Origin: Escherichia phage vB-Eco-KMB43
Strand: one strand, 5' to 3'
Length of the DNA: 64,000 nt
Sequence record: OR525698.1
The translations under genes were made by a program, and so were the position numbers. This document shows positions 1 through 64,000 of this stretch, piece by piece. The notes beneath the pieces are model-generated. The model ran no database searches. It was not told the origin of the DNA and worked only from the letters and a program-made list of their open reading frames with translations. The number at the start of each line of letters is the position of its first letter. Position 1 is the first letter of the stretch.

Positions 1-308
1 TAGAAATGCTGCGGTTCGGTGATATTTACGATTAATTCAGCTTCTTCCATGAGGAAAACTTCAGATTCTACTGATTCCGTCGTATCGGTATCTTGTACCG
101 TTACTTTATAGCTACCCGCATTTTCACTTGTTGCACCTACTACAGATAGCGTAGCTGTGCTATTTTCATGTGGTTGGTCGTCTTTTGTCCATGTATATGT
201 CAAATTGCTGGGTAATGGTTCGTCACCCGCTACAGTCGCCGTTAAGGTGAAACCATCTCCAGCAAGAAAACATCTTTTGTCAGATTTAATTGATACTGTG
301 AAAGTCAT
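1..308 (-). CDS. hoc: Hoc-like head outer capsid protein, N-terminal part only (gene continues beyond window start)
   Basis: Minus-strand ORF starting ATG at 308 (MTFTVSIKSD...), Ig-like domain pattern (Y.W...SY.V), position next to inh/uvsW as in T4. Confidence 0.5.
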   Translation of the reverse strand, partial: MTFTVSIKSDKRCFLAGDGFTLTATVAGDEPLPSNLTYTWTKDDQPHENSTATLSVVGATSENAGSYKVTVQDTDTTESVESEVFLMEEAELIVNITEPQHF

Positions 309-477
309 ATAAAGCCACTCCCATAGAAAATCCGAATTTAATTAATTGAAATAGTTGATTGCCATCAACCAGATAACCATTGCGAGATTCCAATACATGA
401 GTATTAGAATAGTGATGTAACGAGGCCGAAATAGTATCGATCTCGTCTGGGTATTTGTTCTGTTTGATGTAATACAT
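286..477 (-). CDS. hypothetical small protein (63 aa)
   Basis: ORF track; sits between the inh-position gene and hoc; no recognisable motif. Confidence 0.3.
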   Translation of the reverse strand: MYYIKQNKYPDEIDTISASLHHYSNTHVLESRNGYLVDGNQLFQLIKFGFSMGVALYDFHSIN

Positions 478-573
478 TGATTTTGTTAGAAATGTAGTAT
501 CCTCTTTTTAATTGCATAACGGAACTACAATTAAAATTATAACAAATATTTCACAACTTTTATCACCCAAAAA

Positions 574-1299
574 TTACTTGAGTGTGTGGAATTGGCTGTG
601 TTTAGTCTCTCGCACCTTGACAGACCCATCGCGTTTGATATAATAGATCAGCGACTTGAGGGTGTCGTGTACATACGCGTGCGGGAAACGTTCTGGATAC
701 TTCTTCCAATCTGGAGTATTAACGATCCAGTCGAAAATCCACCACGGGCAGGAGTAGTAACCACGACCGCCACCGATCAAGCAAATGGTCGGACGGAAGC
801 CAGTAAGATCGCAAAATGAATCAGTGTCATGTGCTGGGGAACGATGCTCTGCTTCGTTAGAGAAAATGTTGGCTACCGGAGATTCCACTTTAACTTCCGG
901 TGCTTCTTCAACATCTGACTTAACTTCTTCGACCACTGGTTCAACTGCCGGAGATTCTTCTTTTGTTTCTTCAATGACGATCTCAGGTTCTTTCATTGCT
1001 TCAACCAGAGACGGATCAACTTCGTCGAATACCACTTTATCATCTGCGGTGTCTGCTGCCAGAATAAGATCGTTAATACTGGTTCCTTCTGCCGGAGTTT
1101 CTTCTTCCATTTCGGAAGCCAGTTTAGTTAATTCTGTTTCTACGAACTCGATCATGTTCTCTAGCGAGAGCGTCTTTTTGACCTTTATATCAAATTGTTT
1201 TGCGTAGTCCGCTAATTCTGTTTTAGCGGCTTTCTGTGATTCTTTGTCGTCGGACGCCGCAATAGCGCGGAGTTCTTCGAAATATTCTTTATCAAACAT
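574..1299 (-). CDS. hypothetical protein with acidic central region (positional equivalent of T4 inh)
   Basis: 241 aa ORF, E/D-rich middle, position between hoc and uvsW. Confidence 0.5.
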   Translation of the reverse strand: MFDKEYFEELRAIAASDDKESQKAAKTELADYAKQFDIKVKKTLSLENMIEFVETELTKLASEMEEETPAEGTSINDLILAADTADDKVVFDEVDPSLVEAMKEPEIVIEETKEESPAVEPVVEEVKSDVEEAPEVKVESPVANIFSNEAEHRSPAHDTDSFCDLTGFRPTICLIGGGRGYYSCPWWIFDWIVNTPDWKKYPERFPHAYVHDTLKSLIYYIKRDGSVKVRETKHSQFHTLK

Positions 1300-1325
1300 G
1301 TTATTCTCCTGATTGGGGGTGTTTG

Positions 1326-1333
1326 TATAAATA
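1326..1333 (+). promoter_or_regulatory. T4-type late promoter TATAAATA (uvsW)
   Basis: Exact TATAAATA ~37 nt upstream of uvsW ATG. Confidence 0.6.
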
Positions 1334-1369
1334 TTTGTATACTGTATTTATTGAGTGAGGCTATTCGCT

Positions 1370-2854
1370 ATGCAAGATATTAAAATTCACTTTCTGAACT
1401 ATTCCCATGTTCAAATTGAATGTAGCGATTCAATTTTATTAGAAATGCGAGATTATTTTAGTTTTGAAGTCGAGGGAGCGCGGTTTCAAAAAAGATTTAA
1501 GTATGGTGGATGGGATGGGCGTATTCGTCTTTTAGACTACAACGGAAAGTTGCCTATCGGCCTAACTAAAACCGTGGGAATCTTCGCTAAAAATATGGGC
1601 TATAGCGTATGGGTAGATCCTCGCTTATTCGAAAAAGAACAAGTTACAGAAGAAGAAATTACAAAATGGTGTAATGACTTAGAATTATATTCCGGTGCTA
1701 ACAGGATCACCCCGCACTGGTATCAATCAAAGGCTGTCTTTGAAGGTATCCATCATAAACGCCGTATGTTAGTTTTGCCTACGTCCGCTGGTAAATCTGC
1801 GATTGCTTGTATGTTGTCTCGCTGGTACTTAGAGAACTACGAAGGGAAAGTGCTGATCATCGTTCCTACCACGTCGCTAGTGCTGCAAATGCGTGATGAC
1901 TTTGTTGATTATCGCCAGTTTCCTTATGAAGCAATTCATACTATCATGAGCGGTACTAGTAAACACGTAGGTGATCGCCTGATCGTTGTTAGTACGTGGC
2001 AATCAGCATGTAAACAGCCTCGTGAGTGGTTCCAACAATTCGGGATGGTTATTGTTGACGAATGTCACAAAGCCACTGCTAAAAACCTGCTAAACATCGT
2101 TACTGATATGGATCATTGCCAATTTAAGATCGGTATGACTGGTTCCCCTCGTGACGGGAAAGCTAACATGATGCAGTATGTCGGGCTTTTCGGTGATATT
2201 TCTAAGATCGTGAGTATTGACCGCCTGATGGAAGAAGGGCAGGTGACAAAACTGAAAATTAACTGTCTTTTCCTTCGTTATACCGATGAGGAATGTAGCG
2301 CGGTTAAGGGTAGAGAATATGCGGAAGAGATCAAGTATATTACGTCTAACCCACGACGAAATAAGTTTGCTTGTAATTTGGCGCTAAAACTCGCTAAGAA
2401 GGGCGAAAACGTATTCCTTATGTTCCGCAATACTAAGCACGGAAAACTTATGTATGACGCGTTACAGAAGGTACACGACAAGGTTTATTATATTGACGGT
2501 GGAGTTAAGACAGAAGAACGTGATGAATTTAAGAAATTAGCGGAAGGGGAAACCGGGATCATTTGCGTTGCATCCTATGGTGTGTTCTCTACTGGTGTTT
2601 CAATTAAGAATTTGCACCATGTTATTTTCGGTCATCCAGTGAAGGAATCAACTATCGTTCGTCAGAGTATCGGTCGTGCATTGCGTAAACATGGTTCTAA
2701 GGATATTGCAACGGTCTGGGATCTTATAGATCATCTGGCGGTGAAGACAAAGAGCAAGAATGCTAAGAAACAGTTTAGTCACCTTAATTATGCTCTTAAA
2801 CACGCGCTTTTGAGGATACAGCTTTACAATACCGATAAATTTGAGTATGCTTAA
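1370..2854 (+). CDS. uvsW: UvsW RNA-DNA/DNA helicase (SF2), C-terminus altered by 55 bp tandem duplication
   Basis: Strong similarity to T4 UvsW (MQDIKIHF..., Walker A LPTSAGKS, DECH box); late promoter TATAAATA upstream; stop codon created at duplication junction. Confidence 0.9.
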   Translation: MQDIKIHFLNYSHVQIECSDSILLEMRDYFSFEVEGARFQKRFKYGGWDGRIRLLDYNGKLPIGLTKTVGIFAKNMGYSVWVDPRLFEKEQVTEEEITKWCNDLELYSGANRITPHWYQSKAVFEGIHHKRRMLVLPTSAGKSAIACMLSRWYLENYEGKVLIIVPTTSLVLQMRDDFVDYRQFPYEAIHTIMSGTSKHVGDRLIVVSTWQSACKQPREWFQQFGMVIVDECHKATAKNLLNIVTDMDHCQFKIGMTGSPRDGKANMMQYVGLFGDISKIVSIDRLMEEGQVTKLKINCLFLRYTDEECSAVKGREYAEEIKYITSNPRRNKFACNLALKLAKKGENVFLMFRNTKHGKLMYDALQKVHDKVYYIDGGVKTEERDEFKKLAEGETGIICVASYGVFSTGVSIKNLHHVIFGHPVKESTIVRQSIGRALRKHGSKDIATVWDLIDHLAVKTKSKNAKKQFSHLNYALKHALLRIQLYNTDKFEYA

Positions 2855-2904
2855 ACACGCGCTTTTGAGGATACAGCTTTACAATACCGATAAATTTGAG
2901 TATG
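2795..2904 (+). repeat. perfect 55 bp direct tandem duplication (2 copies) at uvsW 3' end
   Basis: 2795-2849 identical to 2850-2904; junction creates GCT TAA stop. Confidence 0.95.
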
Positions 2905-2933
2905 TCACGAAAACCATCGAGATTTAATAAATA

Positions 2934-2956
2934 GGGGCTTTAATGCCCCTTTATTC
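2934..2956 (+). terminator. rho-independent terminator after uvsW
   Basis: Hairpin GGGGC-TTTAAT-GCCCC followed by TTTATT. Confidence 0.6.
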
Positions 2957-2970
2957 TACGGAGATTAAAA

Positions 2971-3207
2971 ATGATTAGCTTTAAACGTTTTTTGGTTGAG
3001 GCCGCTATTGACGGTTTCATGCGTAAGATTTATTCTTGTAATACTATCGAGGGATTAAATGAACTTGAGGCATATTATGAGAAGCGCAAGAAAGAAACAG
3101 AATTGAAACCTGCTGATGATATTTCGATCCGTGATGCCATCGCTGGACGCCGTAAGCAACTGGAAGCGGACAACGAGCCAGAAGATGAGCCGGAAGAGGA
3201 TTTTTAA
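2971..3207 (+). CDS. UvsW.1-like small acidic protein
   Basis: 78 aa ORF with GGAG RBS immediately downstream of uvsW terminator, same position as T4 uvsW.1. Confidence 0.5.
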   Translation: MISFKRFLVEAAIDGFMRKIYSCNTIEGLNELEAYYEKRKKETELKPADDISIRDAIAGRRKQLEADNEPEDEPEEDF

Positions 3208-3210
3208 GAT

Positions 3211-3237
3211 ATAAAAAAGCCCCATCATTGATGGGGC
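3211..3237 (-). terminator. rho-independent terminator (minus strand) after uvsY operon
   Basis: Hairpin GCCCCAT-CATTG-ATGGGGC with A-run on plus strand (T-run on minus). Confidence 0.55.
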
Positions 3238-3270
3238 AAAATAAACCAATTAAAATCGGTTATCAACAAA

Positions 3271-3447
3271 TTACATTAACAGCATTGTTTGCTCTACGAG
3301 TTGTTCTTGTTCTTCGCCGTTCGCATCTTCACTAATCGAACGTTCTGTTACTAGCTGTAAGCAGTAGCCAGTGTGAACAACGCCGTTTTCTGTCTGGACG
3401 GATAACGCATCCTCGACAGGTTGTTTACAACAAATACAGATTTTCAT
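3271..3447 (-). CDS. small Cys-rich protein (58 aa), uvsY-downstream ORF
   Basis: ATG at 3447, ORF MKICICCKQP..., below ORF-track size cutoff; followed by hairpin terminator. Confidence 0.35.
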   Translation of the reverse strand: MKICICCKQPVEDALSVQTENGVVHTGYCLQLVTERSISEDANGEEQEQLVEQTMLLM

Positions 3448-3468
3448 AAAAATTCCTCCTGCATGTAT

Positions 3469-3876
3469 TTAGCGACCAGATTCCAGCATACGCAATTCTA
3501 TAGCATTCTTGATCGCAAAGCCACGAGATTTAACGATATCAAGTGCGCGACCAGCAAAATCCATTACCATCTGGTAATATGCAATTTTCGTATCAAGTGG
3601 TAAGATCTCGTCGTCTGCTGCCATGACAACTTTCAATTCTGATTTCTCATATTCAGCACGACACCAGTCATCACTACGGTTAGTGTAAAAATCAAGACGA
3701 TTTTTCATAGCCTTTTTCTTTTTAGCCTCAAGAGCAATCGTCTCTCTTTTCGCCTCGCTGTAAATCCTTAACCACTTTGAGTATACTACCGGATTATTCA
3801 GCGCCTCCCATTGCAACTTAGTCGCATCGATCTTCATGTCAGCTTCTAATTGTTCTTTCAAATCGTTTAGGTCCAT
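3469..3876 (-). CDS. uvsY: UvsY recombination mediator
   Basis: 135 aa, similar to T4 UvsY (KSRGFAIK motif), conserved position. Confidence 0.85.
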   Translation of the reverse strand: MDLNDLKEQLEADMKIDATKLQWEALNNPVVYSKWLRIYSEAKRETIALEAKKKKAMKNRLDFYTNRSDDWCRAEYEKSELKVVMAADDEILPLDTKIAYYQMVMDFAGRALDIVKSRGFAIKNAIELRMLESGR

Positions 3877-3923
3877 AATATCCCCTTATTCACACTAAGA
3901 CCTATATCATATCACACACAAAA

Positions 3924-4310
3924 TCACTTTGCAAGTCTTATGCGTAGTTGTTCAAGATCATCTGGGTTATCTATTACTGAAAAGTAGATTGATACTATGA
4001 TTGAGTTATCGTCGTACTGCGGAGTTACTTCTACTGTCAGGTTTCGGACCCGTGGTTCATAGTTTCGGATCGCCTCATTGATGTTTTTTGATAAGGTGTC
4101 CACTGTCAGTGGGTTCATGTTCTCAAACAGTGATTTATTGAGATCGCATCCAAACAGTGGATCAAATGGACGAGATCCCTTGCGAGTAGTCACGATCAGT
4201 AGAATAGAATCCTTAACCGCTTTAATCCCTATGTTCTTTTTAACGTCGTTATTCCACGATCTGGATATATTGAGATCCAAATCAGTATACATCTGATTAA
4301 TAGTTGCCAT
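3924..4310 (-). CDS. 25: baseplate wedge protein gp25
   Basis: TTRKGSRPFDP.FGCDL and FSVIDNPDD motifs as in T4 gp25; start set at ATG 4310 with GAGG RBS. Confidence 0.85.
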   Translation of the reverse strand: MATINQMYTDLDLNISRSWNNDVKKNIGIKAVKDSILLIVTTRKGSRPFDPLFGCDLNKSLFENMNPLTVDTLSKNINEAIRNYEPRVRNLTVEVTPQYDDNSIIVSIYFSVIDNPDDLEQLRIRLAK

Positions 4311-4318
4311 GTTATACC

Positions 4319-4948
4319 TCAAAGAATTTTAAGGAAACTGGATAGACCTGATAATGAATATACACCAGATTCCCCGCATTCGCACTTGATCGGTACTGCC
4401 AGCGTGATTTGATTTCTTGTTAGCTCGTCGATCACTTCTTCCACTTTATCCGTGGTAAGCATATCCAGCACACGGTCAAAGTCCTGTGCGTTCAGGTCGT
4501 CTATATTGAATTGCTGATCGCCGATCACGATATATTCGATACATGCAATTACCATCTGCATAATATCAACATCTTCTGTAAATTTAGGTTGACGAAACTT
4601 GATTTTTACTTGTCCTAAGTCTAGAATATATGGTTCAACTTCTGGTATCTGTGTGCGTGAAACATCAAGAGAATATACTTTCTCTTTATTGCATACACCA
4701 CACACCCAAGTAGCATCAATTTTCATCTTATTGAGGCTGTGACACCATAAGAGAAGAAAAATATATTCTGCTTCGCATTTCTCTAGCTCTAATGCATTGA
4801 TCCCCGTACATTCATGTATGATCTCTATAACAACCTCTGACAGCTTGCCAGTCTCTTTTGCTGCTACCAGTTTTTGAAATTCGCCGAAGGTGAAAGCACG
4901 GGCGTGTATCAACTTTTCGCCTAATTGGATCTTGAAAAAGTATTGCAT
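4319..4948 (-). CDS. 26: baseplate hub protein gp26
   Basis: 209 aa ORF at T4 gene 26 position and size, divergent from gene 51. Confidence 0.7.
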   Translation of the reverse strand: MQYFFKIQLGEKLIHARAFTFGEFQKLVAAKETGKLSEVVIEIIHECTGINALELEKCEAEYIFLLLWCHSLNKMKIDATWVCGVCNKEKVYSLDVSRTQIPEVEPYILDLGQVKIKFRQPKFTEDVDIMQMVIACIEYIVIGDQQFNIDDLNAQDFDRVLDMLTTDKVEEVIDELTRNQITLAVPIKCECGESGVYSLSGLSSFLKIL

Positions 4949-4990
4949 AATAAAACACCCTTTATAAACACATAGAATTATTTAGTATTT

Positions 4991-4998
4991 TATAAATA
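4991..4998 (+). promoter_or_regulatory. T4-type late promoter TATAAATA (gene 51)
   Basis: Exact TATAAATA ~21 nt upstream of gene 51 start. Confidence 0.6.
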
Positions 4999-5018
4999 CC
5001 CGAAAGGGGGATTATACC

Positions 5019-5789
5019 ATGAATATTATCCGAATAAAACTACCGGAAGGTGTGCAGAGATTTAAACCCTTCACGGTAAAAGATTATAGAGATTTCCTTC
5101 TGGTGTCAACTGAAATTAAGATGAATCCAGAAGAAGAACAAACGATTCTGGATGAGCTATTAGAAGAAATATATCCAGAAGTAGATCCGGCATTTCGTGA
5201 ATATATTTTCCTGAATGTCTTTACTAGTTCAATTGGTAAAACTAAGATACCGCTTTGTTTTACTTGCCCGACTTGCAACAAAGAAAGAAAAATGTTGCTT
5301 AACTTACAGGTTGAAGCACTAAAACCAATCGTTCTAGAGGCCGCAGGGCTTAAAATAACTTTCCGGTATGTTAAACCATCAACCGACTATGCAAAAACGT
5401 TTCTGGATGCGATAGAGCGTGTATCTGATGGTATTAATGATTATCTATGGACTGAATTACCGGAAGAAGTTAGAGAACAGGTTATCGATTCAATCTCATT
5501 TGCTGAATTTGAAGAAGTTGTTAAGCAGATGCACACAATCAAGATCGAACAAAAGATATCTTGTTGTGAAAGTCATGACCTGAAATACATAGGTCTTCTT
5601 CCATTGTTCAAATTGTTGTTGAATCCAGATGAGTTATTCATCTTTTATCGAATAAACCATCTATTGGCAAAATCAAATTATTCTATCAGTGATCTTATGG
5701 ACATGTTACCCGTCGAGAGAAACATTGCACTGACACTGGTCGAGAAAGACGTAAAAGAGGCAAACAATGCAAAGAACGGGGTTTCCTAA
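5019..5789 (+). CDS. 51: baseplate hub assembly protein gp51
   Basis: 256 aa, late promoter TATAAATA at 4991-4998, position as T4 gene 51. Confidence 0.75.
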   Translation: MNIIRIKLPEGVQRFKPFTVKDYRDFLLVSTEIKMNPEEEQTILDELLEEIYPEVDPAFREYIFLNVFTSSIGKTKIPLCFTCPTCNKERKMLLNLQVEALKPIVLEAAGLKITFRYVKPSTDYAKTFLDAIERVSDGINDYLWTELPEEVREQVIDSISFAEFEEVVKQMHTIKIEQKISCCESHDLKYIGLLPLFKLLLNPDELFIFYRINHLLAKSNYSISDLMDMLPVERNIALTLVEKDVKEANNAKNGVS

Positions 5790-6876
5790 TGTCTCAATAA
5801 AACTTTATCAGGATTATGAGGCATTTCTAAATCATCGCTTTATAGAATTGGGTGCTACCTTTGTTACAATGACTCTGCGTGATTCGATTCGTGGGGTGAA
5901 CGAAGGATTGTTGCAATTCTATGATAATAAGGCGATGCATACAAAATTAAACGGGAGAGAGATCATTCAGATTTCTCTATCCACTGCTAATACAGATGAA
6001 GTGTTTAACCGAATCTATGGGATCTCTCATAGTAATGTAACAATTGACCAAAAATCAGACAACATTTTAACATTCCAGTTAAAGAGTTATCATGAAACCC
6101 TAAACCTTAAATTTTCTAGCTCATTGACAAATAACGCTGTTAATAACGTAACTAGTATGATTGATGCCATCTATAAGGAAGTTCCTTTATGGAAACCTAC
6201 TATAAAGGGTGATAACGTTGTTATTCCTCGTTGTCCGTGGGTTAGTACCATAAATGACTATATGGATTTTGTTAGGGCATACGGGCAAAGCGTAGAAACC
6301 GAGTCTTTCGTGTATTGCTGGGAAGATTTTGATGGTATAACGATCGCTGGACACGATACAATATTAAAAAATGAGCCAATACCAGCTATAATCTGTGAGC
6401 CTAGACTCATGGGGCAATTTATTGATATGTCGCCTAATCTGATGGTTTTTAATTTCGAGTGGCAGACTAAGAGCAATGCTAAAGTTAAAAATTCATTTAG
6501 CAATGTGACATACACAACTATTGATTTTGTTACTAAGCAGTATAATAAAATTATTGTTGGTAATGGGGATAATATTGCACACTTTGCTCATGGCGGCGCT
6601 TATGGCGATTTAACTTATAAGAATGCGTTTTTGGAAGGTTCTAAACTTGCCACAATAGAACAATATGATTCATATGCTACCGCCGTGTGTCACGGTAATT
6701 TTTCGTTGCGCCCTGGTATGGTTATTCGATTCTTTGATGAGAAGCAACAAGCACGCAATGATTTTATTGTTGACGAAGTTGTGCATGAAATTAGCCGAGA
6801 GCAATCATTAACTCACCTGTATATGATCGGTAACAGCGAAGAATTACAGGAAGTCAAATTTGAAGGTAAGATATAA
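5767..6876 (+). CDS. 27: baseplate hub protein gp27
   Basis: 369 aa, similarity to T4 gp27 N-terminus (QRPGYPN.S.KL...LQFYD). Confidence 0.85.
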   Translation: MQRTGFPNVSIKLYQDYEAFLNHRFIELGATFVTMTLRDSIRGVNEGLLQFYDNKAMHTKLNGREIIQISLSTANTDEVFNRIYGISHSNVTIDQKSDNILTFQLKSYHETLNLKFSSSLTNNAVNNVTSMIDAIYKEVPLWKPTIKGDNVVIPRCPWVSTINDYMDFVRAYGQSVETESFVYCWEDFDGITIAGHDTILKNEPIPAIICEPRLMGQFIDMSPNLMVFNFEWQTKSNAKVKNSFSNVTYTTIDFVTKQYNKIIVGNGDNIAHFAHGGAYGDLTYKNAFLEGSKLATIEQYDSYATAVCHGNFSLRPGMVIRFFDEKQQARNDFIVDEVVHEISREQSLTHLYMIGNSEELQEVKFEGKI

Positions 6877-8582
6877 TGACAGAAACTAAACCTATGTTAA
6901 AATTTGTTGTTCCTGTAAAAAAATTAGAGATAAACGGGAAACATATCAAGATCCCAAAAATGGGGATTAAGCAACATCGATTATTAAAAGATGTTCGTAG
7001 CTGTGATGAAACATTAAAGATTCTTCTTGATTCAATCTGTCCTGGGTTAAACGCTGCCGAGTCTGAATTGGTTATGCTTAACCTTTGTGCGTATGAAGAA
7101 TTGCAAAAACTCAATAATTTCTCTTCTCAGATGAATGAGAAATTACGTGGTTTTGGTGTTATGATGGAACGTAGATTTGGTGTTGTCAGTAAAATGGCTA
7201 GCGGTATTGGTGCGATTGAAGAAGCACTGAAAAAACCGGAACAACCGCAAACAATGCCATCACCTCAGCCAGTTTTGCCTACTGTACCGGAACAGCCTAA
7301 TAATGACAACTATCAAGGTCTTCCAAAGAAAAAACCAGATGTTGAGGAACGGAAGAAAAAGAACGCCGCAGATAAGCGCAATGCGGATTCTATGGAAAAT
7401 CTTCTTAAAGTTGTTCGTGGAGGATTTAAAGAAACCATAGGTATCTCTAATAAGGTCTTAGGGATGTTATTTAAGATCACCTTGACCGCTATGGCAGAAG
7501 CCGCAAAATGGGGCGCTATTTTGATGGGTATTGTTTTTGCCATTGATACCCTTATGATTCATTTCAGATATTGGAGTGATTTATTCGAAACAAAATTTGA
7601 TGAATTTATGGATAAAGCCGGAGAATGGGCTGGACCCATTAGTGATATTCTAACAACTATTCGTCAAGTTCGAGATTATTGGTCTAAAGGTGAATATGGA
7701 GAATTAATTAAATCTCTTGTTATGGGTATTGGTGATGCATTCTATAAAACCTTTATCCAACTTGATCGAATTATCACTACTGGTATTGCTAAAATTCTTC
7801 GCATGATCCCTGGTATGGGTGATTATGCCGATAAGTTAGAATATGGTGCTTTAAAATCTGCTGTCGCTCAAGGTTATACGCCAAATGAAAGAGAACTCGA
7901 ATTAATGGATAAGGTCGAGTCTGAACACGAAGAGGACAAATACGGGGAGCGTACTGGTTGGACCGGAAAAGCCCGTGATATTGGTGAGGCTATCGGTGAC
8001 TCCATTAAAGATAAAGTTAACGAGGGTCTTGTTAGTCTGGGTTGGAGAGATCAAAAGGATGTTGACGCAGAGAAGCGACAAGAAGAATTAAAGCGCGGAG
8101 AATATGAGTCTGTTTCTGCTGAACAACGATCTGCTAGTCGTAAACTTAGAATTAAAAGTGAGGGCGCGATCAACAATATTAATGAAGTTATGGAGAATTT
8201 GAGCGGTGACTATGACAAAGAAAGAATGGGAGAGTTGAAAAAGGATATTGATGTTTACCGTGAGCAAGTTCAAGATCCTACATTAGTTGAAAGTGATCGT
8301 TCTCAGTTAGAGCGTCTTATTGAAAAATTTGATGAGATGTATGCTGATAAAACTAAGGGTGTTGTGCAAACACAGCCGGTTCCTGCAACTGAAACGGAAA
8401 CAGCAAAACAAGCGGAACGTACTGAACAAATGCAGAAACAAGCTGCAATCCAGAAACAAACGACAAATCAGACCTCAAACGTAAATAATACACAAATTGT
8501 AACAAACAATAGAACTATTAAACAGGGTGCACCAACAACTAGAATTGATGCCCCCGGTACAATTAATATGGGGAACTTTTAA
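6876..8582 (+). CDS. 29: baseplate hub / tail tube length determinant, gp29-like (no separate gp28 ORF seen)
   Basis: 568 aa ORF with hydrophobic segment and coiled-coil-like regions at gene 29 position; start overlaps gp27 stop (TAATG). Confidence 0.6.
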   Translation: MTETKPMLKFVVPVKKLEINGKHIKIPKMGIKQHRLLKDVRSCDETLKILLDSICPGLNAAESELVMLNLCAYEELQKLNNFSSQMNEKLRGFGVMMERRFGVVSKMASGIGAIEEALKKPEQPQTMPSPQPVLPTVPEQPNNDNYQGLPKKKPDVEERKKKNAADKRNADSMENLLKVVRGGFKETIGISNKVLGMLFKITLTAMAEAAKWGAILMGIVFAIDTLMIHFRYWSDLFETKFDEFMDKAGEWAGPISDILTTIRQVRDYWSKGEYGELIKSLVMGIGDAFYKTFIQLDRIITTGIAKILRMIPGMGDYADKLEYGALKSAVAQGYTPNERELELMDKVESEHEEDKYGERTGWTGKARDIGEAIGDSIKDKVNEGLVSLGWRDQKDVDAEKRQEELKRGEYESVSAEQRSASRKLRIKSEGAINNINEVMENLSGDYDKERMGELKKDIDVYREQVQDPTLVESDRSQLERLIEKFDEMYADKTKGVVQTQPVPATETETAKQAERTEQMQKQAAIQKQTTNQTSNVNNTQIVTNNRTIKQGAPTTRIDAPGTINMGNF

Positions 8583-9640
8583 TGAAAATTAGTGTTATCA
8601 ATGATGCCGTTGATAGCTTTAAAGCGGGGGTTAAAACCTCCGCTGGTTTTACCTCAAAAAATAAAGGGAAAACATTAACCGCTCAATTCCCCGCTGAACG
8701 TGCTAGCGGTAATGATGCTAGCGGTTATTATATCAACGACTTATATAATAATGGTCTGTTATTCACTGCATACGATTACACCTCTCGTACTACTGGATCG
8801 CTGCGTGATTTCAGGAAAAAGAAAAATGTTGCTAGCGGTTTTGGTGGTAGCGTTAATATCGCTGGTTTTGATTTAAATTTGGGTGGGAGAAATGCTGCAT
8901 TTGACCGAGAGGCAATTGCTAATATTCTTCTTCCTCGTAGTCAATCTGACGTTGACGCTGCCAGCCATAAGTTTAATGATGTTGGTGAATCTGTTATTTC
9001 TCGCGGCGGTGGTACTTTAGGCGGTGCTCTTTCTAATATGGCATCTACTGCCGTTTTTGGTGGTATCGAAAGTATTACTGGTGGATACCTTGCCGATCAC
9101 GGTGAACAGATTTATAATACTGCGCGAAGCATGTATGCGGGTGCTGATGCACGAACTAAAAACTACGTATGGCATCTAACCCCACGTAGTATTGAAGACC
9201 TTCGCAATATTCTGATCATATACGAAACGTTTTTAGAATTGTCTTATGGTTCTAGTGGCATTTCCAGCACCGCAAAAGAATTAAAAGCGGAAGTTGATGC
9301 GTGGTATAAAAATACACTATTGAGAAAATCCACCCCAGAGGAAGCGAAGAGAAATGATACTCTGTTTGAAGGGATCACCGATTTTCTATCAAACGTAATT
9401 ACTGTATCTAACCCGACAATATGGATGATCTCTAACTTCGGCAAGCGTACATCGTTTGAAGGGCGTAGCGATGCATTTGGTCCCGCTCAGATCTCAAGTG
9501 TACGTCTGGACAAGTCGCCTGATGGTAAGTTTAATGGCCTTGCTATTTCTCCTAACTTGCCGAGTACCTTTGTTCTGGAAGTATCATTTAGAGAGATCTT
9601 GACACTTTCCCGTGGTACTATATTTGGGAGTGCGGCATAA
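8582..9640 (+). CDS. 48: baseplate tail tube cap gp48
   Basis: 352 aa ORF at conserved position, start overlaps upstream stop. Confidence 0.8.
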   Translation: MKISVINDAVDSFKAGVKTSAGFTSKNKGKTLTAQFPAERASGNDASGYYINDLYNNGLLFTAYDYTSRTTGSLRDFRKKKNVASGFGGSVNIAGFDLNLGGRNAAFDREAIANILLPRSQSDVDAASHKFNDVGESVISRGGGTLGGALSNMASTAVFGGIESITGGYLADHGEQIYNTARSMYAGADARTKNYVWHLTPRSIEDLRNILIIYETFLELSYGSSGISSTAKELKAEVDAWYKNTLLRKSTPEEAKRNDTLFEGITDFLSNVITVSNPTIWMISNFGKRTSFEGRSDAFGPAQISSVRLDKSPDGKFNGLAISPNLPSTFVLEVSFREILTLSRGTIFGSAA

Positions 9641-10089
9641 TGTTTGATTTAAATGACTTTAACGAACAAGCCGCTAACCTTGACTTTCAGCGATCGAACT
9701 TATTCAGCGTGGCATTTGCCACCACTCCAAGTAATAAGACACAAGCGATCCTAGAAAGTATGGGTGGTGCGGTATATGATATTATACCAAATGCATTAAA
9801 TGACTATTTCGGGATTACTCGTGGTGATTATACTGACGCATTAACAAATCTTGCTGTGCAGGGTGTTAGGCGTGCTGTTGATTCATCTGGTGTCAAAAAG
9901 TATCTTTTAGGTGCAATGTCATCCCGCGTAGTTCAATCTCTTCTGGGGCAATTTGATGTTGGTACATATGCGCTTGACTGGTTCAATCTGGCATATAAGA
10001 CAAGCGGTCTTCTGGTGTATGCTGTTAAGGTTCCAGAAAACAGATTGAATTATGAAATGGACCGTAACCACAATGCGCCAAACATTCGA
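9640..10089 (+). CDS. 54: baseplate tail tube initiator gp54, N-terminal segment (residues 1-150)
   Basis: Collinear with T4 gp54 up to ...PENRLNYEMDRNHNAPNIR; reading frame then diverges and stops at 10170. Confidence 0.8.
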
Positions 10090-10466
10090 TTAATGGTAAG
10101 TGTCTGGAAGAAAAAGATGGTCTTAAGCTGTCTGATGTGTATATTTGTACAGAGACTGAATTTACTTTAAATGGTAAAGTCTTTAAATTTAAAAATCCAA
10201 TGTATACTTCTGACCCCATTATCGATGACGCTGATTTCTTGAGTCATCATTATCACGATCCTAGTGTAGACTTCCATGATTTCCCAGCTTTTATTATGGA
10301 TTGGGCTACAGGATTAAGAAAAACTATTGCACTGGATACACCGGAAGGTACTATCTATGGTGGAATTAACATATTGGATCGCCTATCATGAATGACGCAT
10401 TAACATCATTTCGCGGGATGCGCAAGGAAGCGGAAGAAAACCCGATTGATAAACTTAACAAATTAG
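10090..10466 (+). other. intervening sequence interrupting gene 54 (candidate group I intron or other excised element)
   Basis: Removing 377 nt (or 380 nt, 10087-10466) joins NIR to INGRDFDPLVLSFRMD in frame, matching the contiguous T4 gp54 sequence; 3' end is G. Confidence 0.6.
10137..10391 (+). CDS. open reading frame inside the gene 54 intervening sequence (~100 codons open, function unknown)
   Basis: Frame open from 10083 to TGA at 10391 in AT-rich DNA; weak RBS; same frame as gp54 C-terminal segment. Confidence 0.3.
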   Translation: MYICTETEFTLNGKVFKFKNPMYTSDPIIDDADFLSHHYHDPSVDFHDFPAFIMDWATGLRKTIALDTPEGTIYGGINILDRLS

Positions 10467-10949
10467 ATAAACGGACGTGATTTCGATCCGCTTGTATTGA
10501 GCTTTAGAATGGACTCTAGCGCATCAAACTATCGAGCAATGCAGGATTGGGTTAACTCAGTAGAAGACCCCGTTACAGGGCTTCGTGCGCTTCCTGTTGA
10601 CGTTGAAGCAGATATTCAGGTTAACTTACATAACCGAATGGGAGTTCCTCACACGATCATGATGTTTAATGGTTGTGTTCCTGTTGGTGTGAGTGCACCG
10701 GAATTAACCTATGAAAATAACAACGAAATAACAACATTCGATGTTACTTTCGCATATCGTTCTATGCAAACTGGTGCTGTAGGAGAGCAAGCCGCGCGAG
10801 AATGGATTGAGGATAAGGCAATAAACGCAATAACAAACACTTTCGGCAATAATTTACTTGATAGTGGGTTATCTGCTGCTGGTAATGCTTTATCGCGTCT
10901 AAATGGCGTTGGTGGGCGTGTGGTGAATACTGTCACTAACTGGTTCTGA
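10467..10949 (+). CDS. 54: baseplate tail tube initiator gp54, C-terminal segment
   Basis: INGRDFDPLVLSFRMDSSASNYRAMQDWVNSV... collinear with T4 gp54 C-terminal half; no good own start or RBS. Confidence 0.8.
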   Translation: MNGRDFDPLVLSFRMDSSASNYRAMQDWVNSVEDPVTGLRALPVDVEADIQVNLHNRMGVPHTIMMFNGCVPVGVSAPELTYENNNEITTFDVTFAYRSMQTGAVGEQAAREWIEDKAINAITNTFGNNLLDSGLSAAGNALSRLNGVGGRVVNTVTNWF

Positions 10950-10958
10950 TAATCGAAA

Positions 10959-10984
10959 GGCGGGGATTATCCCCGCCTTTTTAT
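10959..10984. terminator. bidirectional terminator between gene 54 and lipoprotein gene
   Basis: Hairpin GGCGGGGA-TTAT-CCCCGCC followed by TTTTTATTTT. Confidence 0.65.
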
Positions 10985-11466
10985 TTTGCTAAATCATTGC
11001 AATATTTTAGTGCCTTAGTTTGAAATTCTGCGCTGTTAAGTTCTTCATAACGGTCATAATCACCGTTTAATGCTGCTTTTCTTGCTTCTTGCTCTATCTG
11101 CATGTCAGACATGATAATACAGCGATCCCGTGCTTTCATCTTCTCAAGTTGTATAAACTCTTCTTTCTGTTTGCGCAATTCTTCTTGACGCTTCTTTTCT
11201 TCTCGTGCTTTCTCTTCCCGCGCTTCTTTGATTGCATCCTTGAACATCTGCGTTTGTGGTGCTAAACCAACTTTAACGCGACCCACGTCTCGACGTTCCA
11301 TTTTAGAAATAAAGCATGATTCGATCTGATCATCACTTGCATATGCTGCTTTACATTCACGAAGCAAGAAAACCGGATCTGATTTAGCATTCATCATAGC
11401 TTCCATGTTAGCACAACCAGTAAGCATGAATGCAGACGCAAGACCAATTAGTTTAATCATTTTCAT
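10981..11466 (-). CDS. putative lipoprotein (signal peptide plus lipobox LTGC)
   Basis: N-terminus MKMIKLIGLASAFMLTGC, charged coiled-coil-like body. Confidence 0.6.
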   Translation of the reverse strand: MKMIKLIGLASAFMLTGCANMEAMMNAKSDPVFLLRECKAAYASDDQIESCFISKMERRDVGRVKVGLAPQTQMFKDAIKEAREEKAREEKKRQEELRKQKEEFIQLEKMKARDRCIIMSDMQIEQEARKAALNGDYDRYEELNSAEFQTKALKYCNDLAK

Positions 11467-12287
11467 TTAGTCACCTCACCGAAAATTGTAAATTGTCTAC
11501 GATTCTCATCGCCGAAAGATTCTACTACGTCGTTTACCTTGACGCAAGTCCCGCGCGGTAAAATTACTTCACATTCGCAAGGATTCCATGCAATTGACCC
11601 AACAACAAAACCTTTATGATCTTTTACGTCAATTACCCACGATACATTACAAGAATGTTGCATCTTTCCGGTCATCGATTCATATCGATTCTCACAATAA
11701 AGGCTAGTGCTGTTTGATAGCCATCCTCCAAAGATGATCGGTGTCATGCTGGTCGATACAAAGTTTTTAAAGGTAAACTCCTTATCTTCAATGATGCGCT
11801 CTATTGTCTGAATGTCAAGATGTTGACCGCGATAAAGAGTACCGTTTAACTTTTCGGTTTTATCCATGACACAATCCATCAAATCGACAATCTCTGATAT
11901 CTCGTCGGTCATGTCTTCTTCCCCTAAGAGAGCACCATTTACCCATTCGTATTGTTCAGATACATAATCACAGATTGCATTATATTCTGCTGGGGTTATG
12001 TTGTTATGTTTGTAATGTTTGAATACATTATCTCCAAAGTCTTCGGAATGTACTTCATACATCACATTAATGATTTTCTTGACAAATCCATAATCTTGTG
12101 TCTCGCGCTCAAGGAAGCGGATAACCTTCACATAATCATCAAAGTTAATCTGATCGCTGATCATCTCAGTGATCATGTAACCATTAATCCCCTCAATGTC
12201 ATATGTTTCAATATAATTGTCCATACGTTCCATCATTGATTCGCGTGATTCTTCCGAAAGACGAAAATCCTGTAATTTCTTGAACAT
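11463..12287 (-). CDS. Alt-like ADP-ribosyltransferase domain protein (paralog of alt)
   Basis: R-S-E type motifs LYRG, FKNFVSTS, ECEVILPRG shared with the adjacent Alt. Confidence 0.7.
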   Translation of the reverse strand: MFKKLQDFRLSEESRESMMERMDNYIETYDIEGINGYMITEMISDQINFDDYVKVIRFLERETQDYGFVKKIINVMYEVHSEDFGDNVFKHYKHNNITPAEYNAICDYVSEQYEWVNGALLGEEDMTDEISEIVDLMDCVMDKTEKLNGTLYRGQHLDIQTIERIIEDKEFTFKNFVSTSMTPIIFGGWLSNSTSLYCENRYESMTGKMQHSCNVSWVIDVKDHKGFVVGSIAWNPCECEVILPRGTCVKVNDVVESFGDENRRQFTIFGEVTK

Positions 12288-12307
12288 TTTAAACCTCCCA
12301 TATAACA

Positions 12308-12340
12308 GAAAACGGGGCTAGTATAAAACTAGTCCCCGTT
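12308..12340 (-). terminator. terminator after alt
   Basis: Hairpin ACGGGGCTAGT...ACTAGTCCCCGT with flanking A-run on plus strand. Confidence 0.55.
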
Positions 12341-12366
12341 TGAGTCAACCATTATTTCTTAAAAAA

Positions 12367-14418
12367 TTACATTTTAAATTTATCTGGCATTGCGTCTACA
12401 GATACCAGATCAGCGATAAGCTGACGTAGAGTTGCCTTATCTGCTTTCTTACGTTCGGTTTTAGCTTCGCTAATGAAGCTGGAGAAAGACAGGTCAGAAG
12501 CAGGTTTAATAACACCTTCACGGATGAATGCATCACCGTCTGCGATCATCTCGCCAGATTCTTGTAATGCTGCCAGTTCATTTTTGTTCATAATATGTGC
12601 CTCAATGTAATAAGTTTCTTGTGAATCCGTCGATGCCGTAGCACGAGTTACCGTATCAAAGGATAACACAACACCGCGAGGAAGTAAAATCTCGCATTCT
12701 TTGTAAGCAAATGCTTTGTTACCTACTGGCAACACAGGGATGTTTTCCGCGCCAGCAATGGAGAAAGCAACATTAGCGCCACCTTCACCGCGAGAGCCAG
12801 CCATAGAATCAACACCAGCAACGGCACTAGCCACGTTTGCATTCCAGCCGCCAAAAATGTTAGGTGCAAGGGAAGTGCTCACATAGTTTTTAAAGTAAAA
12901 CGCTTTTTGCTTACGTGCAGTTTCCCACATTTGAGTCCGGAAGTCCATACCACGATACAGAATAGTACCCGGATCAAGTTTAACGCCATAGTTGGAGAAG
13001 GCATTATCCAGTGCATCGCACATCTTGACCAATTCTTCTGGATCTGCGATGCCTTCAAACTCTTCCAGCTTACGATCAGTTAGGAAGTTGTTCATATTGA
13101 TGTATGCTGCATCGGCATATTCGCTCAATACAAAACCTTCCGCGCCCGGCAGATCAAGATCAATATCTGCCATCATTTCACCCATGTTGCTAGCAATTGC
13201 TTCAAACATACCGGAAGCAACATTACGTAGGGCATCGGTTTTAATCTGGGTGATATGACTACGCAGCATTTCAGCTTTTACATCTGCTGGCATAGACTGG
13301 TCTACTCGATCCATTGCCAGGGCGGTGATCTTGTTTTCGAATACTTCCTCGCTCATGATTTCTTTTAAGCGTTTGATTGATGCTGCGATAACTTCCGCAG
13401 ACAACGGATCATATTGATCCTGAACTTTTACCAGTTCGCTTACTGCGTATTTTGCATCTGCTTCGCTTTCAAAAATAGTACGCATGAAACCATAGCGAGT
13501 GATAATATCACTTGTCCAGTCATTCAGAGAACGGGCGGTTGAACGTTCTAATGCTTGACGATCAATCAGAGTATTAAACTGTTTCTTAGGTTCGGCTTCG
13601 GTGATATCTTCTTCCGGTTTAAGATTAATTTTTTCTGGATGATTCACATAGTCGCTGTTATAGGTCGCTTGAGTTTTCAGCATTTCTTCTTTAGTCAAAC
13701 GAGATTTAGCCGCTACGCGTTGTTCTGCTTCCGCGTTTCGTTCTTCTTCTGACACAAGACTAGCCGCATACGCCTCATCTTTAGTCAGAGATTCACCAGT
13801 AGCCTTAGATACCCAGCGATCACCTAAATCACTTTCTACTTTAGTGAACAAGGATTCATCAAGTTTAATCCCTTTAATCTTATCAATCGCCATCCCGCGA
13901 CGCTTGACAACAACTAAAGCGATCTTTTTGCTGGTCATTACTTCCTGCTGGAATACTTCAAACTTCGGTGTACGACGCACCAAACGCTCTATAACGCGCT
14001 TAACCAGTTCGGTCTTACCTTTCATGCGGGATACGTTAAAACGGAACATAACAGCGTCTAATTGCGCTTTACGGGCTGTTTCCATAACCACATCAAAAGC
14101 ACTTGCCATAACTGCAATCGGGTTATCTCCTAGACCATTTTTAAGCTGTACAATACGACCGCTTTTGTTCATTTCGCACAGTACAACATGTGCGGTCTTG
14201 TCACCCATACGAATGATTTTAGGTGTTTTGTTGGTGAAGTTACAAAGACGGACAATCACATCTTTATCGCGTGTCTGTACTGCAAAAAGCTGTTTAGGAT
14301 TCTGCTTAGGCTTTAAGCACTGTACCGGAGCAATACTGCCAAAGTTTTCTTCCTCTTCCGTCAACAGCCATTTCTCGAAAGATTCAATCATTAGATCGTC
14401 GATTTCTAAGTTAAACAT
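12367..14418 (-). CDS. alt: Alt ADP-ribosyltransferase (head-packaged)
   Basis: 683 aa, T4 Alt size; motifs ILYRG, FKNYVSTS, YKECEILLPRG. Confidence 0.85.
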   Translation of the reverse strand: MFNLEIDDLMIESFEKWLLTEEEENFGSIAPVQCLKPKQNPKQLFAVQTRDKDVIVRLCNFTNKTPKIIRMGDKTAHVVLCEMNKSGRIVQLKNGLGDNPIAVMASAFDVVMETARKAQLDAVMFRFNVSRMKGKTELVKRVIERLVRRTPKFEVFQQEVMTSKKIALVVVKRRGMAIDKIKGIKLDESLFTKVESDLGDRWVSKATGESLTKDEAYAASLVSEEERNAEAEQRVAAKSRLTKEEMLKTQATYNSDYVNHPEKINLKPEEDITEAEPKKQFNTLIDRQALERSTARSLNDWTSDIITRYGFMRTIFESEADAKYAVSELVKVQDQYDPLSAEVIAASIKRLKEIMSEEVFENKITALAMDRVDQSMPADVKAEMLRSHITQIKTDALRNVASGMFEAIASNMGEMMADIDLDLPGAEGFVLSEYADAAYINMNNFLTDRKLEEFEGIADPEELVKMCDALDNAFSNYGVKLDPGTILYRGMDFRTQMWETARKQKAFYFKNYVSTSLAPNIFGGWNANVASAVAGVDSMAGSRGEGGANVAFSIAGAENIPVLPVGNKAFAYKECEILLPRGVVLSFDTVTRATASTDSQETYYIEAHIMNKNELAALQESGEMIADGDAFIREGVIKPASDLSFSSFISEAKTERKKADKATLRQLIADLVSVDAMPDKFKM

Positions 14419-14460
14419 TTTATATCCTCTAGTTGATAACCTATAAACCTATATTTATGA

Positions 14461-14480
14461 AAAAGGGGCTTAACGCCCCC
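14461..14480 (-). terminator. terminator (GGGGC-TTAAC-GCCCC hairpin family)
   Basis: AAAA upstream on plus strand gives T-run on minus strand. Confidence 0.55.
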
Positions 14481-14485
14481 ATTTA

Positions 14486-14698
14486 TTATAATGCACCATC
14501 GAGCAATTGCTCTAAGGTGTATCCTGAATAGTCTTTTTCAATCAGGATATATTTTCCTACTCGTTTAATACAACCGCGCATTTCAACGTATTCTGCGTAG
14601 TTGATGGTGCGAGTTGTTCCATCTTCCAGTAATGCAGTACCGATTTCGTTAATGCGGTCATAAGTTACGTCGGTAATGATGATTTCGATGTTAGCCAT
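14486..14698 (-). CDS. hypothetical small protein (70 aa)
   Basis: ORF with AAGGAG RBS, preceded by early promoter, followed by hairpin terminator. Confidence 0.5.
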   Translation of the reverse strand: MANIEIIITDVTYDRINEIGTALLEDGTTRTINYAEYVEMRGCIKRVGKYILIEKDYSGYTLEQLLDGAL

Positions 14699-14734
14699 TT
14701 GATACTCCTTAGTAGTTCGTTTCGGTATGGGTGT

Positions 14735-14763
14735 ATTATGATATACACCCTCTGTTATGTCAA
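14735..14763 (-). promoter_or_regulatory. early promoter, PeSL-like (TTGACA ... CATAAT)
   Basis: -35 TTGACA and -10 with palindromic element, upstream of 14486-14698 ORF. Confidence 0.5.
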
Positions 14764-14769
14764 CAACTT

Positions 14770-14949
14770 TTAGAACATTTTTGAAATCAATTCTGCTTTG
14801 ATTTCGCAGAGAACATCTAAAGATTTCTCGTCACCTGCTTTTGCTGCTTCTGCTTGCATTTTTGAAATGGCTTCAATGTCGGTGCAATTATAAGCCGCTT
14901 GAACTTTAGCGATTGCGATGATTGCCGATTCGATGGTTAAGTGTTTCAT
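14770..14949 (-). CDS. hypothetical small protein (59 aa)
   Basis: ATG at 14949 behind a PeSL promoter and GGAGAATCAA leader; below ORF-track cutoff. Confidence 0.4.
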   Translation of the reverse strand: MKHLTIESAIIAIAKVQAAYNCTDIEAISKMQAEAAKAGDEKSLDVLCEIKAELISKMF

Positions 14950-14981
14950 GTTTGATTCCCCTTTCGTTTCGGTATGTGTGT

Positions 14982-15011
14982 ATTATAGGGGATCACCGAT
15001 CCCCCTGTCAA
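14982..15011 (-). promoter_or_regulatory. PeSL early promoter (TTGACA-GGGGGATCGGTGATCCCC-TATAAT)
   Basis: Consensus -35/-10 with GC stem-loop in spacer. Confidence 0.6.
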
Positions 15012-15022
15012 CAACTTTTTAG

Positions 15023-15538
15023 TTATTTTTTTAATTGCTCATCTTGCAATAGGGCAATCACATGCTGGCGATGTTCTTCCGATTGAGGCACACCGAAAAA
15101 GTTTGTTTTGTAGAAATACTCTAATCGGTCTTCTCGTGTGCTCTCTTCCATCATGATCGCGGGTAGTCCGAGATTTCGGAAACGTCGCTTTTCTGCTGGC
15201 GTAAAATCACTGTAATACAACATAGAATCATCATTACCAGCAATGCTAAACTCATCCTTCATAAAGGAGAATATTGCGTTTAAACGCTGTTTACCGTCCA
15301 CGATTTCGATCTCATAGCGAGAGCCATCATCAATCTTAGCCATTGCGATAGCACCGACCGGAAAATCATTAATCAGGTTTTCGATAAACATACGTTTGTT
15401 TTCGGTGTCCCATACCAAAGGACGCTGATAATCTGGGTTCATGTTGATATAGCCATCTTCTAACCATGCTTCGTAAACAGAGATGACAAAGTTTTTAGTA
15501 TTGGTATAGTAACGGCGTTTAGGCGTTAAACGGTTCAT
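15023..15538 (-). CDS. DUF262 / ParB-like nuclease domain protein
   Basis: Motifs DYQRPLVWD and VDGKQRL (DGQQR-type); start at ATG 15538 with AGGAG RBS. Confidence 0.65.
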   Translation of the reverse strand: MNRLTPKRRYYTNTKNFVISVYEAWLEDGYINMNPDYQRPLVWDTENKRMFIENLINDFPVGAIAMAKIDDGSRYEIEIVDGKQRLNAIFSFMKDEFSIAGNDDSMLYYSDFTPAEKRRFRNLGLPAIMMEESTREDRLEYFYKTNFFGVPQSEEHRQHVIALLQDEQLKK

Positions 15539-15539
15539 G

Positions 15540-15872
15540 TTATAGTCTCCTGAATGGATCATCACGTAAATCAATATCTTTTAAGAACTCATCCCATGAA
15601 TGGCGGATATTGTTCTTAATTCTCCAGATAAGCGCAGGGATTGAACGCTCTCCCATCTGGAAGTATGGATCATATGATCCGTATGCCCAATATGCTACTA
15701 CAATTCCACAATCAGCGCAATAGTATTCTATTTCACTTGCTGGCGACCAAAGTCCATCAATATGATCGGTGATCTTGCTTTCGATGTTATGGCTATGACA
15801 ATCAGGGCAACGGATGCAATGACCTTGTTTATCGTAATTTGACGTTAGCGAATACTTAAACAATCTCATCAT
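15540..15872 (-). CDS. zinc-ribbon protein (CxxC...CxxC)
   Basis: CIRCPDCHSH ... YYCADCG cysteine pairs; coupled to flanking genes. Confidence 0.5.
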   Translation of the reverse strand: MMRLFKYSLTSNYDKQGHCIRCPDCHSHNIESKITDHIDGLWSPASEIEYYCADCGIVVAYWAYGSYDPYFQMGERSIPALIWRIKNNIRHSWDEFLKDIDLRDDPFRRL

Positions 15873-16585
15873 AGATCCTTATTTGCTTCAAATACTGCCT
15901 TTGCGAATCCTCGCGGGGTAAGTGACCTGATAGTCTTTGTTTTCGTTCCTTTCCCGCCTAGCTTAGAATGCTGTTTACTGTACCCTTTATTAATCTGCAA
16001 AGGTTTCTTTTCTGGCATTATAAAGCCTTGTCCGGTCCATAAGCAAGTCTTTTTCGGGTACATATCACGGGCGGCGATATACTCAGGAAAAGTAGGATGT
16101 TTATCATCTTCCGGCAAATAACCGCCATATTCCCACGGATGGAACATATAATCAGGCTTACGCCACATGCTAGAGATAACGCTTACAGGATTCTCTATCA
16201 TGTAGGGAACTCCTAGCCATTCACCCAAATAAGCGGTTATTTTAGCTGCCCGTACATCATGAACTTGAATCAATGGTCCTTGCTCTCGTTTCTTTCGTTC
16301 AAAGTGTGCAGCGCCACTAACAGCTAAATTGGTGCACGGTGGGAATGCAAAGATAATATCCGGTTTCCCCCATTCAAGGTCCATTGCTCTTTCCAGCCAG
16401 TTCAAATCAATCCAGGTGTTTACATAGGTAATGTTTGGATGTTCAAATCTGGTATTATACTTTTTGTATGTACCGTGGTCGGCGTCATCCGCATTAAAGC
16501 AGACTACCTTATGACCTGCTTTAGCCCATTCTAGCCCCATTATCCCCGATCCGTCAAAGTTACAGAATATTAATTTTTGTTTCAT
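15869..16585 (-). CDS. minimal C5-cytosine methyltransferase-like protein (238 aa, no obvious target recognition domain)
   Basis: Motif I-like FDGSGIMG, motif IV AFPPCTNLAVSG, motif VI ENP, motif X-like LTPRG. Confidence 0.55.
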   Translation of the reverse strand: MKQKLIFCNFDGSGIMGLEWAKAGHKVVCFNADDADHGTYKKYNTRFEHPNITYVNTWIDLNWLERAMDLEWGKPDIIFAFPPCTNLAVSGAAHFERKKREQGPLIQVHDVRAAKITAYLGEWLGVPYMIENPVSVISSMWRKPDYMFHPWEYGGYLPEDDKHPTFPEYIAARDMYPKKTCLWTGQGFIMPEKKPLQINKGYSKQHSKLGGKGTKTKTIRSLTPRGFAKAVFEANKDL

Positions 16586-16827
16586 ATACGCCCCTTTAAT
16601 CCAACACAGATTTTAGAAGGTTCTTTGCCGTGCCACATTAAGTAAAGTCCATTAATGCGGCCTTGTTTTGTATATGATTCTTTTCTGATCTTCTTATAGT
16701 GTCGTGCTTCCTCAGCCGATTGTTTAGAATACCAATCATAAAGGAAGAGGCACAAAGGCCAACCATTAGCGGCCTTAATGCAGTTATTAAGAAATTCCTT
16801 ATTGCGTTTAATTAATTTTCTTTTCAC
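16582..16827 (-). CDS. hypothetical protein (81 aa)
   Basis: ORF overlapping neighbours by 4 nt within operon. Confidence 0.5.
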   Translation of the reverse strand: MKRKLIKRNKEFLNNCIKAANGWPLCLFLYDWYSKQSAEEARHYKKIRKESYTKQGRINGLYLMWHGKEPSKICVGLKGRI

Positions 16828-17075
16828 GCTGCCCCCATTGGTTTGATAGTAACAGAATCTAAAAGACCTTTGTTAGCCAGTTCGCGGCAAGTTTTCAGAT
16901 CCGCAACTTCCCAGCCAGCCGCAATCAGGTTATCGATGAGGCTGTTAGCAACTTCTTCGCTCATGAAAGAGCACTGTTTGCCGATGGTGTAGCGTACACG
17001 CTGTAATTTCAGTTTACGGAAGCCTTTAACGTTCAGGTCTTTAGCGATTTTCTTTGCGGTTTCGATGTTAGCCAT
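16824..17075 (-). CDS. hypothetical protein (83 aa), first gene of the PeSL-driven operon
   Basis: AGGAGA RBS, PeSL promoter at 17115-17144. Confidence 0.5.
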   Translation of the reverse strand: MANIETAKKIAKDLNVKGFRKLKLQRVRYTIGKQCSFMSEEVANSLIDNLIAAGWEVADLKTCRELANKGLLDSVTIKPMGAA

Positions 17076-17114
17076 TGTTTGATTCTCCTAAGTGGTATCT
17101 AGTCTTGATGGTTG

Positions 17115-17144
17115 TATTGTAGGGGAGTTATCCTCCCCTGTCAA
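17115..17144 (-). promoter_or_regulatory. PeSL early promoter (stem GGGGAGG/CCTCCCC)
   Basis: TTGACA with GC palindrome; drives operon 17075 to 15023. Confidence 0.5.
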
Positions 17145-17158
17145 CACTTTTTATAAAA

Positions 17159-17326
17159 TTATTTGTTAATTTCCGGTGCGTTGCTAGGATAGTAACCTTC
17201 TTTAACTCCGAGGTATTTCGCAACCATCCCTACAATCTTCTGTGCTACTACAATGTCAAATTTCAGATAATCTTCGCCGTGGGTTTCAATGATATATGCT
17301 TCACATGCTGCTTTAGTCTCGAACAT
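17159..17326 (-). CDS. hypothetical small protein (55 aa), paralog of 20780-20947
   Basis: MFETKAACEAY...NAPEINK; near-identical copy elsewhere; PeSL upstream. Confidence 0.45.
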   Translation of the reverse strand: MFETKAACEAYIIETHGEDYLKFDIVVAQKIVGMVAKYLGVKEGYYPSNAPEINK

Positions 17327-17359
17327 TTTGATTCTCCTATTTCGTTTCGGTATGTGTGT

Positions 17360-17388
17360 ATTATAGGGGATCTCCCGATCCCCGTCAA
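17360..17388 (-). promoter_or_regulatory. PeSL early promoter (TTGACG-GGGATCGGGAGATCCCC-TATAAT)
   Basis: Consensus hexamers with stem-loop spacer. Confidence 0.6.
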
Positions 17389-17404
17389 CAACTTTTTTTT
17401 AAAA

Positions 17405-17686
17405 TTATTCGTGATTAGTTTCGATGTTGTGCATTTTGCACCAGTTCAGCCAATCACCCAGATCCTGATAGTTAATGCTTTTATCTGCTGCCATCGTTTT
17501 TGTCTTGATACCCATATGTGCGTTATGAGTAAGCATTTTTACAGTGAACTCAATTTTATCACCTTTAGCTTTAACATCAACCAGTTTGGTCCACTGGCTA
17601 CCAGCGCCGCGAATGTTCATACCAACGATGTTTCCGATGTATGCTTCTTTGTTTTTCAGGATTTCGGTTGCTTTGATGAATTTCAT
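17405..17686 (-). CDS. hypothetical protein (93 aa)
   Basis: ORF after PeSL promoter with GGAGAATCAA leader. Confidence 0.5.
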   Translation of the reverse strand: MKFIKATEILKNKEAYIGNIVGMNIRGAGSQWTKLVDVKAKGDKIEFTVKMLTHNAHMGIKTKTMAADKSINYQDLGDWLNWCKMHNIETNHE

Positions 17687-17719
17687 TTTTGATTCTCCAG
17701 TTCGTTTCGGTATGTGTGT

Positions 17720-17748
17720 ATTATGCTATTTTCTTACTTTGGTGTCAA
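17720..17748 (-). promoter_or_regulatory. early promoter (TTGACA-17-CATAAT), PeSL-related without clear stem
   Basis: Hexamers at correct spacing plus shared CACACATACCGAAACGAA leader. Confidence 0.5.
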
Positions 17749-17757
17749 CAACTTTTT

Positions 17758-18027
17758 TTAGATATTTTCAGAAATAAATTTTAAAACTTGACGTAAATGT
17801 TTCTCATCTTTGATAGTCGCCGGAAGTTCTTCTTTTACTTCCTGTGCAAGATAGATATTTCCGTTCCAAGTGAAAGATCCGTCTTCGTTTACGCGATAGC
17901 TGAACATCCACTCGCAATCATTTTCGATTTCATATACACACAGAAGAGTGTAATCTTCAAAGCTATTGATTTCAAGGTCGAAGCCGTGACGTTTTGCAAA
18001 GTTGGTAGTGGTTTTAGTCAGTGCCAT
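17758..18027 (-). CDS. hypothetical protein (89 aa)
   Basis: ORF after PeSL promoter. Confidence 0.5.
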   Translation of the reverse strand: MALTKTTTNFAKRHGFDLEINSFEDYTLLCVYEIENDCEWMFSYRVNEDGSFTWNGNIYLAQEVKEELPATIKDEKHLRQVLKFISENI

Positions 18028-18068
18028 TGTTTGATTCTCCTAAGTGGTATCTCGTCTTGATGGGTGTA

Positions 18069-18096
18069 TTATGCTATAGGCGTGATCTGGTGTCAA
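18069..18096 (-). promoter_or_regulatory. early promoter (TTGACA ... CATAAT)
   Basis: Hexamers upstream of 17758-18027 ORF. Confidence 0.5.
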
Positions 18097-18344
18097 TGCT
18101 TTTTTTAATTTTATGCAATAAAAAGACGACACTAAGGTCGGCACATTTTAAAAATTCTTGCCATATATGCAAGCCTCATAATCTAGAGGATGACCGCCAA
18201 TCCTACCCGGCTTAATATTCCAACCGCATCGATATTTGCTGACCATGCTAACAGTTTCGGTTCTTAGAGCATTTTCTTTGCAAATCATACCCCATAAATT
18301 CTTTTCTATAAGGACAGTCCGCTTTGCAAGTTGGCGGTTCTACG

Positions 18345-18536
18345 TCATTTAGCGGGTCGGAAGCAGTTGGCTTTATTATCAATTCTTTGTTTGCAATAAT
18401 CATAAGCACATCCCATTGAAGACAATTTAACATCTTCGCAATAAGTGTTGAATCCGTCAAACACGGTCACTTCGTATTTGACTCCATCAGCGATAGCTTT
18501 TACTTTATACCATCCATGCTTGTATAAAATCTTCAT
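18345..18536 (-). CDS. hypothetical Cys-containing protein (63 aa)
   Basis: GAGGAAAT RBS plus ATG right after PeSL. Confidence 0.45.
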   Translation of the reverse strand: MKILYKHGWYKVKAIADGVKYEVTVFDGFNTYCEDVKLSSMGCAYDYCKQRIDNKANCFRPAK

Positions 18537-18568
18537 CTTTATTTCCTCAATCTCGTTTCGATGGGTGT

Positions 18569-18598
18569 ATTATGCTATAGGCTAGACCAGGTTGTCAA
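18569..18598 (-). promoter_or_regulatory. early promoter (TTGACA ... CATAAT)
   Basis: Hexamers upstream of 18345-18536 ORF. Confidence 0.5.
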
Positions 18599-18621
18599 CA
18601 ACTTTTTTAATTTTTTGGAAA

Positions 18622-18647
18622 TAAAAAAGCCGACGCTAAGGTCGGCT
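18622..18647 (-). terminator. terminator
   Basis: Hairpin AGCCGAC-GCTAAG-GTCGGCT with A-run. Confidence 0.55.
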
Positions 18648-18654
18648 AATAAAA

Positions 18655-18963
18655 TCATTTAGACAAATAATCATTCTGTGCAATCCGGTCGGCGTATGCT
18701 GGTGTTACGTCAATCGCCAACACTTTAACGCGTGCTTTCTTGCGACCTGGGTTTTCTCGTAACCAGTGCTCATGACCGTGCACATTTTTATATTTTGATG
18801 CGGTTTCGAAGGTACGGATCGGACCTGGATAATCTGCGTAAAGGATCTCTAGGTCTTCGGTGATGTAAAAATATACATCATAATTACTGTTCTCTAGTTT
18901 AAGCAGAGAATTGCGAAATTGTGGTAAATTCTCGCGGGTAAATTCAACTACAAGATTTTTCAT
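18655..18963 (-). CDS. HxHW-motif small protein family member
   Basis: Shares H.HW and LAIDVTP motifs with five paralogs; start at ATG 18963 with GAGGA RBS. Confidence 0.5.
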   Translation of the reverse strand: MKNLVVEFTRENLPQFRNSLLKLENSNYDVYFYITEDLEILYADYPGPIRTFETASKYKNVHGHEHWLRENPGRKKARVKVLAIDVTPAYADRIAQNDYLSK

Positions 18964-18988
18964 AGTGATATCCTCATTCAGATAGATT

Positions 18989-19007
18989 AAAAGGGGCTTA
19001 ACGCCCC
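18989..19007 (-). terminator. terminator (GGGGC-TTAAC-GCCCC hairpin family)
   Basis: Same hairpin as the 14461 copy. Confidence 0.55.
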
Positions 19008-19012
19008 GTATA

Positions 19013-19300
19013 TTAAAACAGTCCTTCCTGTACACCGTAGTAGAGTTCGTCACTGATAATTTCATTAATGCGACGGTGTGCATATTCCTGATTTGCGAAG
19101 TTGTCAGCAAGTTCTACTTTAGTTTCGCCGTCATGAGTCCATTTAGTGATAACTTTACCATCTGCAAATTTGAAGTTGAACTCTTTAGCTACTGCATCGC
19201 GTACCAGACGTGCGAACTTGTTGTTACGGATTGCATTATCGGTTTCGTGTGCAGCGTGAGCAAATTTGTTAACTTTCAGAGTGATAGTAATGTATGCCAT
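19013..19300 (-). CDS. hypothetical protein (95 aa), AKEFN-motif pair with 22182-22493
   Basis: ORF after PeSL; shared motif RDAVAKEFNFK. Confidence 0.5.
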   Translation of the reverse strand: MAYITITLKVNKFAHAAHETDNAIRNNKFARLVRDAVAKEFNFKFADGKVITKWTHDGETKVELADNFANQEYAHRRINEIISDELYYGVQEGLF

Positions 19301-19346
19301 AATTTGATTCTCCTAGTTAGAAAGTGTATCTCGTTTCGATGGGTGT

Positions 19347-19375
19347 ATTATGCTATACACCCGATCCATTGTCAA
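19347..19375 (-). promoter_or_regulatory. early promoter (TTGACA-17-CATAAT)
   Basis: Hexamers upstream of 19013-19300 ORF. Confidence 0.5.
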
Positions 19376-19707
19376 CGCCTTTTTATAAAATAATTTTCGA
19401 TATCTTTATGATGTTTTTCTCGTGCTTGGTCTGCCTCGGCTGGCGATACGTTGGAAGCGATAATCTTCACTACTGTTGCACCTTTTTCGGTGTCCGACAC
19501 CCAATGATTATGGAAACCGCTATTATTAAACACTTGATAAGAAAATGATTTAATGCTAGGGAAATTATATGTGTAATAGCGTACCTTTAATTCTGAATCT
19601 ATGTATAGATAGATCACCGCACCTAGATAGACCGTCTCACTCGTTCCATCAACTAACAGTAGAGTATTTCGCAATTCTTCTAAATTGTCTTTTGTAAGAA
19701 AAATCAT
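19372..19707 (-). CDS. HxHW-motif small protein family member
   Basis: FHNHW ... IIASNVSPAEADQAREKHH. Confidence 0.5.
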   Translation of the reverse strand: MIFLTKDNLEELRNTLLLVDGTSETVYLGAVIYLYIDSELKVRYYTYNFPSIKSFSYQVFNNSGFHNHWVSDTEKGATVVKIIASNVSPAEADQAREKHHKDIENYFIKRR

Positions 19708-19721
19708 AGTATAATCCTCAA

Positions 19722-20045
19722 TTAAACCAAATTAACTTTGGTGTTGTGGTGTTTTTCTCGTGCTTCGTCCGCTTCTTCCGGTGTCACGTTACGAGCGACT
19801 ACAATAACACTTGCTGCCTCTCCGTGATGAGAGATCTCTACCCAATGGTTATGATTTGTGAATCCGTGTTTTATTGCGTAAGCGAACGGCTTGGACGTCC
19901 AGTAGTTACTATAATATCGTACATTTAGATCGCTATCAATGTACAAATATGTGCTGTCGTTTACATTGCCACTAACAACAAAAACAAGACAATTGCGAAG
20001 ATCTGGCAATATTTTGTCTGTCAATTTTATAATGTGACTGTTCAT
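19722..20045 (-). CDS. HxHW-motif small protein family member
   Basis: NHNHW ... VVARNVTPEEADEAREKHH; ATG at 20045. Confidence 0.5.
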   Translation of the reverse strand: MNSHIIKLTDKILPDLRNCLVFVVSGNVNDSTYLYIDSDLNVRYYSNYWTSKPFAYAIKHGFTNHNHWVEISHHGEAASVIVVARNVTPEEADEAREKHHNTKVNLV

Positions 20046-20047
20046 AA

Positions 20048-20257
20048 TTAACACCACTCAAGAGTTTTTGAAAACACATCTATCCATTGTTGAGTATATG
20101 CAGTTTCTTTCCACGAGACAATACCAGTAGAATAATGATTCTTGTTTCCAGAAAAGGACGGGCATTTTGATGCATCTTCCATCATCTTTTCGGCGAACTC
20201 TGGTTCGTATACTCGCAAGATCTGTTGATATGCTTTGTAGTCTTTAAATTTGCTCAT
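20048..20257 (-). CDS. hypothetical protein (69 aa)
   Basis: ORF in overlapping operon. Confidence 0.45.
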   Translation of the reverse strand: MSKFKDYKAYQQILRVYEPEFAEKMMEDASKCPSFSGNKNHYSTGIVSWKETAYTQQWIDVFSKTLEWC

Positions 20258-20522
20258 AATCGTTAACTACCTTATCAGCTTCTTTTATTGTTTTTACATC
20301 AACTGCGATAACCCGTAAAGGTTCGTCGTGGTTCCACCAATGATCGTGAATATCAGCTTGTGATTTATCACCAAAGGAATCACGAATATCATTTTTACAT
20401 TTATAGCTAATGTGACCGTCATAGTCAACATAAAGGTAATTATCGAAAATCGGCGTTTTTAAGATCATGCCGAAAAATCTTTCTTTGTGTGTCTTATCCA
20501 GTGTTGCAGTAATTCGCATCAT
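20244..20522 (-). CDS. HxHW-motif small protein family member
   Basis: HDHWW ... IAVDVKTIKEADK. Confidence 0.5.
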   Translation of the reverse strand: MMRITATLDKTHKERFFGMILKTPIFDNYLYVDYDGHISYKCKNDIRDSFGDKSQADIHDHWWNHDEPLRVIAVDVKTIKEADKVVNDYEQI

Positions 20523-20534
20523 AATATATTCCTC

Positions 20535-20714
20535 TTAGAAAGGGATGGTCATTTCTTGAGCTTGTACATTCTCGTTAGGATTAAACTTCATCCAACCGAT
20601 ATTGTCTACCAGCATATGCACATTTTTATCATATCCTACGTGAGTAGTCAATACTAAATGTGCTTTACCTTCAACGATGATTTCCATGTACTTCTGAACT
20701 TCGATAGCTTTCAT
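20535..20714 (-). CDS. hypothetical small protein (59 aa)
   Basis: ATG 20714 behind PeSL and GGAGAATCAA leader. Confidence 0.4.
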   Translation of the reverse strand: MKAIEVQKYMEIIVEGKAHLVLTTHVGYDKNVHMLVDNIGWMKFNPNENVQAQEMTIPF

Positions 20715-20747
20715 TTTTGATTCTCCGTTTGTTGTCTTGATGGGAGT

Positions 20748-20776
20748 ATATTACTACTCCCTTTAATCATTGTCAA
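20748..20776 (-). promoter_or_regulatory. PeSL early promoter (stem GGGAGTA/TACTCCC)
   Basis: TTGACA plus palindrome GGGAGTATATTACTACTCCC. Confidence 0.5.
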
Positions 20777-20779
20777 CTA

Positions 20780-20947
20780 TTATTTGTTAATTTCCGGTGC
20801 GTTGCTCGGATAGTAACCTTCTTTAACACCCAGATATTTTGCGACCATTCCGGTGATCTTCTGTGCTACTACAATGTCAAATTTCAGGTAGTCTTCACCG
20901 TGGTTTGCTACAATGTATGCTTCGCATTCTGCTTTAGTCTGGAACAT
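20780..20947 (-). CDS. hypothetical small protein (55 aa), paralog of 17159-17326
   Basis: MFQTKAECEAY...NAPEINK; PeSL upstream. Confidence 0.45.
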   Translation of the reverse strand: MFQTKAECEAYIVANHGEDYLKFDIVVAQKITGMVAKYLGVKEGYYPSNAPEINK

Positions 20948-20981
20948 TTTTGATTCTCCTATATCTCGTTGGTATGTGTGT

Positions 20982-21010
20982 AGTATAGGGGATCACCGAT
21001 CCCCTGTCAA
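20982..21010 (-). promoter_or_regulatory. PeSL early promoter (TTGACA-GGGGATCGGTGATCCCC-TATACT)
   Basis: Same stem-loop spacer as the 14982 copy. Confidence 0.6.
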
Positions 21011-21017
21011 CAACTTT

Positions 21018-21326
21018 TTATTCTTCATCTTCATCTTTATCTTGATATGCGTACGTCATAAATTTGTCTGCTACTTTGTCCGCGTTTTCAGGTTCTACGT
21101 CTGACGCTAGGACAACAGCTAGTTCTGTTTTGTCGTTTCCATCATACCAATGATTATGAGTGTCGTTTTCTTCGATATAAAACGAATCATTTGGAGTTGT
21201 GCGACAATATACGTCTAAATTCCCATCGATATAAAAGATCCAATCCGAATACAAAATGATTGTTTTAGCAAGATTTTTATTGCCTTCAACGAAAGGTTCG
21301 GCTACAAACAAATTAGTATGTTCCAT
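21018..21326 (-). CDS. HxHW-motif small protein family member
   Basis: THNHW ... VVLASDVEPENADK; start ATG 21326 with GAGGAAAAA RBS. Confidence 0.5.
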   Translation of the reverse strand: MEHTNLFVAEPFVEGNKNLAKTIILYSDWIFYIDGNLDVYCRTTPNDSFYIEENDTHNHWYDGNDKTELAVVLASDVEPENADKVADKFMTYAYQDKDEDEE

Positions 21327-21343
21327 AGTATTTTTCCTCAAAA

Positions 21344-21535
21344 TTATACAGCTTCGTAAACTTCCCAATGTCCAACACCAGCACGCTTAACGAAAAGGTT
21401 TTCTTTTATGTTATTCATAAACGTCTGGATGGATTTAATTCGTTTGGAAGGTTTCCAGTCTTCGTTGGTATTGCGTCGATACATCATAACATTACCAGAC
21501 CGCTTATATTCAGCAACCATTTTAAGACCACACAT
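21344..21535 (-). CDS. hypothetical protein (63 aa)
   Basis: ORF track; promoter-like motif upstream. Confidence 0.4.
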   Translation of the reverse strand: MCGLKMVAEYKRSGNVMMYRRNTNEDWKPSKRIKSIQTFMNNIKENLFVKRAGVGHWEVYEAV

Positions 21536-21580
21536 AATATTATCCTCAATTTGTGGGAGAGTATTACCCTCCCGATTATT

Positions 21581-21612
21581 GTTATACTACATTACGCAAA
21601 ATGGCGTGTCAA
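21581..21612 (-). promoter_or_regulatory. early promoter-like element with nearby GC palindrome
   Basis: TTGACA present; -10 weak; palindrome GGGAG...CTCCC displaced. Confidence 0.3.
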
Positions 21613-21912
21613 TGCTTCTTTTGCTGTTCCGCTAAGATTCTCTATCTCTCCTGGCATAACATCAACCGCCAGAACTTCTACAACATCCTCTGATCCTAAC
21701 CAGTGAGTATGACCTTTGTAGAACTTGATAATCAGACTACCTTCCTCATCCCATTTAACGCTATCGCTAGCCCACCACACATCACCGTCGATAAAGTTGA
21801 TGTAAAGCACACTACGCCACATTGAATTAATTACTTTCAATACTGCGCCTTTCATATCTTCCACGGTGTGGTCTTCCATTTTGAAGACCTCGCCTACCTG
21901 AACTTTTGCCAT
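21592..21912 (-). CDS. HxHW-motif small protein family member
   Basis: GHTHW ... LAVDVMPGE; RBS GAGAGGTGA. Confidence 0.5.
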   Translation of the reverse strand: MAKVQVGEVFKMEDHTVEDMKGAVLKVINSMWRSVLYINFIDGDVWWASDSVKWDEEGSLIIKFYKGHTHWLGSEDVVEVLAVDVMPGEIENLSGTAKEALTRHFA

Positions 21913-21929
21913 TTAGTCACCTCTCTTTA

Positions 21930-22109
21930 TTACATAACAATTACGCCAGCCGTTGAAAGTTGATGTTTCAACTGAGCATTTTCTGCTACTGTCAAATCAA
22001 TGATTTCTTGTGACGCTGCAATCATATAGCCATTGGTGATATTGTTTTGCATCAGTTCAATGGTTTCTTCGTTGTAGCGGATTTTAGCGATGATTTCGTT
22101 GAAGTTCAT
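21930..22109 (-). CDS. hypothetical small protein (59 aa)
   Basis: ATG 22109 behind PeSL; MNFNEIIAKIRY... Confidence 0.4.
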   Translation of the reverse strand: MNFNEIIAKIRYNEETIELMQNNITNGYMIAASQEIIDLTVAENAQLKHQLSTAGVIVM

Positions 22110-22143
22110 AATTGATTCTCCTAGTTCGTTTCGGTATGTGTGT

Positions 22144-22173
22144 ATTATAGGGGAGTTTAACCTCCCCTGTCAA
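22144..22173 (-). promoter_or_regulatory. PeSL early promoter (TTGACA-GGGGAGGTTAAACTCCCC-TATAAT)
   Basis: Consensus hexamers with stem-loop spacer. Confidence 0.6.
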
Positions 22174-22181
22174 CAACTTTT

Positions 22182-22493
22182 TTAAAGTTTTTCCATGATA
22201 ACGGTCATAATTACATCTTCTGCGCGAGCGGTCAGATTATCAGCGTCAGCATGTGGGCGGTTGGTTGTTACAGAGATAACACCGTTGCGCACTGGTTTGA
22301 TATTGATATCAAGATGATCCGCGAAACGTTCGCCAGTTACAGAATGAATTTTGGTGTTAAATTCTTTTGCCAGTGCCTTGCGAACTTCACGAATCAGGAT
22401 AGCGTTTTTCAGTTGGTTCTCCGCGCTCATGGTCTTCTGAGTGTTCATGGTTCCGTCGAAGTCAATCATTGGCAGCGTTACGATGTATTTCAT
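22182..22493 (-). CDS. hypothetical protein (103 aa), AKEFN-motif pair with 19013-19300
   Basis: Shared motif REVRKALAKEFNTK; PeSL upstream. Confidence 0.5.
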   Translation of the reverse strand: MKYIVTLPMIDFDGTMNTQKTMSAENQLKNAILIREVRKALAKEFNTKIHSVTGERFADHLDINIKPVRNGVISVTTNRPHADADNLTARAEDVIMTVIMEKL

Positions 22494-22537
22494 TTTTGAT
22501 TCTCCGTTTAAGAAAGTGTGTTTCGTTTTGATGTGTG

Positions 22538-22567
22538 TAGTATAGGGGATACGTGATCCCCTGTCAA
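22538..22567 (-). promoter_or_regulatory. PeSL early promoter (TTGACA-GGGGATCACGTATCCCC-TATACT)
   Basis: Consensus -35 with stem-loop spacer. Confidence 0.6.
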
Positions 22568-22580
22568 CAACTTTTTTGAA

Positions 22581-22925
22581 TTATTTTTTCATGAGCTTAA
22601 TGGCTTCTTCCATAGCCAGCACATTTCGATAGTTAGGGTATCGTGTTAGATCGTCATACATTCGCTTAAGGGTGGAAACTTCCTCAAACTCTGGGTTTTC
22701 TAGATACAGTTGAACAAATTGTTTCTCTACCATCTCGGCTTTTAGCTTGTCTGCTTGTTCCTGTTCATATGATTTCGTTGGACCCAACACCAACAAAATG
22801 ATAAAGGTGATCAACGGGCTAATGATCAATGATAGGATAACATAACCAATAACGCTACGGTTTAAACGGCTTGCGTACATGCCTACAAGGAAAACAAAAA
22901 GGATATAGATAAACAGAAAGAACAT
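22581..22925 (-). CDS. small membrane protein (two predicted TM segments)
   Basis: Hydrophobic N-terminal half FFLFIYILFVFLVGMY... IISPLITFIILLVLG. Confidence 0.5.
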   Translation of the reverse strand: MFFLFIYILFVFLVGMYASRLNRSVIGYVILSLIISPLITFIILLVLGPTKSYEQEQADKLKAEMVEKQFVQLYLENPEFEEVSTLKRMYDDLTRYPNYRNVLAMEEAIKLMKK

Positions 22926-22932
22926 ATAATGG

Positions 22933-23406
22933 TTACTCCTTATTTTCGCGCTCGTACTTTTCGAAATAAAATTCTACTGGCTGGTCGTGGATTGACAGCA
23001 AGCCAAAGCGTTTAGCCGCTCGCAATCCCATATTGCGCTGAATGTACTTCTGGAAGTTCTCGCGTATACACTTACGCCAGGATTCTAAGCCCATGCAGCT
23101 TTTATAAAGATTGCATTGCACACATGCCGGATTCATGTTATCAAGTATATCATGCTCCGGTTTATGCATTCCTACAACCTTATACTTCCACGATCCATCA
23201 TCATTACGGACAATTCGTCCATTTTCATCATAGACTACCTTTGAGCGTCGCAATACTGGTTTGATGTGGTCTGCGTGCCAGCGATCCCCTAGTTCCTCGC
23301 CACAATAGGCACAACGTCCACCATATTTCATTTTCAGGATCTGGCGTTGCTCTTTCTTTGACAATTTTTTAGGTTTAGGGGCTTTCGCCCCTTCATTATC
23401 ACACAT
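22933..23406 (-). CDS. HNH endonuclease (free-standing, homing-endonuclease-like)
   Basis: CAYCGE...WHADHIKP...N...CVQCNLYK pattern typical of the HNH motif. Confidence 0.7.
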   Translation of the reverse strand: MCDNEGAKAPKPKKLSKKEQRQILKMKYGGRCAYCGEELGDRWHADHIKPVLRRSKVVYDENGRIVRNDDGSWKYKVVGMHKPEHDILDNMNPACVQCNLYKSCMGLESWRKCIRENFQKYIQRNMGLRAAKRFGLLSIHDQPVEFYFEKYERENKE

Positions 23407-24901
23407 CGAATACCTCTTTTACTGTATTTGCAGTGGTCTTGTCGTAGCGAATACGTTTGATGATTGGGAGAAATAAAGAGAACTCCGGTTCATCTTCTTT
23501 ACGTGATTTGCTGCGAATGTACCCGTTGCATGTCATCTCAATGACTTTTCCAATCAGGTTATGACGGTCAGCCCATAACATTTCTCGGTCGAGTTCATTT
23601 CGACGATCGAACGGAATTACACGTTCAGTACCATCATCACCTTTTTCGGTTGTAGTGTCGGTTAATCCCGATCCGGTGTTAGTCATCATTCGTCCGCACG
23701 CACTACGGACAGTAAAACCGCCTACCTTATTGGGGTCTTTACTATGCGGATATACATCAACAATTTCCGCGTCGAAGTCAATCACTTCTTTAAATTTAAC
23801 CTGATCTTTACTACGGCGATCTTCAAATACACCATGTAAATTTTTAAGGATAATACCTTCTAAGCCCATGTTGACATAACGATGATATACTTCGCGAGCT
23901 TCATCGATATTGTTAACTACAGTGTTTTCTATGATCTGAACACGAGGATCGTTAAGTTCTTCAACAATCTGTTTTAGTTCTTCGAATCGATCTTTATATT
24001 GCTTCGTTGCTTTCTCGTTTCCGTAATACACATCACGGTCGATAACATCCCAGACAGTGTAAACAATACATTGGGCTTCTTCTTTTGGAATAGTTCCTTT
24101 AAGTGATTTGTTGAGGATACCATTTCCGGTCTGACGATCTGCAACAACGGATTCTTTCACTGCTTCCGCTACTGGCGTTAATGGCATTTCCTCTTCTTCA
24201 AATATCCATGACAGAGTACCATCATAAACGCTTTCAACGAAGTTCTGCGCTGGTGTTTGCGAAAGGGTAGGCATATATACCAATTCGCCATCTAGAACAA
24301 TTCCACGGCCTCGTAGACGCTCTAAAACCGCAAACAAATCATCAAGCCCTTGATAGGTATTACCTGAGCGGGTATAGATTGCTAATGTTTCCCCGTCAAT
24401 ATCAGCCATACCACGAGCGCCATCGCTTTTAAGTTGTGCATACGCCGGATACTTGATATTAGCAATAGTCTTATCAGAACATGACGATGCAAGGTGGCAC
24501 GGTTGCTGGGGGATCAGTTTCTTCCATACCTTGTTTGCAGTGGTAGCGGAACAGCCGCATTCCAGATCACGATTCAGGACCATCATTGCAACTTTAGCAT
24601 CATCCTCTGACAAGCAAGTCAGAGTATCGGTAACTAGCTGTAATGCTGCATTACCAGTTACTTGACGCGTGGCAAGTTTATTTTTAAAGACCTGTAATGC
24701 ACCGGATAAAGACAATACAGACGAATAGCGAGACGGTTTATCGTATTTCTTTACGCCAAACGTAACCTGTTTGCAATATGCCAGATAAAAGCATTCTTTC
24801 AGCGTTTCATTGCTCGCGGATTCTTTCAGAATCTTTTCTTTCAGCGATGTTTTGTCTGTTGCTGCAAGCTGATTAATGATATTAAGAATTGACATTTTCA
24901 C
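23399..24901 (-). CDS. 30: ATP-dependent DNA ligase gp30
   Basis: 500 aa, adenylation motif KSDGARG, T4 ligase-like length and position. Confidence 0.9.
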   Translation of the reverse strand: MKMSILNIINQLAATDKTSLKEKILKESASNETLKECFYLAYCKQVTFGVKKYDKPSRYSSVLSLSGALQVFKNKLATRQVTGNAALQLVTDTLTCLSEDDAKVAMMVLNRDLECGCSATTANKVWKKLIPQQPCHLASSCSDKTIANIKYPAYAQLKSDGARGMADIDGETLAIYTRSGNTYQGLDDLFAVLERLRGRGIVLDGELVYMPTLSQTPAQNFVESVYDGTLSWIFEEEEMPLTPVAEAVKESVVADRQTGNGILNKSLKGTIPKEEAQCIVYTVWDVIDRDVYYGNEKATKQYKDRFEELKQIVEELNDPRVQIIENTVVNNIDEAREVYHRYVNMGLEGIILKNLHGVFEDRRSKDQVKFKEVIDFDAEIVDVYPHSKDPNKVGGFTVRSACGRMMTNTGSGLTDTTTEKGDDGTERVIPFDRRNELDREMLWADRHNLIGKVIEMTCNGYIRSKSRKEDEPEFSLFLPIIKRIRYDKTTANTVKEVFDV

Positions 24902-25361
24902 CTCGTTTTGTTAAACGTTCACGAATATCATTGAGGATACTACAAAATTCCGATTCAGTCAATATAGTCTTTAACGGATCAGTTCCACCTATGCTATGAC
25001 GTAATTTCTTATTTCCGGTAGCAAGTAATGCTTTACAAAATTCTGGGTTATTCCGTGCCATCGTAACAAATGCCAGATGTACCAGTCTGTAATAATGCTC
25101 ACTCATTCGATGAATCGGGCGACCCTGAAAATATAACATGTGATTCTCAATCTTTTCAGTTCTTCCGGTTCTTTTTGCTTTGCCACCGTGCATCAAAAAG
25201 ATTTCTCTTTGTCTCTGAGGGTTCTTAAATCTTAGCCCCTGTAAAAATCCTTCTGTGCTGTTAATATCGCAGCCAAATAAACGGAATGGTCTTTTATTGA
25301 AATTACTCAATTCACCCGATGGATAAGGTCCACCCGCATAGATATCAATTTCAGAAGTCAT
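24882..25361 (-). CDS. NADAR (YbiA/DUF1768)-like domain protein
   Basis: Motifs YAGGPYP.GELSNF, TEGFLQGLRF, KALLATG resembling the NADAR family. Confidence 0.5.
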   Translation of the reverse strand: MTSEIDIYAGGPYPSGELSNFNKRPFRLFGCDINSTEGFLQGLRFKNPQRQREIFLMHGGKAKRTGRTEKIENHMLYFQGRPIHRMSEHYYRLVHLAFVTMARNNPEFCKALLATGNKKLRHSIGGTDPLKTILTESEFCSILNDIRERLTKRGENVNS

Positions 25362-25598
25362 TGAAACTAATCTCGCTAATCAGAGAGAACGGATCATAAT
25401 CGTCATTAGGAATATCGATAGTAATCGAATGAGGATTTACCCATACACCAAACTGGTCTTCTTCGGTGAATACTTCGGTATGGATTTCGTGGATGTTTAC
25501 ATTCATAGTTTTCATAATAAAATTTCCTTAATAATCAATAACTTACAAAATCATATAGCCAAAATATAGGCGGGATTATTTCCCGCCGTTTAAAATCA

Positions 25599-25922
25599 TT
25601 AACCGTAAACTACCACAATATTCTGTTTGTGTGTTACAGTCCATTTCAGGTCGATCTCTTCTTCCTTCTTAACGCCGTTAATAACGTCTGGATGAGGAAC
25701 TTTATTCATCTTGCCATGTGGCAGTAAAACAGTTTTACCCAGCAATTCTTTATCTACCGTTTCACCGATATCAATAATCTTACCTACCAGCGGAATCTCG
25801 CCCATAGTGCGCTTTTGCTCAATAATGATCCCCATAGAGCTTTTTACTTCTGTCCCTGCGCTTTCTGCTTTAGCTTCAATGATCACATAGTCACCAAGTG
25901 CTTTAGGAGTTTTAACGGTCAT
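25599..25922 (-). CDS. 31: co-chaperonin gp31 (GroES-like)
   Basis: 107 aa; GDYVII and NKVPHPDV motifs as in T4 gp31. Confidence 0.8.
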   Translation of the reverse strand: MTVKTPKALGDYVIIEAKAESAGTEVKSSMGIIIEQKRTMGEIPLVGKIIDIGETVDKELLGKTVLLPHGKMNKVPHPDVINGVKKEEEIDLKWTVTHKQNIVVVYG

Positions 25923-25963
25923 AATTTTATTACCTCTTCAAATCAATACAGTTTAATGATGAA

Positions 25964-26284
25964 TTATTTATAAATTTCGACGATCTGCGCTGGAGTCAGC
26001 CCGTCTACATTAATCAGACTATCAAGCCCAAAACTACGGAAACCTTCAACTGCAATTTCATATACTGGCAAAGATGTTTCTGATTCTTTACGCGGTTTTT
26101 CAACATTCGGAACTAACCACTTTTCGTATGTTTCAAACGGCATCAGTGCCGGATCTCGCGTGGCGATCATCTCACGGACAGTACCATCTTTCTTAGTAAA
26201 CTGCAAAGAGTGAGTACCGACCGAAAACATTTTCTTTAGTGCTTCACGAAGTGCGATATTATCAACTTGTTCAGTCATTATCAA
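25964..26284 (-). CDS. hypothetical protein (106 aa)
   Basis: ORF between cd and gene 31, overlaps cd stop. Confidence 0.5.
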   Translation of the reverse strand: MIMTEQVDNIALREALKKMFSVGTHSLQFTKKDGTVREMIATRDPALMPFETYEKWLVPNVEKPRKESETSLPVYEIAVEGFRSFGLDSLINVDGLTPAQIVEIYK

Positions 26285-26777
26285 TACCCTTCAAATCAGT
26301 CAATAATGCTTTTGGAATACGCGTGATTGTAATATCTGCATTATTCAGAATATCAGCCCAATCACGCCCACCATTTCGATCATATGTGTCGCAATAGTAT
26401 AGATGTTTAATACCACTGTTTGCAATTGCTTTAGCGCAATCTGGACACGGTGAAGCAGTACACCACATACTAGCGCCTTCAATCGATACACCGCTACGGG
26501 CAGCAAACAAAATAGCATTTAATTCAGCATGGATCTCGTTTTTCTGTGACCATGCACTATGCTCTGGTCGTTTTTCTGGGATCATTTTGCCGTCATCATC
26601 CAGCCAACCGTTTTTATGTGCATGACAGCTACAATTTACTTGCCCTGCTGGAGTTCCGTTAAATCCAGTAGAAATGATTCGCCCGTCTTTTTCGATCAGT
26701 GCGCCTACCTTCCACGAAACGCATTTAGAGTTCTTTGCGATTAGATAGGCGATCTGCATGTAAGTTTGTGACAACAT
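26271..26777 (-). CDS. cd: dCMP deaminase
   Basis: Zinc-binding motifs HAELNAI and PCPDCAKAI. Confidence 0.85.
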   Translation of the reverse strand: MLSQTYMQIAYLIAKNSKCVSWKVGALIEKDGRIISTGFNGTPAGQVNCSCHAHKNGWLDDDGKMIPEKRPEHSAWSQKNEIHAELNAILFAARSGVSIEGASMWCTASPCPDCAKAIANSGIKHLYYCDTYDRNGGRDWADILNNADITITRIPKALLTDLKGIDND

Positions 26778-26798
26778 AATATAATCCTCACATAGTAA

Positions 26799-27002
26799 TT
26801 AACCGTATACGCGAAAGTATTCTACTGATCCGTCGCTATACTGTTTTACATTGAATGTATTCACACCATGATTATTTCTCATGATGACATATACACTGCG
26901 ACGTTCATCGCTAAACGGCATAACTGGCGCTGGTTCAATATCAACACTAAAACCACGTTTAGCAAGTGCTTCGCCTAATTGCTTGAGTTTATCGGTAAAC
27001 AT
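26799..27002 (-). CDS. hypothetical protein (67 aa)
   Basis: ORF coupled to pseT. Confidence 0.45.
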   Translation of the reverse strand: MFTDKLKQLGEALAKRGFSVDIEPAPVMPFSDERRSVYVIMRNNHGVNTFNVKQYSDGSVEYFRVYG

Positions 27003-27880
27003 TAAAAGTCTCCGTAGTTAACCTGAAAACATTCTACACCAATTGAGCGGTACATGTCAACCACTTGATCACGGTCATCTACCGCCAAAACAACATGATA
27101 ACGCGGTGCAATTTCAGAGAAGAAGATCTCTTTCTTCACTTCATGATCAGGACGACGATCATTAGTTTCACGTTGAAAGTGATCACTCGGTTCAATACCC
27201 TGTTCACGCAACCATTGCAGAGTATCTTCTTCGCAAACATCCTCACGCCCTGAGCATGTAATGATACGATAACCATTATCACGATACAGTTTAAGCATTT
27301 CGACCACTTGCGGACGAGGTTTATCTTCTTTGACCTTTGTCCAGTCAAACGGATGACGACCGCCCTTATCCGCTAATGTCCCATCAATATCAAAGATCAC
27401 TGCCTTTGGCAGCATGGTATTCGGTTTGTATACTTCTTGACCCATATATTCCTGCATCAGATAAAATTGGTTGCGCAAATGAGAAAGTGGAATTGCTTTC
27501 TCACCGCGATATAAATTACGTTTCTTTAGTGTCTCAAATGATTCATTGAACACTTGTTCAGTATACACCGCGTTAAATTCTTTTGCAAGTTCTTTGTAGA
27601 ATACACGATGTTTTTCTTTCAGGTTGGTATCGGAGATAATGATACTCAATCCGCGTGATAGAGTCTCACGAGCAATCATTCTCTGAATAGACTCTACCAG
27701 CTTTTCTTTTTCCTTAGTATACTTGTATTTCAAATGTGAGTCAACACCAAACAACATAAGACGAAGATCATCACGATTCACATTACGATAATTACTAAAC
27801 CGTTTACATGTTTCCATCGCCCATGTAGTTTTACCGGACCCAGAACAACCAACGGTTAAAATCACTTCACATTTCGGCAT
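27002..27880 (-). CDS. pseT: polynucleotide 5'-kinase / 3'-phosphatase
   Basis: P-loop GCSGSGKTTWA, HAD phosphatase motif VIFDIDGTLA, C-terminal IGVECFQV; start ATG 27880 with AAGGAGA RBS. Confidence 0.9.
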   Translation of the reverse strand: MPKCEVILTVGCSGSGKTTWAMETCKRFSNYRNVNRDDLRLMLFGVDSHLKYKYTKEKEKLVESIQRMIARETLSRGLSIIISDTNLKEKHRVFYKELAKEFNAVYTEQVFNESFETLKKRNLYRGEKAIPLSHLRNQFYLMQEYMGQEVYKPNTMLPKAVIFDIDGTLADKGGRHPFDWTKVKEDKPRPQVVEMLKLYRDNGYRIITCSGREDVCEEDTLQWLREQGIEPSDHFQRETNDRRPDHEVKKEIFFSEIAPRYHVVLAVDDRDQVVDMYRSIGVECFQVNYGDF

Positions 27881-28332
27881 TATTTCTCCTTCGGTTTGCA
27901 CCGTTCCTCATTAAGTTCTTTTCGATAATAACACATGATCAACTTACTTTCAAGTGTATATCTCTTAATATCCGCAAGCCAGACTCTGAATTTTTGGGAG
28001 TCCTCCCACGACATAGAAACTCTAGGTTTACCGTCTATTGTATCCACTTTCAGGTCAATGTCAACTTTTTCTATTGGTGCTGGTAGTGGAGGATGTAATT
28101 TCGGTTCCTGTGAATAATGGTCCATTGTACACGAAGAAAGCGCAAATACAATAGGCAAAGCGAAGACATGGATTATGGAGGTCTGAAAATTCTTATGTGC
28201 TTTCTTAAACATCCAGTGTATCACGAAAATTGAAAACACCATCAGGATAATAATGCTTGCACCTATCCACAGATAATCAACCAGATTAAAATTGCTTATC
28301 TGCTCTTGTGTAGGCAATATTTCTATGCTCAT
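27880..28332 (-). CDS. membrane/lipoprotein ORF, outer-membrane spanin candidate (lipobox FALSSC) with N-terminal TM extension
   Basis: Strong AGGAGG RBS, ATGA overlap with upstream gene; internal signal-like segment ending LSSC, proline-rich region. Confidence 0.4.
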   Translation of the reverse strand: MSIEILPTQEQISNFNLVDYLWIGASIIILMVFSIFVIHWMFKKAHKNFQTSIIHVFALPIVFALSSCTMDHYSQEPKLHPPLPAPIEKVDIDLKVDTIDGKPRVSMSWEDSQKFRVWLADIKRYTLESKLIMCYYRKELNEERCKPKEK

Positions 28333-28652
28333 TTAGTAGCCTCCTTTAATTCTTCGGTAAACTCCTTAAATGAATCATTAAGCTGTTTCTCTACCAACTT
28401 TGGTTTTTGTGCTACTACATAGCCTCGTGTAGCGTCTTTCATTGCTTTGTTTTGTTCTTCTGCAAACTTAGTTCTTATTCCGTACATCTCCTTTTGTAGT
28501 GAGTCTACGACCTTCATCTTTTCATCTGTCTTTTTCTTATACTCTGTAAATTCCTGATTCAGTCGATCTACCTCCTTTTTATTTTCCCACCACATATTAC
28601 CACCTACCCCTAGCAACACAGAGATGATAACAATGTATATCAGCTTTGACAT
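28329..28652 (-). CDS. inner-membrane spanin candidate (N-terminal TM plus coiled coil)
   Basis: MSKLIYIVIISVLLGVGG then charged helical region; adjacent to lipoprotein ORF. Confidence 0.45.
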   Translation of the reverse strand: MSKLIYIVIISVLLGVGGNMWWENKKEVDRLNQEFTEYKKKTDEKMKVVDSLQKEMYGIRTKFAEEQNKAMKDATRGYVVAQKPKLVEKQLNDSFKEFTEELKEATK

Positions 28653-28696
28653 ATTACCCCCAACGACAAAAGGCGGGGAACTAGCCCCGCTTATTA

Positions 28697-29866
28697 TTAC
28701 CAATCAATCTTATCAGCCGGAATAAGTTTCTTATAATTCCGTAGATAGTAAGTTTTCATTGAATCCAGAATACGGTCATAATCAAGACCATCAAATGCAA
28801 TCATCAGACACATGAAAATATATGCTTGTGCATCACCATGTTTACGTGATTCGATAGTCGCATTTGATGCATATGTCTTTCTGTCTTCTCCCGCGTGTGC
28901 GTTATAAAATTCTGTTGCTGTCGTGAAGGCATTGCGAAGAATAGACCTGAATGCTTCCTCGAATAGCTCGATTCGTTCCAGTGCTTCCGGTTCGCCTTCA
29001 TATGCAGCACGCAAATCATCGGTTTCGCTTTCTACGACATAGTAGATCAGGTTATTAGGAAACATCGATGTGTTTTTAATGTTATGCACACCAATATACC
29101 ATTCACTCTTCACTTTGAACATTTGACCGTCTTTAGTGCGTGCAACAATTCCTTCGATACCTTCTGCGGTCCGAACTTCATCAAGAATATTGCTAAAACG
29201 CGCTGAATCAACCTGTAACGCATTTACCAGATGAGGACGTAGGATTGCGTCAGAAAATAGCATTTGATGCGGTACGTACTCTCCTGTGACGTTATGGCGT
29301 ACATTCAGAAGTGTTAGCGACGGTTCAGAATATTCTACAACAATTCGGTTGCTGGGCGCTGTATATTCAAAGTTGAAAGTATAATCAGACCCAATATCAG
29401 CAATCTTAGCGCGTAGATCCGCATACTTCTCTGAATACAGAAGACCGTTTGCTCTCTCTGCCTGGCTTGAGTACAAGGCCGCTTTAGACTTCAACTGAAC
29501 ATAGCCGTTATCAATGTATGTGCTTACTAGACTACCGTCCATTTTGTCCATGACCATTTCCACATCTTCCGGCTTAAAGCGAGCGCGATCATTCTCACCC
29601 AAATTAAAAAACTTCTCCATAGGACGAGATGCGATGCGGACCGGACGACCTTTATCGTCAATTTCAAACATGATCCCGCGACACTCTAACGCATCTGGTT
29701 TATTCCACATTTCCGGTTTGCTCAAGTACAGATAACTAAAAATGCGCATACGGGTTTGCATCGCCGTAATTTCATCTTTGTAATAGAACGTATCAGATCC
29801 GTCACATAGTGCCATCAGATTTTTGAACAATGCTAAAACTTTTTTGTTGTTTTCTTTTGTTGACAT
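28697..29866 (-). CDS. rnlA: RNA ligase 1
   Basis: Similarity to T4 Rnl1 (RIFSY, DALECRGIMFE, VRIASRPMEKFFNL, KxDGSLVS adenylation lysine). Confidence 0.85.
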   Translation of the reverse strand: MSTKENNKKVLALFKNLMALCDGSDTFYYKDEITAMQTRMRIFSYLYLSKPEMWNKPDALECRGIMFEIDDKGRPVRIASRPMEKFFNLGENDRARFKPEDVEMVMDKMDGSLVSTYIDNGYVQLKSKAALYSSQAERANGLLYSEKYADLRAKIADIGSDYTFNFEYTAPSNRIVVEYSEPSLTLLNVRHNVTGEYVPHQMLFSDAILRPHLVNALQVDSARFSNILDEVRTAEGIEGIVARTKDGQMFKVKSEWYIGVHNIKNTSMFPNNLIYYVVESETDDLRAAYEGEPEALERIELFEEAFRSILRNAFTTATEFYNAHAGEDRKTYASNATIESRKHGDAQAYIFMCLMIAFDGLDYDRILDSMKTYYLRNYKKLIPADKIDW

Positions 29867-30263
29867 AATTTGTGTTCCATTCTGGTTTAAATTTGGTGAT
29901 CAAAACAGGTTCTTCGATATCGGCAGTGCTTATAATATCCTTACCCGTTGGATTCTCGATGTACAACTCAAAGCACTGTCGGTAATAGAATGTTACTGTC
30001 TTACCTTCCTCTAGCGCCTTATGAATATTCTTACTCTTGCGAGTATCCGCTGTTGGTGTTTGTCTGTTAATGCTAGTCCGGTAATAATTGATCCGCTTTC
30101 TGAGATTGACAGTCTGACCAATATATACCAGTTCATCATCAACAACAATAGCGTAAAGAACATTTAAACGGTTCTTCTGAGGCGGCAGAATCACATCACC
30201 ATCTTTACACTCTAAACATGAATATTTAACGAATCCATAGTTTTCTATTAGCTCATTAATCAT
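29802..30263 (-). CDS. denA: GIY-YIG endonuclease, DenA (endonuclease II)-like
   Basis: GIY-YIG motif LYAIVVDDELVYIGQT...LRKRINYY; position between rnlA and nrdB as T4 denA; 3' end overlaps rnlA start by ~65 nt. Confidence 0.6.
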   Translation of the reverse strand: MINELIENYGFVKYSCLECKDGDVILPPQKNRLNVLYAIVVDDELVYIGQTVNLRKRINYYRTSINRQTPTADTRKSKNIHKALEEGKTVTFYYRQCFELYIENPTGKDIISTADIEEPVLITKFKPEWNTNYVNKRKQQKSFSIVQKSDGTM

Positions 30264-30313
30264 TATCCTTTCCTCACGTCACAACAAAGGCGGGATTTCT
30301 CCCGCCCGCCTTA

Positions 30314-30712
30314 TTAACTTTCCAGAATATCGCGAGCTTCGTTACGCTCCTTGATGATTTTCAGGACAAATTCCAGTTTTTCTTTGTTCAGTGTTCCGTT
30401 TTCCATTGCTTCTTTGACGGTAAACACTCCGCCACCTTGCCCGTATACAGTGACAGTGATTTCACCTAACATCGTGGTATGAAAACCGCCAATTTTCGGT
30501 GATTCGAAAGAAACAATTACCTCGCGAACAGTATTACCGTCGTTGATTTCTGAGAGGGTAATGTCGTTTTTGTAGGCGGTTGCTTTAACCATACGGATCA
30601 ACATAGTCTGATCTGGTGAGATGGTCATTTTGTCCATTGCATGTTGCAATGCAGCGTAACCGAAAACTTTAACGAAGTCCAGAACATCTTTGCGAGTTTG
30701 AAATTTAATCAT
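30314..30712 (-). CDS. hypothetical protein (132 aa)
   Basis: ORF behind PeSL with hairpin terminator downstream. Confidence 0.5.
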   Translation of the reverse strand: MIKFQTRKDVLDFVKVFGYAALQHAMDKMTISPDQTMLIRMVKATAYKNDITLSEINDGNTVREVIVSFESPKIGGFHTTMLGEITVTVYGQGGGVFTVKEAMENGTLNKEKLEFVLKIIKERNEARDILES

Positions 30713-30745
30713 CTTGATACTCCTTAGTTGTTTTGGTATGGGAGT

Positions 30746-30774
30746 ATCTTACTACTCCCGTGATATGCTGTCAA
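30746..30774 (-). promoter_or_regulatory. PeSL early promoter (stem GGGAGTAG/ATACTCCC)
   Basis: TTGACA, palindrome overlapping -10 TAAGAT. Confidence 0.5.
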
Positions 30775-30782
30775 CTGCTTTT

Positions 30783-30932
30783 TTATGCAACCGCAAACAT
30801 CAACATTTGAACATTCTTGGCTGTCTGGCTTTCAAAGTTCTGACATTCTTTGATAATGTCCTCTACTTTCTCGCCGGAGATCTCCGCGTAAGTTTCGATT
30901 GCCATTTTCAGTACCGCGTCAAAGTTGTTCAT
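30783..30932 (-). CDS. hypothetical small protein (49 aa)
   Basis: ATG 30932 behind PeSL and GGAGAATCAA leader. Confidence 0.35.
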   Translation of the reverse strand: MNNFDAVLKMAIETYAEISGEKVEDIIKECQNFESQTAKNVQMLMFAVA

Positions 30933-30970
30933 TTGATTCTCCTTAAAGTTTATTTCGTTTCGATGGGGGT

Positions 30971-30999
30971 ATATTAATACCCCCGTTATTCAGTGTCAA
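30971..30999 (-). promoter_or_regulatory. PeSL early promoter (stem GGGGGTAT/ATACCCCC)
   Basis: TTGACA-17-TAATAT with palindrome. Confidence 0.55.
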
Positions 31000-31218
31000 C
31001 TACTTTTTAATGACAATTTCGAATTTTGCTACCTTGCGTCCTCGTTTATTGAAAGCAACCCACGGACGGTTTTCAATATAGAACAATTCTTCGCCAATAA
31101 TGAATACTGGCTGATTGTAAAGGCGACCCATCAGGTCACGCTGGCGAATGGTAGTAGATTCGTATACTTCGCCTACTACAAAGTGTTTGCTGATAGAGTC
31201 GGTGCAAGTAAATTTCAT
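31000..31218 (-). CDS. hypothetical protein (72 aa), VAKFEI-motif pair with 59495-59701
   Basis: C-terminal KVAKFEIVIKK shared with a paralog; PeSL upstream. Confidence 0.5.
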   Translation of the reverse strand: MKFTCTDSISKHFVVGEVYESTTIRQRDLMGRLYNQPVFIIGEELFYIENRPWVAFNKRGRKVAKFEIVIKK

Positions 31219-31251
31219 TTTGATTCTCCTTTGTTTCGTTTCGATGGGAGT

Positions 31252-31280
31252 ATCTTACTACCCCCGTTATTCAGTGTCAA
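31252..31280 (-). promoter_or_regulatory. PeSL early promoter
   Basis: TTGACA-17-TAAGAT with imperfect palindrome. Confidence 0.5.
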
Positions 31281-31287
31281 CTACTTT

Positions 31288-31506
31288 TTACTTGTTGTAT
31301 TCATTCCACCATTGGGTGAGCTTATCAATTATTTTTGTGTTTCTATCCAACTTATCCCACCGTTTTCGAGGGTTTATCAACCGTAATAGGTAAGGTGTAC
31401 TTGTTAAGTGAACTCGGTCAATATAGTGATTGATGTACTGCTTTTCGATTCTAAGTTTCATCTTTTTACGATGAAAATATGCAATGACTTGTTCTTCTGT
31501 TTCCAT
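31288..31506 (-). CDS. hypothetical protein (72 aa)
   Basis: ORF behind PeSL. Confidence 0.5.
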   Translation of the reverse strand: METEEQVIAYFHRKKMKLRIEKQYINHYIDRVHLTSTPYLLRLINPRKRWDKLDRNTKIIDKLTQWWNEYNK

Positions 31507-31529
31507 ATGTTCCTCCGTTTCGATGTGCG

Positions 31530-31559
31530 TATTATGCTATGGCAAGATCAGATTGTCAA
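31530..31559 (-). promoter_or_regulatory. early promoter (TTGACA-17-CATAAT)
   Basis: Hexamers upstream of 31288-31506 ORF. Confidence 0.5.
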
Positions 31560-31570
31560 CACCCAATAAC

Positions 31571-31596
31571 AAAAAAGTCGCCACTATGGGCGACTT
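31571..31596 (-). terminator. terminator
   Basis: Hairpin AGTCGCC-ACTATG-GGCGACT with A-run. Confidence 0.55.
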
Positions 31597-31606
31597 TGAA
31601 CAAACA

Positions 31607-32083
31607 TTAATCATGACCGTGATTTGCAATATCCGCTCGCGTCTTATCTTTGTGATTTCCTACGTCAAAGACACGATAACCATTTTCACGCAAAACTTTA
31701 ATCACTTCTGGGTTATCCTCAAAGACTCCGACAACTTCATCTTTATCAAAGGATTTAATTACCTCTAATTTGATGTGATAGTCTTTACGGGAATCGGTAC
31801 GGCCTCTCATAAAGATTTTATCAAAACACACCCCGTTAGAAATTAACCAATCAATTGTTTCCATGTAAGCATGTGAACTTCGTCCTGTGAGGATGTAAAT
31901 CAAATGCCCGTTGTCGGAAAGAGCATTAATAACACGAATTACATCGTAAATGGGGGAATCTCCCCCACATGCTTTGTTATATTCGATCCATGACTCGACT
32001 TTATCAAGATTTTCGGTTGGCATCTTTGCTAGTCGATGCGTTGGATCTGTGATCGTAAAATCTAAATCGACAAAATATATCAT
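31607..32083 (-). CDS. HAD-superfamily phosphatase-like protein
   Basis: N-terminal DxDxT motif (FVDLDFTITD); overlaps nrdB stop. Confidence 0.5.
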   Translation of the reverse strand: MIYFVDLDFTITDPTHRLAKMPTENLDKVESWIEYNKACGGDSPIYDVIRVINALSDNGHLIYILTGRSSHAYMETIDWLISNGVCFDKIFMRGRTDSRKDYHIKLEVIKSFDKDEVVGVFEDNPEVIKVLRENGYRVFDVGNHKDKTRADIANHGHD

Positions 32084-33243
32084 AGATATTTCCCGAATCG
32101 GTTGTAGTCATCGTCTGTTAAATCGGTATTAACCTGAGATACCAGATACATAATCTCTACTTCTTGCGCTGCATTCTGTACTTCGTCAGAGTTTAACCAC
32201 TTACGCATCCACGGTAAAGGATGACGACGAACACTAAACGGGCTTTTCAGTCCGACAGCACGCATACGGGAATCTGCCAGGTATTCTACATAAGTTTTCA
32301 GAATTTCCGGTGACAATCCAGGAATTGACCCCATTGCGAATAGGTGGTCTACCCATTCTTTTTCTTGCTCGACAACATCCAGAAAGATTTTCGTTGCTTC
32401 GCCTTCAAGTTCTTCCGCAATCTGTTTCCACTCATCACCATCAGCCCCCGTTTGCCATTGACGAATAATGTATTGTGTGCCTTTTAAGTGAAGTTGTTCA
32501 TCACGCGCAATAAATTTCATGATCTTCGCGTTACCTTCCAGTAAACCACGTTCGGCAAAGCTGAAAGTACATGCAAAGGACACATAAAAACGGATTGCCT
32601 CCAGTGCATTAACGCAATGCATACACAGATAGAGTGATTCCATCAGATTGCGTTTAGTTTCTTCCACGTACGAAATGCTATCAGAATATGCATCAAGGTC
32701 AAATTCATTTTCAGAAGAACGACTAAAACTTTCTTTAGCGTCCTCGTATTCACGGATTTTCACCAGAACATCATCATAATATTTCCCGATAGATTCCGCT
32801 CGCTTCATGATAGCAGGGTTATCGATGATCTGGTCGAACTCACTAGCCGGATCAATGAAACAGTTACGCATAATGTGTGTATAGCTTCGGCTATGAATCG
32901 TTTCGCTGAATGTCCATGTTTGCAACCATGTATCGAGAGTTGGATCAGATACAATTGGACCAAATGCTGCGGACGGTGCGCGACCTTGAATAGAATCAAG
33001 TAATGTCTGATACTTCAAGTTTTCGGTAAAGAAACGCTTTTCAACGTCACCCATATTAAGATATTGAATGCGGTCGGTTGCAAGTGAAATCTCTTCTGGA
33101 CGCCAGAAAAATGACAATTGCTTTTCGATCAGTTCTTCAAATACTTGATGACGCTGAATATCATAGCGAGCGATACCCAACCCACTACCCAGAAACATCG
33201 GTTCGTTCATAATATCAACATGTTCGCGGTTAAATACGCTCAT
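32080..33243 (-). CDS. nrdB: ribonucleotide reductase class Ia beta subunit (uninterrupted, no intron)
   Basis: 387 aa, di-iron site helices (ARDEQLH), C-terminal NrdA-binding tail. Confidence 0.9.
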   Translation of the reverse strand: MSVFNREHVDIMNEPMFLGSGLGIARYDIQRHQVFEELIEKQLSFFWRPEEISLATDRIQYLNMGDVEKRFFTENLKYQTLLDSIQGRAPSAAFGPIVSDPTLDTWLQTWTFSETIHSRSYTHIMRNCFIDPASEFDQIIDNPAIMKRAESIGKYYDDVLVKIREYEDAKESFSRSSENEFDLDAYSDSISYVEETKRNLMESLYLCMHCVNALEAIRFYVSFACTFSFAERGLLEGNAKIMKFIARDEQLHLKGTQYIIRQWQTGADGDEWKQIAEELEGEATKIFLDVVEQEKEWVDHLFAMGSIPGLSPEILKTYVEYLADSRMRAVGLKSPFSVRRHPLPWMRKWLNSDEVQNAAQEVEIMYLVSQVNTDLTDDDYNRFGKYL

Positions 33244-33258
33244 TAATTCACCTCACTA

Positions 33259-33426
33259 TCACTTTTTAACACAAAAGAACTTAGTATTTCTGTTTATTTC
33301 GCTATCCTGCTGCAATTCCTGCACAGCTTCAAAACAATTTTGATATGATGAAAACTCTACGCTGGTAACAGTTCCTTTATTATATACGCCTACGCTAACG
33401 GAAAGCAATAACCATAATGTAGCCAT
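33259..33426 (-). CDS. hypothetical small protein (55 aa), signal-like N-terminus, tandem paralog
   Basis: MATLWLLLSVSVG...; TAATG overlap with upstream ORF. Confidence 0.4.
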   Translation of the reverse strand: MATLWLLLSVSVGVYNKGTVTSVEFSSYQNCFEAVQELQQDSEINRNTKFFCVKK

Positions 33427-33599
33427 TAGTTCACCTTTTGTTTTTCAACGCAATATAGATTCATAAAGCGTTTATTGTCTTCGCGGATAATCTCGCGAGC
33501 TTTAACGCAATCCTGCTTTGTTGCAAACTCAATGCTTGACATATTTCCGTAATTATACATTGAATTGCTTATTGCAATCAATAACCATACAGTAGCCAT
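33426..33599 (-). CDS. hypothetical small protein (57 aa), signal-like N-terminus, tandem paralog
   Basis: MATVWLLIAISNS...; AAGGTGA RBS; TAATG overlap. Confidence 0.4.
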   Translation of the reverse strand: MATVWLLIAISNSMYNYGNMSSIEFATKQDCVKAREIIREDNKRFMNLYCVEKQKVN

Positions 33600-33766
33600 T
33601 ATCCGACAACCTCAAAACATTTATCATCAGGAAGAATCGCCCATTCTACACCGTATTCATCCTCAACGTAGTAGCAAGTCCCATCATGTCGAGCATCATA
33701 TTCATCACCAACAACAAAGCTATCAGCTAGTTCAAAATCTACAGCAACACATTTTAATTTGGTCAT
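33599..33766 (-). CDS. hypothetical small acidic protein (55 aa)
   Basis: ATG 33766 with GAGGA RBS behind PeSL. Confidence 0.4.
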   Translation of the reverse strand: MTKLKCVAVDFELADSFVVGDEYDARHDGTCYYVEDEYGVEWAILPDDKCFEVVG

Positions 33767-33797
33767 AATAAAATCCTCACTTGTTTTTGATGGTTGT

Positions 33798-33826
33798 ATT
33801 ATAGCGGGGATTTCTCCCCGCGTCAA
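33798..33826 (-). promoter_or_regulatory. PeSL early promoter (TTGACG-CGGGGAGAAATCCCCGC-TATAAT), downstream flank of MTase cassette
   Basis: Core identical to the copy at 34696-34724. Confidence 0.65.
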
Positions 33827-34674
33827 CAGCTATTTGACAATCCATCGCAAGCATCAATGTAAGCACCTACAAAACTTTCTATAAAAAGTGCTCCGACTTG
33901 AGGAACTATCGCATTGCCATAACCGCGCAATCGTCCCATTGTTGAGGATACCCCATCAGCCAACAAGGGAATCGTGGGTTCAACAATTCGTTTTTTCCCG
34001 TCTCTGCATAGATACTCTGTTCCACTGTCCCAAAACCGTAATACATCTTCACTTGTTCTGATAAATTTCCCGGCGCTAGTGATTTCCTCCCCGTTGCAAG
34101 TCTCGCTTCCATTCTCCGTTGCATTGCTTCCGGCGATCTTGCTGATATATTCGTTACAGTAGGTGTTTGCCAACTCGTTAATAGCCCCGAAGAAAAGTCT
34201 GTCCCGCTTGTGCGGCGCACCGACGATATCACATGATAATACCGCAGCCCCGACACTGTAACCTTCTCTTTCCAATTCCTCGTGAAGATCATCCAACCAC
34301 CCCGTTTCGATAGCTTTTGCAACCTGTTCCCCAAAGAGCATTGGAGGTTTGCACGCTGACACGAGTTTAAGAAATGTCGGTGCAAGGTGTCTTTCGTCGA
34401 ACTTTCCTTTTTGCTTTCCGGCTCTTGAAAATGGTTGACATGGTGGCGATCCGGTCCATAGCCTTGTTGTTTCTGGTACTCCAGCGAGTTGCAATGCTCT
34501 TGACCACCCCCCAATCCCCGCGAAGAAGTGACATTGTGTAAATCCTTCCAGATCTCTAGGGGTGACTTCTGTAATTGATCTTTCATCGACATACCCATAA
34601 GGAATTAATTTGTTTGCTATAAGTTCACGTAACCAGTTAGCCGCGCCTTTATCCCACTCATTGTAATAATTCAT
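33823..34674 (-). CDS. DNA (cytosine-5)-methyltransferase, compact (283 aa)
   Basis: Motif I FFAGIGG, motif IV GSPPCQPFSRAG, C-terminal GNAIVPQV; GC-rich versus flanks; identical PeSL copies on both sides. Confidence 0.8.
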   Translation of the reverse strand: MNYYNEWDKGAANWLRELIANKLIPYGYVDERSITEVTPRDLEGFTQCHFFAGIGGWSRALQLAGVPETTRLWTGSPPCQPFSRAGKQKGKFDERHLAPTFLKLVSACKPPMLFGEQVAKAIETGWLDDLHEELEREGYSVGAAVLSCDIVGAPHKRDRLFFGAINELANTYCNEYISKIAGSNATENGSETCNGEEITSAGKFIRTSEDVLRFWDSGTEYLCRDGKKRIVEPTIPLLADGVSSTMGRLRGYGNAIVPQVGALFIESFVGAYIDACDGLSNSC

Positions 34675-34695
34675 TCTTACAATTCACCTCACATT

Positions 34696-34724
34696 ATTAT
34701 AGCGGGGATTTCTCCCCGCGTCAA
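34696..34724 (-). promoter_or_regulatory. PeSL early promoter (TTGACG-CGGGGAGAAATCCCCGC-TATAAT), upstream flank of MTase cassette
   Basis: Core identical to the copy at 33798-33826; overlaps nrdA stop. Confidence 0.65.
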
Positions 34725-34732
34725 CAGTTATT

Positions 34733-36976
34733 TTACAGCTTACAGGATGAACACTCGCTAGCGTCTTCCGTACCATCTGCACCGTCGCGAACGTTCGCAT
34801 AATACAGGGTTTTCAGACCGTAATATTGAGCAAACAACATATCATCTAACACATCAGCAATATCGACTTTACCAGTCTTATAAGTGCTTGGATCGTATGA
34901 TGTATTGGAACTAATCGCCTGATCCACAAACTTCTGCATGATCGCTGCCAGTGTCAGATAAGGCTTGTTACCTTTCTTGATCAGTGTCCAAAGCAGGTCA
35001 ATAACATCAGCATTATTCTCTACGTTCGGAATAACCTGATTAAATTGCCCTTCTTTCGATCCTTTAACCGATACAATCCCGCGAGGCGGTTCAATACCAT
35101 TTGTGCTGTTAGACACCTGAGAAGATGACTCACAAGGCATCAGCGCCGAAAGCGTACTGTTACGAATGCCATATTTTTTCAGGTCTTCGCGCAGTTCTTC
35201 CCAATCCATCTCATACACCGGATCAACCAGTTCATCTACTGTCTTTTTGTACCAGTCGATAGGAAGTTCACCGCGACCGTAGCGTGTTTCGTGCATCAGT
35301 TCGCAAGCACCCTTCTCTTTTGCGAGTTGCACACTAGCCTTAATCAGAGCATATTGCAAGCGTTCAAACGTTTTATGCGTAAACTCGTTAGCGTCTTCAT
35401 ATGTGAAGAAATTATCTGCTAGATATGATGCAAAGTTAGTAACACCAACGCCCAGAGAGCGACGTTTTTTGGCTGTCAGAGCTTGTTCTACAGGATAATC
35501 CTGATAATCTAACAGGTTGTCAAGTGCACGCACCATAACCATAGCAATGCGTTCTACTTCTTTCATGTTTTCGATATCGAAATTACCTAAAACATATGCT
35601 GCCAAAGTGCATAGGCTGATCTCTGAATCATCACGACCCATCGGTTTAGTAGGCAGTGCAATTTCACAACACAGGTTAGATTGTTTAATCGGTGCTACAT
35701 TACGAATAAACGCCCCGTGATTGTTCATGTTGTCTGTGAACGTTGGGTAGATTCGACCAGTGTTAAAACGTTCAATTGCCACCGCTAAAAACAGGTCTTC
35801 GGCTTTAACACGAGTTTTACGAACACTCGGATCTTTTTCCAGTTTTTCGTAAAGCTGGCGGAAACCTTCCTCATCTCGGAAGTACAGATCCCACAACAAG
35901 CCACCTGCAACATCTGGACTAAACAGAGTAATGTAATCCCGTTTAAGGAATCGCTCTACCATCAGGTTATTAATCTGTACGCCGTAGTCAAGATGGCGAA
36001 TGCGGTTATCTTCCACGCCCTTATTGTTCTTTAACACAATCAGACTTTCAAACTCTAAATGCCACATTGGGTAATAGAGTGTCGCTGCCCCGCCACGAAT
36101 ACCGCCTTGTGAGCATGACTTAACGGCAGTCTGAAAATGTTTCCAGAATGGGATAACGCCAGTATGACGAACTTCACCATGCCCGATCTTAGATCCTTCC
36201 GCGCGAATCATACCAGCATTGATACCGATACCAGCACGCTTGCTAATATACTTGATGATTGCATTTGCTGTTTCGTTGATGCCCTGCAATGAATCATCAG
36301 ATTCGATCACCACACACGAACTAAATTGGCGTGTTGGGGTACGCACACCTGCCATAATCGGAGTAGGCAGAGAGATTTGCTTATTCGCAACAGCATTATA
36401 AAAATCAATCACATGTTCAAGTCGATTTTCTGTCTCTTCTTGATGCAAGCACATACCGATCAGCATATACGCAAATTGCGGTGTTTCGATGATTTTCTTA
36501 GTGCTGCGATCCTGAACAAGATATTTCTCTTTTAACTGCATCGCACCAGCATAGGTCATTTTAAAATCAAGTTTATGGTCGATGAATTTCTCCAGATATT
36601 CCACTTCTTCACGGGAATATTTTTGCAGAATTTCGCGATCATATTTTCCGGTTGCAATATTACGCTCAATATGGCTATAAAAATCAATAGGTTGGAATTG
36701 ACCGTATACTGATTTACGAAGCGCGAACATTGCAAGGTTACTTGCTACATATTGATAATCAGGTGTTTCTACAGTAATGTTATCTGCGGCGACCTTAATC
36801 AATACTTTCTGGATATCATTGGTAGACATACCTTCTGTCAGAAGTGGTTCAACCATATCAAACAATTCATATGGATCAACGTTATGACCTTCGGCTGCCG
36901 CTTCCAGAATTTTCATTACTTTTTCTTTTTCAAACGGAACAGTCAGACCGGAAGACTTAACAACATTTTTAATCAT
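34733..36976 (-). CDS. nrdA: ribonucleotide reductase class Ia alpha subunit
   Basis: 747 aa, ATP-cone N-terminus, active-site NLCCEI, C-terminal CSSCKL. Confidence 0.9.
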   Translation of the reverse strand: MIKNVVKSSGLTVPFEKEKVMKILEAAAEGHNVDPYELFDMVEPLLTEGMSTNDIQKVLIKVAADNITVETPDYQYVASNLAMFALRKSVYGQFQPIDFYSHIERNIATGKYDREILQKYSREEVEYLEKFIDHKLDFKMTYAGAMQLKEKYLVQDRSTKKIIETPQFAYMLIGMCLHQEETENRLEHVIDFYNAVANKQISLPTPIMAGVRTPTRQFSSCVVIESDDSLQGINETANAIIKYISKRAGIGINAGMIRAEGSKIGHGEVRHTGVIPFWKHFQTAVKSCSQGGIRGGAATLYYPMWHLEFESLIVLKNNKGVEDNRIRHLDYGVQINNLMVERFLKRDYITLFSPDVAGGLLWDLYFRDEEGFRQLYEKLEKDPSVRKTRVKAEDLFLAVAIERFNTGRIYPTFTDNMNNHGAFIRNVAPIKQSNLCCEIALPTKPMGRDDSEISLCTLAAYVLGNFDIENMKEVERIAMVMVRALDNLLDYQDYPVEQALTAKKRRSLGVGVTNFASYLADNFFTYEDANEFTHKTFERLQYALIKASVQLAKEKGACELMHETRYGRGELPIDWYKKTVDELVDPVYEMDWEELREDLKKYGIRNSTLSALMPCESSSQVSNSTNGIEPPRGIVSVKGSKEGQFNQVIPNVENNADVIDLLWTLIKKGNKPYLTLAAIMQKFVDQAISSNTSYDPSTYKTGKVDIADVLDDMLFAQYYGLKTLYYANVRDGADGTEDASECSSCKL

Positions 36977-37024
36977 ATTACCTCACTTCATATTTTAGCA
37001 GGAACAAGTTTTATCCTCCATATT

Positions 37025-37045
37025 GGGGGCTTTCGCCCCCTTTGT
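37025..37045. terminator. GC hairpin GGGGGC-TTTC-GCCCCC between td and nrdA (terminator-like)
   Basis: Perfect 6 bp stem; T-run only on plus strand while genes are minus; function uncertain. Confidence 0.3.
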
Positions 37046-38278
37046 TTATACTGCCATTTGAGCGGTGATCGCTGGATGGCTTTGATAGTTGTGAATTTTA
37101 AAATCTTTCGGAGTCTTTGTCAATACCTCATCTAAAGATTTAAATTCCGGCAACTCAATTGTTGGTTTATCAAACGGAACACGGCTTAACTGTTCCATAA
37201 CTTGATCAAAATGGTTTTTGTAAATGTGAGTATCTCCACCAGAGAAAATCAGTTCTCCTACCTCAAGATCACACATTTTCGCTATGATGTGAGTTAACAG
37301 CGCATAGCTGGCGACGTTAAAGGGCAAGCCCAAAAAGCTGTCTACGCTTCGCTGAAACCACATACAAGACAGTTTACCTTCATTGACGTAGAATTGTACG
37401 AACGGATGACATACACCCAATACAGCATTATGTGTTCCTTGTACGTTCCATGAGTCAATGATGATACGTCGATCCGTTGGATTGTTTTTAATTTGTTCAA
37501 TCACGTTTTGTAACTGGTCTTCCCAAATCTTCGGGCGATAGACATATTCTTCATCGTCTTTAGTGCTTGATGTGTCTACGTCCATACTAACAAACATCGT
37601 GGTATCCGGTGCTATAATATCCCCACCCAGATAATCACTATCAAGCAGATAACCGAAATAACCATCATCTACCCATTCCTGGAATCCCCACAAGCAATAT
37701 GCATCATTAACAAAATTAGATTGAGTCTTCCAGTGGTCTGCTACTAAGAATTGATTATATTCAGAATCAAACTCTTCATAACGCATACCACGCCAGATAG
37801 CACATAAACGGTCTTCTGTGTCATTAGTTGGCGTAAAGTCTTCTACCCACGGGTGCTTAAATGTATGTGTATATTTGCTCTTAACGCGCTTAATTTTGAT
37901 TTCACCATGTGGATGAATCGGTTTGCGTCGCCACGCCATACCATACATATTTCCGACATTATAACCATTGAATCGCAATGGATTCTTTTCTTTCATATCA
38001 AGACAGTTGCCGCGCCAAATATCAAAGGCTTCCTCGTCAAACTTGCCGCGTGTAATTTCCTGTAAGCGACGGCGGTCAAGTGATCCCTCCATAAACCATA
38101 GCAATTCGCCAATTACAGAGGCTGTAGCCATCTTTTTAGTGGTCAGTAATGGGAAACCCTTGCTTAAATCAATTCGCATCTCTGCGCCGAATTTAGAGAG
38201 CGTACCTACCCCCGTGCGGTCTTCACGAGGACAGCCATTATCAAGAACATCACGCAATAGTTTCAAATATTCTTTCAT
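37046..38278 (-). CDS. td: thymidylate synthase with ~125 aa in-frame insertion
   Basis: N-terminal DRTGVGT, FPLLTTKK; catalytic region RRIIIDSWN...CHPFVQFYV...LGLPFNVASYALL; 410 aa versus ~286 in T4. Confidence 0.8.
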   Translation of the reverse strand: MKEYLKLLRDVLDNGCPREDRTGVGTLSKFGAEMRIDLSKGFPLLTTKKMATASVIGELLWFMEGSLDRRRLQEITRGKFDEEAFDIWRGNCLDMKEKNPLRFNGYNVGNMYGMAWRRKPIHPHGEIKIKRVKSKYTHTFKHPWVEDFTPTNDTEDRLCAIWRGMRYEEFDSEYNQFLVADHWKTQSNFVNDAYCLWGFQEWVDDGYFGYLLDSDYLGGDIIAPDTTMFVSMDVDTSSTKDDEEYVYRPKIWEDQLQNVIEQIKNNPTDRRIIIDSWNVQGTHNAVLGVCHPFVQFYVNEGKLSCMWFQRSVDSFLGLPFNVASYALLTHIIAKMCDLEVGELIFSGGDTHIYKNHFDQVMEQLSRVPFDKPTIELPEFKSLDEVLTKTPKDFKIHNYQSHPAITAQMAV

Positions 38279-38519
38279 CCCACATCACCTTTTTCTTATT
38301 GATTGCTTTCTTACGCAGTTTTGCTACTGTCTCGTCAATGTCTATAAAGATAACACCACGGTCGAATATAGTAGCAGGTCTTGATATATCGCTATTTTCT
38401 TGCACAGGAAGCCATGATGCGCTCGCTTCATCATAGAGATATTGTAAACCGTAATAATCTACGGCTACTGCGTAGTTTTCACTGGTAGCTGACCATAATT
38501 GAATAATACCGACTTTCAT
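38250..38519 (-). CDS. hypothetical protein
   Basis: ORF between frd and td; ATG 38519 overlaps upstream stop (TAATG). Confidence 0.4.
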   Translation of the reverse strand: MKVGIIQLWSATSENYAVAVDYYGLQYLYDEASASWLPVQENSDISRPATIFDRGVIFIDIDETVAKLRKKAINKKKVMWDERIFETIA

Positions 38520-38611
38520 TATTGTTCCCGTCCACAATGTAAACACCGACTACCAGCAAACATCAAAGATTCACCACAATGTTTGCACTCATAATCTGTC
38601 AGAATTTTCAT
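38519..38611 (-). CDS. tiny zinc-ribbon peptide (30 aa)
   Basis: MKILTDYECKHCGESLMFAGSRCLHCGREQ; coupled to frd stop. Confidence 0.3.
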   Translation of the reverse strand: MKILTDYECKHCGESLMFAGSRCLHCGREQ

Positions 38612-38612
38612 G

Positions 38613-39194
38613 TTACGCCTTCTTACGTTCTAAAATTTGTTCGCTGATCAGGTAATCATCAAGGAAGTAATTATGTTCTTCTTTTGTTGCAAAGTCAAAA
38701 TATAATTCCTGAATCATTTCCTTAGAGATGCCAACATCATATTCAAACGGATCATTAATTCCTGATCGTTGAACATACGTTAACACAATACGGTCCGCAA
38801 AGTCAACTGCTTTTTCAATCAGGGAAGGTCCGCCAATAACGCTTACCAAACCTTGCAATTTCTCTATGACTTCTAATAATTCCTTCAATCCACCATCATT
38901 AGTAATCGCGGTATACACATCTGGTTGGTCGCCGTTTTTTGCTTTCGGTGCTGGCTTACTGGTATCGGTGCTAACAACCACATTCACACGGCCTTCCAGT
39001 GCTTTAGGTAGACTTTCAAAGGTATTACGTCCCATTACAACCGCCGCAAGATCAACATCTCCCATAGTGCGCATTTTAAAGTTTTCCATGTCCTTTTTGA
39101 TTGGACGTCCCCACGGTAAACCGCCTTTAAAACCAAAAGCCCAATTTTCATCTGACATTTTAGTATCACCAATCGCAAATACACATTGAATCAT
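38613..39194 (-). CDS. frd: dihydrofolate reductase
   Basis: 193 aa, GLPWG motif, same length as T4 Frd. Confidence 0.85.
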   Translation of the reverse strand: MIQCVFAIGDTKMSDENWAFGFKGGLPWGRPIKKDMENFKMRTMGDVDLAAVVMGRNTFESLPKALEGRVNVVVSTDTSKPAPKAKNGDQPDVYTAITNDGGLKELLEVIEKLQGLVSVIGGPSLIEKAVDFADRIVLTYVQRSGINDPFEYDVGISKEMIQELYFDFATKEEHNYFLDDYLISEQILERKKA

Positions 39195-39209
39195 AATATA
39201 AATCTCCTA

Positions 39210-39539
39210 TCAAACCAGCTTGAGATAGTTTTCGTTAACGTTTTCTTCTGTGATCTCGGTTTTAAACTCATTACCAACATCAGGAGAAACATAATAGCGT
39301 TCGGAATAATCACGCCACATTTTCAGTAGGCTGACACCAACATTAACACCATTTTCCCAGAAACGGAAGATAATTTTATTTGCGGTGTAGCGGTAATCGC
39401 TTTGAATCAAGCTGCCATCACCGCGACGTGATTCATAAACCGTAATACATTCACGGTTAGCGGCTTTAAGACATTCTTCAATAGTGCCGCATGAGATAAT
39501 TTCGGTTGAGTCGTTTACGATTTGTTCTACAGTCCACAT
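39210..39539 (-). CDS. hypothetical protein (109 aa)
   Basis: ORF behind PeSL. Confidence 0.5.
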   Translation of the reverse strand: MWTVEQIVNDSTEIISCGTIEECLKAANRECITVYESRRGDGSLIQSDYRYTANKIIFRFWENGVNVGVSLLKMWRDYSERYYVSPDVGNEFKTEITEENVNENYLKLV

Positions 39540-39570
39540 AATATAATCCTCTCTTTGTTTCGATGTGTGT

Positions 39571-39598
39571 ATTATACATTACCACATCAGCATGTCAA
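39571..39598 (-). promoter_or_regulatory. early promoter (TTGACA ... TATAAT)
   Basis: Hexamers upstream of 39210-39539 ORF. Confidence 0.5.
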
Positions 39599-39629
39599 CA
39601 CCTTTTTCATAAAATTTTAGGCAATAAAA

Positions 39630-39655
39630 AGCCTCCCCGAAGGAAGGCTTTAAAA
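39630..39655 (-). terminator. terminator after gene 32
   Basis: Imperfect hairpin AGCCTCCCC-GAAG-GAAGGCT with A-run. Confidence 0.5.
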
Positions 39656-39660
39656 ATTCA

Positions 39661-40684
39661 TTACAGATTCAGAAGTGAGTCCAGGTCATCCAGATCAGAA
39701 GCGGAGGAAGTACCGCCACCCAGATCCAGCGATGCCATCAGGTCATCAGCGGAAGAATCTAACGCCGTGCTAGCTGCGTTAATACCAACTACAGTGCTAG
39801 CTGCGGTAATACCAGAATCGAATGCATTCATCTGTGCGTCAAAATCGTCAAGCTGGCTGTTAATCGCTGCCGCAGCACTGGAAGCCGCAGCGCCAGCTAC
39901 CATAGAAACGCCCATAGTTTTCTTAAATTTGGTTTCCAGTTCATCGAACGGTTTAAACTGGCTAGGCGCTACAATCTCACCCAGATCAACCATGTTTTCC
40001 ATCAGATATTTCTGATATGCTTCGTCTTCAATTTTCGGAAGCTGTGATTGCTGCATGAAACGAGAATCATCATAGTTCTGGTGTTTATCAACCTTCTTAG
40101 CTTTCAGGAGGAAGTTAGCACCGGAGAACACACAAGTTACATCTACCGGAACTTCGCCCATGTCGGTATTCACGTTCACCATTGCAACGATCTTATCATA
40201 AATTTTCTGACCGAAGCGGAATTTGAATACCTTACCTTCATTTTCTGGTGCTTGAGGATCTTTCAGTACCAGAATATTTGCGTAGTAAGACGCTTTACGC
40301 TTAATCAGTTGCCATTCGGTTTTATCGGTATTGTACAGGTCTTTTTCGTTAATATATTTGCACACAGGGCAAGAATCAAAATCACCGTGGGTGCTGGAGC
40401 AGTTTTCCCAATACCATTTGCCATTAACTTTGAAGGAATGGTTTACCAGTTTCACAATCGGCAGACCGTCTTCTGTCTTAGACGGCAGGAAGCGAATCAG
40501 GGCTTCACCGTTACCTGCTGCATCAGTCTTAATCTTCCACTCTTTCGGATCTTCTTTGGAGAAACCGTTGCCACCTTTCAGTGTTAATCTTCCACTCTTT
40601 CGGATCTTCTTTGGAGAAACCGTTGCCACCTTTCAGTGAGGCCAGTTGAGCTTGCAGTTTGGAAGAATCTTGGCGTTTAAACAT
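39661..40684 (-). CDS. 32: single-stranded DNA-binding protein gp32, reading frame disrupted by 55 bp tandem duplication
   Basis: ATG at 40684 ([23 protein letters not shown]...) matches T4 gp32 N-terminus; frameshift inside the duplication gives a stop; remainder of gp32 is in the ORF-track frame 39661-40629. Confidence 0.85.
40529..40638 (+). repeat. perfect 55 bp direct tandem duplication (2 copies) inside gene 32 5' region
   Basis: 40529-40583 identical to 40584-40638; 55 is not a multiple of 3, so gene 32 is frameshifted. Confidence 0.95.
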
Positions 40685-40720
40685 ATTCACTATTCCTTCT
40701 TTTGATTAATTTACTAGACT

Positions 40721-40748
40721 ATTATACAGATTTAAATTTACTTGTCAA
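40721..40748 (-). promoter_or_regulatory. sigma70-type early promoter for gene 32 (TTGACA-16-TATAAT)
   Basis: Minus strand reads TTGACAAGTAAATTTAAATCTGTATAAT upstream of gene 32 ATG. Confidence 0.55.
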
Positions 40749-41425
40749 CTATTTGTTTCGGCTTTTAATTGAGATATTTCTTTACACTCTTTAACTACTT
40801 TAACAAATAATGCTCTTGCTTTTGCGGCGTCAATAACAAGTAGTTTCTTGTACGCCTTCATTTTAACACTATAAGTTTGCCAAATCAAGTCTTTGGCTAC
40901 CTTGTCGTGTTCGTCGATTATATTTAGAAAGCTATCTAACAACATAAACGACTCAAACGATATAATCCGATTTTGCAGTAGTTTAAAGATACCGCTTGTT
41001 TCGGTTGTGGGATTGTATGTAATTAGCTCTTTAAGAGTAACCCCGCGTTTCTCGGAGAAGTATACCAGACTTTTAATGTCATCGTCAAATCGTGTTGCTG
41101 CATCGGTTATCTTTCCTATGTATTCCATATAAAAGCCGTATGCGTCAACATCAGTGATTTCACCTACCCATGCATCGGTATTAGCTACCAGATTGCTTAG
41201 GAATAGGAAGTATAATTCTCTTAGATTGTACTTTTCCGCTAATTTTGCGAAATAATACTTATCTCTGCGTTTATTGAATGCGGCATCAGACAACCGCATC
41301 CTCCAATTGTATTTTACGCAATCATAACGCCCGTTCATGTGAGCTTTCATCATGCAATATAACATATACACAGATTTAGCATTAATTCGCATATCTGGAT
41401 CTGGAGGAAGACGGTTTCTGATCAT
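40745..41425 (-). CDS. 59: helicase loader gp59
   Basis: 226 aa, similarity to T4 gp59 (KSVY.LY, HMNG.YD, YNW.MR.SDAA). Confidence 0.8.
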   Translation of the reverse strand: MIRNRLPPDPDMRINAKSVYMLYCMMKAHMNGRYDCVKYNWRMRLSDAAFNKRRDKYYFAKLAEKYNLRELYFLFLSNLVANTDAWVGEITDVDAYGFYMEYIGKITDAATRFDDDIKSLVYFSEKRGVTLKELITYNPTTETSGIFKLLQNRIISFESFMLLDSFLNIIDEHDKVAKDLIWQTYSVKMKAYKKLLVIDAAKARALFVKVVKECKEISQLKAETNS

Positions 41426-41434
41426 ACATACCCC

Positions 41435-41704
41435 TTAAATATCGAGAGTGTTGGTCGGTTCGTCGATCACTCCCTTCCTGAGCGTTCTATTTACTATACA
41501 TTCTTGTGTGATCTTGTCAATAATGGACACCGGAATATATTTCTGATAGTGACCATATTCGATAGAGTTTTCCTCTACAAACTGAGTGGTCGCTTCAAGA
41601 TAAGTCAATCCCTCTTCAACAACCAGTTTTTCGATTGCAAGACCGTTTGCTGTTTTATTCGCGGCTTTTACCGCATGTTCATTAAGCATTGAACACCCGA
41701 TCAT
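41435..41704 (-). CDS. 33: late transcription co-activator gp33
   Basis: 89 aa, motif YLEATT.F.EENSI shared with T4 gp33; position after gene 59. Confidence 0.6.
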   Translation of the reverse strand: MIGCSMLNEHAVKAANKTANGLAIEKLVVEEGLTYLEATTQFVEENSIEYGHYQKYIPVSIIDKITQECIVNRTLRKGVIDEPTNTLDI

Positions 41705-41957
41705 AGAGTTCTACCGCTTCATCGCGTTCTGCTTCGAAGGTTTCGCGCTGTTGCTGGTGATACAGTTTAAACAGAATGCCCCACATTTTACCGTCTACGC
41801 CTAATTCTTCTTTAGCACGCTGTTTGATCTCTTTGATCTTATCGCCGTATGCTTCTTGAATGGTTTTCTGATCGCTGGCTTCTTTAATCAGTTGTGCCAG
41901 GGTATTTCCGTGTACATTTTCGTCAAATACTACTTTTTCTTTTTTCTGTTCAGTCAT
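41682..41957 (-). CDS. dsbA: DsbA-like late transcription dsDNA-binding protein
   Basis: 91 aa basic/acidic protein at T4 dsbA position. Confidence 0.55.
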   Translation of the reverse strand: MTEQKKEKVVFDENVHGNTLAQLIKEASDQKTIQEAYGDKIKEIKQRAKEELGVDGKMWGILFKLYHQQQRETFEAERDEAVELYDRVFNA

Positions 41958-41961
41958 AATA

Positions 41962-42561
41962 TTAACCCTCTTTCGTCATTAATTGAAAACCACGTTCAGC
42001 TTTTGAGATTTCGCTAGGACGTAAATCGTCACCCACATATTCTAGCATCATTTCTCGGATAATGTCAAGTGCTTTTTCATCACCTGATTTTAACTCGAAC
42101 TCAAGTTCATAATGAGCAGTGTCGCCCAATCCTTCGCCTACTTTGCCATAATAGAAAGTGTCTTTGCACATTTCCACTATACCACAACCCATATCTAGAG
42201 TCAATGACTTGCGATATGTCATTACTTGCATTGTTGTAGTGATATAGTCTGAGTTTACCCCTATACTATCAATAAAATGGACAAACTCATCCCAATTTGA
42301 AAATGTAATTTCCTCGCGGTTGAATAGTCCAGATTCATTATCACCCATTTTGACCATGATCTCTGATTTTCGACAGTCAAGTCGTGCATAAATTCCTTTT
42401 TGACGTAGCGCATGATCTTCGGTATCATAATAAAATTCGTGTTTTAGAATGTTATCTCGGTCTAAGAGATTGTATCCGTCATACATTGCCACCCACAAAT
42501 CACAGATGGTTTCGACGCCAATTTGTGAGTGTGCATAGTATTTTAATTCAAGTTCTTTCAT
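41962..42561 (-). CDS. CYTH-like domain protein (triphosphate tunnel metalloenzyme family candidate)
   Basis: N-terminal ExExK (MKELELKYY) and C-terminal YELEFELK acidic strand motifs, ~200 aa. Confidence 0.4.
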   Translation of the reverse strand: MKELELKYYAHSQIGVETICDLWVAMYDGYNLLDRDNILKHEFYYDTEDHALRQKGIYARLDCRKSEIMVKMGDNESGLFNREEITFSNWDEFVHFIDSIGVNSDYITTTMQVMTYRKSLTLDMGCGIVEMCKDTFYYGKVGEGLGDTAHYELEFELKSGDEKALDIIREMMLEYVGDDLRPSEISKAERGFQLMTKEG

Positions 42562-42571
42562 ATGTCAACCC

Positions 42572-43519
42572 TTAGAACTCACCAATTTTCTGCAACATTT
42601 TAACTAACGCATTTGTTACAAAATAGTTATAAATTTTACCGCGTGGTGCTGGTTTAGATTTTTCCCATGACTCCAGAATCTGATTCTGAATATCATCTGG
42701 GATGTAATCGAAATCAATAAGTTCGCGGTTTTCGTCAAATCGTCGTGCTTCTTCCTCTGTCATCAAAGACTTTGGATCTTCGGCATCGAAAATTTGCTCC
42801 AACCATTTGGTTGGAACTGGTTTAGCTCGTTCCCCTTCCAGTCGAGAGATAATGAAATCACTACGACACTTGACAGAAGCCACACCGTCTTTTGCGTCAC
42901 CCTTAACACATTTTACCATAAGGTCTTTGTAAGGGCTACCATATTTGCATTTCTTCCATGCTTTCTGTACTGGCGCCCACTGTTTCACATTTTTGTATTT
43001 GTGCAACTGTGTGTAGTCACCATCGCCGGAGTTGATTAGCACCTGACGACCTTCTACAGAAAACTTTTTAGTTAACACAGCGATTATATCATCTGCTTCA
43101 ACTTTGTCAACCTTAATAACGTGATAAGGCATGTTCTCTTTAAACTCTTCGGTGATCTTATTGATCGCAGCAAAGATCATCTCCCAATCACGCGGATCTG
43201 CGTCTCGTTTTTCCTTACGGTTGCGTTTATAGTAAGGTGCGATATCACGTCGCCAGTAACCTTTGCTTGAATCAAAAGCAAGTACCGTGATTGGGTATTG
43301 ATCTTTGAATTTTGTCATATTATAACGCATGGTGTCAAGAATAAGATGACGGATCATGCCTTCATTAATAGGATCTTCCGGTTTAAAGGTATGCGAGATA
43401 GTAGCAATCATAAGCTGCGACATATCAATCAAATGCACACCTTCCGGCAGTTTATCTTCTGGATCATCAAAGAAATCATTAAGTGTAGCGGTAGTTTTTG
43501 TAAACGGGTTATACGTCAT
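42572..43519 (-). CDS. rnh: RNase H / 5'-3' exonuclease (FEN family)
   Basis: 315 aa, acidic catalytic clusters (DDIIAVL, SGDGDYTQL), T4 rnh position. Confidence 0.85.
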   Translation of the reverse strand: MTYNPFTKTTATLNDFFDDPEDKLPEGVHLIDMSQLMIATISHTFKPEDPINEGMIRHLILDTMRYNMTKFKDQYPITVLAFDSSKGYWRRDIAPYYKRNRKEKRDADPRDWEMIFAAINKITEEFKENMPYHVIKVDKVEADDIIAVLTKKFSVEGRQVLINSGDGDYTQLHKYKNVKQWAPVQKAWKKCKYGSPYKDLMVKCVKGDAKDGVASVKCRSDFIISRLEGERAKPVPTKWLEQIFDAEDPKSLMTEEEARRFDENRELIDFDYIPDDIQNQILESWEKSKPAPRGKIYNYFVTNALVKMLQKIGEF

Positions 43520-43521
43520 AA

Positions 43522-43707
43522 TTAAGTTCTCTCCACTCTCACAACAACAGACTCATCAAACGAGCTAGATACTTCACGATCATACCCGTATTTCTCCATA
43601 ACTCGCAGAATTGCATTGTTTAGTTCTGCGCGAAAATAATTGTAATCCTTATCAGGGATTCGGTCAACTACCCATTTTGCACCGTCTGACAAATCAACTT
43701 TAACCAT
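43522..43707 (-). CDS. hypothetical protein (61 aa)
   Basis: ORF between rnh and gene 34. Confidence 0.4.
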   Translation of the reverse strand: MVKVDLSDGAKWVVDRIPDKDYNYFRAELNNAILRVMEKYGYDREVSSSFDESVVVRVERT

Positions 43708-43745
43708 AATATATCATCCTCTTTTGTTTCTATCAAGCCTTATTT

Positions 43746-43753
43746 TATAAATA
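43746..43753 (+). promoter_or_regulatory. T4-type late promoter TATAAATA (gene 34)
   Basis: Exact TATAAATA ~29 nt upstream of gene 34 start. Confidence 0.6.
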
Positions 43754-43781
43754 TGAACATACTATAAAAGGAGACCCAATA

Positions 43782-46700
43782 ATGGCAGATTTTTCTCAAC
43801 ATTTCAAGGCCACATTTGGCTTTGACGCTGGTAATGAAAAGGTCGTCAATGTAGCATACGCAGATAAAAACACATCAACGGATGCGGTCAACGTTGAATT
43901 TTTCAATTACCATAATGGTATTACTCAGTATGACACAACTCGCGGTTATGATCAATACGGAACTACAATCTATCAAAACCGTCCGTATTATGCAAAAGAA
44001 GATATCGCAAAACCAGCAGGTGACTTTGACCCGACTAAATGGCAAGCACTGCGCACGGACCCACGTTGGGATTATGTTGCAGCAACTTCCGGCGATACTC
44101 CTTTAAAGTCCGGTGATTATATCGCAGCGGACTGTCAGTTTGCAAACTTGACATTCTCAATGCCTACTAATCCGGCAGAGGGCGACACTATAACAGTAAA
44201 AGATATCGGTGGCAAGTGCGGTGTTAATGAGTTATCGTTCCTTGCGGCTGGTCATGAGTTCTATCATAACGGTGTGGTAAACAACCGCAAATGGTATTGT
44301 ACTACCCCTTATGCAATGAACTACTTCATTTTTGTTCGCAATCGCTGGCACGTTTACCAGACGGGAACGGAGCCGCGCGGGGTATATGCACAGCCATCTA
44401 TTGATCCGATTCAGATGCAAAACGGTGATCAGGTATTCCGTCGTAGTTCTTTAGGTAACATTGTTTTGATGCTTCCTAAGTTTGCTAATAACGGTGATAT
44501 GATCCAGACTACCGATCTTGACGGATTGACTGCAACCAACCATGTTACAGTAAAAGTACATGAAGGTGCGCAAGAACAATCGATCGGTACTTTCGGGGTA
44601 AAAGAAATTGTTGGTAAGCGTAGCGGTCATGGTGTATTCATCTTTGACAAACCGGAAAACTTATGGCGTTTGTGGGATGGCGATCAGTCTGTTCGCTTGA
44701 ATCCTATCATTAGTGATACTCGCTTATCCCCTAATAGCTATGTTGCAGTATTTGGTGATCGTGATGTTACCTTGACTTTACCGACCAATGTCGAGCCGGG
44801 TGATCGTATCCAAGTTTCTATGCAGTATATGCACGGAAACCAGACTTGCCGAATCGTTACCTCAGAAGAGGATACAAAAATCCTTATGCAGAAAAACATG
44901 GTTCAGTTTCCTAAGCGTAGCGAGTACCCATTCAATGGGACCGATACATGGACGGGAGTGTCTGAATTGTCTTTCAACGCTGCAAATGATTATGTACCTT
45001 ATCTGGAGTTCTCTTATTCAGAAGGTGATGATGGTAAGAAATACTGGTTGGTTGCACATGCTCACCCGATTGTAGAACGAGTAGATCCTACACGTAAAGA
45101 TCGTGTTGGTGTAATTGCACTGGCTACCCAGGATGAAACAAACAAAAACCATGAAGATAATCCTAGCGACGAAGTTGCGGTGACCCCAAAGGTTCTGGCT
45201 AATAAAACAGCCAACGAAACTCGACGCGGTATTGCTCGCATTGCAACTCAAGCGGAAACGCATCAAGATACTGGTTCCAGCTTCCTGGATGATGTTATCG
45301 TTACACCTAAAAAGTTAAATAACTGTGTTGCTACCGAAGACCGTCGTGGTGTGGTGGAAATTGCAACTCAACATGAAACAAACGAAGGTTTAGACGATAC
45401 CCGCGCAATCACTCCTAAGAAGTTAGAAGAACGTCGCGCGTCCGAGGATCTTGCTGGTATCGCTGAAATTGTTCAGGTAGGCGGTAATGCTGCCGCTCTA
45501 AGGGGTGAAGCTGGTACGGGGATCTATAACATCAACGACCACGCTAAAATAGTTACTCCGCAAAACATCAACGAAGTTAAGGCGACCGAAACTTCCCGTG
45601 GTGTTGGCTATCTGGCAACTGATGCGGAAGTGCAAGGGGCTACAGAATCAACCCCGCAAGATGCTTTACTAATCACGACTCGCACGCTAACGAAACGTAC
45701 TGCTACCGAATCGCGTACTGGTATCGCTGAAATTGCAACGCAGGAAGAAACAAACTTAGGTCAAAGTGATAACCATATCATCACGCCTAAAAAGCTGCAT
45801 ACTCGCCGCGCAACGGAAACTTTACACGGTTTAGCAGAAATTGCAACTCAACCGGAATTTGACGCAGGTCGTGACGATTCTCGCATTTCTACCCCATTGA
45901 AGATTAAAACCTTCTTTGAGAATGCACAGCGTTTGAAAGTAGATCCGACTCAGGGGCTTAACCTTACTGGTGATTTGTGGCAAGGTATCATGATCAGCGG
46001 TCTGGATGCAACCGAAGACACAAAAGGTGTCGCTAAAGTTGCTACTACTCAGCTTACTGACGCTGGTCAAGATGATACTACAATCATCACGCCTAAAAAG
46101 CTGCAAGGCAAAAAGGCCACCGAAGGTAAAGAAGGTATTATCCGAGTTGGTACTCAAGCCGAAACCGTGGCTGGTACACTGGCTAATGTAGCAATTTCTC
46201 CGAAGAACTTCAAATATGTTGTTCAGACAGAGGATACATGGAAAGCAACCGAAGCGCGTCGTGGATTCTTGAAAGTTGCTACTCAGGAAAACTGTTTTGT
46301 TGGTGATAATCTGCAAGGTTCTACTCAAGAACTAGGAAACTACCAGCATGACGGAATTGCTGTTACCCCGAAAGGATTAAACTACGCACTTGCTAATTTC
46401 TTACCTAAGATGGCAACCGCTCAGAATAGTTTGAAATTAGGTAACGTAGAGGCCGCTAAATGGGCGCGTAGAGACATTGACCAGACCATAGAGAGCAATT
46501 ACACGTTTAATAAAAACGTTAACGTGAAGGGCGATTTAGAGTGCTTAAAATCTGGTTCCTTTGAAACTCTGTCTGTGACTAAGAACTCGACCGATGATCC
46601 GAGTAATGGTCATCTGGTGTTGGGTGAGCGTGGAGTTGACGGTCACACCGGAATTACTCTGCATGGCACAACCGCATCGGAAGGCATGGAAAACTCATGG

Positions 46701-47522
46701 TCTATTATCGTTGGTGGCACGGGAACAGCGCAAGTTGTTGATAGTAATGCTATCGCTTTCGGTAAAATCAATGATGGTGGATTAGTCGAGCATTACGCCT
46801 TTGCTATGGAACACAATGGCGACGCGACAGCATATAGAGACTTTATTGCAGGTCGTAACCTGTATGCGAAACAAGGCGGTTTATACATTGTTGACCAGTC
46901 TAATCCGGCAATGACTCGTTCCCCAGATGGTATGCTGAATATCGGTCACGGTGGAAGTGTTAACATCAAGGCAGGTCATCAAACGTTAACTACAGAGATC
47001 GCCGGACAGAAATATCAGATCGTACACGCAGGAAACGCTGACGAAGTTCTTAACCGTCAGTTTGTTAAGAATGCTGGCGATACAATGGTCGGTAAGCTGA
47101 CTATGGATAATGCGCCTATTGTTTCTGTTAAGCATGAAGCTAGCGCGGCAACCGCTCCGGCAATCGGTAACATCGGTTTCTGGAATATGCGAGTTACTAC
47201 CCAGAACATCAAAGAAACTTATCCAGAGAAGAAAAACGGTACTCTGATGCAATGGGGTACTGACGCGGACGGGCTTACCCAGCTTTGGTCCCCTGATGGT
47301 ACTCATAAACATTATATCCGTTCCGGTACTGGTGGTCAATGGACCGCATGGGGCGAAATTTACACCAAACAGAACAAGCCTACCGCTCAGGAAATCGGGG
47401 CAGTTGTTGCCGAAGGTGGTTTAATGAACTCTATGACGGTTCGTGACTGGATCAAGGTTGGTAATGTTAAAATCATCGCCAATAATCTGACTCGTACCGT
47501 AGATTTTATCTGGGAAGACTAA
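43782..47522 (+). CDS. 34: long tail fibre proximal subunit gp34
   Basis: 1246 aa, repeat-rich fibre protein; late promoter TATAAATA at 43746. Confidence 0.9.
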   Translation: MADFSQHFKATFGFDAGNEKVVNVAYADKNTSTDAVNVEFFNYHNGITQYDTTRGYDQYGTTIYQNRPYYAKEDIAKPAGDFDPTKWQALRTDPRWDYVAATSGDTPLKSGDYIAADCQFANLTFSMPTNPAEGDTITVKDIGGKCGVNELSFLAAGHEFYHNGVVNNRKWYCTTPYAMNYFIFVRNRWHVYQTGTEPRGVYAQPSIDPIQMQNGDQVFRRSSLGNIVLMLPKFANNGDMIQTTDLDGLTATNHVTVKVHEGAQEQSIGTFGVKEIVGKRSGHGVFIFDKPENLWRLWDGDQSVRLNPIISDTRLSPNSYVAVFGDRDVTLTLPTNVEPGDRIQVSMQYMHGNQTCRIVTSEEDTKILMQKNMVQFPKRSEYPFNGTDTWTGVSELSFNAANDYVPYLEFSYSEGDDGKKYWLVAHAHPIVERVDPTRKDRVGVIALATQDETNKNHEDNPSDEVAVTPKVLANKTANETRRGIARIATQAETHQDTGSSFLDDVIVTPKKLNNCVATEDRRGVVEIATQHETNEGLDDTRAITPKKLEERRASEDLAGIAEIVQVGGNAAALRGEAGTGIYNINDHAKIVTPQNINEVKATETSRGVGYLATDAEVQGATESTPQDALLITTRTLTKRTATESRTGIAEIATQEETNLGQSDNHIITPKKLHTRRATETLHGLAEIATQPEFDAGRDDSRISTPLKIKTFFENAQRLKVDPTQGLNLTGDLWQGIMISGLDATEDTKGVAKVATTQLTDAGQDDTTIITPKKLQGKKATEGKEGIIRVGTQAETVAGTLANVAISPKNFKYVVQTEDTWKATEARRGFLKVATQENCFVGDNLQGSTQELGNYQHDGIAVTPKGLNYALANFLPKMATAQNSLKLGNVEAAKWARRDIDQTIESNYTFNKNVNVKGDLECLKSGSFETLSVTKNSTDDPSNGHLVLGERGVDGHTGITLHGTTASEGMENSWSIIVGGTGTAQVVDSNAIAFGKINDGGLVEHYAFAMEHNGDATAYRDFIAGRNLYAKQGGLYIVDQSNPAMTRSPDGMLNIGHGGSVNIKAGHQTLTTEIAGQKYQIVHAGNADEVLNRQFVKNAGDTMVGKLTMDNAPIVSVKHEASAATAPAIGNIGFWNMRVTTQNIKETYPEKKNGTLMQWGTDADGLTQLWSPDGTHKHYIRSGTGGQWTAWGEIYTKQNKPTAQEIGAVVAEGGLMNSMTVRDWIKVGNVKIIANNLTRTVDFIWED

Positions 47523-47555
47523 TTAAAGGGGGCGAAAGCCCCCTATGGGGTTATT

Positions 47556-48695
47556 ATGACACAAGATATAGAATTACGCAACACCGGAATTAAGTTTGCG
47601 CATTTCGACGAAGACTCCGCGACATTTACAAGCATTTCAGAAAATAACTCTGTGATGTATAAGCTGGAAGTGCGCGGATCTAATGCGGATTCTACCAAAC
47701 CAGCAAGGATTAGATTTAATGGAGTGGAGATAGTTGGCACTGGCTATGAAAATGGCCTAAATTTTAAAGTTCTTACTCCAACTGGACAACTACACGAAGA
47801 AAAGGTATTCTATGGTCGCGGTGCTGTTTTGGCAATGCGTGATTATCTCTCTTTGCTGAAAGGTGACTATATCATTGCGATGGCAACGCATGGAGAATTG
47901 TTTGCAGATCCGATAAGTGATGTTGTATTCTCTAAGATGGGATCTGTATCATTCCCGAATCACATTTTGCTACAGCAAATGCCTCGTGTATCCTATGCAG
48001 CAATTTATTCTACTAAAATGGGCAAAATTGTGTGCGAAGGGATGCAAGCAACGAACGGGGAAGGTCAAGATTCGTCTATACAGATCGAGAAAGTTTATGA
48101 TACTATAGACGATCTTGCAATAACAGGAACACCACAACGATTTTTAGATTATCCGGTTGAATATGTTAGCGAAGATGCCGAACATTTCGAGCTAATACAA
48201 TGGCCTCATGATGAGATCAGCTCACCACTTGAAGATTTTAACATAAAGGCAGGTGACAAACTATCAATATCCTTTGAATTGTTCCGTGATAGTGCCGCAG
48301 CCGCAGCCAACGTAACAGCGCGTTTCTATCACAACTACTTCACTGATGGACAATATCAAACTGGCGTTCGTTATAATGCCAGCCAGAAAGATCAATGGGA
48401 AAAGTTTGAAGCCGTCTATACCGTACCGGAAGGAGTTGATAGTGTTACCACTGGTTGTATCAGATATCCAACCAACTCAAATGAAGGTATTGTTAAAATT
48501 AGAAACATACTAATAACGCCGATCAGTGGAGTCGTCAAAACTACTGGTCCTACTTCATTTGGTGTTAACGGTATTAGAACAACTCACATTCAGGATAACG
48601 GCAATTTCGATAACCCTGTTATGAGTCTTCTTAAATTACCTAGAGACAATAAACATATCACATCCAACAACTTTAAAGAGTTCGATGTTGATTAA
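47556..48695 (+). CDS. 35: long tail fibre hinge protein gp35
   Basis: 379 aa at conserved position. Confidence 0.85.
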   Translation: MTQDIELRNTGIKFAHFDEDSATFTSISENNSVMYKLEVRGSNADSTKPARIRFNGVEIVGTGYENGLNFKVLTPTGQLHEEKVFYGRGAVLAMRDYLSLLKGDYIIAMATHGELFADPISDVVFSKMGSVSFPNHILLQQMPRVSYAAIYSTKMGKIVCEGMQATNGEGQDSSIQIEKVYDTIDDLAITGTPQRFLDYPVEYVSEDAEHFELIQWPHDEISSPLEDFNIKAGDKLSISFELFRDSAAAAANVTARFYHNYFTDGQYQTGVRYNASQKDQWEKFEAVYTVPEGVDSVTTGCIRYPTNSNEGIVKIRNILITPISGVVKTTGPTSFGVNGIRTTHIQDNGNFDNPVMSLLKLPRDNKHITSNNFKEFDVD

Positions 48696-48707
48696 CATTT
48701 TTAACAA

Positions 48708-48738
48708 GCCGATCCTCGTGGTCGGCTTTATTTTTATA
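48708..48738 (+). terminator. terminator after gene 35
   Basis: Hairpin AGCCGA...TCGGCT followed by TTTATTTTTAT. Confidence 0.6.
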
Positions 48739-48856
48739 CAGTTGGTTAAAACATAACCAAAACGAAGAAAGATCTTTAGAATAATAGAAAATTTGTTTCG
48801 GTTAAAAAGTAGTCAGTGCCTACGGCACGTCGCGAAGCGATATTTTGTTAACATTC

Positions 48857-48864
48857 TATAAATA
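48857..48864 (+). promoter_or_regulatory. T4-type late promoter TATAAATA (gene 36)
   Basis: Exact TATAAATA ~34 nt upstream of gene 36 start. Confidence 0.6.
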
Positions 48865-48897
48865 CTCGGAACTATAACTAATTTTTGAGGTTACTTT

Positions 48898-50388
48898 ATG
48901 GCAGATTTGAAACATGGATCTACTGTAGGCGGATCTCCCATTTGGACGCAAGGAAACTTGACGATCCAGCCAGCGGGTGATCAGCTTTTCTATAAAGGTC
49001 ATAAAATCTATACCGCTTTTGATAAACCTTCGGCTGCCGATTTTGATGCTGTTAGTGCATCTGAGGGTGGTACATTTCAGAAACTGGTCCATTTTGAGGA
49101 AGGTTTAAGCGTAGGTAGCGCATCCGGTGGAGAAACCAAAAAGAACGGGATCTTTAAAGGAAAGAGCGATGCGGCTAACTTTGATGGTGTAAGTTGGGGT
49201 TTGCATTCGTGGAAATCTATTGGTTTTGTTAATGCTCGTGATGATGTTATCATGGCTTATATTGACACTACCACAGGTGATTTTAAAACTAAAGGGACCA
49301 TCGAAGGGACAACCATTAAAGACACTGGTCAACGCGTCTATAGTCCTGTTAATAAGCCGACAAACAATGATTTGGATTTGGTGTCTCGTCGCGGTGATAC
49401 TCTCACGGGAACGTATAATTTAAACACGGCTACATTTAAACTTGATGTTAATTCGAAAATACTTGCGCGGGATCGTGGTTTCATTGCTTTCGATTCTAAT
49501 GCCATTTATTTTGGAAATAGTCTTGATACTTTGGCATTCAGTAGCAAAAACGAGCCGACAATTTCTGTTAATGGCAAGGCAGGTAGATTCTACCACACCA
49601 ACAATAAACCGACTAAAGCCGATGTTGGACTAGGTAATGTCACCAATGATGCACAGGTTAAACGTGCTGGTGATATTATGGAAGGTAACTTGCAAGCGCC
49701 TAGAATGTTGGCGACAAACGATCCTGCTGGTCCTAATGAATTGGTTCGTTTGAGCTACTTTGAGAAAAAATCAATGGTAGCAAATCCAACAATCATTGGA
49801 AACGTTGATTGGAACACTCTTATTAATCGCGGTATCTATCGTGTGGAAAATGCTGGATCAGGTACTAATAAACCGTCTGATAGCTATTATAACGGCGTTT
49901 TGATGGTATATCGCCCAGAAGATGCGGTCGGTACTCGTCGAATTGTTCAGGTATACTATCCTGAATCTATTGATCATCCGATGTGCTGGCGTTCTTGTTC
50001 TAATGAATCATGGACCGCATGGAACTATGTAGATCACCGTAAATTGGCTGATGCTCGCTATGTTAATGTGACTGGCGATACCATGAGAGGTGCTTTGACA
50101 GTTCCCGCTGCAAACGGCGTTCGTACCGCAAAAGCTAACTATAATGGTGATAATTGCTACGCTGGACTTAATAGCTTAGATGGCACAGCAATGATTCATC
50201 GTGTTAGTGATATTAAAGCGCACGAGAAACTAGGCATCACACATGATTCTAAAATTATTTTCGTTAAATCACGCAACAATACTCAGGACACCGATACATT
50301 TGAATTATACCACGAAGGACACAAACCAACTCCTGATGATGTTGGCGCTGTTCCGCTTAATGCGGTAATTGATTTTGGTACTTTCTAA
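48898..50388 (+). CDS. 36: long tail fibre distal connector gp36 (extended, 496 aa)
   Basis: N-terminus MADLKHGSTVGGSPIW like T4 gp36; late promoter TATAAATA at 48857. Confidence 0.85.
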   Translation: MADLKHGSTVGGSPIWTQGNLTIQPAGDQLFYKGHKIYTAFDKPSAADFDAVSASEGGTFQKLVHFEEGLSVGSASGGETKKNGIFKGKSDAANFDGVSWGLHSWKSIGFVNARDDVIMAYIDTTTGDFKTKGTIEGTTIKDTGQRVYSPVNKPTNNDLDLVSRRGDTLTGTYNLNTATFKLDVNSKILARDRGFIAFDSNAIYFGNSLDTLAFSSKNEPTISVNGKAGRFYHTNNKPTKADVGLGNVTNDAQVKRAGDIMEGNLQAPRMLATNDPAGPNELVRLSYFEKKSMVANPTIIGNVDWNTLINRGIYRVENAGSGTNKPSDSYYNGVLMVYRPEDAVGTRRIVQVYYPESIDHPMCWRSCSNESWTAWNYVDHRKLADARYVNVTGDTMRGALTVPAANGVRTAKANYNGDNCYAGLNSLDGTAMIHRVSDIKAHEKLGITHDSKIIFVKSRNNTQDTDTFELYHEGHKPTPDDVGAVPLNAVIDFGTF

Positions 50389-50392
50389 TTCT

Positions 50393-50416
50393 AGCGGGGA
50401 TTATCCCCGCTTTTCT
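50393..50416 (+). terminator. terminator after gene 36
   Basis: Hairpin GCGGGGA-TTA-TCCCCGC followed by TTTTCT. Confidence 0.6.
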
Positions 50417-50455
50417 AAATAATATTATTCTAACAACCGTTAAGGATTTTATAAA

Positions 50456-53254
50456 ATGGCAGATTTACAGAGAATCCAATTTAAAAGAACAAGTACGGCA
50501 GGTCGCAAGCCGGATGCGAATATTCTAACTCCGGGTGAACTTGCTATTAACCTAGCGGATCGAGAACTATATACAAAAGATGACAGCAATAATGTAATTA
50601 CTTTGGGACACTTTCGCGGTGAGTTGCCATCTGATGCAAATTTAGATAATTATGGACCTACTGGTAAATTTACTGGCGTTTGGTCTAAATCAACTTCAAC
50701 AAATGCGCAGCCAGCAAATAAATTCCCAGAAGAGAATGCTGTAGGTGTATTAGAAGTATTTGTGGCTGGTCAATTTGCTGGCACTCAGCGTTATACTGTT
50801 CGGTCTGGTAACGTTTATATCCGTTCTTTGTCTGCGAAATGGAATGGCGTAGATGGTCCATGGGGTCCGTGGCGCAATATTCAAACTGGCACACGTCCAC
50901 TATCAACTACACTAGACTTGAATACTTTAGGTGATGCTTCTCATTTTGGGTTATGGCGAAATAGTTTAAGTTCCATTGCATCATTTTCTCGAAATTACCC
51001 AGAAGAAGGTGGTCTCGCGCAAGGTCTTTTAGAAATTTATGAAGGTGGTAACTATTCTCGCACGCAACGTTATACTACCCGAATGGGTGTTGTATATGTT
51101 CGTTGTCTTGCTGGTGCATGGGATCCAGAAGCTCCGAATTGGGGACCGTGGCAACAAGTAGGTATGGTTACTCCAAACACATTCTATGACGGGGATCTTA
51201 ATAATTTTCGTTCTCCTGGCTTGTATAACATTTTAGGGACTGATGCCGTTATTAACCGTCCAGTTGCAGAAGGTGTTCCGGTTGAGATGACCGGATTGCT
51301 TGAGGTTAAACAGCGTGCTTCCGGTGCCGCTATTTTCCAACGTTTCACTACCGCAGGAACGGGTGCAACTACGCGATCTCGCGTGTTTGAACGTGCGATG
51401 ACAAATAACATCTGGGGAAATTGGTACGAAGTATATACGTCCTATTCTATGCCGATCACTCTGGGTATGGGTGGTGTTAAATCTCAATTAGCGGAGCTAG
51501 ACTGGCAAACCTTTGATTTTGTCCCTGGTAGTATGTTTAGTGTTCCTTTGAACAAAATAAAGAATATGCCAGCAAATATGGATTGGGGGACGATTGACGG
51601 AAACTTGGTTATGTTTTCTGTCGGTCCTAGCGAACATACCGGAACGGGTCGAACTGTTCAAGTGTGGCGCGGTACTGTATCTCAGGCGAACTATCGTTAT
51701 TTCGTTGTTCGTATCGCTGGTAATCCAGGAAGTAGGACTAATACTTGTCGTCGTGTTGTTGTGGAAGATGGTCGCCACACATGGACAGCGCAACAAGATT
51801 TTAATGGTGCAGTTAACTTCGGTGCTCCTACCAATTTTAACTCTACTGTTAACCTTAATAACACTACCACATTTAAAACAGAAGTTAAATTCCGCTCATC
51901 TAATGCATTCCGTATGTATGGCGGTAATTTTGGCACAATTTTCCGTAATGATGGTGAAAGTCTTTATATTCTTTCCACCGACGAAAATGATCAAGATGGA
52001 AACTTTAATACAAATAGACCTTTCCGCTATCAATTAAAAACTGGCGATGTTACTTTGGGTGGCACTAGCGGTGCTAACGCTTTAGTATTAAAAGGCGGTT
52101 CTCTTGCTGCTACCTTTAGCGGTGATGTTAATTTAAGTAAAGGTACGCTGACGTTTGAAGCGGGTGGTAAGCAATCACGCGATTATTTCCGGTTTAATCA
52201 TTGGGGTGATAGCAATAACGCTCGTGATAACATTATTCAGTTAGAAGATAGTAAAGGCGCTCATTTTTCCACTGAACGTACTTTAGCGACGGGCGCAATT
52301 AAAACTAAGTTCTTTGGTGAAGTTGAATCCGATGGTCGATTGACTATTAAACGTCCTGGTGATGCTATTGTATTATCAACAACTGCTGGTAATGCTTTGC
52401 ATATTCGCGGTGATATAGACGGGAGTGGTAACTGGTATATTGGCAAGGGTGGTGCTGATAATTCGCTAGCATTTTATAGCTATGCTACTCAGGCGGCAGT
52501 ACATATAACAAACAATGGTGAGATTGCGTTAAACCCGCAAAATACCGCAATGGTTAACGTTAACCGCGACCGTGTACACATTAACGGTTCTGGATGGATT
52601 GCTAGACAACCGGGTGATTGGGGCAACCAATGGCGAGTAGAAGCTCCATTATTCGTTGATCATGGTTATGTTGGTCAAGATAGTTATTATCCTATTCTTA
52701 AAGCAAGAAGCGTTATAACCAATCAAGGATATAGCACCGCTGTTGACTTTGGTATGCGTCGTATTCCATCACAGTGGGGGCAAGCAATCATTCGCGTCGG
52801 ATCCACGGAGGCTTCTCCTGATGCTGGACACCCACAAGCTATATTTGAATTCCATCATGATGGATTCTTTTATACACCAGGAAATGGTAGCTTTAGCGAT
52901 GTGTATATTCGTTCTGACTCCCGTCTCAAGATTAATAAAGAAGAATTAGAATATGGAGCGGTCGAAAAAGTTTGCCGACTGAAAGTTTATACATACGATA
53001 AGGTTAAGTCTATTAAAGATCGTAGTGTTATTAAACGTGAAGTTGGTATTATTGCTCAGGATCTTGAAAAAGAATTACCGGAAGCTGTGTCTAAAGTTGA
53101 AGTTGATGGTTCTGATGTTCTGACAATTTCTAACTCGGCAGTGAATGCTCTTTTAATTAAGGCTATTCAGGAAATGAGTGAAGAAATTAAAGAATTGAAA
53201 ACGCCTCTCTTTACTAAAATTGCTCGCAAAATTAGTAAATATTTTAAATTCTAA
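50456..53254 (+). CDS. 37: long tail fibre distal subunit gp37 with C-terminal intramolecular-chaperone-like domain
   Basis: N-terminus MADLQRIQFKRTSTAGRKP like T4 gp37; C-terminal SDSRLKINKEELEYG...IIAQDLEKELPEAV resembles auto-cleaving chaperone domains. Confidence 0.9.
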   Translation: MADLQRIQFKRTSTAGRKPDANILTPGELAINLADRELYTKDDSNNVITLGHFRGELPSDANLDNYGPTGKFTGVWSKSTSTNAQPANKFPEENAVGVLEVFVAGQFAGTQRYTVRSGNVYIRSLSAKWNGVDGPWGPWRNIQTGTRPLSTTLDLNTLGDASHFGLWRNSLSSIASFSRNYPEEGGLAQGLLEIYEGGNYSRTQRYTTRMGVVYVRCLAGAWDPEAPNWGPWQQVGMVTPNTFYDGDLNNFRSPGLYNILGTDAVINRPVAEGVPVEMTGLLEVKQRASGAAIFQRFTTAGTGATTRSRVFERAMTNNIWGNWYEVYTSYSMPITLGMGGVKSQLAELDWQTFDFVPGSMFSVPLNKIKNMPANMDWGTIDGNLVMFSVGPSEHTGTGRTVQVWRGTVSQANYRYFVVRIAGNPGSRTNTCRRVVVEDGRHTWTAQQDFNGAVNFGAPTNFNSTVNLNNTTTFKTEVKFRSSNAFRMYGGNFGTIFRNDGESLYILSTDENDQDGNFNTNRPFRYQLKTGDVTLGGTSGANALVLKGGSLAATFSGDVNLSKGTLTFEAGGKQSRDYFRFNHWGDSNNARDNIIQLEDSKGAHFSTERTLATGAIKTKFFGEVESDGRLTIKRPGDAIVLSTTAGNALHIRGDIDGSGNWYIGKGGADNSLAFYSYATQAAVHITNNGEIALNPQNTAMVNVNRDRVHINGSGWIARQPGDWGNQWRVEAPLFVDHGYVGQDSYYPILKARSVITNQGYSTAVDFGMRRIPSQWGQAIIRVGSTEASPDAGHPQAIFEFHHDGFFYTPGNGSFSDVYIRSDSRLKINKEELEYGAVEKVCRLKVYTYDKVKSIKDRSVIKREVGIIAQDLEKELPEAVSKVEVDGSDVLTISNSAVNALLIKAIQEMSEEIKELKTPLFTKIARKISKYFKF

Positions 53255-53260
53255 CAACAA

Positions 53261-53278
53261 GGGGGCATTGCCCCCTTT
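53261..53278 (+). terminator. hairpin after gene 37 (terminator-like)
   Basis: GGGGGC-ATT-GCCCCC followed by TTTGG. Confidence 0.4.
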
Positions 53279-53290
53279 GGAGTATAAATT

Positions 53291-54073
53291 ATGGCAGTAG
53301 TTGGTGTTCCTGGTTGGATTGGAAGTTCAGCCGCAAATGAAACAGGACAAAGATGGATGAGTCAAGCGGCTGGTCAATTAAGATTGGGTGTTCCTTGCTG
53401 GATGATTCAATTTGCAGGTCGCTCGCGAGAAATTATTCATACACTTGGTGCAGACCATAACTTCAACGGTCAGTGGTTCCGTGATAGATGCTTTGAAGCA
53501 GGTAGTACACCTATAGTGTTTAATATCACTGGAGATTTAGTATCATATTCTAAAGATGTTCCTTTATTCTTTATGTACGGAGATACACCGAATGAATATG
53601 TTCAGTTGAATATACATGGCGTAACGATGTATGGTCGTGGCGGGAATGGCGGTAGCAATGGTCCTGGATCAGCCGGGGGGCATTGTATTCAAAATGATAT
53701 TGGTGGGAGACTAAGAATTAATAATGGTGGAGCTATTGCAGGTGGCGGTGGCGGTGGCGGTGGTGGGTATTATTCTCCTTTTTCACAAATGAGATTAACC
53801 TTTGGCGGTGGCGGTGGGCGTCCGTTTGGTGCGCCGGGCGGATCTATTGATATGCAATCAGGCGCAACTGCTGGTACTCTTTATGCGCCCGGTTCGGGGT
53901 CCGTGAACGGTATCTATAATGGTGGAAGCGGTGGTGAGGTAGGCGCCGCAGGAGGTAGATGTAATATTCGTGGTCAAGGATCTGAATATAATGGCGGCGA
54001 TTCTGGATATGCTGTTATAGGGTCTTCTCCAACGTGGCAAAATCGCGGAGCTATTTACGGACCGGCTGTTTAG
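53291..54073 (+). CDS. 38: tail fibre adhesin gp38 (T2-type, glycine-rich motifs)
   Basis: [11 protein letters not shown]...[19 protein letters not shown] and poly-Gly blocks characteristic of T2/T6-type gp38. Confidence 0.85.
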
Positions 54074-54136
54074 ACGCAATTATAAAAAGAATTAAGGAAA
54101 ACTCCCACGGAAGGGAACTACTAAGGAGAAACGGCT

Positions 54137-54376
54137 ATGGTCTATAATATCGTCATTGGTGCTTTGTCTAATTTCGGAATGAAACTATTGTCAAAGTTAA
54201 TTAGTGAAAAGATGCTCACTAAAATTTTCTTCTATTGCGCTCGTCGTCTTGCGGCTTATACCAATACGCCAATTGATGATCGTTTTGTGGAAGAACTTTA
54301 TAAGGAGTTTAATAAAGATCAGTCAGAAGATAGTAACGAGCAAGATAAACCTAATGATAGTCAACTACCTAAATAA
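54137..54376 (+). CDS. hypothetical small protein (79 aa)
   Basis: ORF between gene 38 and t with GGAG RBS. Confidence 0.4.
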   Translation: MVYNIVIGALSNFGMKLLSKLISEKMLTKIFFYCARRLAAYTNTPIDDRFVEELYKEFNKDQSEDSNEQDKPNDSQLPK

Positions 54377-54409
54377 GAGTACACTGTCATAGTTATCTTA
54401 GGGCATTAT

Positions 54410-55066
54410 ATGCAAGTTTCTGAAAAAGGGAAAGACTTTGCTATCTCAAATGTCCTGCGCGCTATTTTCACAACTAAAAGCACGGAGTTGCTCGTACTTC
54501 GTGTTTTTGCTGCCGTCGTGTTGTCCATATTAGCATTTGTCGTTTATAGTAAAAACGAGTTATTTGCGCTTTATAAAGAGACTCGTTATGAGACTTATGC
54601 TCACATTCTCCAGGTAGAGAAAGACCGCAATTTTGATAATGCAGCACAGGAGCAGTTACAGATAGTTCATGTGTCGGCTGATGCCGATTTTTCTGCTGTT
54701 TTTAGTTTTCGTCCGAAAAACCTAAACTATTTTGTTGATTTGGTGGCATATGAAGGAAAGTTACCGCATACAATCGATGAAAAAAATTTAGGCGGATTCC
54801 CTATCAATAAAACGAGTGAAGAATATCGTAGGCATCTTTTAGGTAAATCATATTTTACCGATAAAGATTTCCAGTATATTCCATCAAGAGAAAAGAAATT
54901 AGAGAGTATCGATATAGGGTTTATGTATTCTTGCCCTATATTCAATCTCGATAATGTCTATTCTGGTAGTATCTCCATTGCATGGAAGAATAAACCGGAT
55001 ATTGACATTGAGAATTTAGATACTCTTTGCAATCAATCTGCCAGAATCCTCGGTAGGATTAGATAA
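54410..55066 (+). CDS. t: holin T
   Basis: 218 aa, single N-terminal TM, conserved LEQLQIVH, FSAV.SFRPKNLNYFVD, ARILGR as in T4 holin. Confidence 0.85.
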   Translation: MQVSEKGKDFAISNVLRAIFTTKSTELLVLRVFAAVVLSILAFVVYSKNELFALYKETRYETYAHILQVEKDRNFDNAAQEQLQIVHVSADADFSAVFSFRPKNLNYFVDLVAYEGKLPHTIDEKNLGGFPINKTSEEYRRHLLGKSYFTDKDFQYIPSREKKLESIDIGFMYSCPIFNLDNVYSGSISIAWKNKPDIDIENLDTLCNQSARILGRIR

Positions 55067-55070
55067 CTTA

Positions 55071-55103
55071 AAGGGGGAAGCCTTTCGGCCTCCCCTTCTT
55101 TTT
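55071..55103. terminator. bidirectional terminator after holin t
   Basis: Hairpin GGGGGAAGCC-TTTC-GGCCTCCCC followed by TTCTTTTTTATT. Confidence 0.6.
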
Positions 55104-55351
55104 TATTGACGCATAGACGCGCCTGAATCGCATTTTGACGCTGTATGATGAAAACATGTAGCGTACCAGTCATCGGCTTGTTTGTCTTCGTCAGAAAACG
55201 CGTAATTTCGTTGTATGCCGTTTTCTACTTTGACCAGTGCAATAGCTGTTTCTGGAAGATCAATCAATCGGACAAAATCACCATCTTCCCACTCTACACG
55301 AGCAATATCATAGCCCATCTCAAAGTATACAATCGCTTGTTCTAATTTCAT
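55103..55351 (-). CDS. hypothetical protein (82 aa)
   Basis: ORF; bidirectional terminator between it and t. Confidence 0.45.
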   Translation of the reverse strand: MKLEQAIVYFEMGYDIARVEWEDGDFVRLIDLPETAIALVKVENGIQRNYAFSDEDKQADDWYATCFHHTASKCDSGASMRQ

Positions 55352-55677
55352 TCTGGAAACTTCCCGTAAACATTCTCTGCCAACTTACGTGCATCGTTTA
55401 CAATATCTTTCATGTAATGACTATAATTTTTAGCTAGATCAATGATGCAATCAACAAAGAAGTAATAGCGTCGCAGTGCTACCAGCTCAACATCTTCAAG
55501 ATGACCATTTTCTCCAATCGCTGAAATATGTTTAAATTCCTTTCGGATCGCGTCCATCGCTACATTAACTTCTTTTATAATATCTTTCGTATTATATGCA
55601 CCTCGACTAATCAAAATTTTGGTTAGGTCTTCTGCTTTTTCGTGAAAGTTGTCAATTTCAAACTCGATCATAATCAC
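55348..55677 (-). CDS. hypothetical protein (109 aa), paralog of 55786-56118
   Basis: Shared C-terminal motif AENVYGKF. Confidence 0.5.
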   Translation of the reverse strand: MIMIEFEIDNFHEKAEDLTKILISRGAYNTKDIIKEVNVAMDAIRKEFKHISAIGENGHLEDVELVALRRYYFFVDCIIDLAKNYSHYMKDIVNDARKLAENVYGKFPE

Positions 55678-55785
55678 CTCTCATAATTTCACGCTGTTGT
55701 GTCAACATTTTTTCGTGGTTTGCTAATTCTATACCTTGTAATAGCATAACCAGTGCAATTTTCAATGATTCATCATCTTTCATAA

Positions 55786-56118
55786 TCAAAATTTACCGAA
55801 AATATTCTCTGTCATAATTCTTGCTTCGTCGATTATTTTCGTCATGTTCATGGTGTAGTTATGATCATTTAGTGCTTTAATGACAACGAGCAAGGAATCT
55901 AAAAACACTCGATACCGGGTATATTCTACGCTATTTGTGAATACCGATGTTTTCTCTACTTTATCGATCAGATAGCCTAAAACCGATAGAGCCTCGTTTA
56001 CTTCCCTTGTTACTTTATCGGCGCTAAACAACACCGGATAAAGACGCGGTGTGATTAACCGCGCTGCCTCTTTCAATTCGGTCGCTTTCCATGATTCATA
56101 TTTGTCATAGTTAAACAT
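55786..56118 (-). CDS. hypothetical protein (110 aa), paralog of 55348-55677
   Basis: C-terminal TENIFGKF. Confidence 0.5.
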   Translation of the reverse strand: MFNYDKYESWKATELKEAARLITPRLYPVLFSADKVTREVNEALSVLGYLIDKVEKTSVFTNSVEYTRYRVFLDSLLVVIKALNDHNYTMNMTKIIDEARIMTENIFGKF

Positions 56119-56130
56119 TGTATAATGTCC

Positions 56131-56463
56131 TTACAGATGAAAACCTGTTACAATCACCGCATCGATCATACCGCTAGGAATAAACGGTTCACCCTCTTTT
56201 ATTTCAACTTTGAATTGATGCCATTTCGCTAATACTTCTTCCAGTACACCCAGCGATTCGGCGTCTGCTTTGGTGTCATCTGTCACCCATTCCGGATTCA
56301 TGAGAGCATAGTTTACATAGTCCATTTCTGGGGTCATGTCATCAATGTTAATATATTTGTAGTTGACGCGTTTCAGAATTTCAAATTCTTTATTATCAAC
56401 CTGTACCATGTATAATTCAGTAGTTTCTGGAATCAGTTCCCACACAATCAGTACATTTTTCAT
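56131..56463 (-). CDS. hypothetical protein (110 aa)
   Basis: ORF track, operon context. Confidence 0.5.
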   Translation of the reverse strand: MKNVLIVWELIPETTELYMVQVDNKEFEILKRVNYKYINIDDMTPEMDYVNYALMNPEWVTDDTKADAESLGVLEEVLAKWHQFKVEIKEGEPFIPSGMIDAVIVTGFHL

Positions 56464-56471
56464 AGTTCACC

Positions 56472-56840
56472 TCACTTAACAAAGATTTTCTTTAATGCTT
56501 TCAGGATCGTTGCTTCCGGTGCTTCCTCCGGTGGAGGAAGCAATTCTACCACTTCCTCTTCCAACTCGATATAGTCTACCAGATATTCTACATAGAATGC
56601 AAGTGCTTCCATGAAATTAAATGCTACATCCGATTCACCACAAGCGCCTACATGCATTGTATAAACATCACTGCGATCAAGTTTGTGGATGCTTCCCAGA
56701 TAGTTCCGGTTATACCAGACTTCCCACACTTTCAGCTTTCCGGTTTTGGTTGCTGTTTTATAATCGGTTTCGTAATGATGCAATTGACGTTGCAGATCAT
56801 TGATAATAACACATTTTTCGTAATTGTTTTGAATTTCCAT
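56472..56840 (-). CDS. hypothetical protein (122 aa)
   Basis: ORF track. Confidence 0.5.
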   Translation of the reverse strand: MEIQNNYEKCVIINDLQRQLHHYETDYKTATKTGKLKVWEVWYNRNYLGSIHKLDRSDVYTMHVGACGESDVAFNFMEALAFYVEYLVDYIELEEEVVELLPPPEEAPEATILKALKKIFVK

Positions 56841-56850
56841 GATGTAATCC

Positions 56851-57042
56851 TCACTTATCGTTAAGAAGTTCTAAAACTTTCTGTCGTACTTTGTCAATAT
56901 TAGTTGATTCAAAAACTGTATGGTATCCCCAACTTTGACCGTATGATCGCGAGCAATCCCCATATCCCCATTGTTCAACCTGATAGTATTCAAGGAATGG
57001 GTGCTGCCGAACTATGATACCATCGCGATTAAAAATTACCAT
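56851..57042 (-). CDS. hypothetical protein (63 aa)
   Basis: ORF track. Confidence 0.45.
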   Translation of the reverse strand: MVIFNRDGIIVRQHPFLEYYQVEQWGYGDCSRSYGQSWGYHTVFESTNIDKVRQKVLELLNDK

Positions 57043-57065
57043 AATATAATCCTCACGTCAACAAC

Positions 57066-57353
57066 TTATTTTCGGTTGTGGTCACGATATGTTTTAAAAT
57101 ATCCCTCGTACCACGGTAAAATATCTGGATTTTTACCACTATACAGACCTTTAACCATCATGTCAATAAGACCGTCCGGTGTTTGATAATTACCAGCTTT
57201 TATAAGCTCTCTGATTAAAATCTCTCTGTATATGTCTTTCGGATCTTCGTAATCAACTTGTATTGTTGTTGTGGTCTCATTCAATTTGGTTTCTGGAGTA
57301 TCTCGCATCGCATCCCACCAATCTTTTGTGATCTTCATGTTATTGAATTTCAT
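57066..57353 (-). CDS. hypothetical protein (95 aa)
   Basis: ORF track. Confidence 0.45.
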   Translation of the reverse strand: MKFNNMKITKDWWDAMRDTPETKLNETTTTIQVDYEDPKDIYREILIRELIKAGNYQTPDGLIDMMVKGLYSGKNPDILPWYEGYFKTYRDHNRK

Positions 57354-57364
57354 AATTTAACCTC

Positions 57365-58123
57365 TTACTTGCAAACGTATTGATCTACATCAATTGCGCC
57401 ACCGAATGTAGGATGACGTTTTTCGAATCGAATAGTTCCGTCGTTTGGTTCGAAAACGGAGTATTCATATAGATCTTTCTTGCCAACATTCTTATAAAAC
57501 CCGCCTTTAGTCATAAGGGTTTCTTGTACGTTTGCTTTGTGTACGTTGTATTCATCAATGTATACAAAATCAACCATCTTCCCATTTTTAATGGTTACTT
57601 TAAGATCTCCTGGTTGATTTCCATATTTGGCATACAGTGGCGCTTCTTTAATTTTTGTGGAAATTCCATCTTTCATACTCCACTCATAACGAACGGTGCA
57701 TTGATAGGTAAAAGTTTCGACCTTCGGTTCTTCTACCACTTTTGCTTCCTGTTTCGGTTGTTCTTCTTCAACCTTCGCAGAAGTCTCTGAATCGCTTTCT
57801 GACGCGGTTTCTTCTTTAGGTAATACATTCATCAAGTTTTGGATTTGAGCGTTGTATACAGCCTCCAGTGGCTGAATCTGCCCGATATTGATCATTGTAT
57901 CACGAACAGTTTTATTCCAGTTACGTTGCTCTTGTTTCAGAGACGGATCAATCTTAACAGCCTTAACATACACCTCATGAAGTTTAGAGTCCAGTGCGGA
58001 GATAGACTCATTAGCACAAATAAACTTCTCTGATTTGGTAGTAGCTTTAGCGCAATCAAAGGACGCAGCGTTAGCACCGAAAGCAGTAGCAGAAAGAACG
58101 ATAGCAGCGATAATGTTTTTCAT
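57365..58123 (-). CDS. secreted protein with DUF1311/LprI-like N-terminal domain
   Basis: Signal peptide MKNIIAAIVLSATAFGANA; pattern C...C...LD..L..VY...QR.W typical of DUF1311; PeSL upstream. Confidence 0.5.
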   Translation of the reverse strand: MKNIIAAIVLSATAFGANAASFDCAKATTKSEKFICANESISALDSKLHEVYVKAVKIDPSLKQEQRNWNKTVRDTMINIGQIQPLEAVYNAQIQNLMNVLPKEETASESDSETSAKVEEEQPKQEAKVVEEPKVETFTYQCTVRYEWSMKDGISTKIKEAPLYAKYGNQPGDLKVTIKNGKMVDFVYIDEYNVHKANVQETLMTKGGFYKNVGKKDLYEYSVFEPNDGTIRFEKRHPTFGGAIDVDQYVCK

Positions 58124-58157
58124 AATATATTCCTCAGTGTTTTGTCTTGATGGGAGT

Positions 58158-58187
58158 ATCTTACTACTCCCTTAATCCTGTGTCAAC
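58158..58187 (-). promoter_or_regulatory. PeSL early promoter (stem GGGAGTAG/ATACTCCC)
   Basis: TTGACA with palindrome, upstream of DUF1311 gene. Confidence 0.5.
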
Positions 58188-58198
58188 AACTATTTTTT

Positions 58199-58411
58199 TT
58201 AATTTTTACCCGCTCGTGCATTAATACGCATTTTCTGCATAGCCATGATCTGGCTTACTACTTCTTCTTTACGTTCTTGCGTGATAACGTGACCAGATTC
58301 CGCAAACTCTCCCGCAACTTCTTCTACGATCTCGCGAACTTGAGAACGTCCAAAGATGCGGTTTCCTTCGTAGCTCATAAATTCAGTCACTACTTGCTCA
58401 ATAGATTTCAT
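58199..58411 (-). CDS. hypothetical protein (70 aa)
   Basis: ORF behind PeSL. Confidence 0.45.
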   Translation of the reverse strand: MKSIEQVVTEFMSYEGNRIFGRSQVREIVEEVAGEFAESGHVITQERKEEVVSQIMAMQKMRINARAGKN

Positions 58412-58440
58412 GTGATTCTCCTTTCGTTTGGTATGGGAGT

Positions 58441-58469
58441 ATATTACTACTCCCTTATCTTTACGTCAA
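58441..58469 (-). promoter_or_regulatory. PeSL early promoter
   Basis: TTGACG-17-TAATAT with palindrome GGGAGTATATTACTACTCCC. Confidence 0.5.
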
Positions 58470-58476
58470 CTAGTTT

Positions 58477-58719
58477 TTAGAAATTTTTCGCTTCTTCTTC
58501 GGTCATCATAACCGCGCATTCGTGCATAACTTTGAAAACCGGATCAATCATGTCGAATGCTTCGCGGGACAGTTTACGAGAAGCGATTTTGATTGCTTCA
58601 TCGTCTTCGACTACAGGAACAAAAACAGTTTTCAGTTCATCGAGCACGGCAGCTTCTTTTTCATTCAGGAAGATCCCAGCGTCGTACAGTGCAACTTCGA
58701 TAACATTCACTTTAACCAT
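58477..58719 (-). CDS. hypothetical acidic protein (80 aa)
   Basis: ATG 58719 behind PeSL at 58754-58782. Confidence 0.45.
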   Translation of the reverse strand: MVKVNVIEVALYDAGIFLNEKEAAVLDELKTVFVPVVEDDEAIKIASRKLSREAFDMIDPVFKVMHECAVMMTEEEAKNF

Positions 58720-58753
58720 TTTTATTTCCTCCAGTTCGTTTCGGTATGGGAGT

Positions 58754-58782
58754 ATAATACTACCGATGACCTTTGGCGTCAA
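58754..58782 (-). promoter_or_regulatory. early promoter (TTGACG-17-TATTAT)
   Basis: Hexamers upstream of 58477-58719 ORF. Confidence 0.5.
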
Positions 58783-58984
58783 CTAGTTTTTTGTTATTTT
58801 CGTGAAAATTTTTCGTCGCCTCAAGTGCTTTTCGCTGGGCTTCTTGTTGTGCTTGCTGGCGTGCTGCCTCTTGCGATGCCATAACGGAAGCATTTGCGGC
58901 AGTTACAGCCGCGACCATCGCTGCGGTGTTAGCATTTACAGTACATGCGCTCGCCAACAAAGCAATCGCAATCATTTTCTTCAT
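58760..58984 (-). CDS. small secreted/lipoprotein-like protein (74 aa)
   Basis: Signal peptide MKKMIAIALLASAC, A/Q-rich body. Confidence 0.45.
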   Translation of the reverse strand: MKKMIAIALLASACTVNANTAAMVAAVTAANASVMASQEAARQQAQQEAQRKALEATKNFHENNKKLVDAKGHR

Positions 58985-59151
58985 AGTTTCCTCTTTAGGT
59001 TATCTTCGACCTTCACCCATTCCGCGTATTCTTGCGCGGCTACTTTCGGATTTAGTCCGTCTTCATACATTGCATCAAGTAATTCTTTGTCGGTGGGCTT
59101 ATACCCTAGATAAGCCTCCACCTGATTTTTCCAAATTTTATACCAGTTCAT
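58981..59151 (-). CDS. hypothetical protein
   Basis: ORF; likely start ATG 59151 with GGTGA RBS. Confidence 0.4.
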   Translation of the reverse strand: MNWYKIWKNQVEAYLGYKPTDKELLDAMYEDGLNPKVAAQEYAEWVKVEDNLKRKL

Positions 59152-59155
59152 ATTA

Positions 59156-59428
59156 TCACCAATCAAGAGCGCGTGTCTCTGCGTCTTCCCATGCTTGATC
59201 CATAACAGCCTTGAAAACATATTCTAGAGTATCATCTTTAGAGAATCCGAAGACCTTAGACGGGATATCTTCAATTGCTACTCCAGCAACTTCTGCATTA
59301 CGCGCTTGGCAATAATGCAACTCTAAGTTATCGAGATAGCGACCGCCTAATTTCTCCATATCATCCCAGCATTTCCAGTAACCTACTTTATTTGCAATTG
59401 CTAACACTTTGCTGTTTTCGTTGCTCAT
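59156..59428 (-). CDS. hypothetical protein (90 aa)
   Basis: ATG 59428 behind PeSL at 59460-59488. Confidence 0.45.
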   Translation of the reverse strand: MSNENSKVLAIANKVGYWKCWDDMEKLGGRYLDNLELHYCQARNAEVAGVAIEDIPSKVFGFSKDDTLEYVFKAVMDQAWEDAETRALDW

Positions 59429-59459
59429 CTTTGATTCTCCTTTTGTTTGGAATGGGAGT

Positions 59460-59488
59460 ATATTACTACTCCCATTATTCAGTGTCAA
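59460..59488 (-). promoter_or_regulatory. PeSL early promoter
   Basis: TTGACA-17-TAATAT with palindrome GGGAGTA...TACTCCC. Confidence 0.5.
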
Positions 59489-59494
59489 TAGATT

Positions 59495-59701
59495 TTATTC
59501 GATTATTTCAAATTTTGCTACCGGATCACCGTTTCGTTTGGTTGCAGTAAGTTGTTGTTTGTCAAAGTAAAACCAAATATAGTCACCATGAACTACATCA
59601 AATGTGTTTCCGCTATTGTCCGTGAATACATCAACATCATAATCACACCCGACACCAAAGCTATAATTGATGTGATCGGTTTCAATGCAACGTACTTTCA
59701 T
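59495..59701 (-). CDS. hypothetical protein (68 aa), VAKFEI-motif pair with 31000-31218
   Basis: C-terminal PVAKFEIIE; PeSL upstream. Confidence 0.5.
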   Translation of the reverse strand: MKVRCIETDHINYSFGVGCDYDVDVFTDNSGNTFDVVHGDYIWFYFDKQQLTATKRNGDPVAKFEIIE

Positions 59702-59732
59702 TTTTTGAATCTCCTTTTTGTTTCACTGTGTG

Positions 59733-59762
59733 TATTATGCAATGCTGGATTATGGAAGTCAA
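59733..59762 (-). promoter_or_regulatory. early promoter (TTGACT ... CATAAT)
   Basis: Hexamers upstream of 59495-59701 ORF. Confidence 0.45.
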
Positions 59763-59774
59763 ACAACTTTTCAA

Positions 59775-59801
59775 ATAAAAAAGCCGACCACAAGGATCGG
59801 C
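59775..59801 (-). terminator. terminator
   Basis: Hairpin AGCCGA...TCGGCT with A-run. Confidence 0.5.
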
Positions 59802-59812
59802 TTAATAGTCAG

Positions 59813-60205
59813 TTACTTACTAAATTTCTTTTTGGCTTCGTCTACTGCATGAGATGCCAGCACCGCTGCCGCATGTGCACTTTTATCTGTGTTGCATAGA
59901 ACACCCAGATAAACATCACGCCAAAGTTTAATCATCTCGTAGATCATATCAATATCATTTTCTTGTTTGTTGGTGATGCTATTCGTCGTTATCTGGTAAG
60001 GTAACGGCTTGATCTGTACTGGTTCCGCCATCGGGCTAATCGGTCTCGGATCAGTCATCGGATTAATTGATGGTGATGATTTCCATACGTCATTATTCCA
60101 CGGTTTAATCGTTGTATCGTAAAGTTTATAAGGATTTTTGTCTGGATTAACCATCCAGGCATGATGAGTACCCAAACCATTTGAAGTGATGCGTCGTTCA
60201 GTCAT
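59813..60205 (-). CDS. hypothetical protein (130 aa)
   Basis: ORF with downstream hairpin terminator. Confidence 0.5.
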   Translation of the reverse strand: MTERRITSNGLGTHHAWMVNPDKNPYKLYDTTIKPWNNDVWKSSPSINPMTDPRPISPMAEPVQIKPLPYQITTNSITNKQENDIDMIYEMIKLWRDVYLGVLCNTDKSAHAAAVLASHAVDEAKKKFSK

Positions 60206-60407
60206 ACTTTCCCTCCAAAAATTCTTTCATCAAATAGTCTATCGTTGCTCTGTGTTCTGGTGTGTTTGTTATCTCTGCTAACTTATTCAGAGATTCAATA
60301 GTGATCCGGTTGGCTTCTTCCATAGTCTCAACGACCATTGGCACAATCTTTTTATTGTTGTACACAAATGCAATATAACCGCCTTCTGGATATTCTTTCA
60401 TAATCAA
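60198..60407 (-). CDS. hypothetical protein (69 aa)
   Basis: ORF coupled to gene 52. Confidence 0.45.
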   Translation of the reverse strand: MIMKEYPEGGYIAFVYNNKKIVPMVVETMEEANRITIESLNKLAEITNTPEHRATIDYLMKEFLEGKYD

Positions 60408-61765
60408 CCCTTCTTAAGTTCTTTAAGATCTTTCTTATATTCCTTCATTGCTGTCGTCTTTGTCCAATACTCATATTCACTATGATGTTTATTGGCATCT
60501 TTGACCAGTCGATCATACTCTTCTTGAGTAACGCTATACAATGGCATAGAAACTAGCTTATCGGCGTATGGACGCAGTTTTTCATGTCCATTGATGGATT
60601 GCATTACCTCGGCCTTTTTCTTGCCCTGTAGCTCGATTTCGCCCTTAATTACGCGATCGATAAATTCGGCTTTAGCCATTGCATAATTGTATGCTTCCAG
60701 CGTTTCCGCTTGCATCAATTCAATGCGTTTATCGACATACCCTAAGCGAATTTCGACGAATCGACGGATCAGATCGCTCGCTTTCTCGAATACTTCTACT
60801 AAACCACGTTCATTAACCACTACGATATTCTGGGCTACTAACTGCGTTAGTTTAAAATCCTTCATGATTTGCTCATGTCGAGCGGATTCATCTTCGCTTT
60901 TGAAATAATCGCGTTTCAGTGTTACTTCAAATCTGAATCCATCCTTAGAGCAACGGTCATTATACGATACAATCAGATCTTTTTCTTCCAGTGCATCCAG
61001 TACCGCTACATATTCTTCACGGTCGAACTTATAAGGAACTTCTGATATTGTCAGCTTAGTCTTGCCGTTTAGTTCATATGTACCCTCAAGAATCACACCA
61101 TCGCGATCATCTCGCGGGATAACTTTACCCGTGAATTTTGGGAATTGAACACTAGGTTCTTTATCCAGTTTTCCGGCAAGTGCTAGCTCTGTGCATTCAA
61201 TAAGGCTTTCCAGTGAATGCGGTAAAATGTCAGTTTTATACCCTGTAGCAATACCACTAATACCATTAGCCAATACCATTGGCACAACTGGCAAGTAGAA
61301 CGCTGGCGGGATGTGTTCCAGATCTTCGTGCTTAGGTGCGCAATTCATATCTTTATAGATTTTAAAGAAGTTTTCATGCACACGAGCAAAGATATAACGT
61401 GCTGCACCTGCTTTCTGGACTAAACGAGATCCGAAGTTACCTTGACCGTCAAGCAGTGGAGTATTATTGCTCCATGTATTCGCCATGAGTGATCCGGCTT
61501 CTACGGCATTAGTTTCCCCGTGGTGATAACCCAACTCAGCAACACCAGATCCAATATCTGCCATCTTACGGAATTTCTTACGGTCGCCTTTACTCTTTTG
61601 CAAAGCACATTCCATAACAAAGCGTTGCACTGGTTTAAGCCCATCTACTAATTGAGGAATCCCGCGTTCCTCGGCAGAATAGATCGCATATTCCTTAGCT
61701 TCATTATGTACAATGCTTTCAAGGCTGCGGTAAGTAACTGATTTATTCATCTTCACCTCATACAC
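60404..61765 (-). CDS. 52: DNA topoisomerase II medium subunit gp52
   Basis: 453 aa, GyrA-like N-terminus (GLKPVQRFV), T4 gp52 size. Confidence 0.85.
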   Translation of the reverse strand: MYEVKMNKSVTYRSLESIVHNEAKEYAIYSAEERGIPQLVDGLKPVQRFVMECALQKSKGDRKKFRKMADIGSGVAELGYHHGETNAVEAGSLMANTWSNNTPLLDGQGNFGSRLVQKAGAARYIFARVHENFFKIYKDMNCAPKHEDLEHIPPAFYLPVVPMVLANGISGIATGYKTDILPHSLESLIECTELALAGKLDKEPSVQFPKFTGKVIPRDDRDGVILEGTYELNGKTKLTISEVPYKFDREEYVAVLDALEEKDLIVSYNDRCSKDGFRFEVTLKRDYFKSEDESARHEQIMKDFKLTQLVAQNIVVVNERGLVEVFEKASDLIRRFVEIRLGYVDKRIELMQAETLEAYNYAMAKAEFIDRVIKGEIELQGKKKAEVMQSINGHEKLRPYADKLVSMPLYSVTQEEYDRLVKDANKHHSEYEYWTKTTAMKEYKKDLKELKKG

Positions 61766-62120
61766 GCTTACAAATCACATTCTTTACTTTATCAGATTTA
61801 TCAGCCCAATCCAATAGCCATTTTAACGGAAGGATTGACACAATAAACGGGGCAGCAATCAAAGCAAACATGATACACCTGATAATCAGGAAAACGCAAG
61901 TGACAAAACTAGCGATAGTGATCCCGACAAAACAAAATACCATAGAAAACAGAGTAATGATATAGAAAGGCCAGAATACCCACTCCCGCATCTTAACTCC
62001 TTTGTATTCTCTGAATTGCTTAAAATCTACAAACAACTCTCGGATAGACGCGTACAGGACCGAAAAATCATCTTTCATTGCTCTGAATGAGCAATCTTCT
62101 ATTTTAGAATGACCTAGCAT
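61758..62120 (-). CDS. membrane protein (120 aa)
   Basis: Several hydrophobic segments. Confidence 0.5.
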   Translation of the reverse strand: MLGHSKIEDCSFRAMKDDFSVLYASIRELFVDFKQFREYKGVKMREWVFWPFYIITLFSMVFCFVGITIASFVTCVFLIIRCIMFALIAAPFIVSILPLKWLLDWADKSDKVKNVICKRV

Positions 62121-62122
62121 TA

Positions 62123-62416
62123 TTAACCGCCTTTAACCATTGATACCGGAATTGTTTTCTGATTTGTGTATAATTGGCCTACTTCAATTTTTTCTTGAAT
62201 CACCACGACGTTACAATATCCACTGTCTTTAAGTTTTCTGATAATGACTCGCTTTTGTTCGTCGGTGATAGGATTGACTGTTCTCACCAATTCACCGCAA
62301 ATAATAGCACCATCTTTACAATTGCCAGTAACTTTCATGCTACGACCGTGAACAACAACCACATCACCGTAAATCACATTTTCGTCGTCGTATTTGGTAA
62401 TAACCGTGACTGTCAT
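62123..62416 (-). CDS. hypothetical protein (97 aa)
   Basis: ORF track. Confidence 0.45.
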   Translation of the reverse strand: MTVTVITKYDDENVIYGDVVVVHGRSMKVTGNCKDGAIICGELVRTVNPITDEQKRVIIRKLKDSGYCNVVVIQEKIEVGQLYTNQKTIPVSMVKGG

Positions 62417-62430
62417 AATGTATTCCCTCT

Positions 62431-62453
62431 AAGAAAGGCCGCGCAAAGCGGCC
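62431..62453 (-). terminator. terminator
   Basis: Hairpin GGCCGC-GCAAA-GCGGCC with A-run. Confidence 0.55.
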
Positions 62454-62461
62454 TATGTTGA

Positions 62462-62788
62462 TTATTGTTCTACAGTATAACCGTTGTTTTCAAGCCATGC
62501 AATAACAATCTTTTCGCCAATTTCATCGAGCATTTCATCAGCGCCATATTCTTTAATGAAAGTCGATGGATCATTATTGCTTACTACGTGCTGGATCACA
62601 ACATGTTCAGGAATTGCGTCTAGCAGTTCGCTATGATCATACTCATTAACGATATCTTCAACACTAACATTATTAACCAAATCAACATCATCCATAGTCA
62701 CAGTAACGCGACCGGACGGACGCAATGAATATTGGCTACTTTCAACTTCAACATGTGCACTTTCGCAAGTAACTTTCATATCAACCAT
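62462..62788 (-). CDS. hypothetical acidic protein (108 aa)
   Basis: ORF with hairpin terminator downstream. Confidence 0.45.
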   Translation of the reverse strand: MVDMKVTCESAHVEVESSQYSLRPSGRVTVTMDDVDLVNNVSVEDIVNEYDHSELLDAIPEHVVIQHVVSNNDPSTFIKEYGADEMLDEIGEKIVIAWLENNGYTVEQ

Positions 62789-62802
62789 AATTAATTCCTC
62801 TG

Positions 62803-63804
62803 TTAGTAATGGCTAAAACCTTCGGTTACATCTTCAACCACATAGTAACGATGACAGCGCATTTTGGCATTCGCATAATCTTTCGGGATACTTACAACGT
62901 GACGCGGGTCAACTTTACATTTAATGATTCGGCCTCGTCCACCGCCATAGTGCGGAATATAGTGTTTCGCTGCAACGTGGAGGCCATTAGAGCAAGTGCG
63001 ATCATCATCTGGGTCCACGTCTTTACGCTTCATTTTAACCGTGCGACCTGGGCTATTATCAAACGTATGCGTAAAGAAATCTTTATAATCAACATCAACA
63101 CGTTTCCATGCATAGAAACAACCATCTTCCACGATCTCAATGTCGTTGTGCTCTAAGAAGTCAAATAGACGATCTACGGCCTTACGGCTAGGGTTTTTCT
63201 TGCACTTCTCAAAGAAGTTCAGATAGTGCGTATATGGCTTATTCTCTTTAATCGACTCCACAACTCGACGAGTCAGATTATTATCAAGAACAATATTATG
63301 ATAATACACAATACCATTTTCGATACGGAAAGCGCCGTGATAATATACTTCAACCGCTTTCTTAATGTCAATCAGCGTAATAGCTTTGATGAAATCATTA
63401 TGTTTAATCGCTTCCAGTGCTTCATTAAAGTTAACATGTGATGGATCAGCAGTATAAACAATGTCACCACATGTAATAGTAATAAACTTAGTTGAGGCTA
63501 TGGCTACGATTTTTGAGGAAGTAGTCACGGGCTTTTTTGCGCGTTCACCGCCTTTTCCTTTACTGGTTTTACGGCGTGCTTTACGTTTTTCTAGTGCCTT
63601 GCGACCTTCCGCTACTGCGTCTTTCTGAATCAGTAATACACGGGAGGCAGTGCGACGAGATACACCAAATGCTGCCGCAAGTGCTTCGCGGGTAGTAAAC
63701 TTACCTTCGCCCCACTGTTTAGCCAGTTTGATTTGTTTCGCAGAATCCAGGCATTGAACGTTACGGTCAGAGACTGTGATTTTTGCTTTAGTCATAGTAT
63801 TCAT
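62803..63804 (-). CDS. rIIB: rIIB-like protein with N-terminal HTH
   Basis: Motifs RLFDFLEHNDIEIVEDGCFYAWK, TFDNSPGRTVKM, CSNGLHVA, PRHVVSIP, MRCHRYYVVEDVTE resembling T4 rIIB. Confidence 0.6.
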   Translation of the reverse strand: MNTMTKAKITVSDRNVQCLDSAKQIKLAKQWGEGKFTTREALAAAFGVSRRTASRVLLIQKDAVAEGRKALEKRKARRKTSKGKGGERAKKPVTTSSKIVAIASTKFITITCGDIVYTADPSHVNFNEALEAIKHNDFIKAITLIDIKKAVEVYYHGAFRIENGIVYYHNIVLDNNLTRRVVESIKENKPYTHYLNFFEKCKKNPSRKAVDRLFDFLEHNDIEIVEDGCFYAWKRVDVDYKDFFTHTFDNSPGRTVKMKRKDVDPDDDRTCSNGLHVAAKHYIPHYGGGRGRIIKCKVDPRHVVSIPKDYANAKMRCHRYYVVEDVTEGFSHY

Positions 63805-63857
63805 TCCTCTATTAGTTGGGCGACTATCGCCGCCCGATTCACATCATTATACCAGAA

Positions 63858-63989
63858 TTATTTTGCTTCTACAACCTTGCGGATTGTGCGGTCTGATACA
63901 TTATAGATTCGTGCCAGTTCGCCTTTAGTCAAGCCGCGAGCGTATTGTTTACGGATGGTTTCTTTCTGGATAGCGGTCAGTTTAGTCAT
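63858..63989 (-). CDS. small HTH protein (43 aa)
   Basis: MTKLTAIQKETIRKQYARGLTKGELARIYNVSDRTIRK; resembles the rIIB N-terminal HTH segment. Confidence 0.35.
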   Translation of the reverse strand: MTKLTAIQKETIRKQYARGLTKGELARIYNVSDRTIRKVVEAK

Positions 63990-64000
63990 AGTATCACCTC

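Follow-up and report, generated by a model that had tools for sequence, protein, structure and literature searches.

The DNA that we analysed, hereafter the window (64,000 nucleotides), comes from a phage of the genus Krischvirus, with 99.1% identity to LF73P4 and 98.0% identity to RB49. Directly 3' of nrdA it carries an open reading frame (ORF) for a putative cytosine methylase that is bracketed by two copies of one promoter-like repeat, which raises the question of what this unit is and how it came to occupy this site. We consider it probable that it is a single-gene accessory unit of RB49-like Krischvirus, that it encodes an orphan C5-cytosine DNA methyltransferase, and that its site is the resident nrdA-proximal PeSL (promoter-early stem-loop). 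The inserted unit of 898 bp consists of one copy of this PeSL, a leader of about 21 nt and the gene for the 283-aa methyltransferase (Table 1). The preliminary description placed it between nrdA and nrdB as "normally adjacent" genes. This view had to be abandoned for this genus, because three small ORFs lie between the cassette and nrdB, and RB49 has the same three; they are kept with or without the cassette. On the strand of the methylase gene, a 230-aa ORF in a different frame (33906-34598) was taken as probably spurious, as it fully overlaps that gene and has an atypical GC3 of 0.52. No known RNA family matched the region at gathering score.

Table 1. Positions in the window of the methylase cassette, its promoter elements and its neighbours.
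Feature	Position	Strand	Remarks
nrdA, upstream neighbour of the cassette	34733..36976	minus	Pfam ATP-cone, Ribonuc_red_lgN, Ribonuc_red_lgC; RB49 annotation
nrdA stop codon	34733-34735		TAA, within the A-rich stretch of the upstream PeSL
Upstream PeSL copy	34695..34737	minus	43-nt repeat, sigma-70 match, hairpin
-35 box of upstream PeSL	34719-34724		TTGACG
Hairpin of upstream PeSL	34702-34719		GCGGGGA-GAAA-TCCCCGC
-10 box of upstream PeSL	34696-34701		TATAAT
Leader, -10 box to methylase ATG	34675..34694	minus	about 21 nt; read from the sequence
Shine-Dalgarno in leader	34685-34690		GAGGTG
Predicted C5-cytosine DNA methyltransferase gene	33823..34674	minus	ATG start, 283 aa
Downstream PeSL copy	33797..33839	minus	counterpart of the single PeSL of RB49
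-35 box of downstream PeSL	33821-33826		
Hairpin of downstream PeSL	33804-33821		
-10 box of downstream PeSL	33798-33803		
Three small conserved ORFs	33259..33766	minus	55/57/55 aa; homologues of RB49 ORF233c, 232c, 231c
Individual small ORFs	33599-33766, 33426-33599, 33259-33426	minus	
nrdB	32080-33243		beyond the three small ORFs

The claim that two identical promoter copies bracket the ORF was borne out. The 29-mer TTGACGCGGGGAGAAATCCCCGCTATAAT occurs exactly twice on the minus strand without a mismatch (33798-33826 and 34696-34724), and 100 dinucleotide-preserving shuffles yielded no match at all. The pair extends to a direct repeat of 43 nt (33797-33839 and 34695-34737) with a spacing of 898 bp, in which 41 of the 43 positions, including the first 33, are identical. 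Read on the coding strand, both copies contain TTGACG-17 nt-TATAAT, which in a promoter scan matches the sigma-70 consensus at 11 of 12 positions. The spacer is filled by a 7-bp GC hairpin (stem GCGGGGA/TCCCCGC, GAAA loop) with a folding energy of -10.7 kcal/mol, and its 66-nt context has a z of -3.8, none of 200 shuffles folding equally well. The nrdA TAA sits in TGTAAAATAACTG, ahead of the -35 box of the upstream copy, and the TGA of the methylase gene shares nucleotides with the -35 box of the downstream copy; the ATGs that follow the two copies are preceded by GAGGTG and GAGGA. Judged by their sequence, the repeats thus have every PeSL feature described by Arbiol et al. 2010 (PMC2839356), and the reading of the locus as PeSL-ORF-PeSL holds. 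Promoter and terminator assays are published for PeSLs of the RB49/phi1 type (PMC2839356), and it is from that work that we extrapolate such activities to the copies flanking the methylase gene. The upstream PeSL presumably has two roles. As the early promoter of the methylase gene, it would be the place at which host sigma-70 RNA polymerase starts soon after infection; as an attenuator, it would limit, by the hairpin in its promoter spacer, the transcription that reads through from nrdA. At the downstream PeSL the unit would end, and transcription would start anew into the small ORFs and nrdB.

The distribution of the unit among related phages is sharply defined. Of the 82 records that match the 2.1-kb query, only three do so over its whole length; the remaining ones cover 59% of it in two pieces, and what they lack is precisely the 898-bp unit. 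Alignment of the junction shows a single PeSL in RB49 where the window has PeSL-ORF-PeSL, and at this site the PeSL is single, and the cassette absent, in RB49 and about 79 of the 82 related records. The only carriers among these records are LF73P4, Delraymugoa and Aragogtheria, always at the nrdA site. All carriers and metagenomic contigs that were found have it at the identical position, and exact-protein contig look-ups together with a PeSL search found the cassette at no second genomic position, always at the nrdA 3' end. The methylase copy of LF73P4 is frameshifted by a 2-nt deletion, and the copy on one Logan contig has a W215C substitution at a family-invariant position. Because about three of 82 relatives carry the gene and one copy is frameshifted, the methylase is an accessory gene and not the modification scheme of the genus. 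Cassette mobility we infer solely from this pattern of presence and absence. A 923-bp Logan contig with PeSL sequence at both ends was rejected as evidence of a circle, as k-mer assemblers yield such contigs at repeats.

PeSL cassettes have been described in RB49 and phi1, RB49 ORFan192 being an example (PMC2839356; PMC4122927). The cassette described here belongs to the same genus and shares with them the upstream stop codon in an A-rich region, the Shine-Dalgarno sequence and ATG downstream, and the arrangement of one ORF between two PeSLs where close relatives have a single PeSL. It differs in three respects. Firstly, its cargo has a predicted function and is not an ORFan. Secondly, it lies in the conserved nrdA-nrdB block of nucleotide metabolism and not in a hyperplastic region. 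Thirdly, its flanks are identical copies of one locus-specific PeSL. The cassette is a clear new example of the known way in which RB49-like phages gain and lose genes, and not a new kind of system.

Where the gene came from is less easily read from its composition. The "visibly more GC-rich" ORF of the preliminary description does show a modest excess (GC 0.461; window 0.405, nrdA 0.423), but, although third highest, this value lies inside the range of 0.364-0.473 of window ORFs of at least 120 aa, and the GC3 of 0.408 is ordinary, the same as that of the phage genes. We therefore rejected a strong compositional sign of foreign origin, and the GC enrichment is weak evidence for it. The nearest relatives of the methylase are found in Seunavirus (Vequintavirinae; 75% nucleotide and 69% amino acid identity), and proteins of Kagunavirus share about 60% amino acid identity over nearly the full length. 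These are orphan C5-methyltransferases of phrog_363 (Seunavirus NINP13076 QXL90467; 'C-specific methylase' of Kagunavirus K1G/K1H), which have in common with the window protein the MNYYNEWDK N-terminus, the motif order and the C-terminal CRDGK...GNAIVPQV block; unlike the cassette, their genes lie in ordinary operons without PeSL flanks. The Seunavirus homology spans most of the coding region and ends some 20 bp 3' of the ATG, excluding the leader and both PeSLs. No DNA-level donor was found, the best match outside Krischvirus being the Seunavirus one at only 75%, and complete E. coli genomes gave three weak matches, none spanning 80% of the query.

We propose that homologous recombination between the direct repeats of 33-43 nt brought the cassette in and is also able to remove it; its loss would restore the RB49 arrangement and release an 898-bp circle, as in the PeSL model of Arbiol and Krisch. 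The origin of the repeats is relevant here. Six further PeSLs with a hairpin in the spacer are present in the window, and their stems and leaders are different from those of the nrdA-proximal PeSL. In 55 non-carriers the stem of the latter occurs at one place per genome, the nrdA 3' end, and in 58 Krischvirus genomes this PeSL was not found at any other locus. Thus, the sequence common to other loci that PeSLs are described as offering for cross-recombination is not seen in the nrdA-proximal PeSL, and the two copies are a duplication of the resident PeSL, not of one shared with another locus. The "mobile early-gene cassette" of the preliminary description is accordingly supported in its PeSL-bounded presence and absence, but not in a shared mobile sequence. 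This weakens the route of mini-circle integration, and the insertion may have followed another route, because a circle from another PeSL locus would leave chimeric repeats. One such route, which we regard as unlikely, is illegitimate recombination or template switching that inserted the ORF and duplicated about 43 bp of target, the PeSL being merely the landing place and no PeSL-PeSL recombination of a mini-circle being involved. Besides the locus-specific nature of both repeats, it would account for a duplicated block that stops exactly at the -10 box, for a methylase leader unrelated to those of all other PeSLs in the window, and for homology to donor-like genes that is confined to the coding region. 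(The leader of the window has an extra 3-nt AAT relative to Delraymugoa and LF73P4.) On the other hand, PeSL-bounded indels are documented in the genus, where 10 of the 14 ORFs that differ between RB49 and phi1 are PeSL-bounded (PMC2839356); identical repeats would likewise result if the circle had come from this very locus in a related carrier; and repeats, once present, can recombine whatever their origin.

The same repeats bear on the direction of the change. The cassette could be ancestral to Krischvirus; deletion between the PeSL copies would then have removed it from most lineages, and no recent insertion would have taken place. Identical 33-nt direct repeats favour deletion, and the RB49 arrangement is the exact deletion product. 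Furthermore, the carriers are not clearly each other's nearest relatives, and not obviously monophyletic, by the identity of the flanks (98.1% between the window and the carrier Delraymugoa, 98.4% between the window and the non-carrier GoldenSnicker), and the GC3 shared with the phage genes is consistent with long residence. Nevertheless, we think this scenario quite unlikely. Carriers make up only three of 82 records, and the repeats are still perfect where old duplicates would be expected to have diverged. In addition, the nearest relatives of the gene are in the unrelated Vequintavirinae and Kagunavirus, with no other Straboviridae among the matches listed, and the methylase leader resembles no other PeSL leader in the window.

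The cargo itself can be assigned with some precision. The ORF contains FFAGIGG, GSPPCQPFSRAG and GNAIVPQV, and it matches Pfam PF00145 (4e-19, 69.6 bits; cut-off 22) and the phrog_363 'DNA methyltransferase' (1.3e-71). The "textbook C5-MTase motifs" of the preliminary description are present, but their order (II-III-I-IV-...-X) is non-canonical. Motifs II (YYNEWD, residues 3-8) and III (VDERSI, 29-34) precede motif I (FFAGIGG, 50-56), which is followed by motifs IV (PPCQ, Cys79), VI (GEQV, Glu116) and VIII (HKRDR, 155-159) and, after a variable segment, by motif X (GNAIVPQV, Asn254). A hidden canonical N-terminus was rejected: an in-frame TAA 6 nt 5' of the ATG makes a longer N-terminus impossible, and all 150 of the 150 best relatives begin at the same residues. 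Among 38 homologues, motif IV (S76-P-P-C79-Q80), which aligns to the PCQ of M.HhaI, is invariant, as are F50, F51, G53, G56, N5 and D30 of the AdoMet-binding motifs I-III, whose segments align to M.HhaI residues 3-33 and 37-46; E6 is conserved in at least 90% of them. The blocks E116-Q-V, K156-R157-D-R159 and G253-N254 of motifs VI, VIII and X are invariant or nearly so, with Cys79, Glu116, Arg157, Arg159, Gly253 and Asn254 invariant throughout. The native sequence matches only positions 64-166 of PF00145, whereas an artificially re-ordered version matches positions 5-166 with 91.9 bits, 22 more. Re-ordering likewise gives a contiguous alignment to M.HhaI residues 10-169 (51.6 versus 33.6 bits for the native order, 18 more), and the strands and helices of the predicted structure fit a permuted Rossmann fold. 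On this evidence the protein belongs to the C5-MTase superfamily and matches the DNA enzymes best. Among solved structures, M.HhaI is the closest to it in both sequence and fold, and M.HhaI and M.HaeIII outscore Dnmt2. With M.HhaI and M.HaeIII the protein shares the catalytic Cys in PCQ, the motif VI Glu, the motif VIII Arg-x-Arg and the motif X Gly-Asn; unlike them, it has its N-terminal segments swapped, no structured target-recognition domain (TRD) in the predicted structure, and no partner restriction enzyme.

These differences leave some room for a protein with a C5-MTase fold that does not make 5-methylcytosine (5mC) in DNA, either because it transfers a carboxymethyl group from Cx-SAM, which E. 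coli supplies, or because it methylates RNA like Dnmt2, or because it is inactive. CmoX of Synechococcus phage S-B43 (PDB 8yf3) is likewise a phage-encoded protein of this fold, came sixth in the fold search and has the same SPPC variant of motif IV; Dnmt2 structures match as well, the motif order is permuted without a recognisable target-recognition domain, and one carrier is frameshifted. We judge this possibility very unlikely. In CmoX an Arg (R350) replaces the motif X Asn as the Cx-SAM determinant, and cmoA and ligase genes accompany it (PMC12783734), whereas Asn254 is family-invariant in the methylase and no cmoA or ligase gene was found in its neighbourhood. CmoX is moreover canonical in motif order and has no sequence-level match to the methylase. 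Carboxymethyl chemistry was rejected on the Asn/Arg determinant, and methyl transfer is predicted from this residue. DNA methylases beat Dnmt2 after de-permutation (8e-13 versus 1.8e-5), and the conservation of catalytic and cofactor residues across more than 3,400 protein clusters argues against inactivity.

A DNA methylase would find its substrate in the otherwise unmodified cytosines of the phage. The proposal that the phage modifies its DNA by something other than the hmC scheme of T4 fits our data: a search of the window with T4 gp42 matched only td (E=0.005), and according to a 2026 study Krischvirus genomes are without homologues of 5hmdCMP synthase and glucosyltransferase (PMC13390438). 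Our gp42 check extended over the window and, in Delraymugoa, over the first 50 kb; for the remainder we follow that published statement. Cytosine hypermodification has been reported for Krischvirus SAP; as SAP has no cassette, the cassette does not explain it. From its sequence, the function of the methylase is likely to be early-expressed orphan 5mC methylation for anti-restriction. The enzyme would use AdoMet to form 5mC in the phage DNA, and this would protect it from 5mC-sensitive restriction systems, a role that we infer. The rarity of the cassette and the frameshift in one copy suggest that the benefit is conditional; a plausible cost would be that Type IV enzymes which depend on 5mC, such as McrBC, could then attack the DNA.

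The permuted order is not peculiar to the window protein. More than 3,400 protein clusters at 50% identity have its N-terminal segment, and, at the level of sequence, the order holds across this phage-associated family. Where the TRD normally sits (approximately residues 169-224), the family has a segment whose length varies from some tens of residues to well beyond 100 (up to about 200 in the longest aligned homologue) and in which a W...CRDGKxR hairpin is the sole conserved part. In the window protein this segment is among the shortest, and residues 169-254 have a pLDDT below 50. Our literature search found no experimentally characterised member of the family, no methylome or biochemical data for any member, and nothing on its activity or specificity or on the cassette. 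Given the non-canonical order and the short, poorly predicted and hypervariable TRD region, specificity, and even activity, should not be assumed. A bolder but doubtful suggestion is that the family consists of C5 methyltransferases in which motif I, the first strand-helix unit, was moved behind motifs II-III and a disordered segment of hypervariable length replaced the TRD, giving very low sequence specificity and dense methylation of the genome, delivered here by PeSLs as a plug-in epigenetic shield. If so, dense methylation of low specificity would provide broad anti-restriction cover, and RB49-like phages would gain or drop the 898-bp PeSL-bounded shield according to the 5mC-sensitive or 5mC-dependent nucleases of their hosts.

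The methylase cassette is an unusually clean natural case of PeSL-bounded gain and loss with a cargo whose function is predictable and testable. Near-identical phages with the cassette (Delraymugoa, Aragogtheria) and without it (GoldenSnicker, RB49) are already in collections. Such pairs make it possible to measure directly what a phage gains and what it pays with a 5mC methylase when it faces Type II and Type IV restriction, and they would let the mini-circle model be tested with a selectable phenotype. Beyond Krischvirus, the cassette flags a very widespread family of phage methylases whose motif order is permuted and for which no target-recognition domain is defined.

The methylase open reading frame is flanked by two copies of one promoter element, as the preliminary description had proposed. 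Across the 64-kb window there are exactly two occurrences of the 29-mer TTGACGCGGGGAGAAATCCCCGCTATAAT, one at 33798-33826 and the other at 34696-34724; both are on the minus strand, and a match was found in 0 of 100 dinucleotide-preserving shuffles. A repeat search lengthened both copies to 43 nt (33797-33839 and 34695-34737; 41 of 43 positions identical, including the first 33) with a spacing of 898 bp. According to a promoter scan, both copies are near-consensus sigma-70 promoters (11 of 12 matches, spacer of 17 nt), and a GC-rich hairpin of 7 bp with a GAAA loop takes up the spacer, whose sequence alone folds at -10.7 kcal/mol; the 66-nt context of the element folds at z = -3.8. After the upstream copy comes a leader of 21 nt with GAGGTG and then the methylase ATG; after the downstream copy comes a leader containing GAGGA and then the ATG of a 55-aa ORF. 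Promoter-early stem-loops (PeSLs) were defined in RB49 and phi1 by Arbiol et al. 2010 (PMC2839356); their A/T-rich leader holds the stop codon of the preceding gene, with a Shine-Dalgarno sequence and an ATG further downstream. Both flanking copies have all the sequence features of these PeSLs and RB49 has a single element at the site, which bears out the PeSL-ORF-PeSL reading. Promoter and terminator activity has been demonstrated for some PeSLs, 10 of the 14 ORFs that differ between RB49 and phi1 adjoin one, and recombination between flanking PeSLs releases mini-circles (PMC2839356); these findings were later extended to other T4-like phages. The nrdA-proximal element is annotated as a promoter in the GEC-3S record and as a terminator in that of Ec_Makalu_001.

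Features of the cassette locus and related elements in the window
Feature	Position	Strand	Remarks
nrdB	32080-33243	minus	three small ORFs between nrdB and cassette
Paralogous small ORFs, 55 and 57 aa	33259-33426, 33426-33599	minus	both match phrog_5579
C5-methylase ORF	33823-34674	minus	ATG start, 283 aa
nrdA	34733-36976	minus	Pfam match; 3' end adjoins cassette
Six further hairpin-spacer PeSLs	14982, 17116, 17360, 20982, 22144, 22539	minus	same strand as nrdA PeSL
Second predicted DNA methyltransferase, 238 aa	15869-16585	minus	phrog_757, 8e-91; no Pfam match

Identity of the 2.1-kb region to related phages is 99.1% for Krischvirus LF73P4, 98.1% for Delraymugoa and Aragogtheria, and 98.0% for RB49. 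The whole query was covered in only three of the 82 matching phage records, namely LF73P4, Delraymugoa and Aragogtheria. The remaining records cover 59% of it in two pieces that span 1,203 bp, and therefore lack exactly 898 bp. In a three-way alignment, RB49 has a single promoter-hairpin element exactly where the window has element-ORF-element. Furthermore, searching with a 49-nt form of the element gave one copy per genome in 55 non-carrier Krischvirus records, located in every case at the nrdA 3' end; two copies were seen in the three carriers alone. When metagenome and Logan assemblies were queried for the exact protein, its gene was found solely in the context nrdA-methylase-small ORF-nrdB, with no copy elsewhere. 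The six other PeSLs, which mark a hyperplastic region of small ORFs (14982-22567), share the pattern aaaaagttg-TTGACAGGGGA...TCCCCTATAAT-acacacataccgaaacgaa...ggagaatcaaa-ATG. Because their stems and leaders are unlike those of the nrdA PeSL, the two flanking copies are a duplication of the resident, locus-specific element. A circle derived from another PeSL locus should leave chimeric repeats, and we therefore considered two possible sources of the insertion: this same locus in a related carrier, or an illegitimate event in which 43 bp of the target were duplicated. Whichever way the cassette arrived, the 33-43-nt repeats could now support a precise deletion that yields the RB49 arrangement.

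The genes around the cassette all lie on the minus strand. The preliminary description took nrdA and nrdB to be normally adjacent; however, three small ORFs separate the cassette from nrdB, and since RB49 is annotated with these three as well, the two genes are non-adjacent in Krischvirus. The phrog_5579 pair reflects a local tandem duplication, since a 35-nt direct repeat (80% identity) covers the starts of both ORFs. An in-frame TAA 6 nt upstream of the methylase ATG rules out an earlier start. The gene had also been called GC-rich: its GC content (0.461) does exceed that of the window (0.405) and of nrdA (0.423), but falls within the range of 0.364-0.473 of the window ORFs of at least 120 aa, and its third-position GC (0.408) is ordinary. 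A 230-aa ORF in a second frame within the gene (33906-34598, minus strand; third-position GC 0.52) is probably a by-product of the composition of the methylase gene. Nearby, the thymidylate synthase gene td (37046-38278, minus strand) encodes 410 aa, with a Pfam match in two stretches split by an insertion of an estimated ~120-140 aa, taking the T4 td length as ~286 aa; the 410-aa form is also present in a Logan contig.

The three peptide motifs pointed out earlier are all present in the methylase, which matches Pfam PF00145 at 4e-19 and phrog_363 at 1.3e-71. Its best solved relatives, both by sequence and by fold (searched with an AlphaFold2 model having a pLDDT of 75-91 over residues 1-165), are M.HhaI and M.HaeIII. 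In an alignment of 38 homologues, Cys79 (PPCQ), Glu116 (EQV, equivalent to ENV), Arg157 and Arg159 (equivalent to QxRxR) and Gly253-Asn254 (motif X) are invariant, as are the cofactor-binding residues N5, D30, F50, F51, G53 and G56, while E6 is kept in at least 90%. The motifs are thus there, but their order is not the textbook one, because motifs II-III precede motif I. In HMMER alignments, residues 3-12 (YYNEWDKGAA) correspond to M.HhaI 37-46 (YSNEWDKYAQ, motif II), residues 36-66 to M.HhaI 3-33 (motif I), and residues 67-163 to M.HhaI 70-169. When residues 42-66 were placed before residues 2-37, leaving out residues 38-41, the artificial sequence scored 91.9 bits against PF00145, contiguously over positions 5-166 (native order: 69.6 bits, positions 64-166), and 51.6 bits against M.HhaI, contiguously over residues 10-169 (native: 33.6 bits). 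The secondary structure is predicted as strand 2-4, helix 9-20, strand 28-30, strand 47-51, helix 54-63 and strand 72-76, which would fit a permuted Rossmann fold with the initial strand-helix unit shifted behind the second and third strands. Residues 1-86 gave 3,406 matches at E <=1e-10 among 1.84 billion cluster representatives, and all 150 of the listed best matches align from, or near, their own N-terminus; the order II-III before I is a trait of the family. In the known permuted C5 enzymes M.BssHI and plant DRM, motifs IX-X or VI-X are relocated; we know of no described II-III/I swap, from an incomplete search of the literature on permuted C5 enzymes. Between motif VIII and the C-terminal block (W...CRDGKxR...GNAIVPQV) lies a low-complexity segment, which varies from a few tens to ~200 residues across the family and has a pLDDT below 50 in the model; there is therefore no recognisable target-recognition domain.

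DNA methylases outscore Dnmt2 tRNA methylases as matches to the protein. The recently described phage carboxymethyltransferase CmoX was among the fold matches and has the SPPC variant of motif IV in common with the protein. However, the cofactor selectivity of CmoX rests on an Arg in place of the motif X Asn, and its gene is accompanied by cmoA and ligase genes (PMC12783734). Since the motif X Asn is invariant in the present family and no such partner genes were found in the neighbourhood, AdoMet-dependent formation of 5-methylcytosine in DNA is the best-supported predicted activity; a literature search found no experiment on any member of the family. The preliminary description had suggested modification other than the T4 hydroxymethylcytosine scheme, possibly as anti-restriction. 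Consistent with a scheme unlike that of T4, the search with T4 gp42 had td as its sole match in the window (E = 0.005) and no match within the first 50 kb of Delraymugoa. Krischvirus genomes are reported to lack homologues of 5hmdCMP synthase and glucosyltransferase, and the cytosine of TB34 is canonical (2026 study, PMC13390438); ordinary cytosine would thus be available to a C5 methylase. In Krischvirus SAP the cytosines are reported to be fully modified, yet those of TB34 (99.96% identical) are canonical, and no pathway was identified (PMC13390438). Both phages lack the cassette, which therefore does not explain the SAP modification.

The LF73P4 copy (OZ035795) has a 2-nt deletion equivalent to window positions 34128-34129, producing a frameshift in the variable segment that may mark a genuine pseudogene or stem from an assembly error, and one metagenomic copy carries W215C at an invariant position. 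Together with the rarity of the cassette, these lesions indicate that the function may be optional and possibly costly. A plausible cost is vulnerability to 5mC-dependent Type IV enzymes, for example McrBC. LF73P4 was reported to be restricted by an RM island of a clinical E. coli strain, and phage Dam was the only possible anti-RM factor named (PMC12409345). The second predicted methyltransferase, which sits among the PeSLs at 14982, 17116 and 17360 and is labelled 'DNA methyltransferase' in Delraymugoa, may be this 'Dam'.

Outside Krischvirus, the nearest genes are those of Seunavirus NINP13076 and SalP219 and of Cronobacter phage Csp-D17 (75% nucleotide and ~69% amino acid identity), followed by those of rV5-like phages and Kagunavirus; almost nothing similar was found in E. 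coli complete genomes. The nucleotide homology covers query positions 71-845, most of the coding sequence, ends ~20 bp downstream of the ATG, and enters neither the leader nor either PeSL. A comparison of the window gene with its Delraymugoa counterpart gave 4 synonymous and 2 non-synonymous codon differences, too few for a selection test. The Delraymugoa ORF is 4 codons shorter at its end, stopping at a TAA that derives from the repeat. A T-to-G change in the window makes this codon TCA, and the ORF therefore runs on into the -35 box of the downstream PeSL. The window phage also has an extra AAT at 34693-34695, immediately following the upstream PeSL's -10 box (TATAATAAT), which is absent from Delraymugoa, LF73P4 and two metagenomic contigs, where the leader is 18 nt instead of 21 nt.

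With the corrections made here, the original observation and its main interpretation stand. Two GenBank records already give the gene the label 'DNA methyltransferase', and the cassette class is already known in phages; what is new is a functionally annotated cargo. Among the loose ends, the most interesting is not the cassette but the permuted methylase family, which lacks a recognisable target-recognition domain.

What the first reader, a model, noticed from the sequence alone, without database searches (positions are those of the whole stretch)
37546..37933. Thymidylate synthase carries a ~125 aa in-frame insertion
The td product is 410 aa versus ~286 aa in T4 and ~264 aa in E. coli. The N-terminal and catalytic regions are canonical (DRTGVGT, FPLLTTKK, RRIIIDSWN, CHPFVQFYV, LGLPFNVASYALL). 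Between the YGxxWR segment and the SRR segment there are about 125 extra residues (RKPIHPHGEIKIKRVKSKY...YVYRPKIWE) with no intein termini and no frame disruption. This differs from the T4 td group I intron, which is absent here.
Basis: partly seen in the sequence, partly recalled or inferred. Interest (0 to 1): 0.55.

Follow-up and report, generated by a model that had tools for sequence, protein, structure and literature searches.

The report
Dead endonuclease fossil inside thymidylate synthase
The extra 136 amino acids in this RB49-like phage's thymidylate synthase are the eroded, inactive remnant of a homing-endonuclease-like module that, in many other phages, sits intact and in frame at the same surface loop of the enzyme with no intron or intein to remove it.

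Summary

The insert is neither intron nor intein. It is homologous (tblastn E 5e-12; 70 bits to an HMM built from long forms only) to a ~245-aa module found at the same TS site in at least 78 diverse phage TS clusters. The same module occurs in thousands of free-standing or intron-encoded phage proteins annotated as HNH endonucleases (phrog_2081).

Most TS-embedded copies (44 of 78) keep all six near-invariant module residues. The window's copy keeps none, and it has lost the beta-rich module and the HTH-like tail. It still folds confidently and is under weak purifying selection (dN/dS about 0.2-0.3, against under 0.08 for the core).

Best reading: a fossil of a splice-free, in-frame homing-endonuclease-like invasion, tolerated in a permissive loop. 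I found no publication describing it. Nuclease activity of the intact relatives is inferred, not shown.

The parts
37046..38278 (-). td gene, 410-aa thymidylate synthase including stop codon
37928..38278 (-). TS N-terminal core, residues 1-117, ending in the YGMAWR motif
   Evidence: Aligns to E. coli TS 1-82 and onward. Invariant R21, E58, Y112, W116, R117. Residues 83-117 are of the type that co-segregates with insert-bearing TSs.
37520..37927 (-). The 136-aa insert (residues 118-253): degenerate endonuclease-like module
   Evidence: Translation. One contiguous block. tblastn E 5e-12 to the phiKp_21 TS insert. 70 bits to an HMM built from long forms only. 0 of 6 near-invariant family residues kept. 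dN/dS 0.13-0.65.
37889..37924 (-). N-linker beta strand (residues 119-130) of the insert
   Evidence: AF2 strand E119-130, predicted to pair with E245-253. The motif (R/Q)KPxxPHG..I.R is conserved in long and short inserts.
37574..37819 (-). Eroded core of the module (residues 154-235): long helix, short helices and two beta strands; the third element (helix) of the beta-beta-alpha unit is missing
   Evidence: Translation. AF2 elements H153-170, H181-193, H199-204, E210-213, E228-231. Changes relative to the family: C->Y167, Y deleted, K->S214, Y->I222, S->A223, C->T227, N->D235.
37520..37546 (-). C-linker beta strand (residues 245-253, YVYRPKIWE)
   Evidence: AF2 strand E245-253. (Y/H)V(Y/V)RPxI(W/Y) is conserved across long and short inserts.
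37046..37519 (-). TS C-terminal core, residues 254-410 plus stop, with the catalytic Cys290
   Evidence: Aligns to E. coli TS 110-264. Invariant D254, Q255, R270, C290, H291, R310, D313, N321, H351, Y353.

Best explanation
The insert is a molecular fossil. An ancestor of this T4-like td gene was invaded, in the surface loop right after the YGxxWR motif, by a ~245-aa homing-endonuclease-like module read in the same frame as TS. The module consists of a beta-rich domain, a W..M..RCY / LDKD...YS..TC.F...N nuclease-like domain and an HTH-like tail. No intron or intein is involved. The loop tolerates a passenger, and two conserved linker strands form a beta ribbon that holds the module away from the enzyme, so TS still works. 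After fixation the module decayed in this lineage. The beta-rich domain and the tail were deleted, and every near-invariant polar or cysteine residue of the family was replaced. What remains is a compact 136-aa folded nub. Shown here: homology, same-site residence in many TS lineages, loss of the signature residues, an intact TS core, a confident fold and weak purifying selection. Inferred: the intact relatives are active site-specific nucleases that spread by homing; the original event was such a homing; and the nub persists mainly because it must still fold for the essential enzyme around it to fold.
For: Homology: the insert alone hits the same-site inserts of the Klebsiella phage phiKp_21 TS (E 5e-12, 94% coverage) and the Vibrio phage D181 TS (2e-5). 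An HMM built only from long inserts scores the window Td at 70.1 bits over residues ~130-235.
Same site, many hosts: 54 of the top 150 family representatives are TSs with the module at TS profile position ~117-121, and 78 insert-bearing TSs were found overall.
Presence/absence: P0024 (552 aa) and P0029 (276 aa) lie in syntenic DHFR-TS loci at 78% nt identity and differ by a 276-codon block exactly between WR.W and DQL.
Flank co-segregation: residues 83-117 and 254-290 are 59% and 57% identical among insert-bearers, against 36% and 42% to empty TSs. Distal segments show no such difference.
Decay series: 44 of 78 copies keep 6/6 signature residues. P0007/P0008, from a T4-like phage with the same frd-td-nrdA-nrdB order, are full length but score 2/6. 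All 125-142-aa inserts score 0-1, and the window scores 0/6.
TS intact.
Fold and selection: pLDDT about 90-98 across most of the insert. dN/dS is 0.13-0.65 in the insert against 0.00-0.08 in the core for the six td genes with non-mosaic C-terminal cores.
Against: The filled/empty pair is only 78% identical, so gain and precise loss cannot be told apart.
Flank co-segregation could reflect co-adaptation rather than co-conversion, and the 'empty' comparison set comes from one clade.
Purifying selection, persistence across several T4-like lineages at 51-61% TS identity, and convergent reduction to the same-sized remnant in two lineages (an NJ tree without bootstrap support) would also fit an acquired function.
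Confidence: 0.7

Rival explanations
1. Exapted domain: the remnant descends from the endonuclease-like module but now does a job for the phage. It might tether TS to DNA or to partners of the dNTP-synthesising complex, or modulate access to the nearby folate site.
For: dN/dS is well below 1 (0.13-0.65). The fold is predicted with high confidence. The short form is retained in several T4-like lineages at 51-61% TS identity, in the same gp32-frd-td-nrdA context. Two lineages independently arrived at the same 125-145-aa remnant, and no insert of 34-124 aa was seen. Motifs such as DAYCLWGFQEWVD and APDT are conserved in short forms.
Against: Constraint is at least several-fold weaker than on the TS core. 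There is an indel polymorphism inside the insert within one genus. All family-invariant polar residues are lost, and the positions that survive are mostly hydrophobic core. Most TSs, including the insert-less relatives in this data set, work without the insert. Needing to fold inside an essential enzyme is enough to explain purifying selection.
Confidence: 0.22
2. Still-active mobile element: the window's insert is itself a working, minimal homing endonuclease.
For: It is homologous to a family found in introns and as free-standing genes between or inside phage genes. Recombination mosaics break at or near the insert in JSE and P0002.
Against: 0 of 6 near-invariant residues are kept. The beta-rich module, the HTH-like tail and the helix of the beta-beta-alpha unit are gone. 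All 58 Krischvirus records already carry it, so there is no empty target within the genus. No other family member is encoded in the 64-kb window that could act in trans.
Confidence: 0.03
3. Ordinary lineage-specific elaboration of the variable TS small domain, like the ~50-aa insert of Lactobacillus casei TS, unrelated to mobile elements.
For: The region between E. coli residues ~82 and 110 varies in length among solved TSs. L. casei, E. faecalis and S. aureus chains carry about 50 extra residues before the DQ motif. P0027 and P0034 have 28-33 aa at exactly this site.
Against: There is significant sequence homology to the endonuclease-like module. The graded series from intact to eroded forms sits at the same site.
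Confidence: 0.03
4. An intein or a translated-through group I intron that is removed after transcription or translation.
For: T4 td has a group I intron, and phage nucleotide-metabolism genes are frequent intein and intron hosts (PMC2988022).
Against: No Rfam hit at E<=1 in window 36500-39000, and none in five long-insert loci. The ORF is uninterrupted, with protein-level conservation from linker to linker. There is no Hint/intein Pfam hit. The junctions read WR|RKP and IWE|DQ, which lack an N-terminal Cys/Ser and a C-terminal HN+Cys/Ser/Thr. The two ends are predicted to pair as a beta ribbon continuous with TS.
Confidence: 0.02

Closest known systems
ShiLan domain: a non-splicing, actively homing insertion in a mycobacteriophage DNA methylase gene (Arsenault, Gosselin & Gogarten 2025, PMC11855218)
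   Same: An insertion in a phage enzyme gene that leaves the host reading frame open. It has no detectable intron or intein features, is predicted to stick out of the host protein on connecting strands, and is distributed like a selfish element.
   Different: In ShiLan the HNH endonuclease is encoded out of frame inside the insertion, and the in-frame product is a featureless hairpin. Here the endonuclease-like module is in the host frame and becomes part of TS. The window contains no sizeable alternative-frame ORF. The window copy is also a dead remnant, whereas ShiLan is reported as actively homing.
phrog_2081-type 'HNH endonucleases', intron-encoded in Bastillevirinae DNA polymerase genes (PMC11878797) and free-standing in many phages
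   Same: The same protein module: long TS inserts match phrog_2081 at E 1e-39 to 1e-20 over profile positions ~14-254. Free-standing relatives share the W..M..RCY and LDKD...N signature.
   Different: Those genes are separate ORFs, in intron loops or between genes, with their own DNA-binding C-terminal domains. Here the module is fused on both sides into TS. The window copy matches phrog_2081 only at E 0.069 and lacks the signature residues.
Inteins with embedded homing endonucleases
   Same: In-frame residence of a homing-endonuclease-type domain inside a conserved host enzyme at a conserved motif, followed by a decay cycle towards smaller elements.
   Different: There is no Hint splicing domain and no splice-junction residues, so the passenger stays in the mature protein.
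T4 td group I intron with I-TevI; defunct I-TevIII (PMC2988022, PMC2790892)
   Same: The same host gene family in T4-like phages, and the same life cycle of invasion, fixation and endonuclease decay.
   Different: A different element type (RNA splicing) and a different endonuclease family (GIY-YIG). From my memory of the T4 td exon structure, not tested here, the insertion position is also different. No intron is present in the window.
Lactobacillus casei-type small-domain insert of ThyA
   Same: Extra residues in the same variable, surface-exposed part of TS.
   Different: It is about 50 aa long. From my memory of the L. casei sequence it lies just upstream of YGxQWR rather than after it, and it has no relation to the endonuclease-like module. 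Neither point was tested here.

Membership tests
Thymidylate synthase ThyA (PF00303) | Profile match above the curated cutoff | tested here: met
   284 bits against a cutoff of 24.3, in two stretches. E 7e-69 to E. coli TS.
Thymidylate synthase ThyA (PF00303) | Catalytic Cys in the (P)CH motif plus the dUMP-binding arginines, and Asn177, His207 and Tyr209 (E. coli numbering) | tested here: met
   C290-H291, R21, R270/R271, R310, D313, N321, H351 and Y353 fall on invariant columns. The mapping to E. coli numbering comes.
Thymidylate synthase ThyA (PF00303) | TS fold | tested here: met
W..M..RCY / LDKD...N endonuclease-like module (phrog_2081, phrog_953, phrog_374) | Significant sequence or profile similarity | tested here: met
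   tblastn E 5e-12. 70.1 bits to the long-forms-only HMM. The PHROG hit itself is only E 0.069.
W..M..RCY / LDKD...N endonuclease-like module (phrog_2081, phrog_953, phrog_374) | Six near-invariant polar/Cys residues (C, Y, K, Y, C, N; 94-99% conserved in 148 representatives) | tested here: not met
   0 of 6: Y167, deletion, S214, I222, T227, D235.
W..M..RCY / LDKD...N endonuclease-like module (phrog_2081, phrog_953, phrog_374) | N-terminal beta-rich (Tudor/SH3-like) module and C-terminal HTH/NUMOD-like tail | tested here: not met
   Occupancy 0.13 and 0.09 in the window, against about 1.0 in intact forms. Alignment.
Canonical HNH / beta-beta-alpha-Me nucleases | Match to an HNH profile and a catalytic His on strand 1 | tested here: not met
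   No Pfam HNH hit for the window insert, the long inserts or the free-standing relatives. The family has Lys, and the window Ser, at that position.
Canonical HNH / beta-beta-alpha-Me nucleases | Beta-beta-alpha fold similar to solved HNH enzymes | tested here: inconclusive
Intein | Hint domain and splice-junction residues (N-terminal Cys/Ser/Ala; C-terminal His-Asn followed by Cys/Ser/Thr) | tested here: not met
   No Hint/intein Pfam hit. The junctions are WR|RKPIH and KIWE|DQL.
Group I intron (as in T4 td) | Ribozyme core detectable by covariance model, and an interrupted reading frame | tested here: not met
   No Rfam match at E<=1. The 410-codon ORF is continuous.
ShiLan-type insertion (hidden out-of-frame HNH) | An endonuclease ORF in an alternative frame of the insertion | tested here: not met
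   Alternative-frame ORFs overlapping the insert region are 25-70 aa; a 138-aa ORF starts just past it, over the N-terminal core. The module HMM hits only the td frame among 417 stop-to-stop ORFs.
Active homing endonuclease gene | Site-specific cleavage of the empty allele and super-Mendelian inheritance | not testable with these tools
   Only indirect evidence for the intact relatives: the same site in diverse TS lineages, a filled/empty pair and flank co-segregation.

The most novel reading that the evidence does not exclude
The intact relatives of this fossil represent an undescribed way of life for homing endonucleases. The nuclease sits in frame in a permissive surface loop of an essential enzyme (TS), is made as part of that enzyme, needs no intron or intein, and spreads by cutting insert-less td alleles. 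RB49-like phages carry the end state of that life cycle, possibly exapted.
Probability: 0.45. Interest if true: 0.78.

Novelty: new variant of a known kind. Interest (0 to 1): 0.6.

Why it matters
Homing endonuclease genes are thought to survive inside essential genes only by hiding in self-splicing introns or inteins, or by sitting between genes. This td gene, in a long-studied coliphage group, preserves the remains of a different solution: the module stays in the finished protein, parked on a beta-ribbon stalk in a loop that tolerates cargo.

The intact versions are numerous: at least 44 diverse TS clusters keep a complete signature. They give a directly testable system, in which purified TS either cuts an empty td allele or does not. 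They also point to a very large nuclease-like domain family (about 14,750 cluster representatives) with no Pfam model and no solved structure.

For phage annotation, this explains why Krischvirus Td is 410 aa, and why same-site relatives are labelled 'HNH endonuclease' or 'hypothetical protein' when they are TSs. For protein engineering, it marks a natural insertion-tolerant site in TS.

Tried and rejected
1. The search for homologous proteins with the insert alone returned nothing because of the word-index limit. The full-length query worked.
2. Pfam gave no credible hit on the window insert, three long inserts, four free-standing relatives, or 89 further relatives beyond a few NUMOD-like/AP2 hits.
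3. A profile search of PDB sequences found nothing. Foldseek against the PDB found nothing significant. The afdb50 library was not available.
4. Intron hypothesis: Rfam was negative for the window and for five long-insert loci.
5. ShiLan-type hidden out-of-frame ORF: none found.
6. Kioshi versus Hobo was examined as a possible recent filled/empty pair. It turned out to be a whole-gene replacement by a very divergent TS-family protein, so it is not a clean test.
7. The 237-aa ORF splitting nrdA in L020 was checked as a possible family member. It is a canonical HNH enzyme and unrelated.
8. Literature: the T4 mobile-element review, two T4-related genome papers, a jumbo-phage survey and a Bastille-like TS paper do not mention the insert.
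9. Residue numbers printed were offset by 11 because the alignment was trimmed. They were corrected.

Full report
WHAT IS THERE

The window is a Krischvirus (RB49-like T4 relative). The td region is 98% identical to RB49 td, and the local gene order is gp32, frd, a 98-aa ORF, td, nrdA. The td ORF (37046..38278, minus strand) encodes 410 aa. Pfam PF00303 and E. coli TS both align in two pieces: residues 1-82 and 254-410 of the query match E. coli residues 1-82 and 110-264.

In a 29-sequence alignment the excess is one contiguous block of 136 residues between W116-R117 (the YGxxWR motif) and D254-Q255. The insert-less P0029 has 5 residues there. The block is window 37520..37927.

WHAT IT IS NOT

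- There is no group I intron signal in the window or in five loci with longer inserts.
- There is no Hint/intein profile hit, and the junctions WR|RKP and IWE|DQ lack splice-junction residues.
- There is no sizeable alternative-frame ORF of the ShiLan kind (PMC11855218).

WHAT IT IS

A tblastn search with the insert alone finds, besides all Krischvirus genomes, three proteins:
- a 517-aa 'hypothetical protein' of Klebsiella phage phiKp_21 (E 5e-12, 94% coverage);
- a 477-aa 'HNH endonuclease' of Vibrio phage D181 (E 2e-5);
- the 548-aa 'thymidylate synthase' of Bacillus phage Kioshi (E 6, not significant on its own).

All three are themselves TS-family proteins split by a larger insert at the same site. 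A wide protein search adds about 25 insert-bearing TSs of 401-613 aa.

The alignment shows the anatomy of the long (~245-aa) insert:
- an N-linker;
- a beta-rich module;
- a core with the signature W..M..R(C/V)Y ... W..F.NF ... LDKDYYGSN.YSP.TC.F.....N;
- a beta-hairpin plus helix tail;
- a C-linker.

The window's insert keeps the two linkers and an eroded core only. An HMM built solely from long forms still scores it at 70 bits, so the homology is secure.

NATURE OF THE MODULE

Long inserts match PHROG families annotated 'HNH endonuclease' (phrog_2081, E 1e-39 to 1e-20). According to PMC11878797, phrog_2081 proteins are encoded in loops of group I introns in Bastillevirinae DNA polymerase genes. 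In that paper they carry only DNA-binding signatures and no recognised HNH catalytic signature.

A profile of the inserts finds 14,753 cluster representatives at E<=1e-3 among 1.84 billion proteins. Of the top 150:
- 54 are TSs with the module at TS profile position ~117-121;
- 7 are partial TSs;
- 89 are free-standing or tandem forms.

Of those 89, five also carry the I-HmuI NUMOD-like domain and one carries AP2. None has a Pfam model over the core.

So 'homing-endonuclease-like, probably a beta-beta-alpha-Me variant with Lys for His' is a supported inference, not a demonstrated activity.

EVIDENCE THAT THE MODULE MOVES

(i) It occupies the same loop in TSs from very different phages: T4-like, a Klebsiella Alcyoneusvirus phage (phiKp_21), Vibrio phages, Bacillus Herelleviridae and many metagenomic lineages.

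(ii) There is a filled/empty pair. P0024 (552 aa) and P0029 (276 aa) lie in syntenic DHFR-TS loci with 78% nt identity and about 90% identical TS flanks. They differ by a 276-codon block exactly between YGVxWRxW and DQL. On a tree of the distal TS core, P0024 groups with the empty P0029 rather than with P0025 (NJ tree, no support values).

(iii) The TS segments adjoining the insert (residues 83-117 and 254-290) are much more alike among insert-bearers (59% and 57%) than between them and empty TSs (36% and 42%). Distal segments do not differ (53-57%). Against P0007/P0008 the window's residues 83-117 are 83-86% identical, but residues 1-82 only 48-50%. This looks like co-conversion, though co-adaptation is an alternative.

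THE DECAY SERIES AND THE WINDOW'S PLACE IN IT

Six polar or cysteine positions are 94-99% conserved across 148 family representatives (numbering corrected). Among 78 insert-bearing TSs:
- 44 keep all six and 14 keep five;
- P0007/P0008 are full length but keep only 2/6. They come from a T4-like phage with the same frd-td-nrdA-nrdB order as the window;
- P0020 is internally deleted and keeps 1/6;
- every insert of 125-142 aa keeps 0-1.

The window keeps 0/6. The changes are C->Y167, Y deleted, K->S214, Y->I222, C->T227 and N->D235. It also lacks the beta-rich module, the tail and the helix of the beta-beta-alpha unit. The window copy therefore cannot be a working member of the family.

Short relics occur in at least two separate TS clades: the window's clade of T4-like phages (P0002-P0006; contexts), and P0009/P0013 within the otherwise intact phiKp_21-type clade.

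SELECTION ON THE FOSSIL

Seven Krischvirus td genes were compared.
- dN/dS is 0.00-0.08 in the TS core and 0.13-0.65 (mostly 0.2-0.3) in the insert. The core figure excludes the mosaic C-terminal segment of JSE, where dN/dS is 0.14-0.18.
- dS is similar in the two regions.
- A 4-aa indel segregates within the insert.

The insert is therefore constrained, but at least several-fold less than the enzyme. This fits a passenger that must fold so that the essential enzyme around it folds. It does not exclude a modest acquired function, and I carry that as the main rival at about 0.2.

MECHANISM PROPOSED (steps marked)

- Shown: an in-frame, unspliced 136-aa domain sits on a two-stranded stalk in the loop after YGxxWR. 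It is homologous to an endonuclease-like module that is intact at the same site elsewhere. Its signature residues and accessory modules are lost. The TS core is intact.
- Inferred: intact embedded modules are made as part of TS and cut or nick empty td alleles near the conserved YGxxWR/DQ codons. They are copied in by recombinational repair together with the adjoining td codons. After fixation the nuclease decays by point mutation and then by in-frame deletion. The stalk and a foldable core remain, because imprecise deletions would damage TS.

NOVELTY

I found no description of this insert in the T4 mobile-element review, two T4-related genome papers, a jumbo-phage survey or a Bastille-like TS paper. 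The nearest precedent, the ShiLan domain, is a non-splicing homing insertion whose HNH is encoded out of frame. I rate the finding a new variant of a known kind: homing-endonuclease genes, here with a splice-free, in-frame residence. The window itself holds an inactive relic.

LIMITS

- No biochemical data exist for the module family.
- The fold assignment is weak.
- The tree has no support values.
- The 'empty' comparison set is one clade.
- The literature search covers open-access papers only.

Noticed in passing
L013:350-1573 (phage JSE td) and protein P0002, compared with window 37046-38278: td is mosaic. In JSE the N-terminal core and the insert are close to the window (dS about 0.1), but the C-terminal core is very divergent (dS 0.74-0.99, dN 0.13). 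P0002 shows the same pattern (99-100% / 84% / 82% identity). The recombination breakpoint lies at or near the insert.
   Followed up: partly
window 37755-37766 (codons 172-175, SEYN): A 4-codon indel polymorphism inside the insert among Krischvirus phages. RB49 and the window have SEYN; Phi1, phiS, G2494, JK32 and JSE lack it.
   Followed up: yes
window 38250-38546 (-): A 98-aa ORF (homologue of RB49ORF236c, hypothetical) lies between frd and td and overlaps the td start by 29 nt. Function unknown.
   Followed up: no
L020:4689-7876: In a T4-like metagenomic contig that also carries a short-insert td (P0005), nrdA is split into 476-aa and 324-aa ORFs. The splitter is a 237-aa canonical HNH endonuclease ORF (L020:6196-6909) with a faint I-HmuI NUMOD-like hit. 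It is not a member of the td-insert family.
   Followed up: yes
L003:1790-3436 (Bacillus phage Kioshi gene 41) versus L022:1774-2643 (phage Hobo): Kioshi's 548-aa 'thymidylate synthase' is a very divergent TS-family protein: it has no DRTG motif, and ECAW replaces PCH. It replaces the ordinary 289-aa TS of its close relative Hobo, with no DNA similarity across the gene, yet it carries the same module at the same site. It may not be a dTMP synthase.
   Followed up: partly
L004:1872-2468 (Escherichia phage alia gp039): A free-standing member of the module family (62 bits) sits between 'DNA polymerase I' (noted as part I) and a nucleotidyltransferase ORF. This suggests a polymerase gene split by this endonuclease-like gene.
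   Followed up: no
L002:2641-4074 (Vibrio phage D181) and L001:2455-4008 (Klebsiella phage phiKp_21): These two TS genes are misannotated in GenBank as 'HNH endonuclease' and 'hypothetical protein'. Both are full TSs (PF00303, E 1e-47 and 1e-87) carrying the embedded module.
   Followed up: yes
proteins P0027 and P0034 (alignment A1, columns ~230-540): Otherwise 'empty-type' TSs have 28-33 residues between WR and DQ. They could be the last remnants of an insert or unrelated loop growth.
   Followed up: no
proteins P0136, P0138, P0184, P0188, P0256, P0227: Some insert-bearing TSs show a second gap of about 25-40 residues at TS profile position ~166-170, which suggests a second insertion hotspot in TS.
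   Followed up: no

Follow-up and report, generated by a model that had tools for sequence, protein, structure and literature searches.

The window analysed here, that is, the whole stretch of 64,000 nucleotides, represents a Krischvirus (RB49-like, Straboviridae) genome whose identity to 58 phage records is 93-99% and varies between regions. Its gene 32 is interrupted by a perfect 55 bp tandem duplication which breaks the reading frame of an essential protein, and this raises the question of whether the duplication belongs to the phage or to the way in which its sequence was put together. As set out below, the duplication is most likely an assembly error and no real biological feature. The features on which this assessment is based are collected in Table 1.

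Table 1. Features discussed in the text, in positions of the window.
Feature	Position	Strand	Remarks
55-mer copy nearest the gene 32 start	40584..40638	-	native gp32 frame, about codons 16-34
Second, redundant 55-mer copy	40529..40583	-	one base out of frame; 55-base gap in the alignment of relatives
Truncated gene 32 frame as written	40529..40684	-	51 codons: 33 native and 18 frameshifted
Rest of gene 32 (core and C-terminal domain)	39661..40629	-	first possible start GTG at 40629
Base beside the gene 32 55-mer	40639	+	A in the window and LF73P4; C in RB49, Makalu001, FL04 and Delraymugoa
Second perfect 55 bp x 2 duplication, 3' end of uvsW	2795..2904	+	2795-2849 identical to 2850-2904
Base beside the uvsW 55-mer	2905	+	T in the window; C in Makalu001, whose 55-mer is identical
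Block swap in the baseplate genes	7092..10471	+	C (7092-10089) followed by B (10090-10471), the reverse of the reference order
Window end	63921..64000	+	last base equals the last base of the RB49 record NC_005066.1 (164018)

The two copies in gene 32 were compared by Tandem Repeats Finder, by a repeat search and directly, and all three comparisons show them to be identical at 55 of 55 positions, in keeping with the perfect duplication at 40529-40638 that the first-pass annotation had reported. In the direct comparison the identity extended by 0 bases beyond either boundary, and there is no microhomology. The figure of 2.1 copies with 98% identity given by Tandem Repeats Finder reflects only a chance match of five out of six flanking bases (gACTGA versus cACTGA). 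A perfect 55+55 repeat has a random expectation of about 64000 x 4^-55 in 64 kb, and a chance origin is therefore excluded. At the joint 40583/40584 the sequence reads ...GAAGATTAA on the left side and CACTGAAAGG... on the right side; the junction of copy 1 to copy 2 is also given as ...GATTAA followed by CACTGAAAGG....

According to the annotation of RB49 and other relatives, the duplication falls in gene 32, downstream of gene 59. Translation of the minus strand from the ATG at 40684 yields 33 native gp32 residues (MFKRQDSS...KEWKI), followed by 18 out-of-frame residues and the stop codon TAA at 40531-40529. The frameshift and the early stop that had been claimed for this reading frame are thus present, although the native part comprises 33 residues and not about 36 codons, and the remainder of gp32 was correctly placed in the frame of the GTG at 40629. 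No Pfam match was found for the 51-codon truncated product. When one copy of the 55-mer is deleted, the frame of the ATG joins the 39661-40629 frame in a clean ORF of 322 amino acids, which matches PF08804 with 174.6 bits (cut-off 26.8, E = 3.6e-51) and whose residues 1-298 align with T4 gp32 (8gme_A, E = 6.6e-107), so that the earlier statement that removal of one copy restores a T4-like gp32 also holds. As in T4 gp32 (PF08804; 8gme, 1gpc), the de-duplicated ORF contains an N-terminal cooperativity segment, an acidic C-terminus and a zinc-containing core, in which the CSSTHGD...CPVC motif is conserved in the alignment. In contrast to T4 gp32, the frameshift in the sequence as written cuts residues 1-33 off from the core. 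Replication requires gp32 as an essential protein, and contacts from its N-terminus to the core of the neighbouring molecule form the cooperative filaments (PMC10484735, PMC12893549). Since these two parts are no longer joined in the sequence as written, the biology of the protein speaks against the duplication being real.

The duplication in gene 32 has a counterpart elsewhere in the window. In an exhaustive scan of the 64 kb for perfect tandem duplications with periods of 8-1000, only two with a period above 8 were found besides three trivial 8-mers, and both are exactly 55 bp long, confirming the equality in length that had been pointed out before. The second one is located at the 3' end of uvsW, where the joint 2849/2850 reads ...GAGTATG followed by CTTAAACACG...; here, too, the identity extends by 0 bases at either boundary and no microhomology is present. 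UvsW as written ends at the TAA at 2852-2854, at the start of copy 2, so that a single A takes the place of its last seven residues (VTKTIEI), and uvsW.1 has moved by 55 bp. The joints 2849/2850 and 40583/40584 bound a piece of 37,734 bp.

The comparison with RB49-like genomes that the first-pass annotation had proposed gave a uniform result. Each of the 58 related Krischvirus records has a single copy at the gene 32 site, as does each of the 55 matching records (55/55) at the uvsW site; a query of 601 bp was used for each site, and the two pieces in which the relatives align to it span 546 or 544 bp, which corresponds to one copy. When RB49, LF73P4, Ec_Makalu_001, FL04 and Delraymugoa are included in multiple alignments, a clean gap of 55 columns is accordingly seen at both sites. 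The gene 32 site is also single-copy in LF73P4 and in three Logan assemblies (ERR12949693, DRR827185, SRR32678524), all of which encode an identical gp59 and span the site. Two of these four assemblies cover the whole gene, and in both a gp32 of 322 amino acids is called. At the uvsW site, the Logan contig L021 is single-copy. The contigs of other strains with an identical gp59 or Alt have 97.9-99.6% identity to the window in the baseplate region and 82.8-98.7% around gene 32, and were used only as independent controls for single-copy state and correct order. An exact search for a 37-mer across the gene 32 junction found no occurrence in IMG/VR, JGI metagenomes or GTDB genomes, and a search of complete E. 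coli genomes gave no match. Exact look-ups of the aberrant products, namely the 51-residue fragment, the GTG-started 322-aa ORF, the truncated UvsW and a gp28-gp29 fusion described below, found none of them on record; the same look-up found neither the gp34 nor the 932-aa tail-fibre proteins on record. The real phage most likely has one copy of the 55-mer and an intact, ordinary gp32 of 322 amino acids.

How a second copy could have entered the record is suggested by its length. Neighbouring contigs from a de Bruijn graph overlap by k bases. If the final k were 55, the overlap would comprise their terminal 55 bases, and pasting two of them, or both ends of one circular contig, together without trimming the shared 55-mer would result in a perfect 55 bp tandem duplication. 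Untrimmed pasting would have taken place at two joints, 2849/2850 and 40583/40584, most likely while a circularly permuted genome was being re-ordered to the start and end of RB49. The window and the RB49 record share their last base (Table 1), which indicates that the source genome was cut and joined anew so as to run collinearly with RB49, a cut-and-paste operation on the output of an assembler; the window is the final 64 kb of this re-opened genome. We therefore regard it as likely that the gene 32 duplication is an untrimmed 55-base contig overlap that remained from finishing, a reading in which we infer which assembler was used, with which k, and that contigs were pasted. The ORF-integrity scan revealed no real gene broken apart from those at the structural anomalies, which indicates that the quality of the record is good at the base level and that its defects are purely structural.

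Overlaps of this kind have been described. SPAdes contigs with overlaps of 55 bp are on record (PMC12697093; PMC5481147), and SPAdes contigs of a phage could be joined "based on 55 bp overlaps" (PMC12697093), while artefactual terminal repeats of length k, 127 bp in that case, are documented for SPAdes phage contigs (PMC9331655). The Phables paper contains no relevant statement on overlap handling. The duplications in the window resemble these k-mer overlap artefacts in that the copies are perfect, the length is a standard final k (55) and equal at every joint, the repeat is absent from relatives and the genome is circularly permuted and was re-opened. They differ in their position: whereas the documented cases are mostly terminal repeats or correctly trimmed overlaps, the overlaps here are internal and within genes, and the pieces would have been concatenated untrimmed.

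A contig ends at the k-mer where the assembly graph branches, and a variant is then expected directly beside the shared k-mer. The bases beside the 55-mers were compared in five relatives fixed beforehand (RB49, LF73P4, Makalu001, FL04 and Delraymugoa), a comparison that addresses variation between these phages. On the plus strand, the first base 3' of the 55-mer varies among the five relatives at both joints. RB49, FL04 and Delraymugoa share the gene 32 55-mer exactly and then diverge at 40639, while Makalu001 differs at one base within the 55-mer. The local fractions of variable sites within 500 bp are 0.060 and 0.037. By our own estimate, the joint chance of such adjacency to variable sites is about 0.01-0.03, and not the 0.002 that follows from wider local densities, because the uvsW 55-mer is located inside a dense variable patch. 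On this comparison of sequences, the variable bases at both joints are suggestive of the geometry of an assembly-graph fork. A simple SNP-bubble model was considered and rejected, since a plain bubble should leave another duplicated 55-mer immediately beyond each SNP. No such duplication is seen, which also counts against the overlap reading.

The first-pass annotation had left undecided whether the duplication is an artefact, a mutation or the mark of a non-viable genome. The artefact is favoured by the equal lengths that correspond to an assembler overlap, the lack of microhomology, the absence of the duplication elsewhere, the location of the joints at variable sites and the re-opening of the genome on RB49, while nothing favours a mutant or a non-viable genome.

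Two observations concern the surroundings of the joints. In an independent assembly of another sequencing run, built with k = 31, the Logan contig ERR3941077_14719 (L020) ends one base past 40639 (its end corresponds to 40638-40640 of the window), with the C allele, and thus at most 2 nt from the joint in the window; this may be a coincidence or a recurrent break in the graph. At the other joint, the nearest relative of the window switches within 2700-2905 from FL04/Delraymugoa-like, with 0 differences over 2700-2794, to LF73P4/Makalu001-like, and 14 of the 55 positions in the uvsW 55-mer differ from those in RB49, FL04 and Delraymugoa. This switch looks like the boundary of a natural recombination mosaic. 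A chimera of two co-occurring strains was considered for this joint and rejected, since both copies of the 55-mer carry the right-hand allele, which places the boundary inside the left contig, where it looks natural.

If the duplication were real, the phage would still need a source of gp32. We considered a ribosomal hop of 55 nt, a -1 frameshift in the second copy and re-initiation at the GTG at 40629. T4 gene 60, with its bypass of 50 nt, provides a precedent in this phage group, and in both genes a non-coding stretch of about 50 nt lies in an essential replication gene with matching codons on both sides; a tandem duplication provides identical take-off and landing codons, here 55 nt apart. 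The likeness is superficial, however, as the gene 32 site lacks the stop adjacent to the take-off codon, the stem-loop and the conservation. No stop directly follows any candidate take-off codon, the first one being 18 codons past the junction, and no slippery heptamer of the type X XXY YYZ occurs in the frame that is read. Compared with shuffled controls, the mRNA segment has less structure (z = +1.78), and it contains no stable hairpin. Upstream of the GTG at 40629 there is only an abutting GAAAG and no Shine-Dalgarno sequence at a proper distance, whereas GAAGGAA precedes the true ATG, and a product started at the GTG would be devoid of the N-terminal cooperativity domain. The coding gap is conserved in none of the 58 relatives. 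Frameshifting, bypass and re-initiation were rejected on these grounds, and we give such a rescue of gp32 next to no credence; that a viable phage carries the duplication and that its ribosomes hop to the identical codon 55 nt downstream, in a newly arisen bypass of the gene 60 type, is likewise extremely improbable.

A third structural anomaly was found in the baseplate genes, where two blocks have changed places. The reference order, as established from RB49, LF73P4, the Logan contig SRR22355966 and all 58 phage records, is A-B-g-C-D, with lengths of 386 for B, 158 for g and 3002 for C, while the window has A-C-B-D. This arrangement is unique to the window and goes along with the loss of segment g (158 nt) and of a further 5 nt. 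It splits gp28, gp29 (the tape measure) and gp54, and creates an in-frame gp28N-gp29C fusion ORF at 6876-8582. The microhomology at the three junctions is 0-1 nt, with 1 nt at two of them, and no 55 bp overlap was found there. The block swap is a further sign that the structure of the record is unreliable. Since it lacks a 55 bp overlap, it lies outside the mechanism proposed for the two duplications, which counts against that mechanism as a common cause and calls for a second kind of error or for a sequence altered in some other way. It keeps two possibilities open, namely that the sequence was altered otherwise or that it comes from a defective genome.

According to the first of these possibilities, the assembled sequence would have been edited in silico, with two 55 bp duplications and a block transposition introduced as simulated or deliberate structural variants. 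In that case, neither the phage nor an assembler would be the origin of any of the three anomalies. All three are unique to the window, and the junction and the aberrant products are in no public collection; a fixed length parameter would give two identical lengths, and the base-level sequence is otherwise clean. A block swap without k-mer overlap that loses 158 + 5 nt is, moreover, hard to obtain from a de Bruijn assembler. However, 55 is a specific value of assembler overlap, a random placement beside variable sites at both duplications would be unexpected (about 0.01-0.03), and the end of the record, collinear with RB49, points to an ordinary curated submission. We consider editing of this kind unlikely.

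The second possibility is a spontaneous tandem duplication in a defective or mutant genome that came to dominate the lysate, for example one maintained by complementation at high multiplicity of infection; such a genome would indeed have an inactive gene 32. T4-type phages produce duplications and deletions by illegitimate recombination, the baseplate rearrangement has the 1-nt microhomologies mentioned above, the duplication in uvsW costs the protein only seven C-terminal residues, and the three anomalies together could describe one defective genome. Like natural duplications formed by slipped-strand or illegitimate recombination, those in the window consist of a short segment repeated head to tail. 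They differ from them in that no microhomology is present at the endpoints, two sites have identical length, the effect in an essential gene would be lethal and none of the relatives has the duplication. It would be a remarkable coincidence if natural duplication had occurred twice, independently, with exactly equal lengths and without microhomology, and the duplications are also absent from the independent assemblies that cover the sites. A genome without functional gp32, gp28, gp29 and gp54 cannot propagate alone and is unexpected as the consensus of an isolate; by this reasoning the genome with the duplication would be incompatible with propagation. Taken together, we regard a defective genome as very unlikely and retain the untrimmed contig overlap as the most likely explanation for both 55 bp duplications.

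The biological importance of the duplication is accordingly small, as gene 32 of the phage is most likely normal. The practical value of the finding lies in data quality, since at least three errors in the structure of the record disrupt gp32, the C-terminus of UvsW, gp28, gp29 and gp54. Automated annotation would turn these genes into pseudogenes or report essential genes as "missing", and comparative studies or screens of therapeutic phages could be misled. A perfect tandem duplication that has the length of an assembler k and recurs within a record is a simple warning sign of untrimmed contig joints that applies generally.

Further differences in gene order and content were noted among the relatives. 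The record of Krischvirus LF73P4 (OZ035795.1), the closest relative, contains a large block, at about 56743-83313, that is inverted with respect to the window, RB49 and FL04; positions 22490-48851 of the window map to 83313-56743 of LF73P4 on the opposite strand. The LF73P4 record is unannotated (ENA), and the inverted block could be a misassembly or a real inversion of that record. One of its breakpoints is at a dispersed intergenic repeat near 22490-22577 of the window. The breakpoints of the inversion were also compared with the joints of the window and do not coincide with them. A cassette of about 855 bp (33840-34694), flanked by two 43-nt repeats with 95% identity (33797-33839 and 34695-34737), is present in the window and in LF73P4, while RB49 and FL04 have no cassette and a single copy of the repeat, which looks like a natural modular gain or loss between the repeat copies. 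Finally, families of dispersed intergenic repeats of 40-80 nt occur at 14700-22600, 30700-31300, 33797-34737 and 58100-59500. They consist of GTCAAC...TTTTT, a short GC-rich palindrome and TATTAT-like boxes, precede small early genes of the minus strand, and presumably resemble the promoter/stem-loop cassettes of RB49-type phages.
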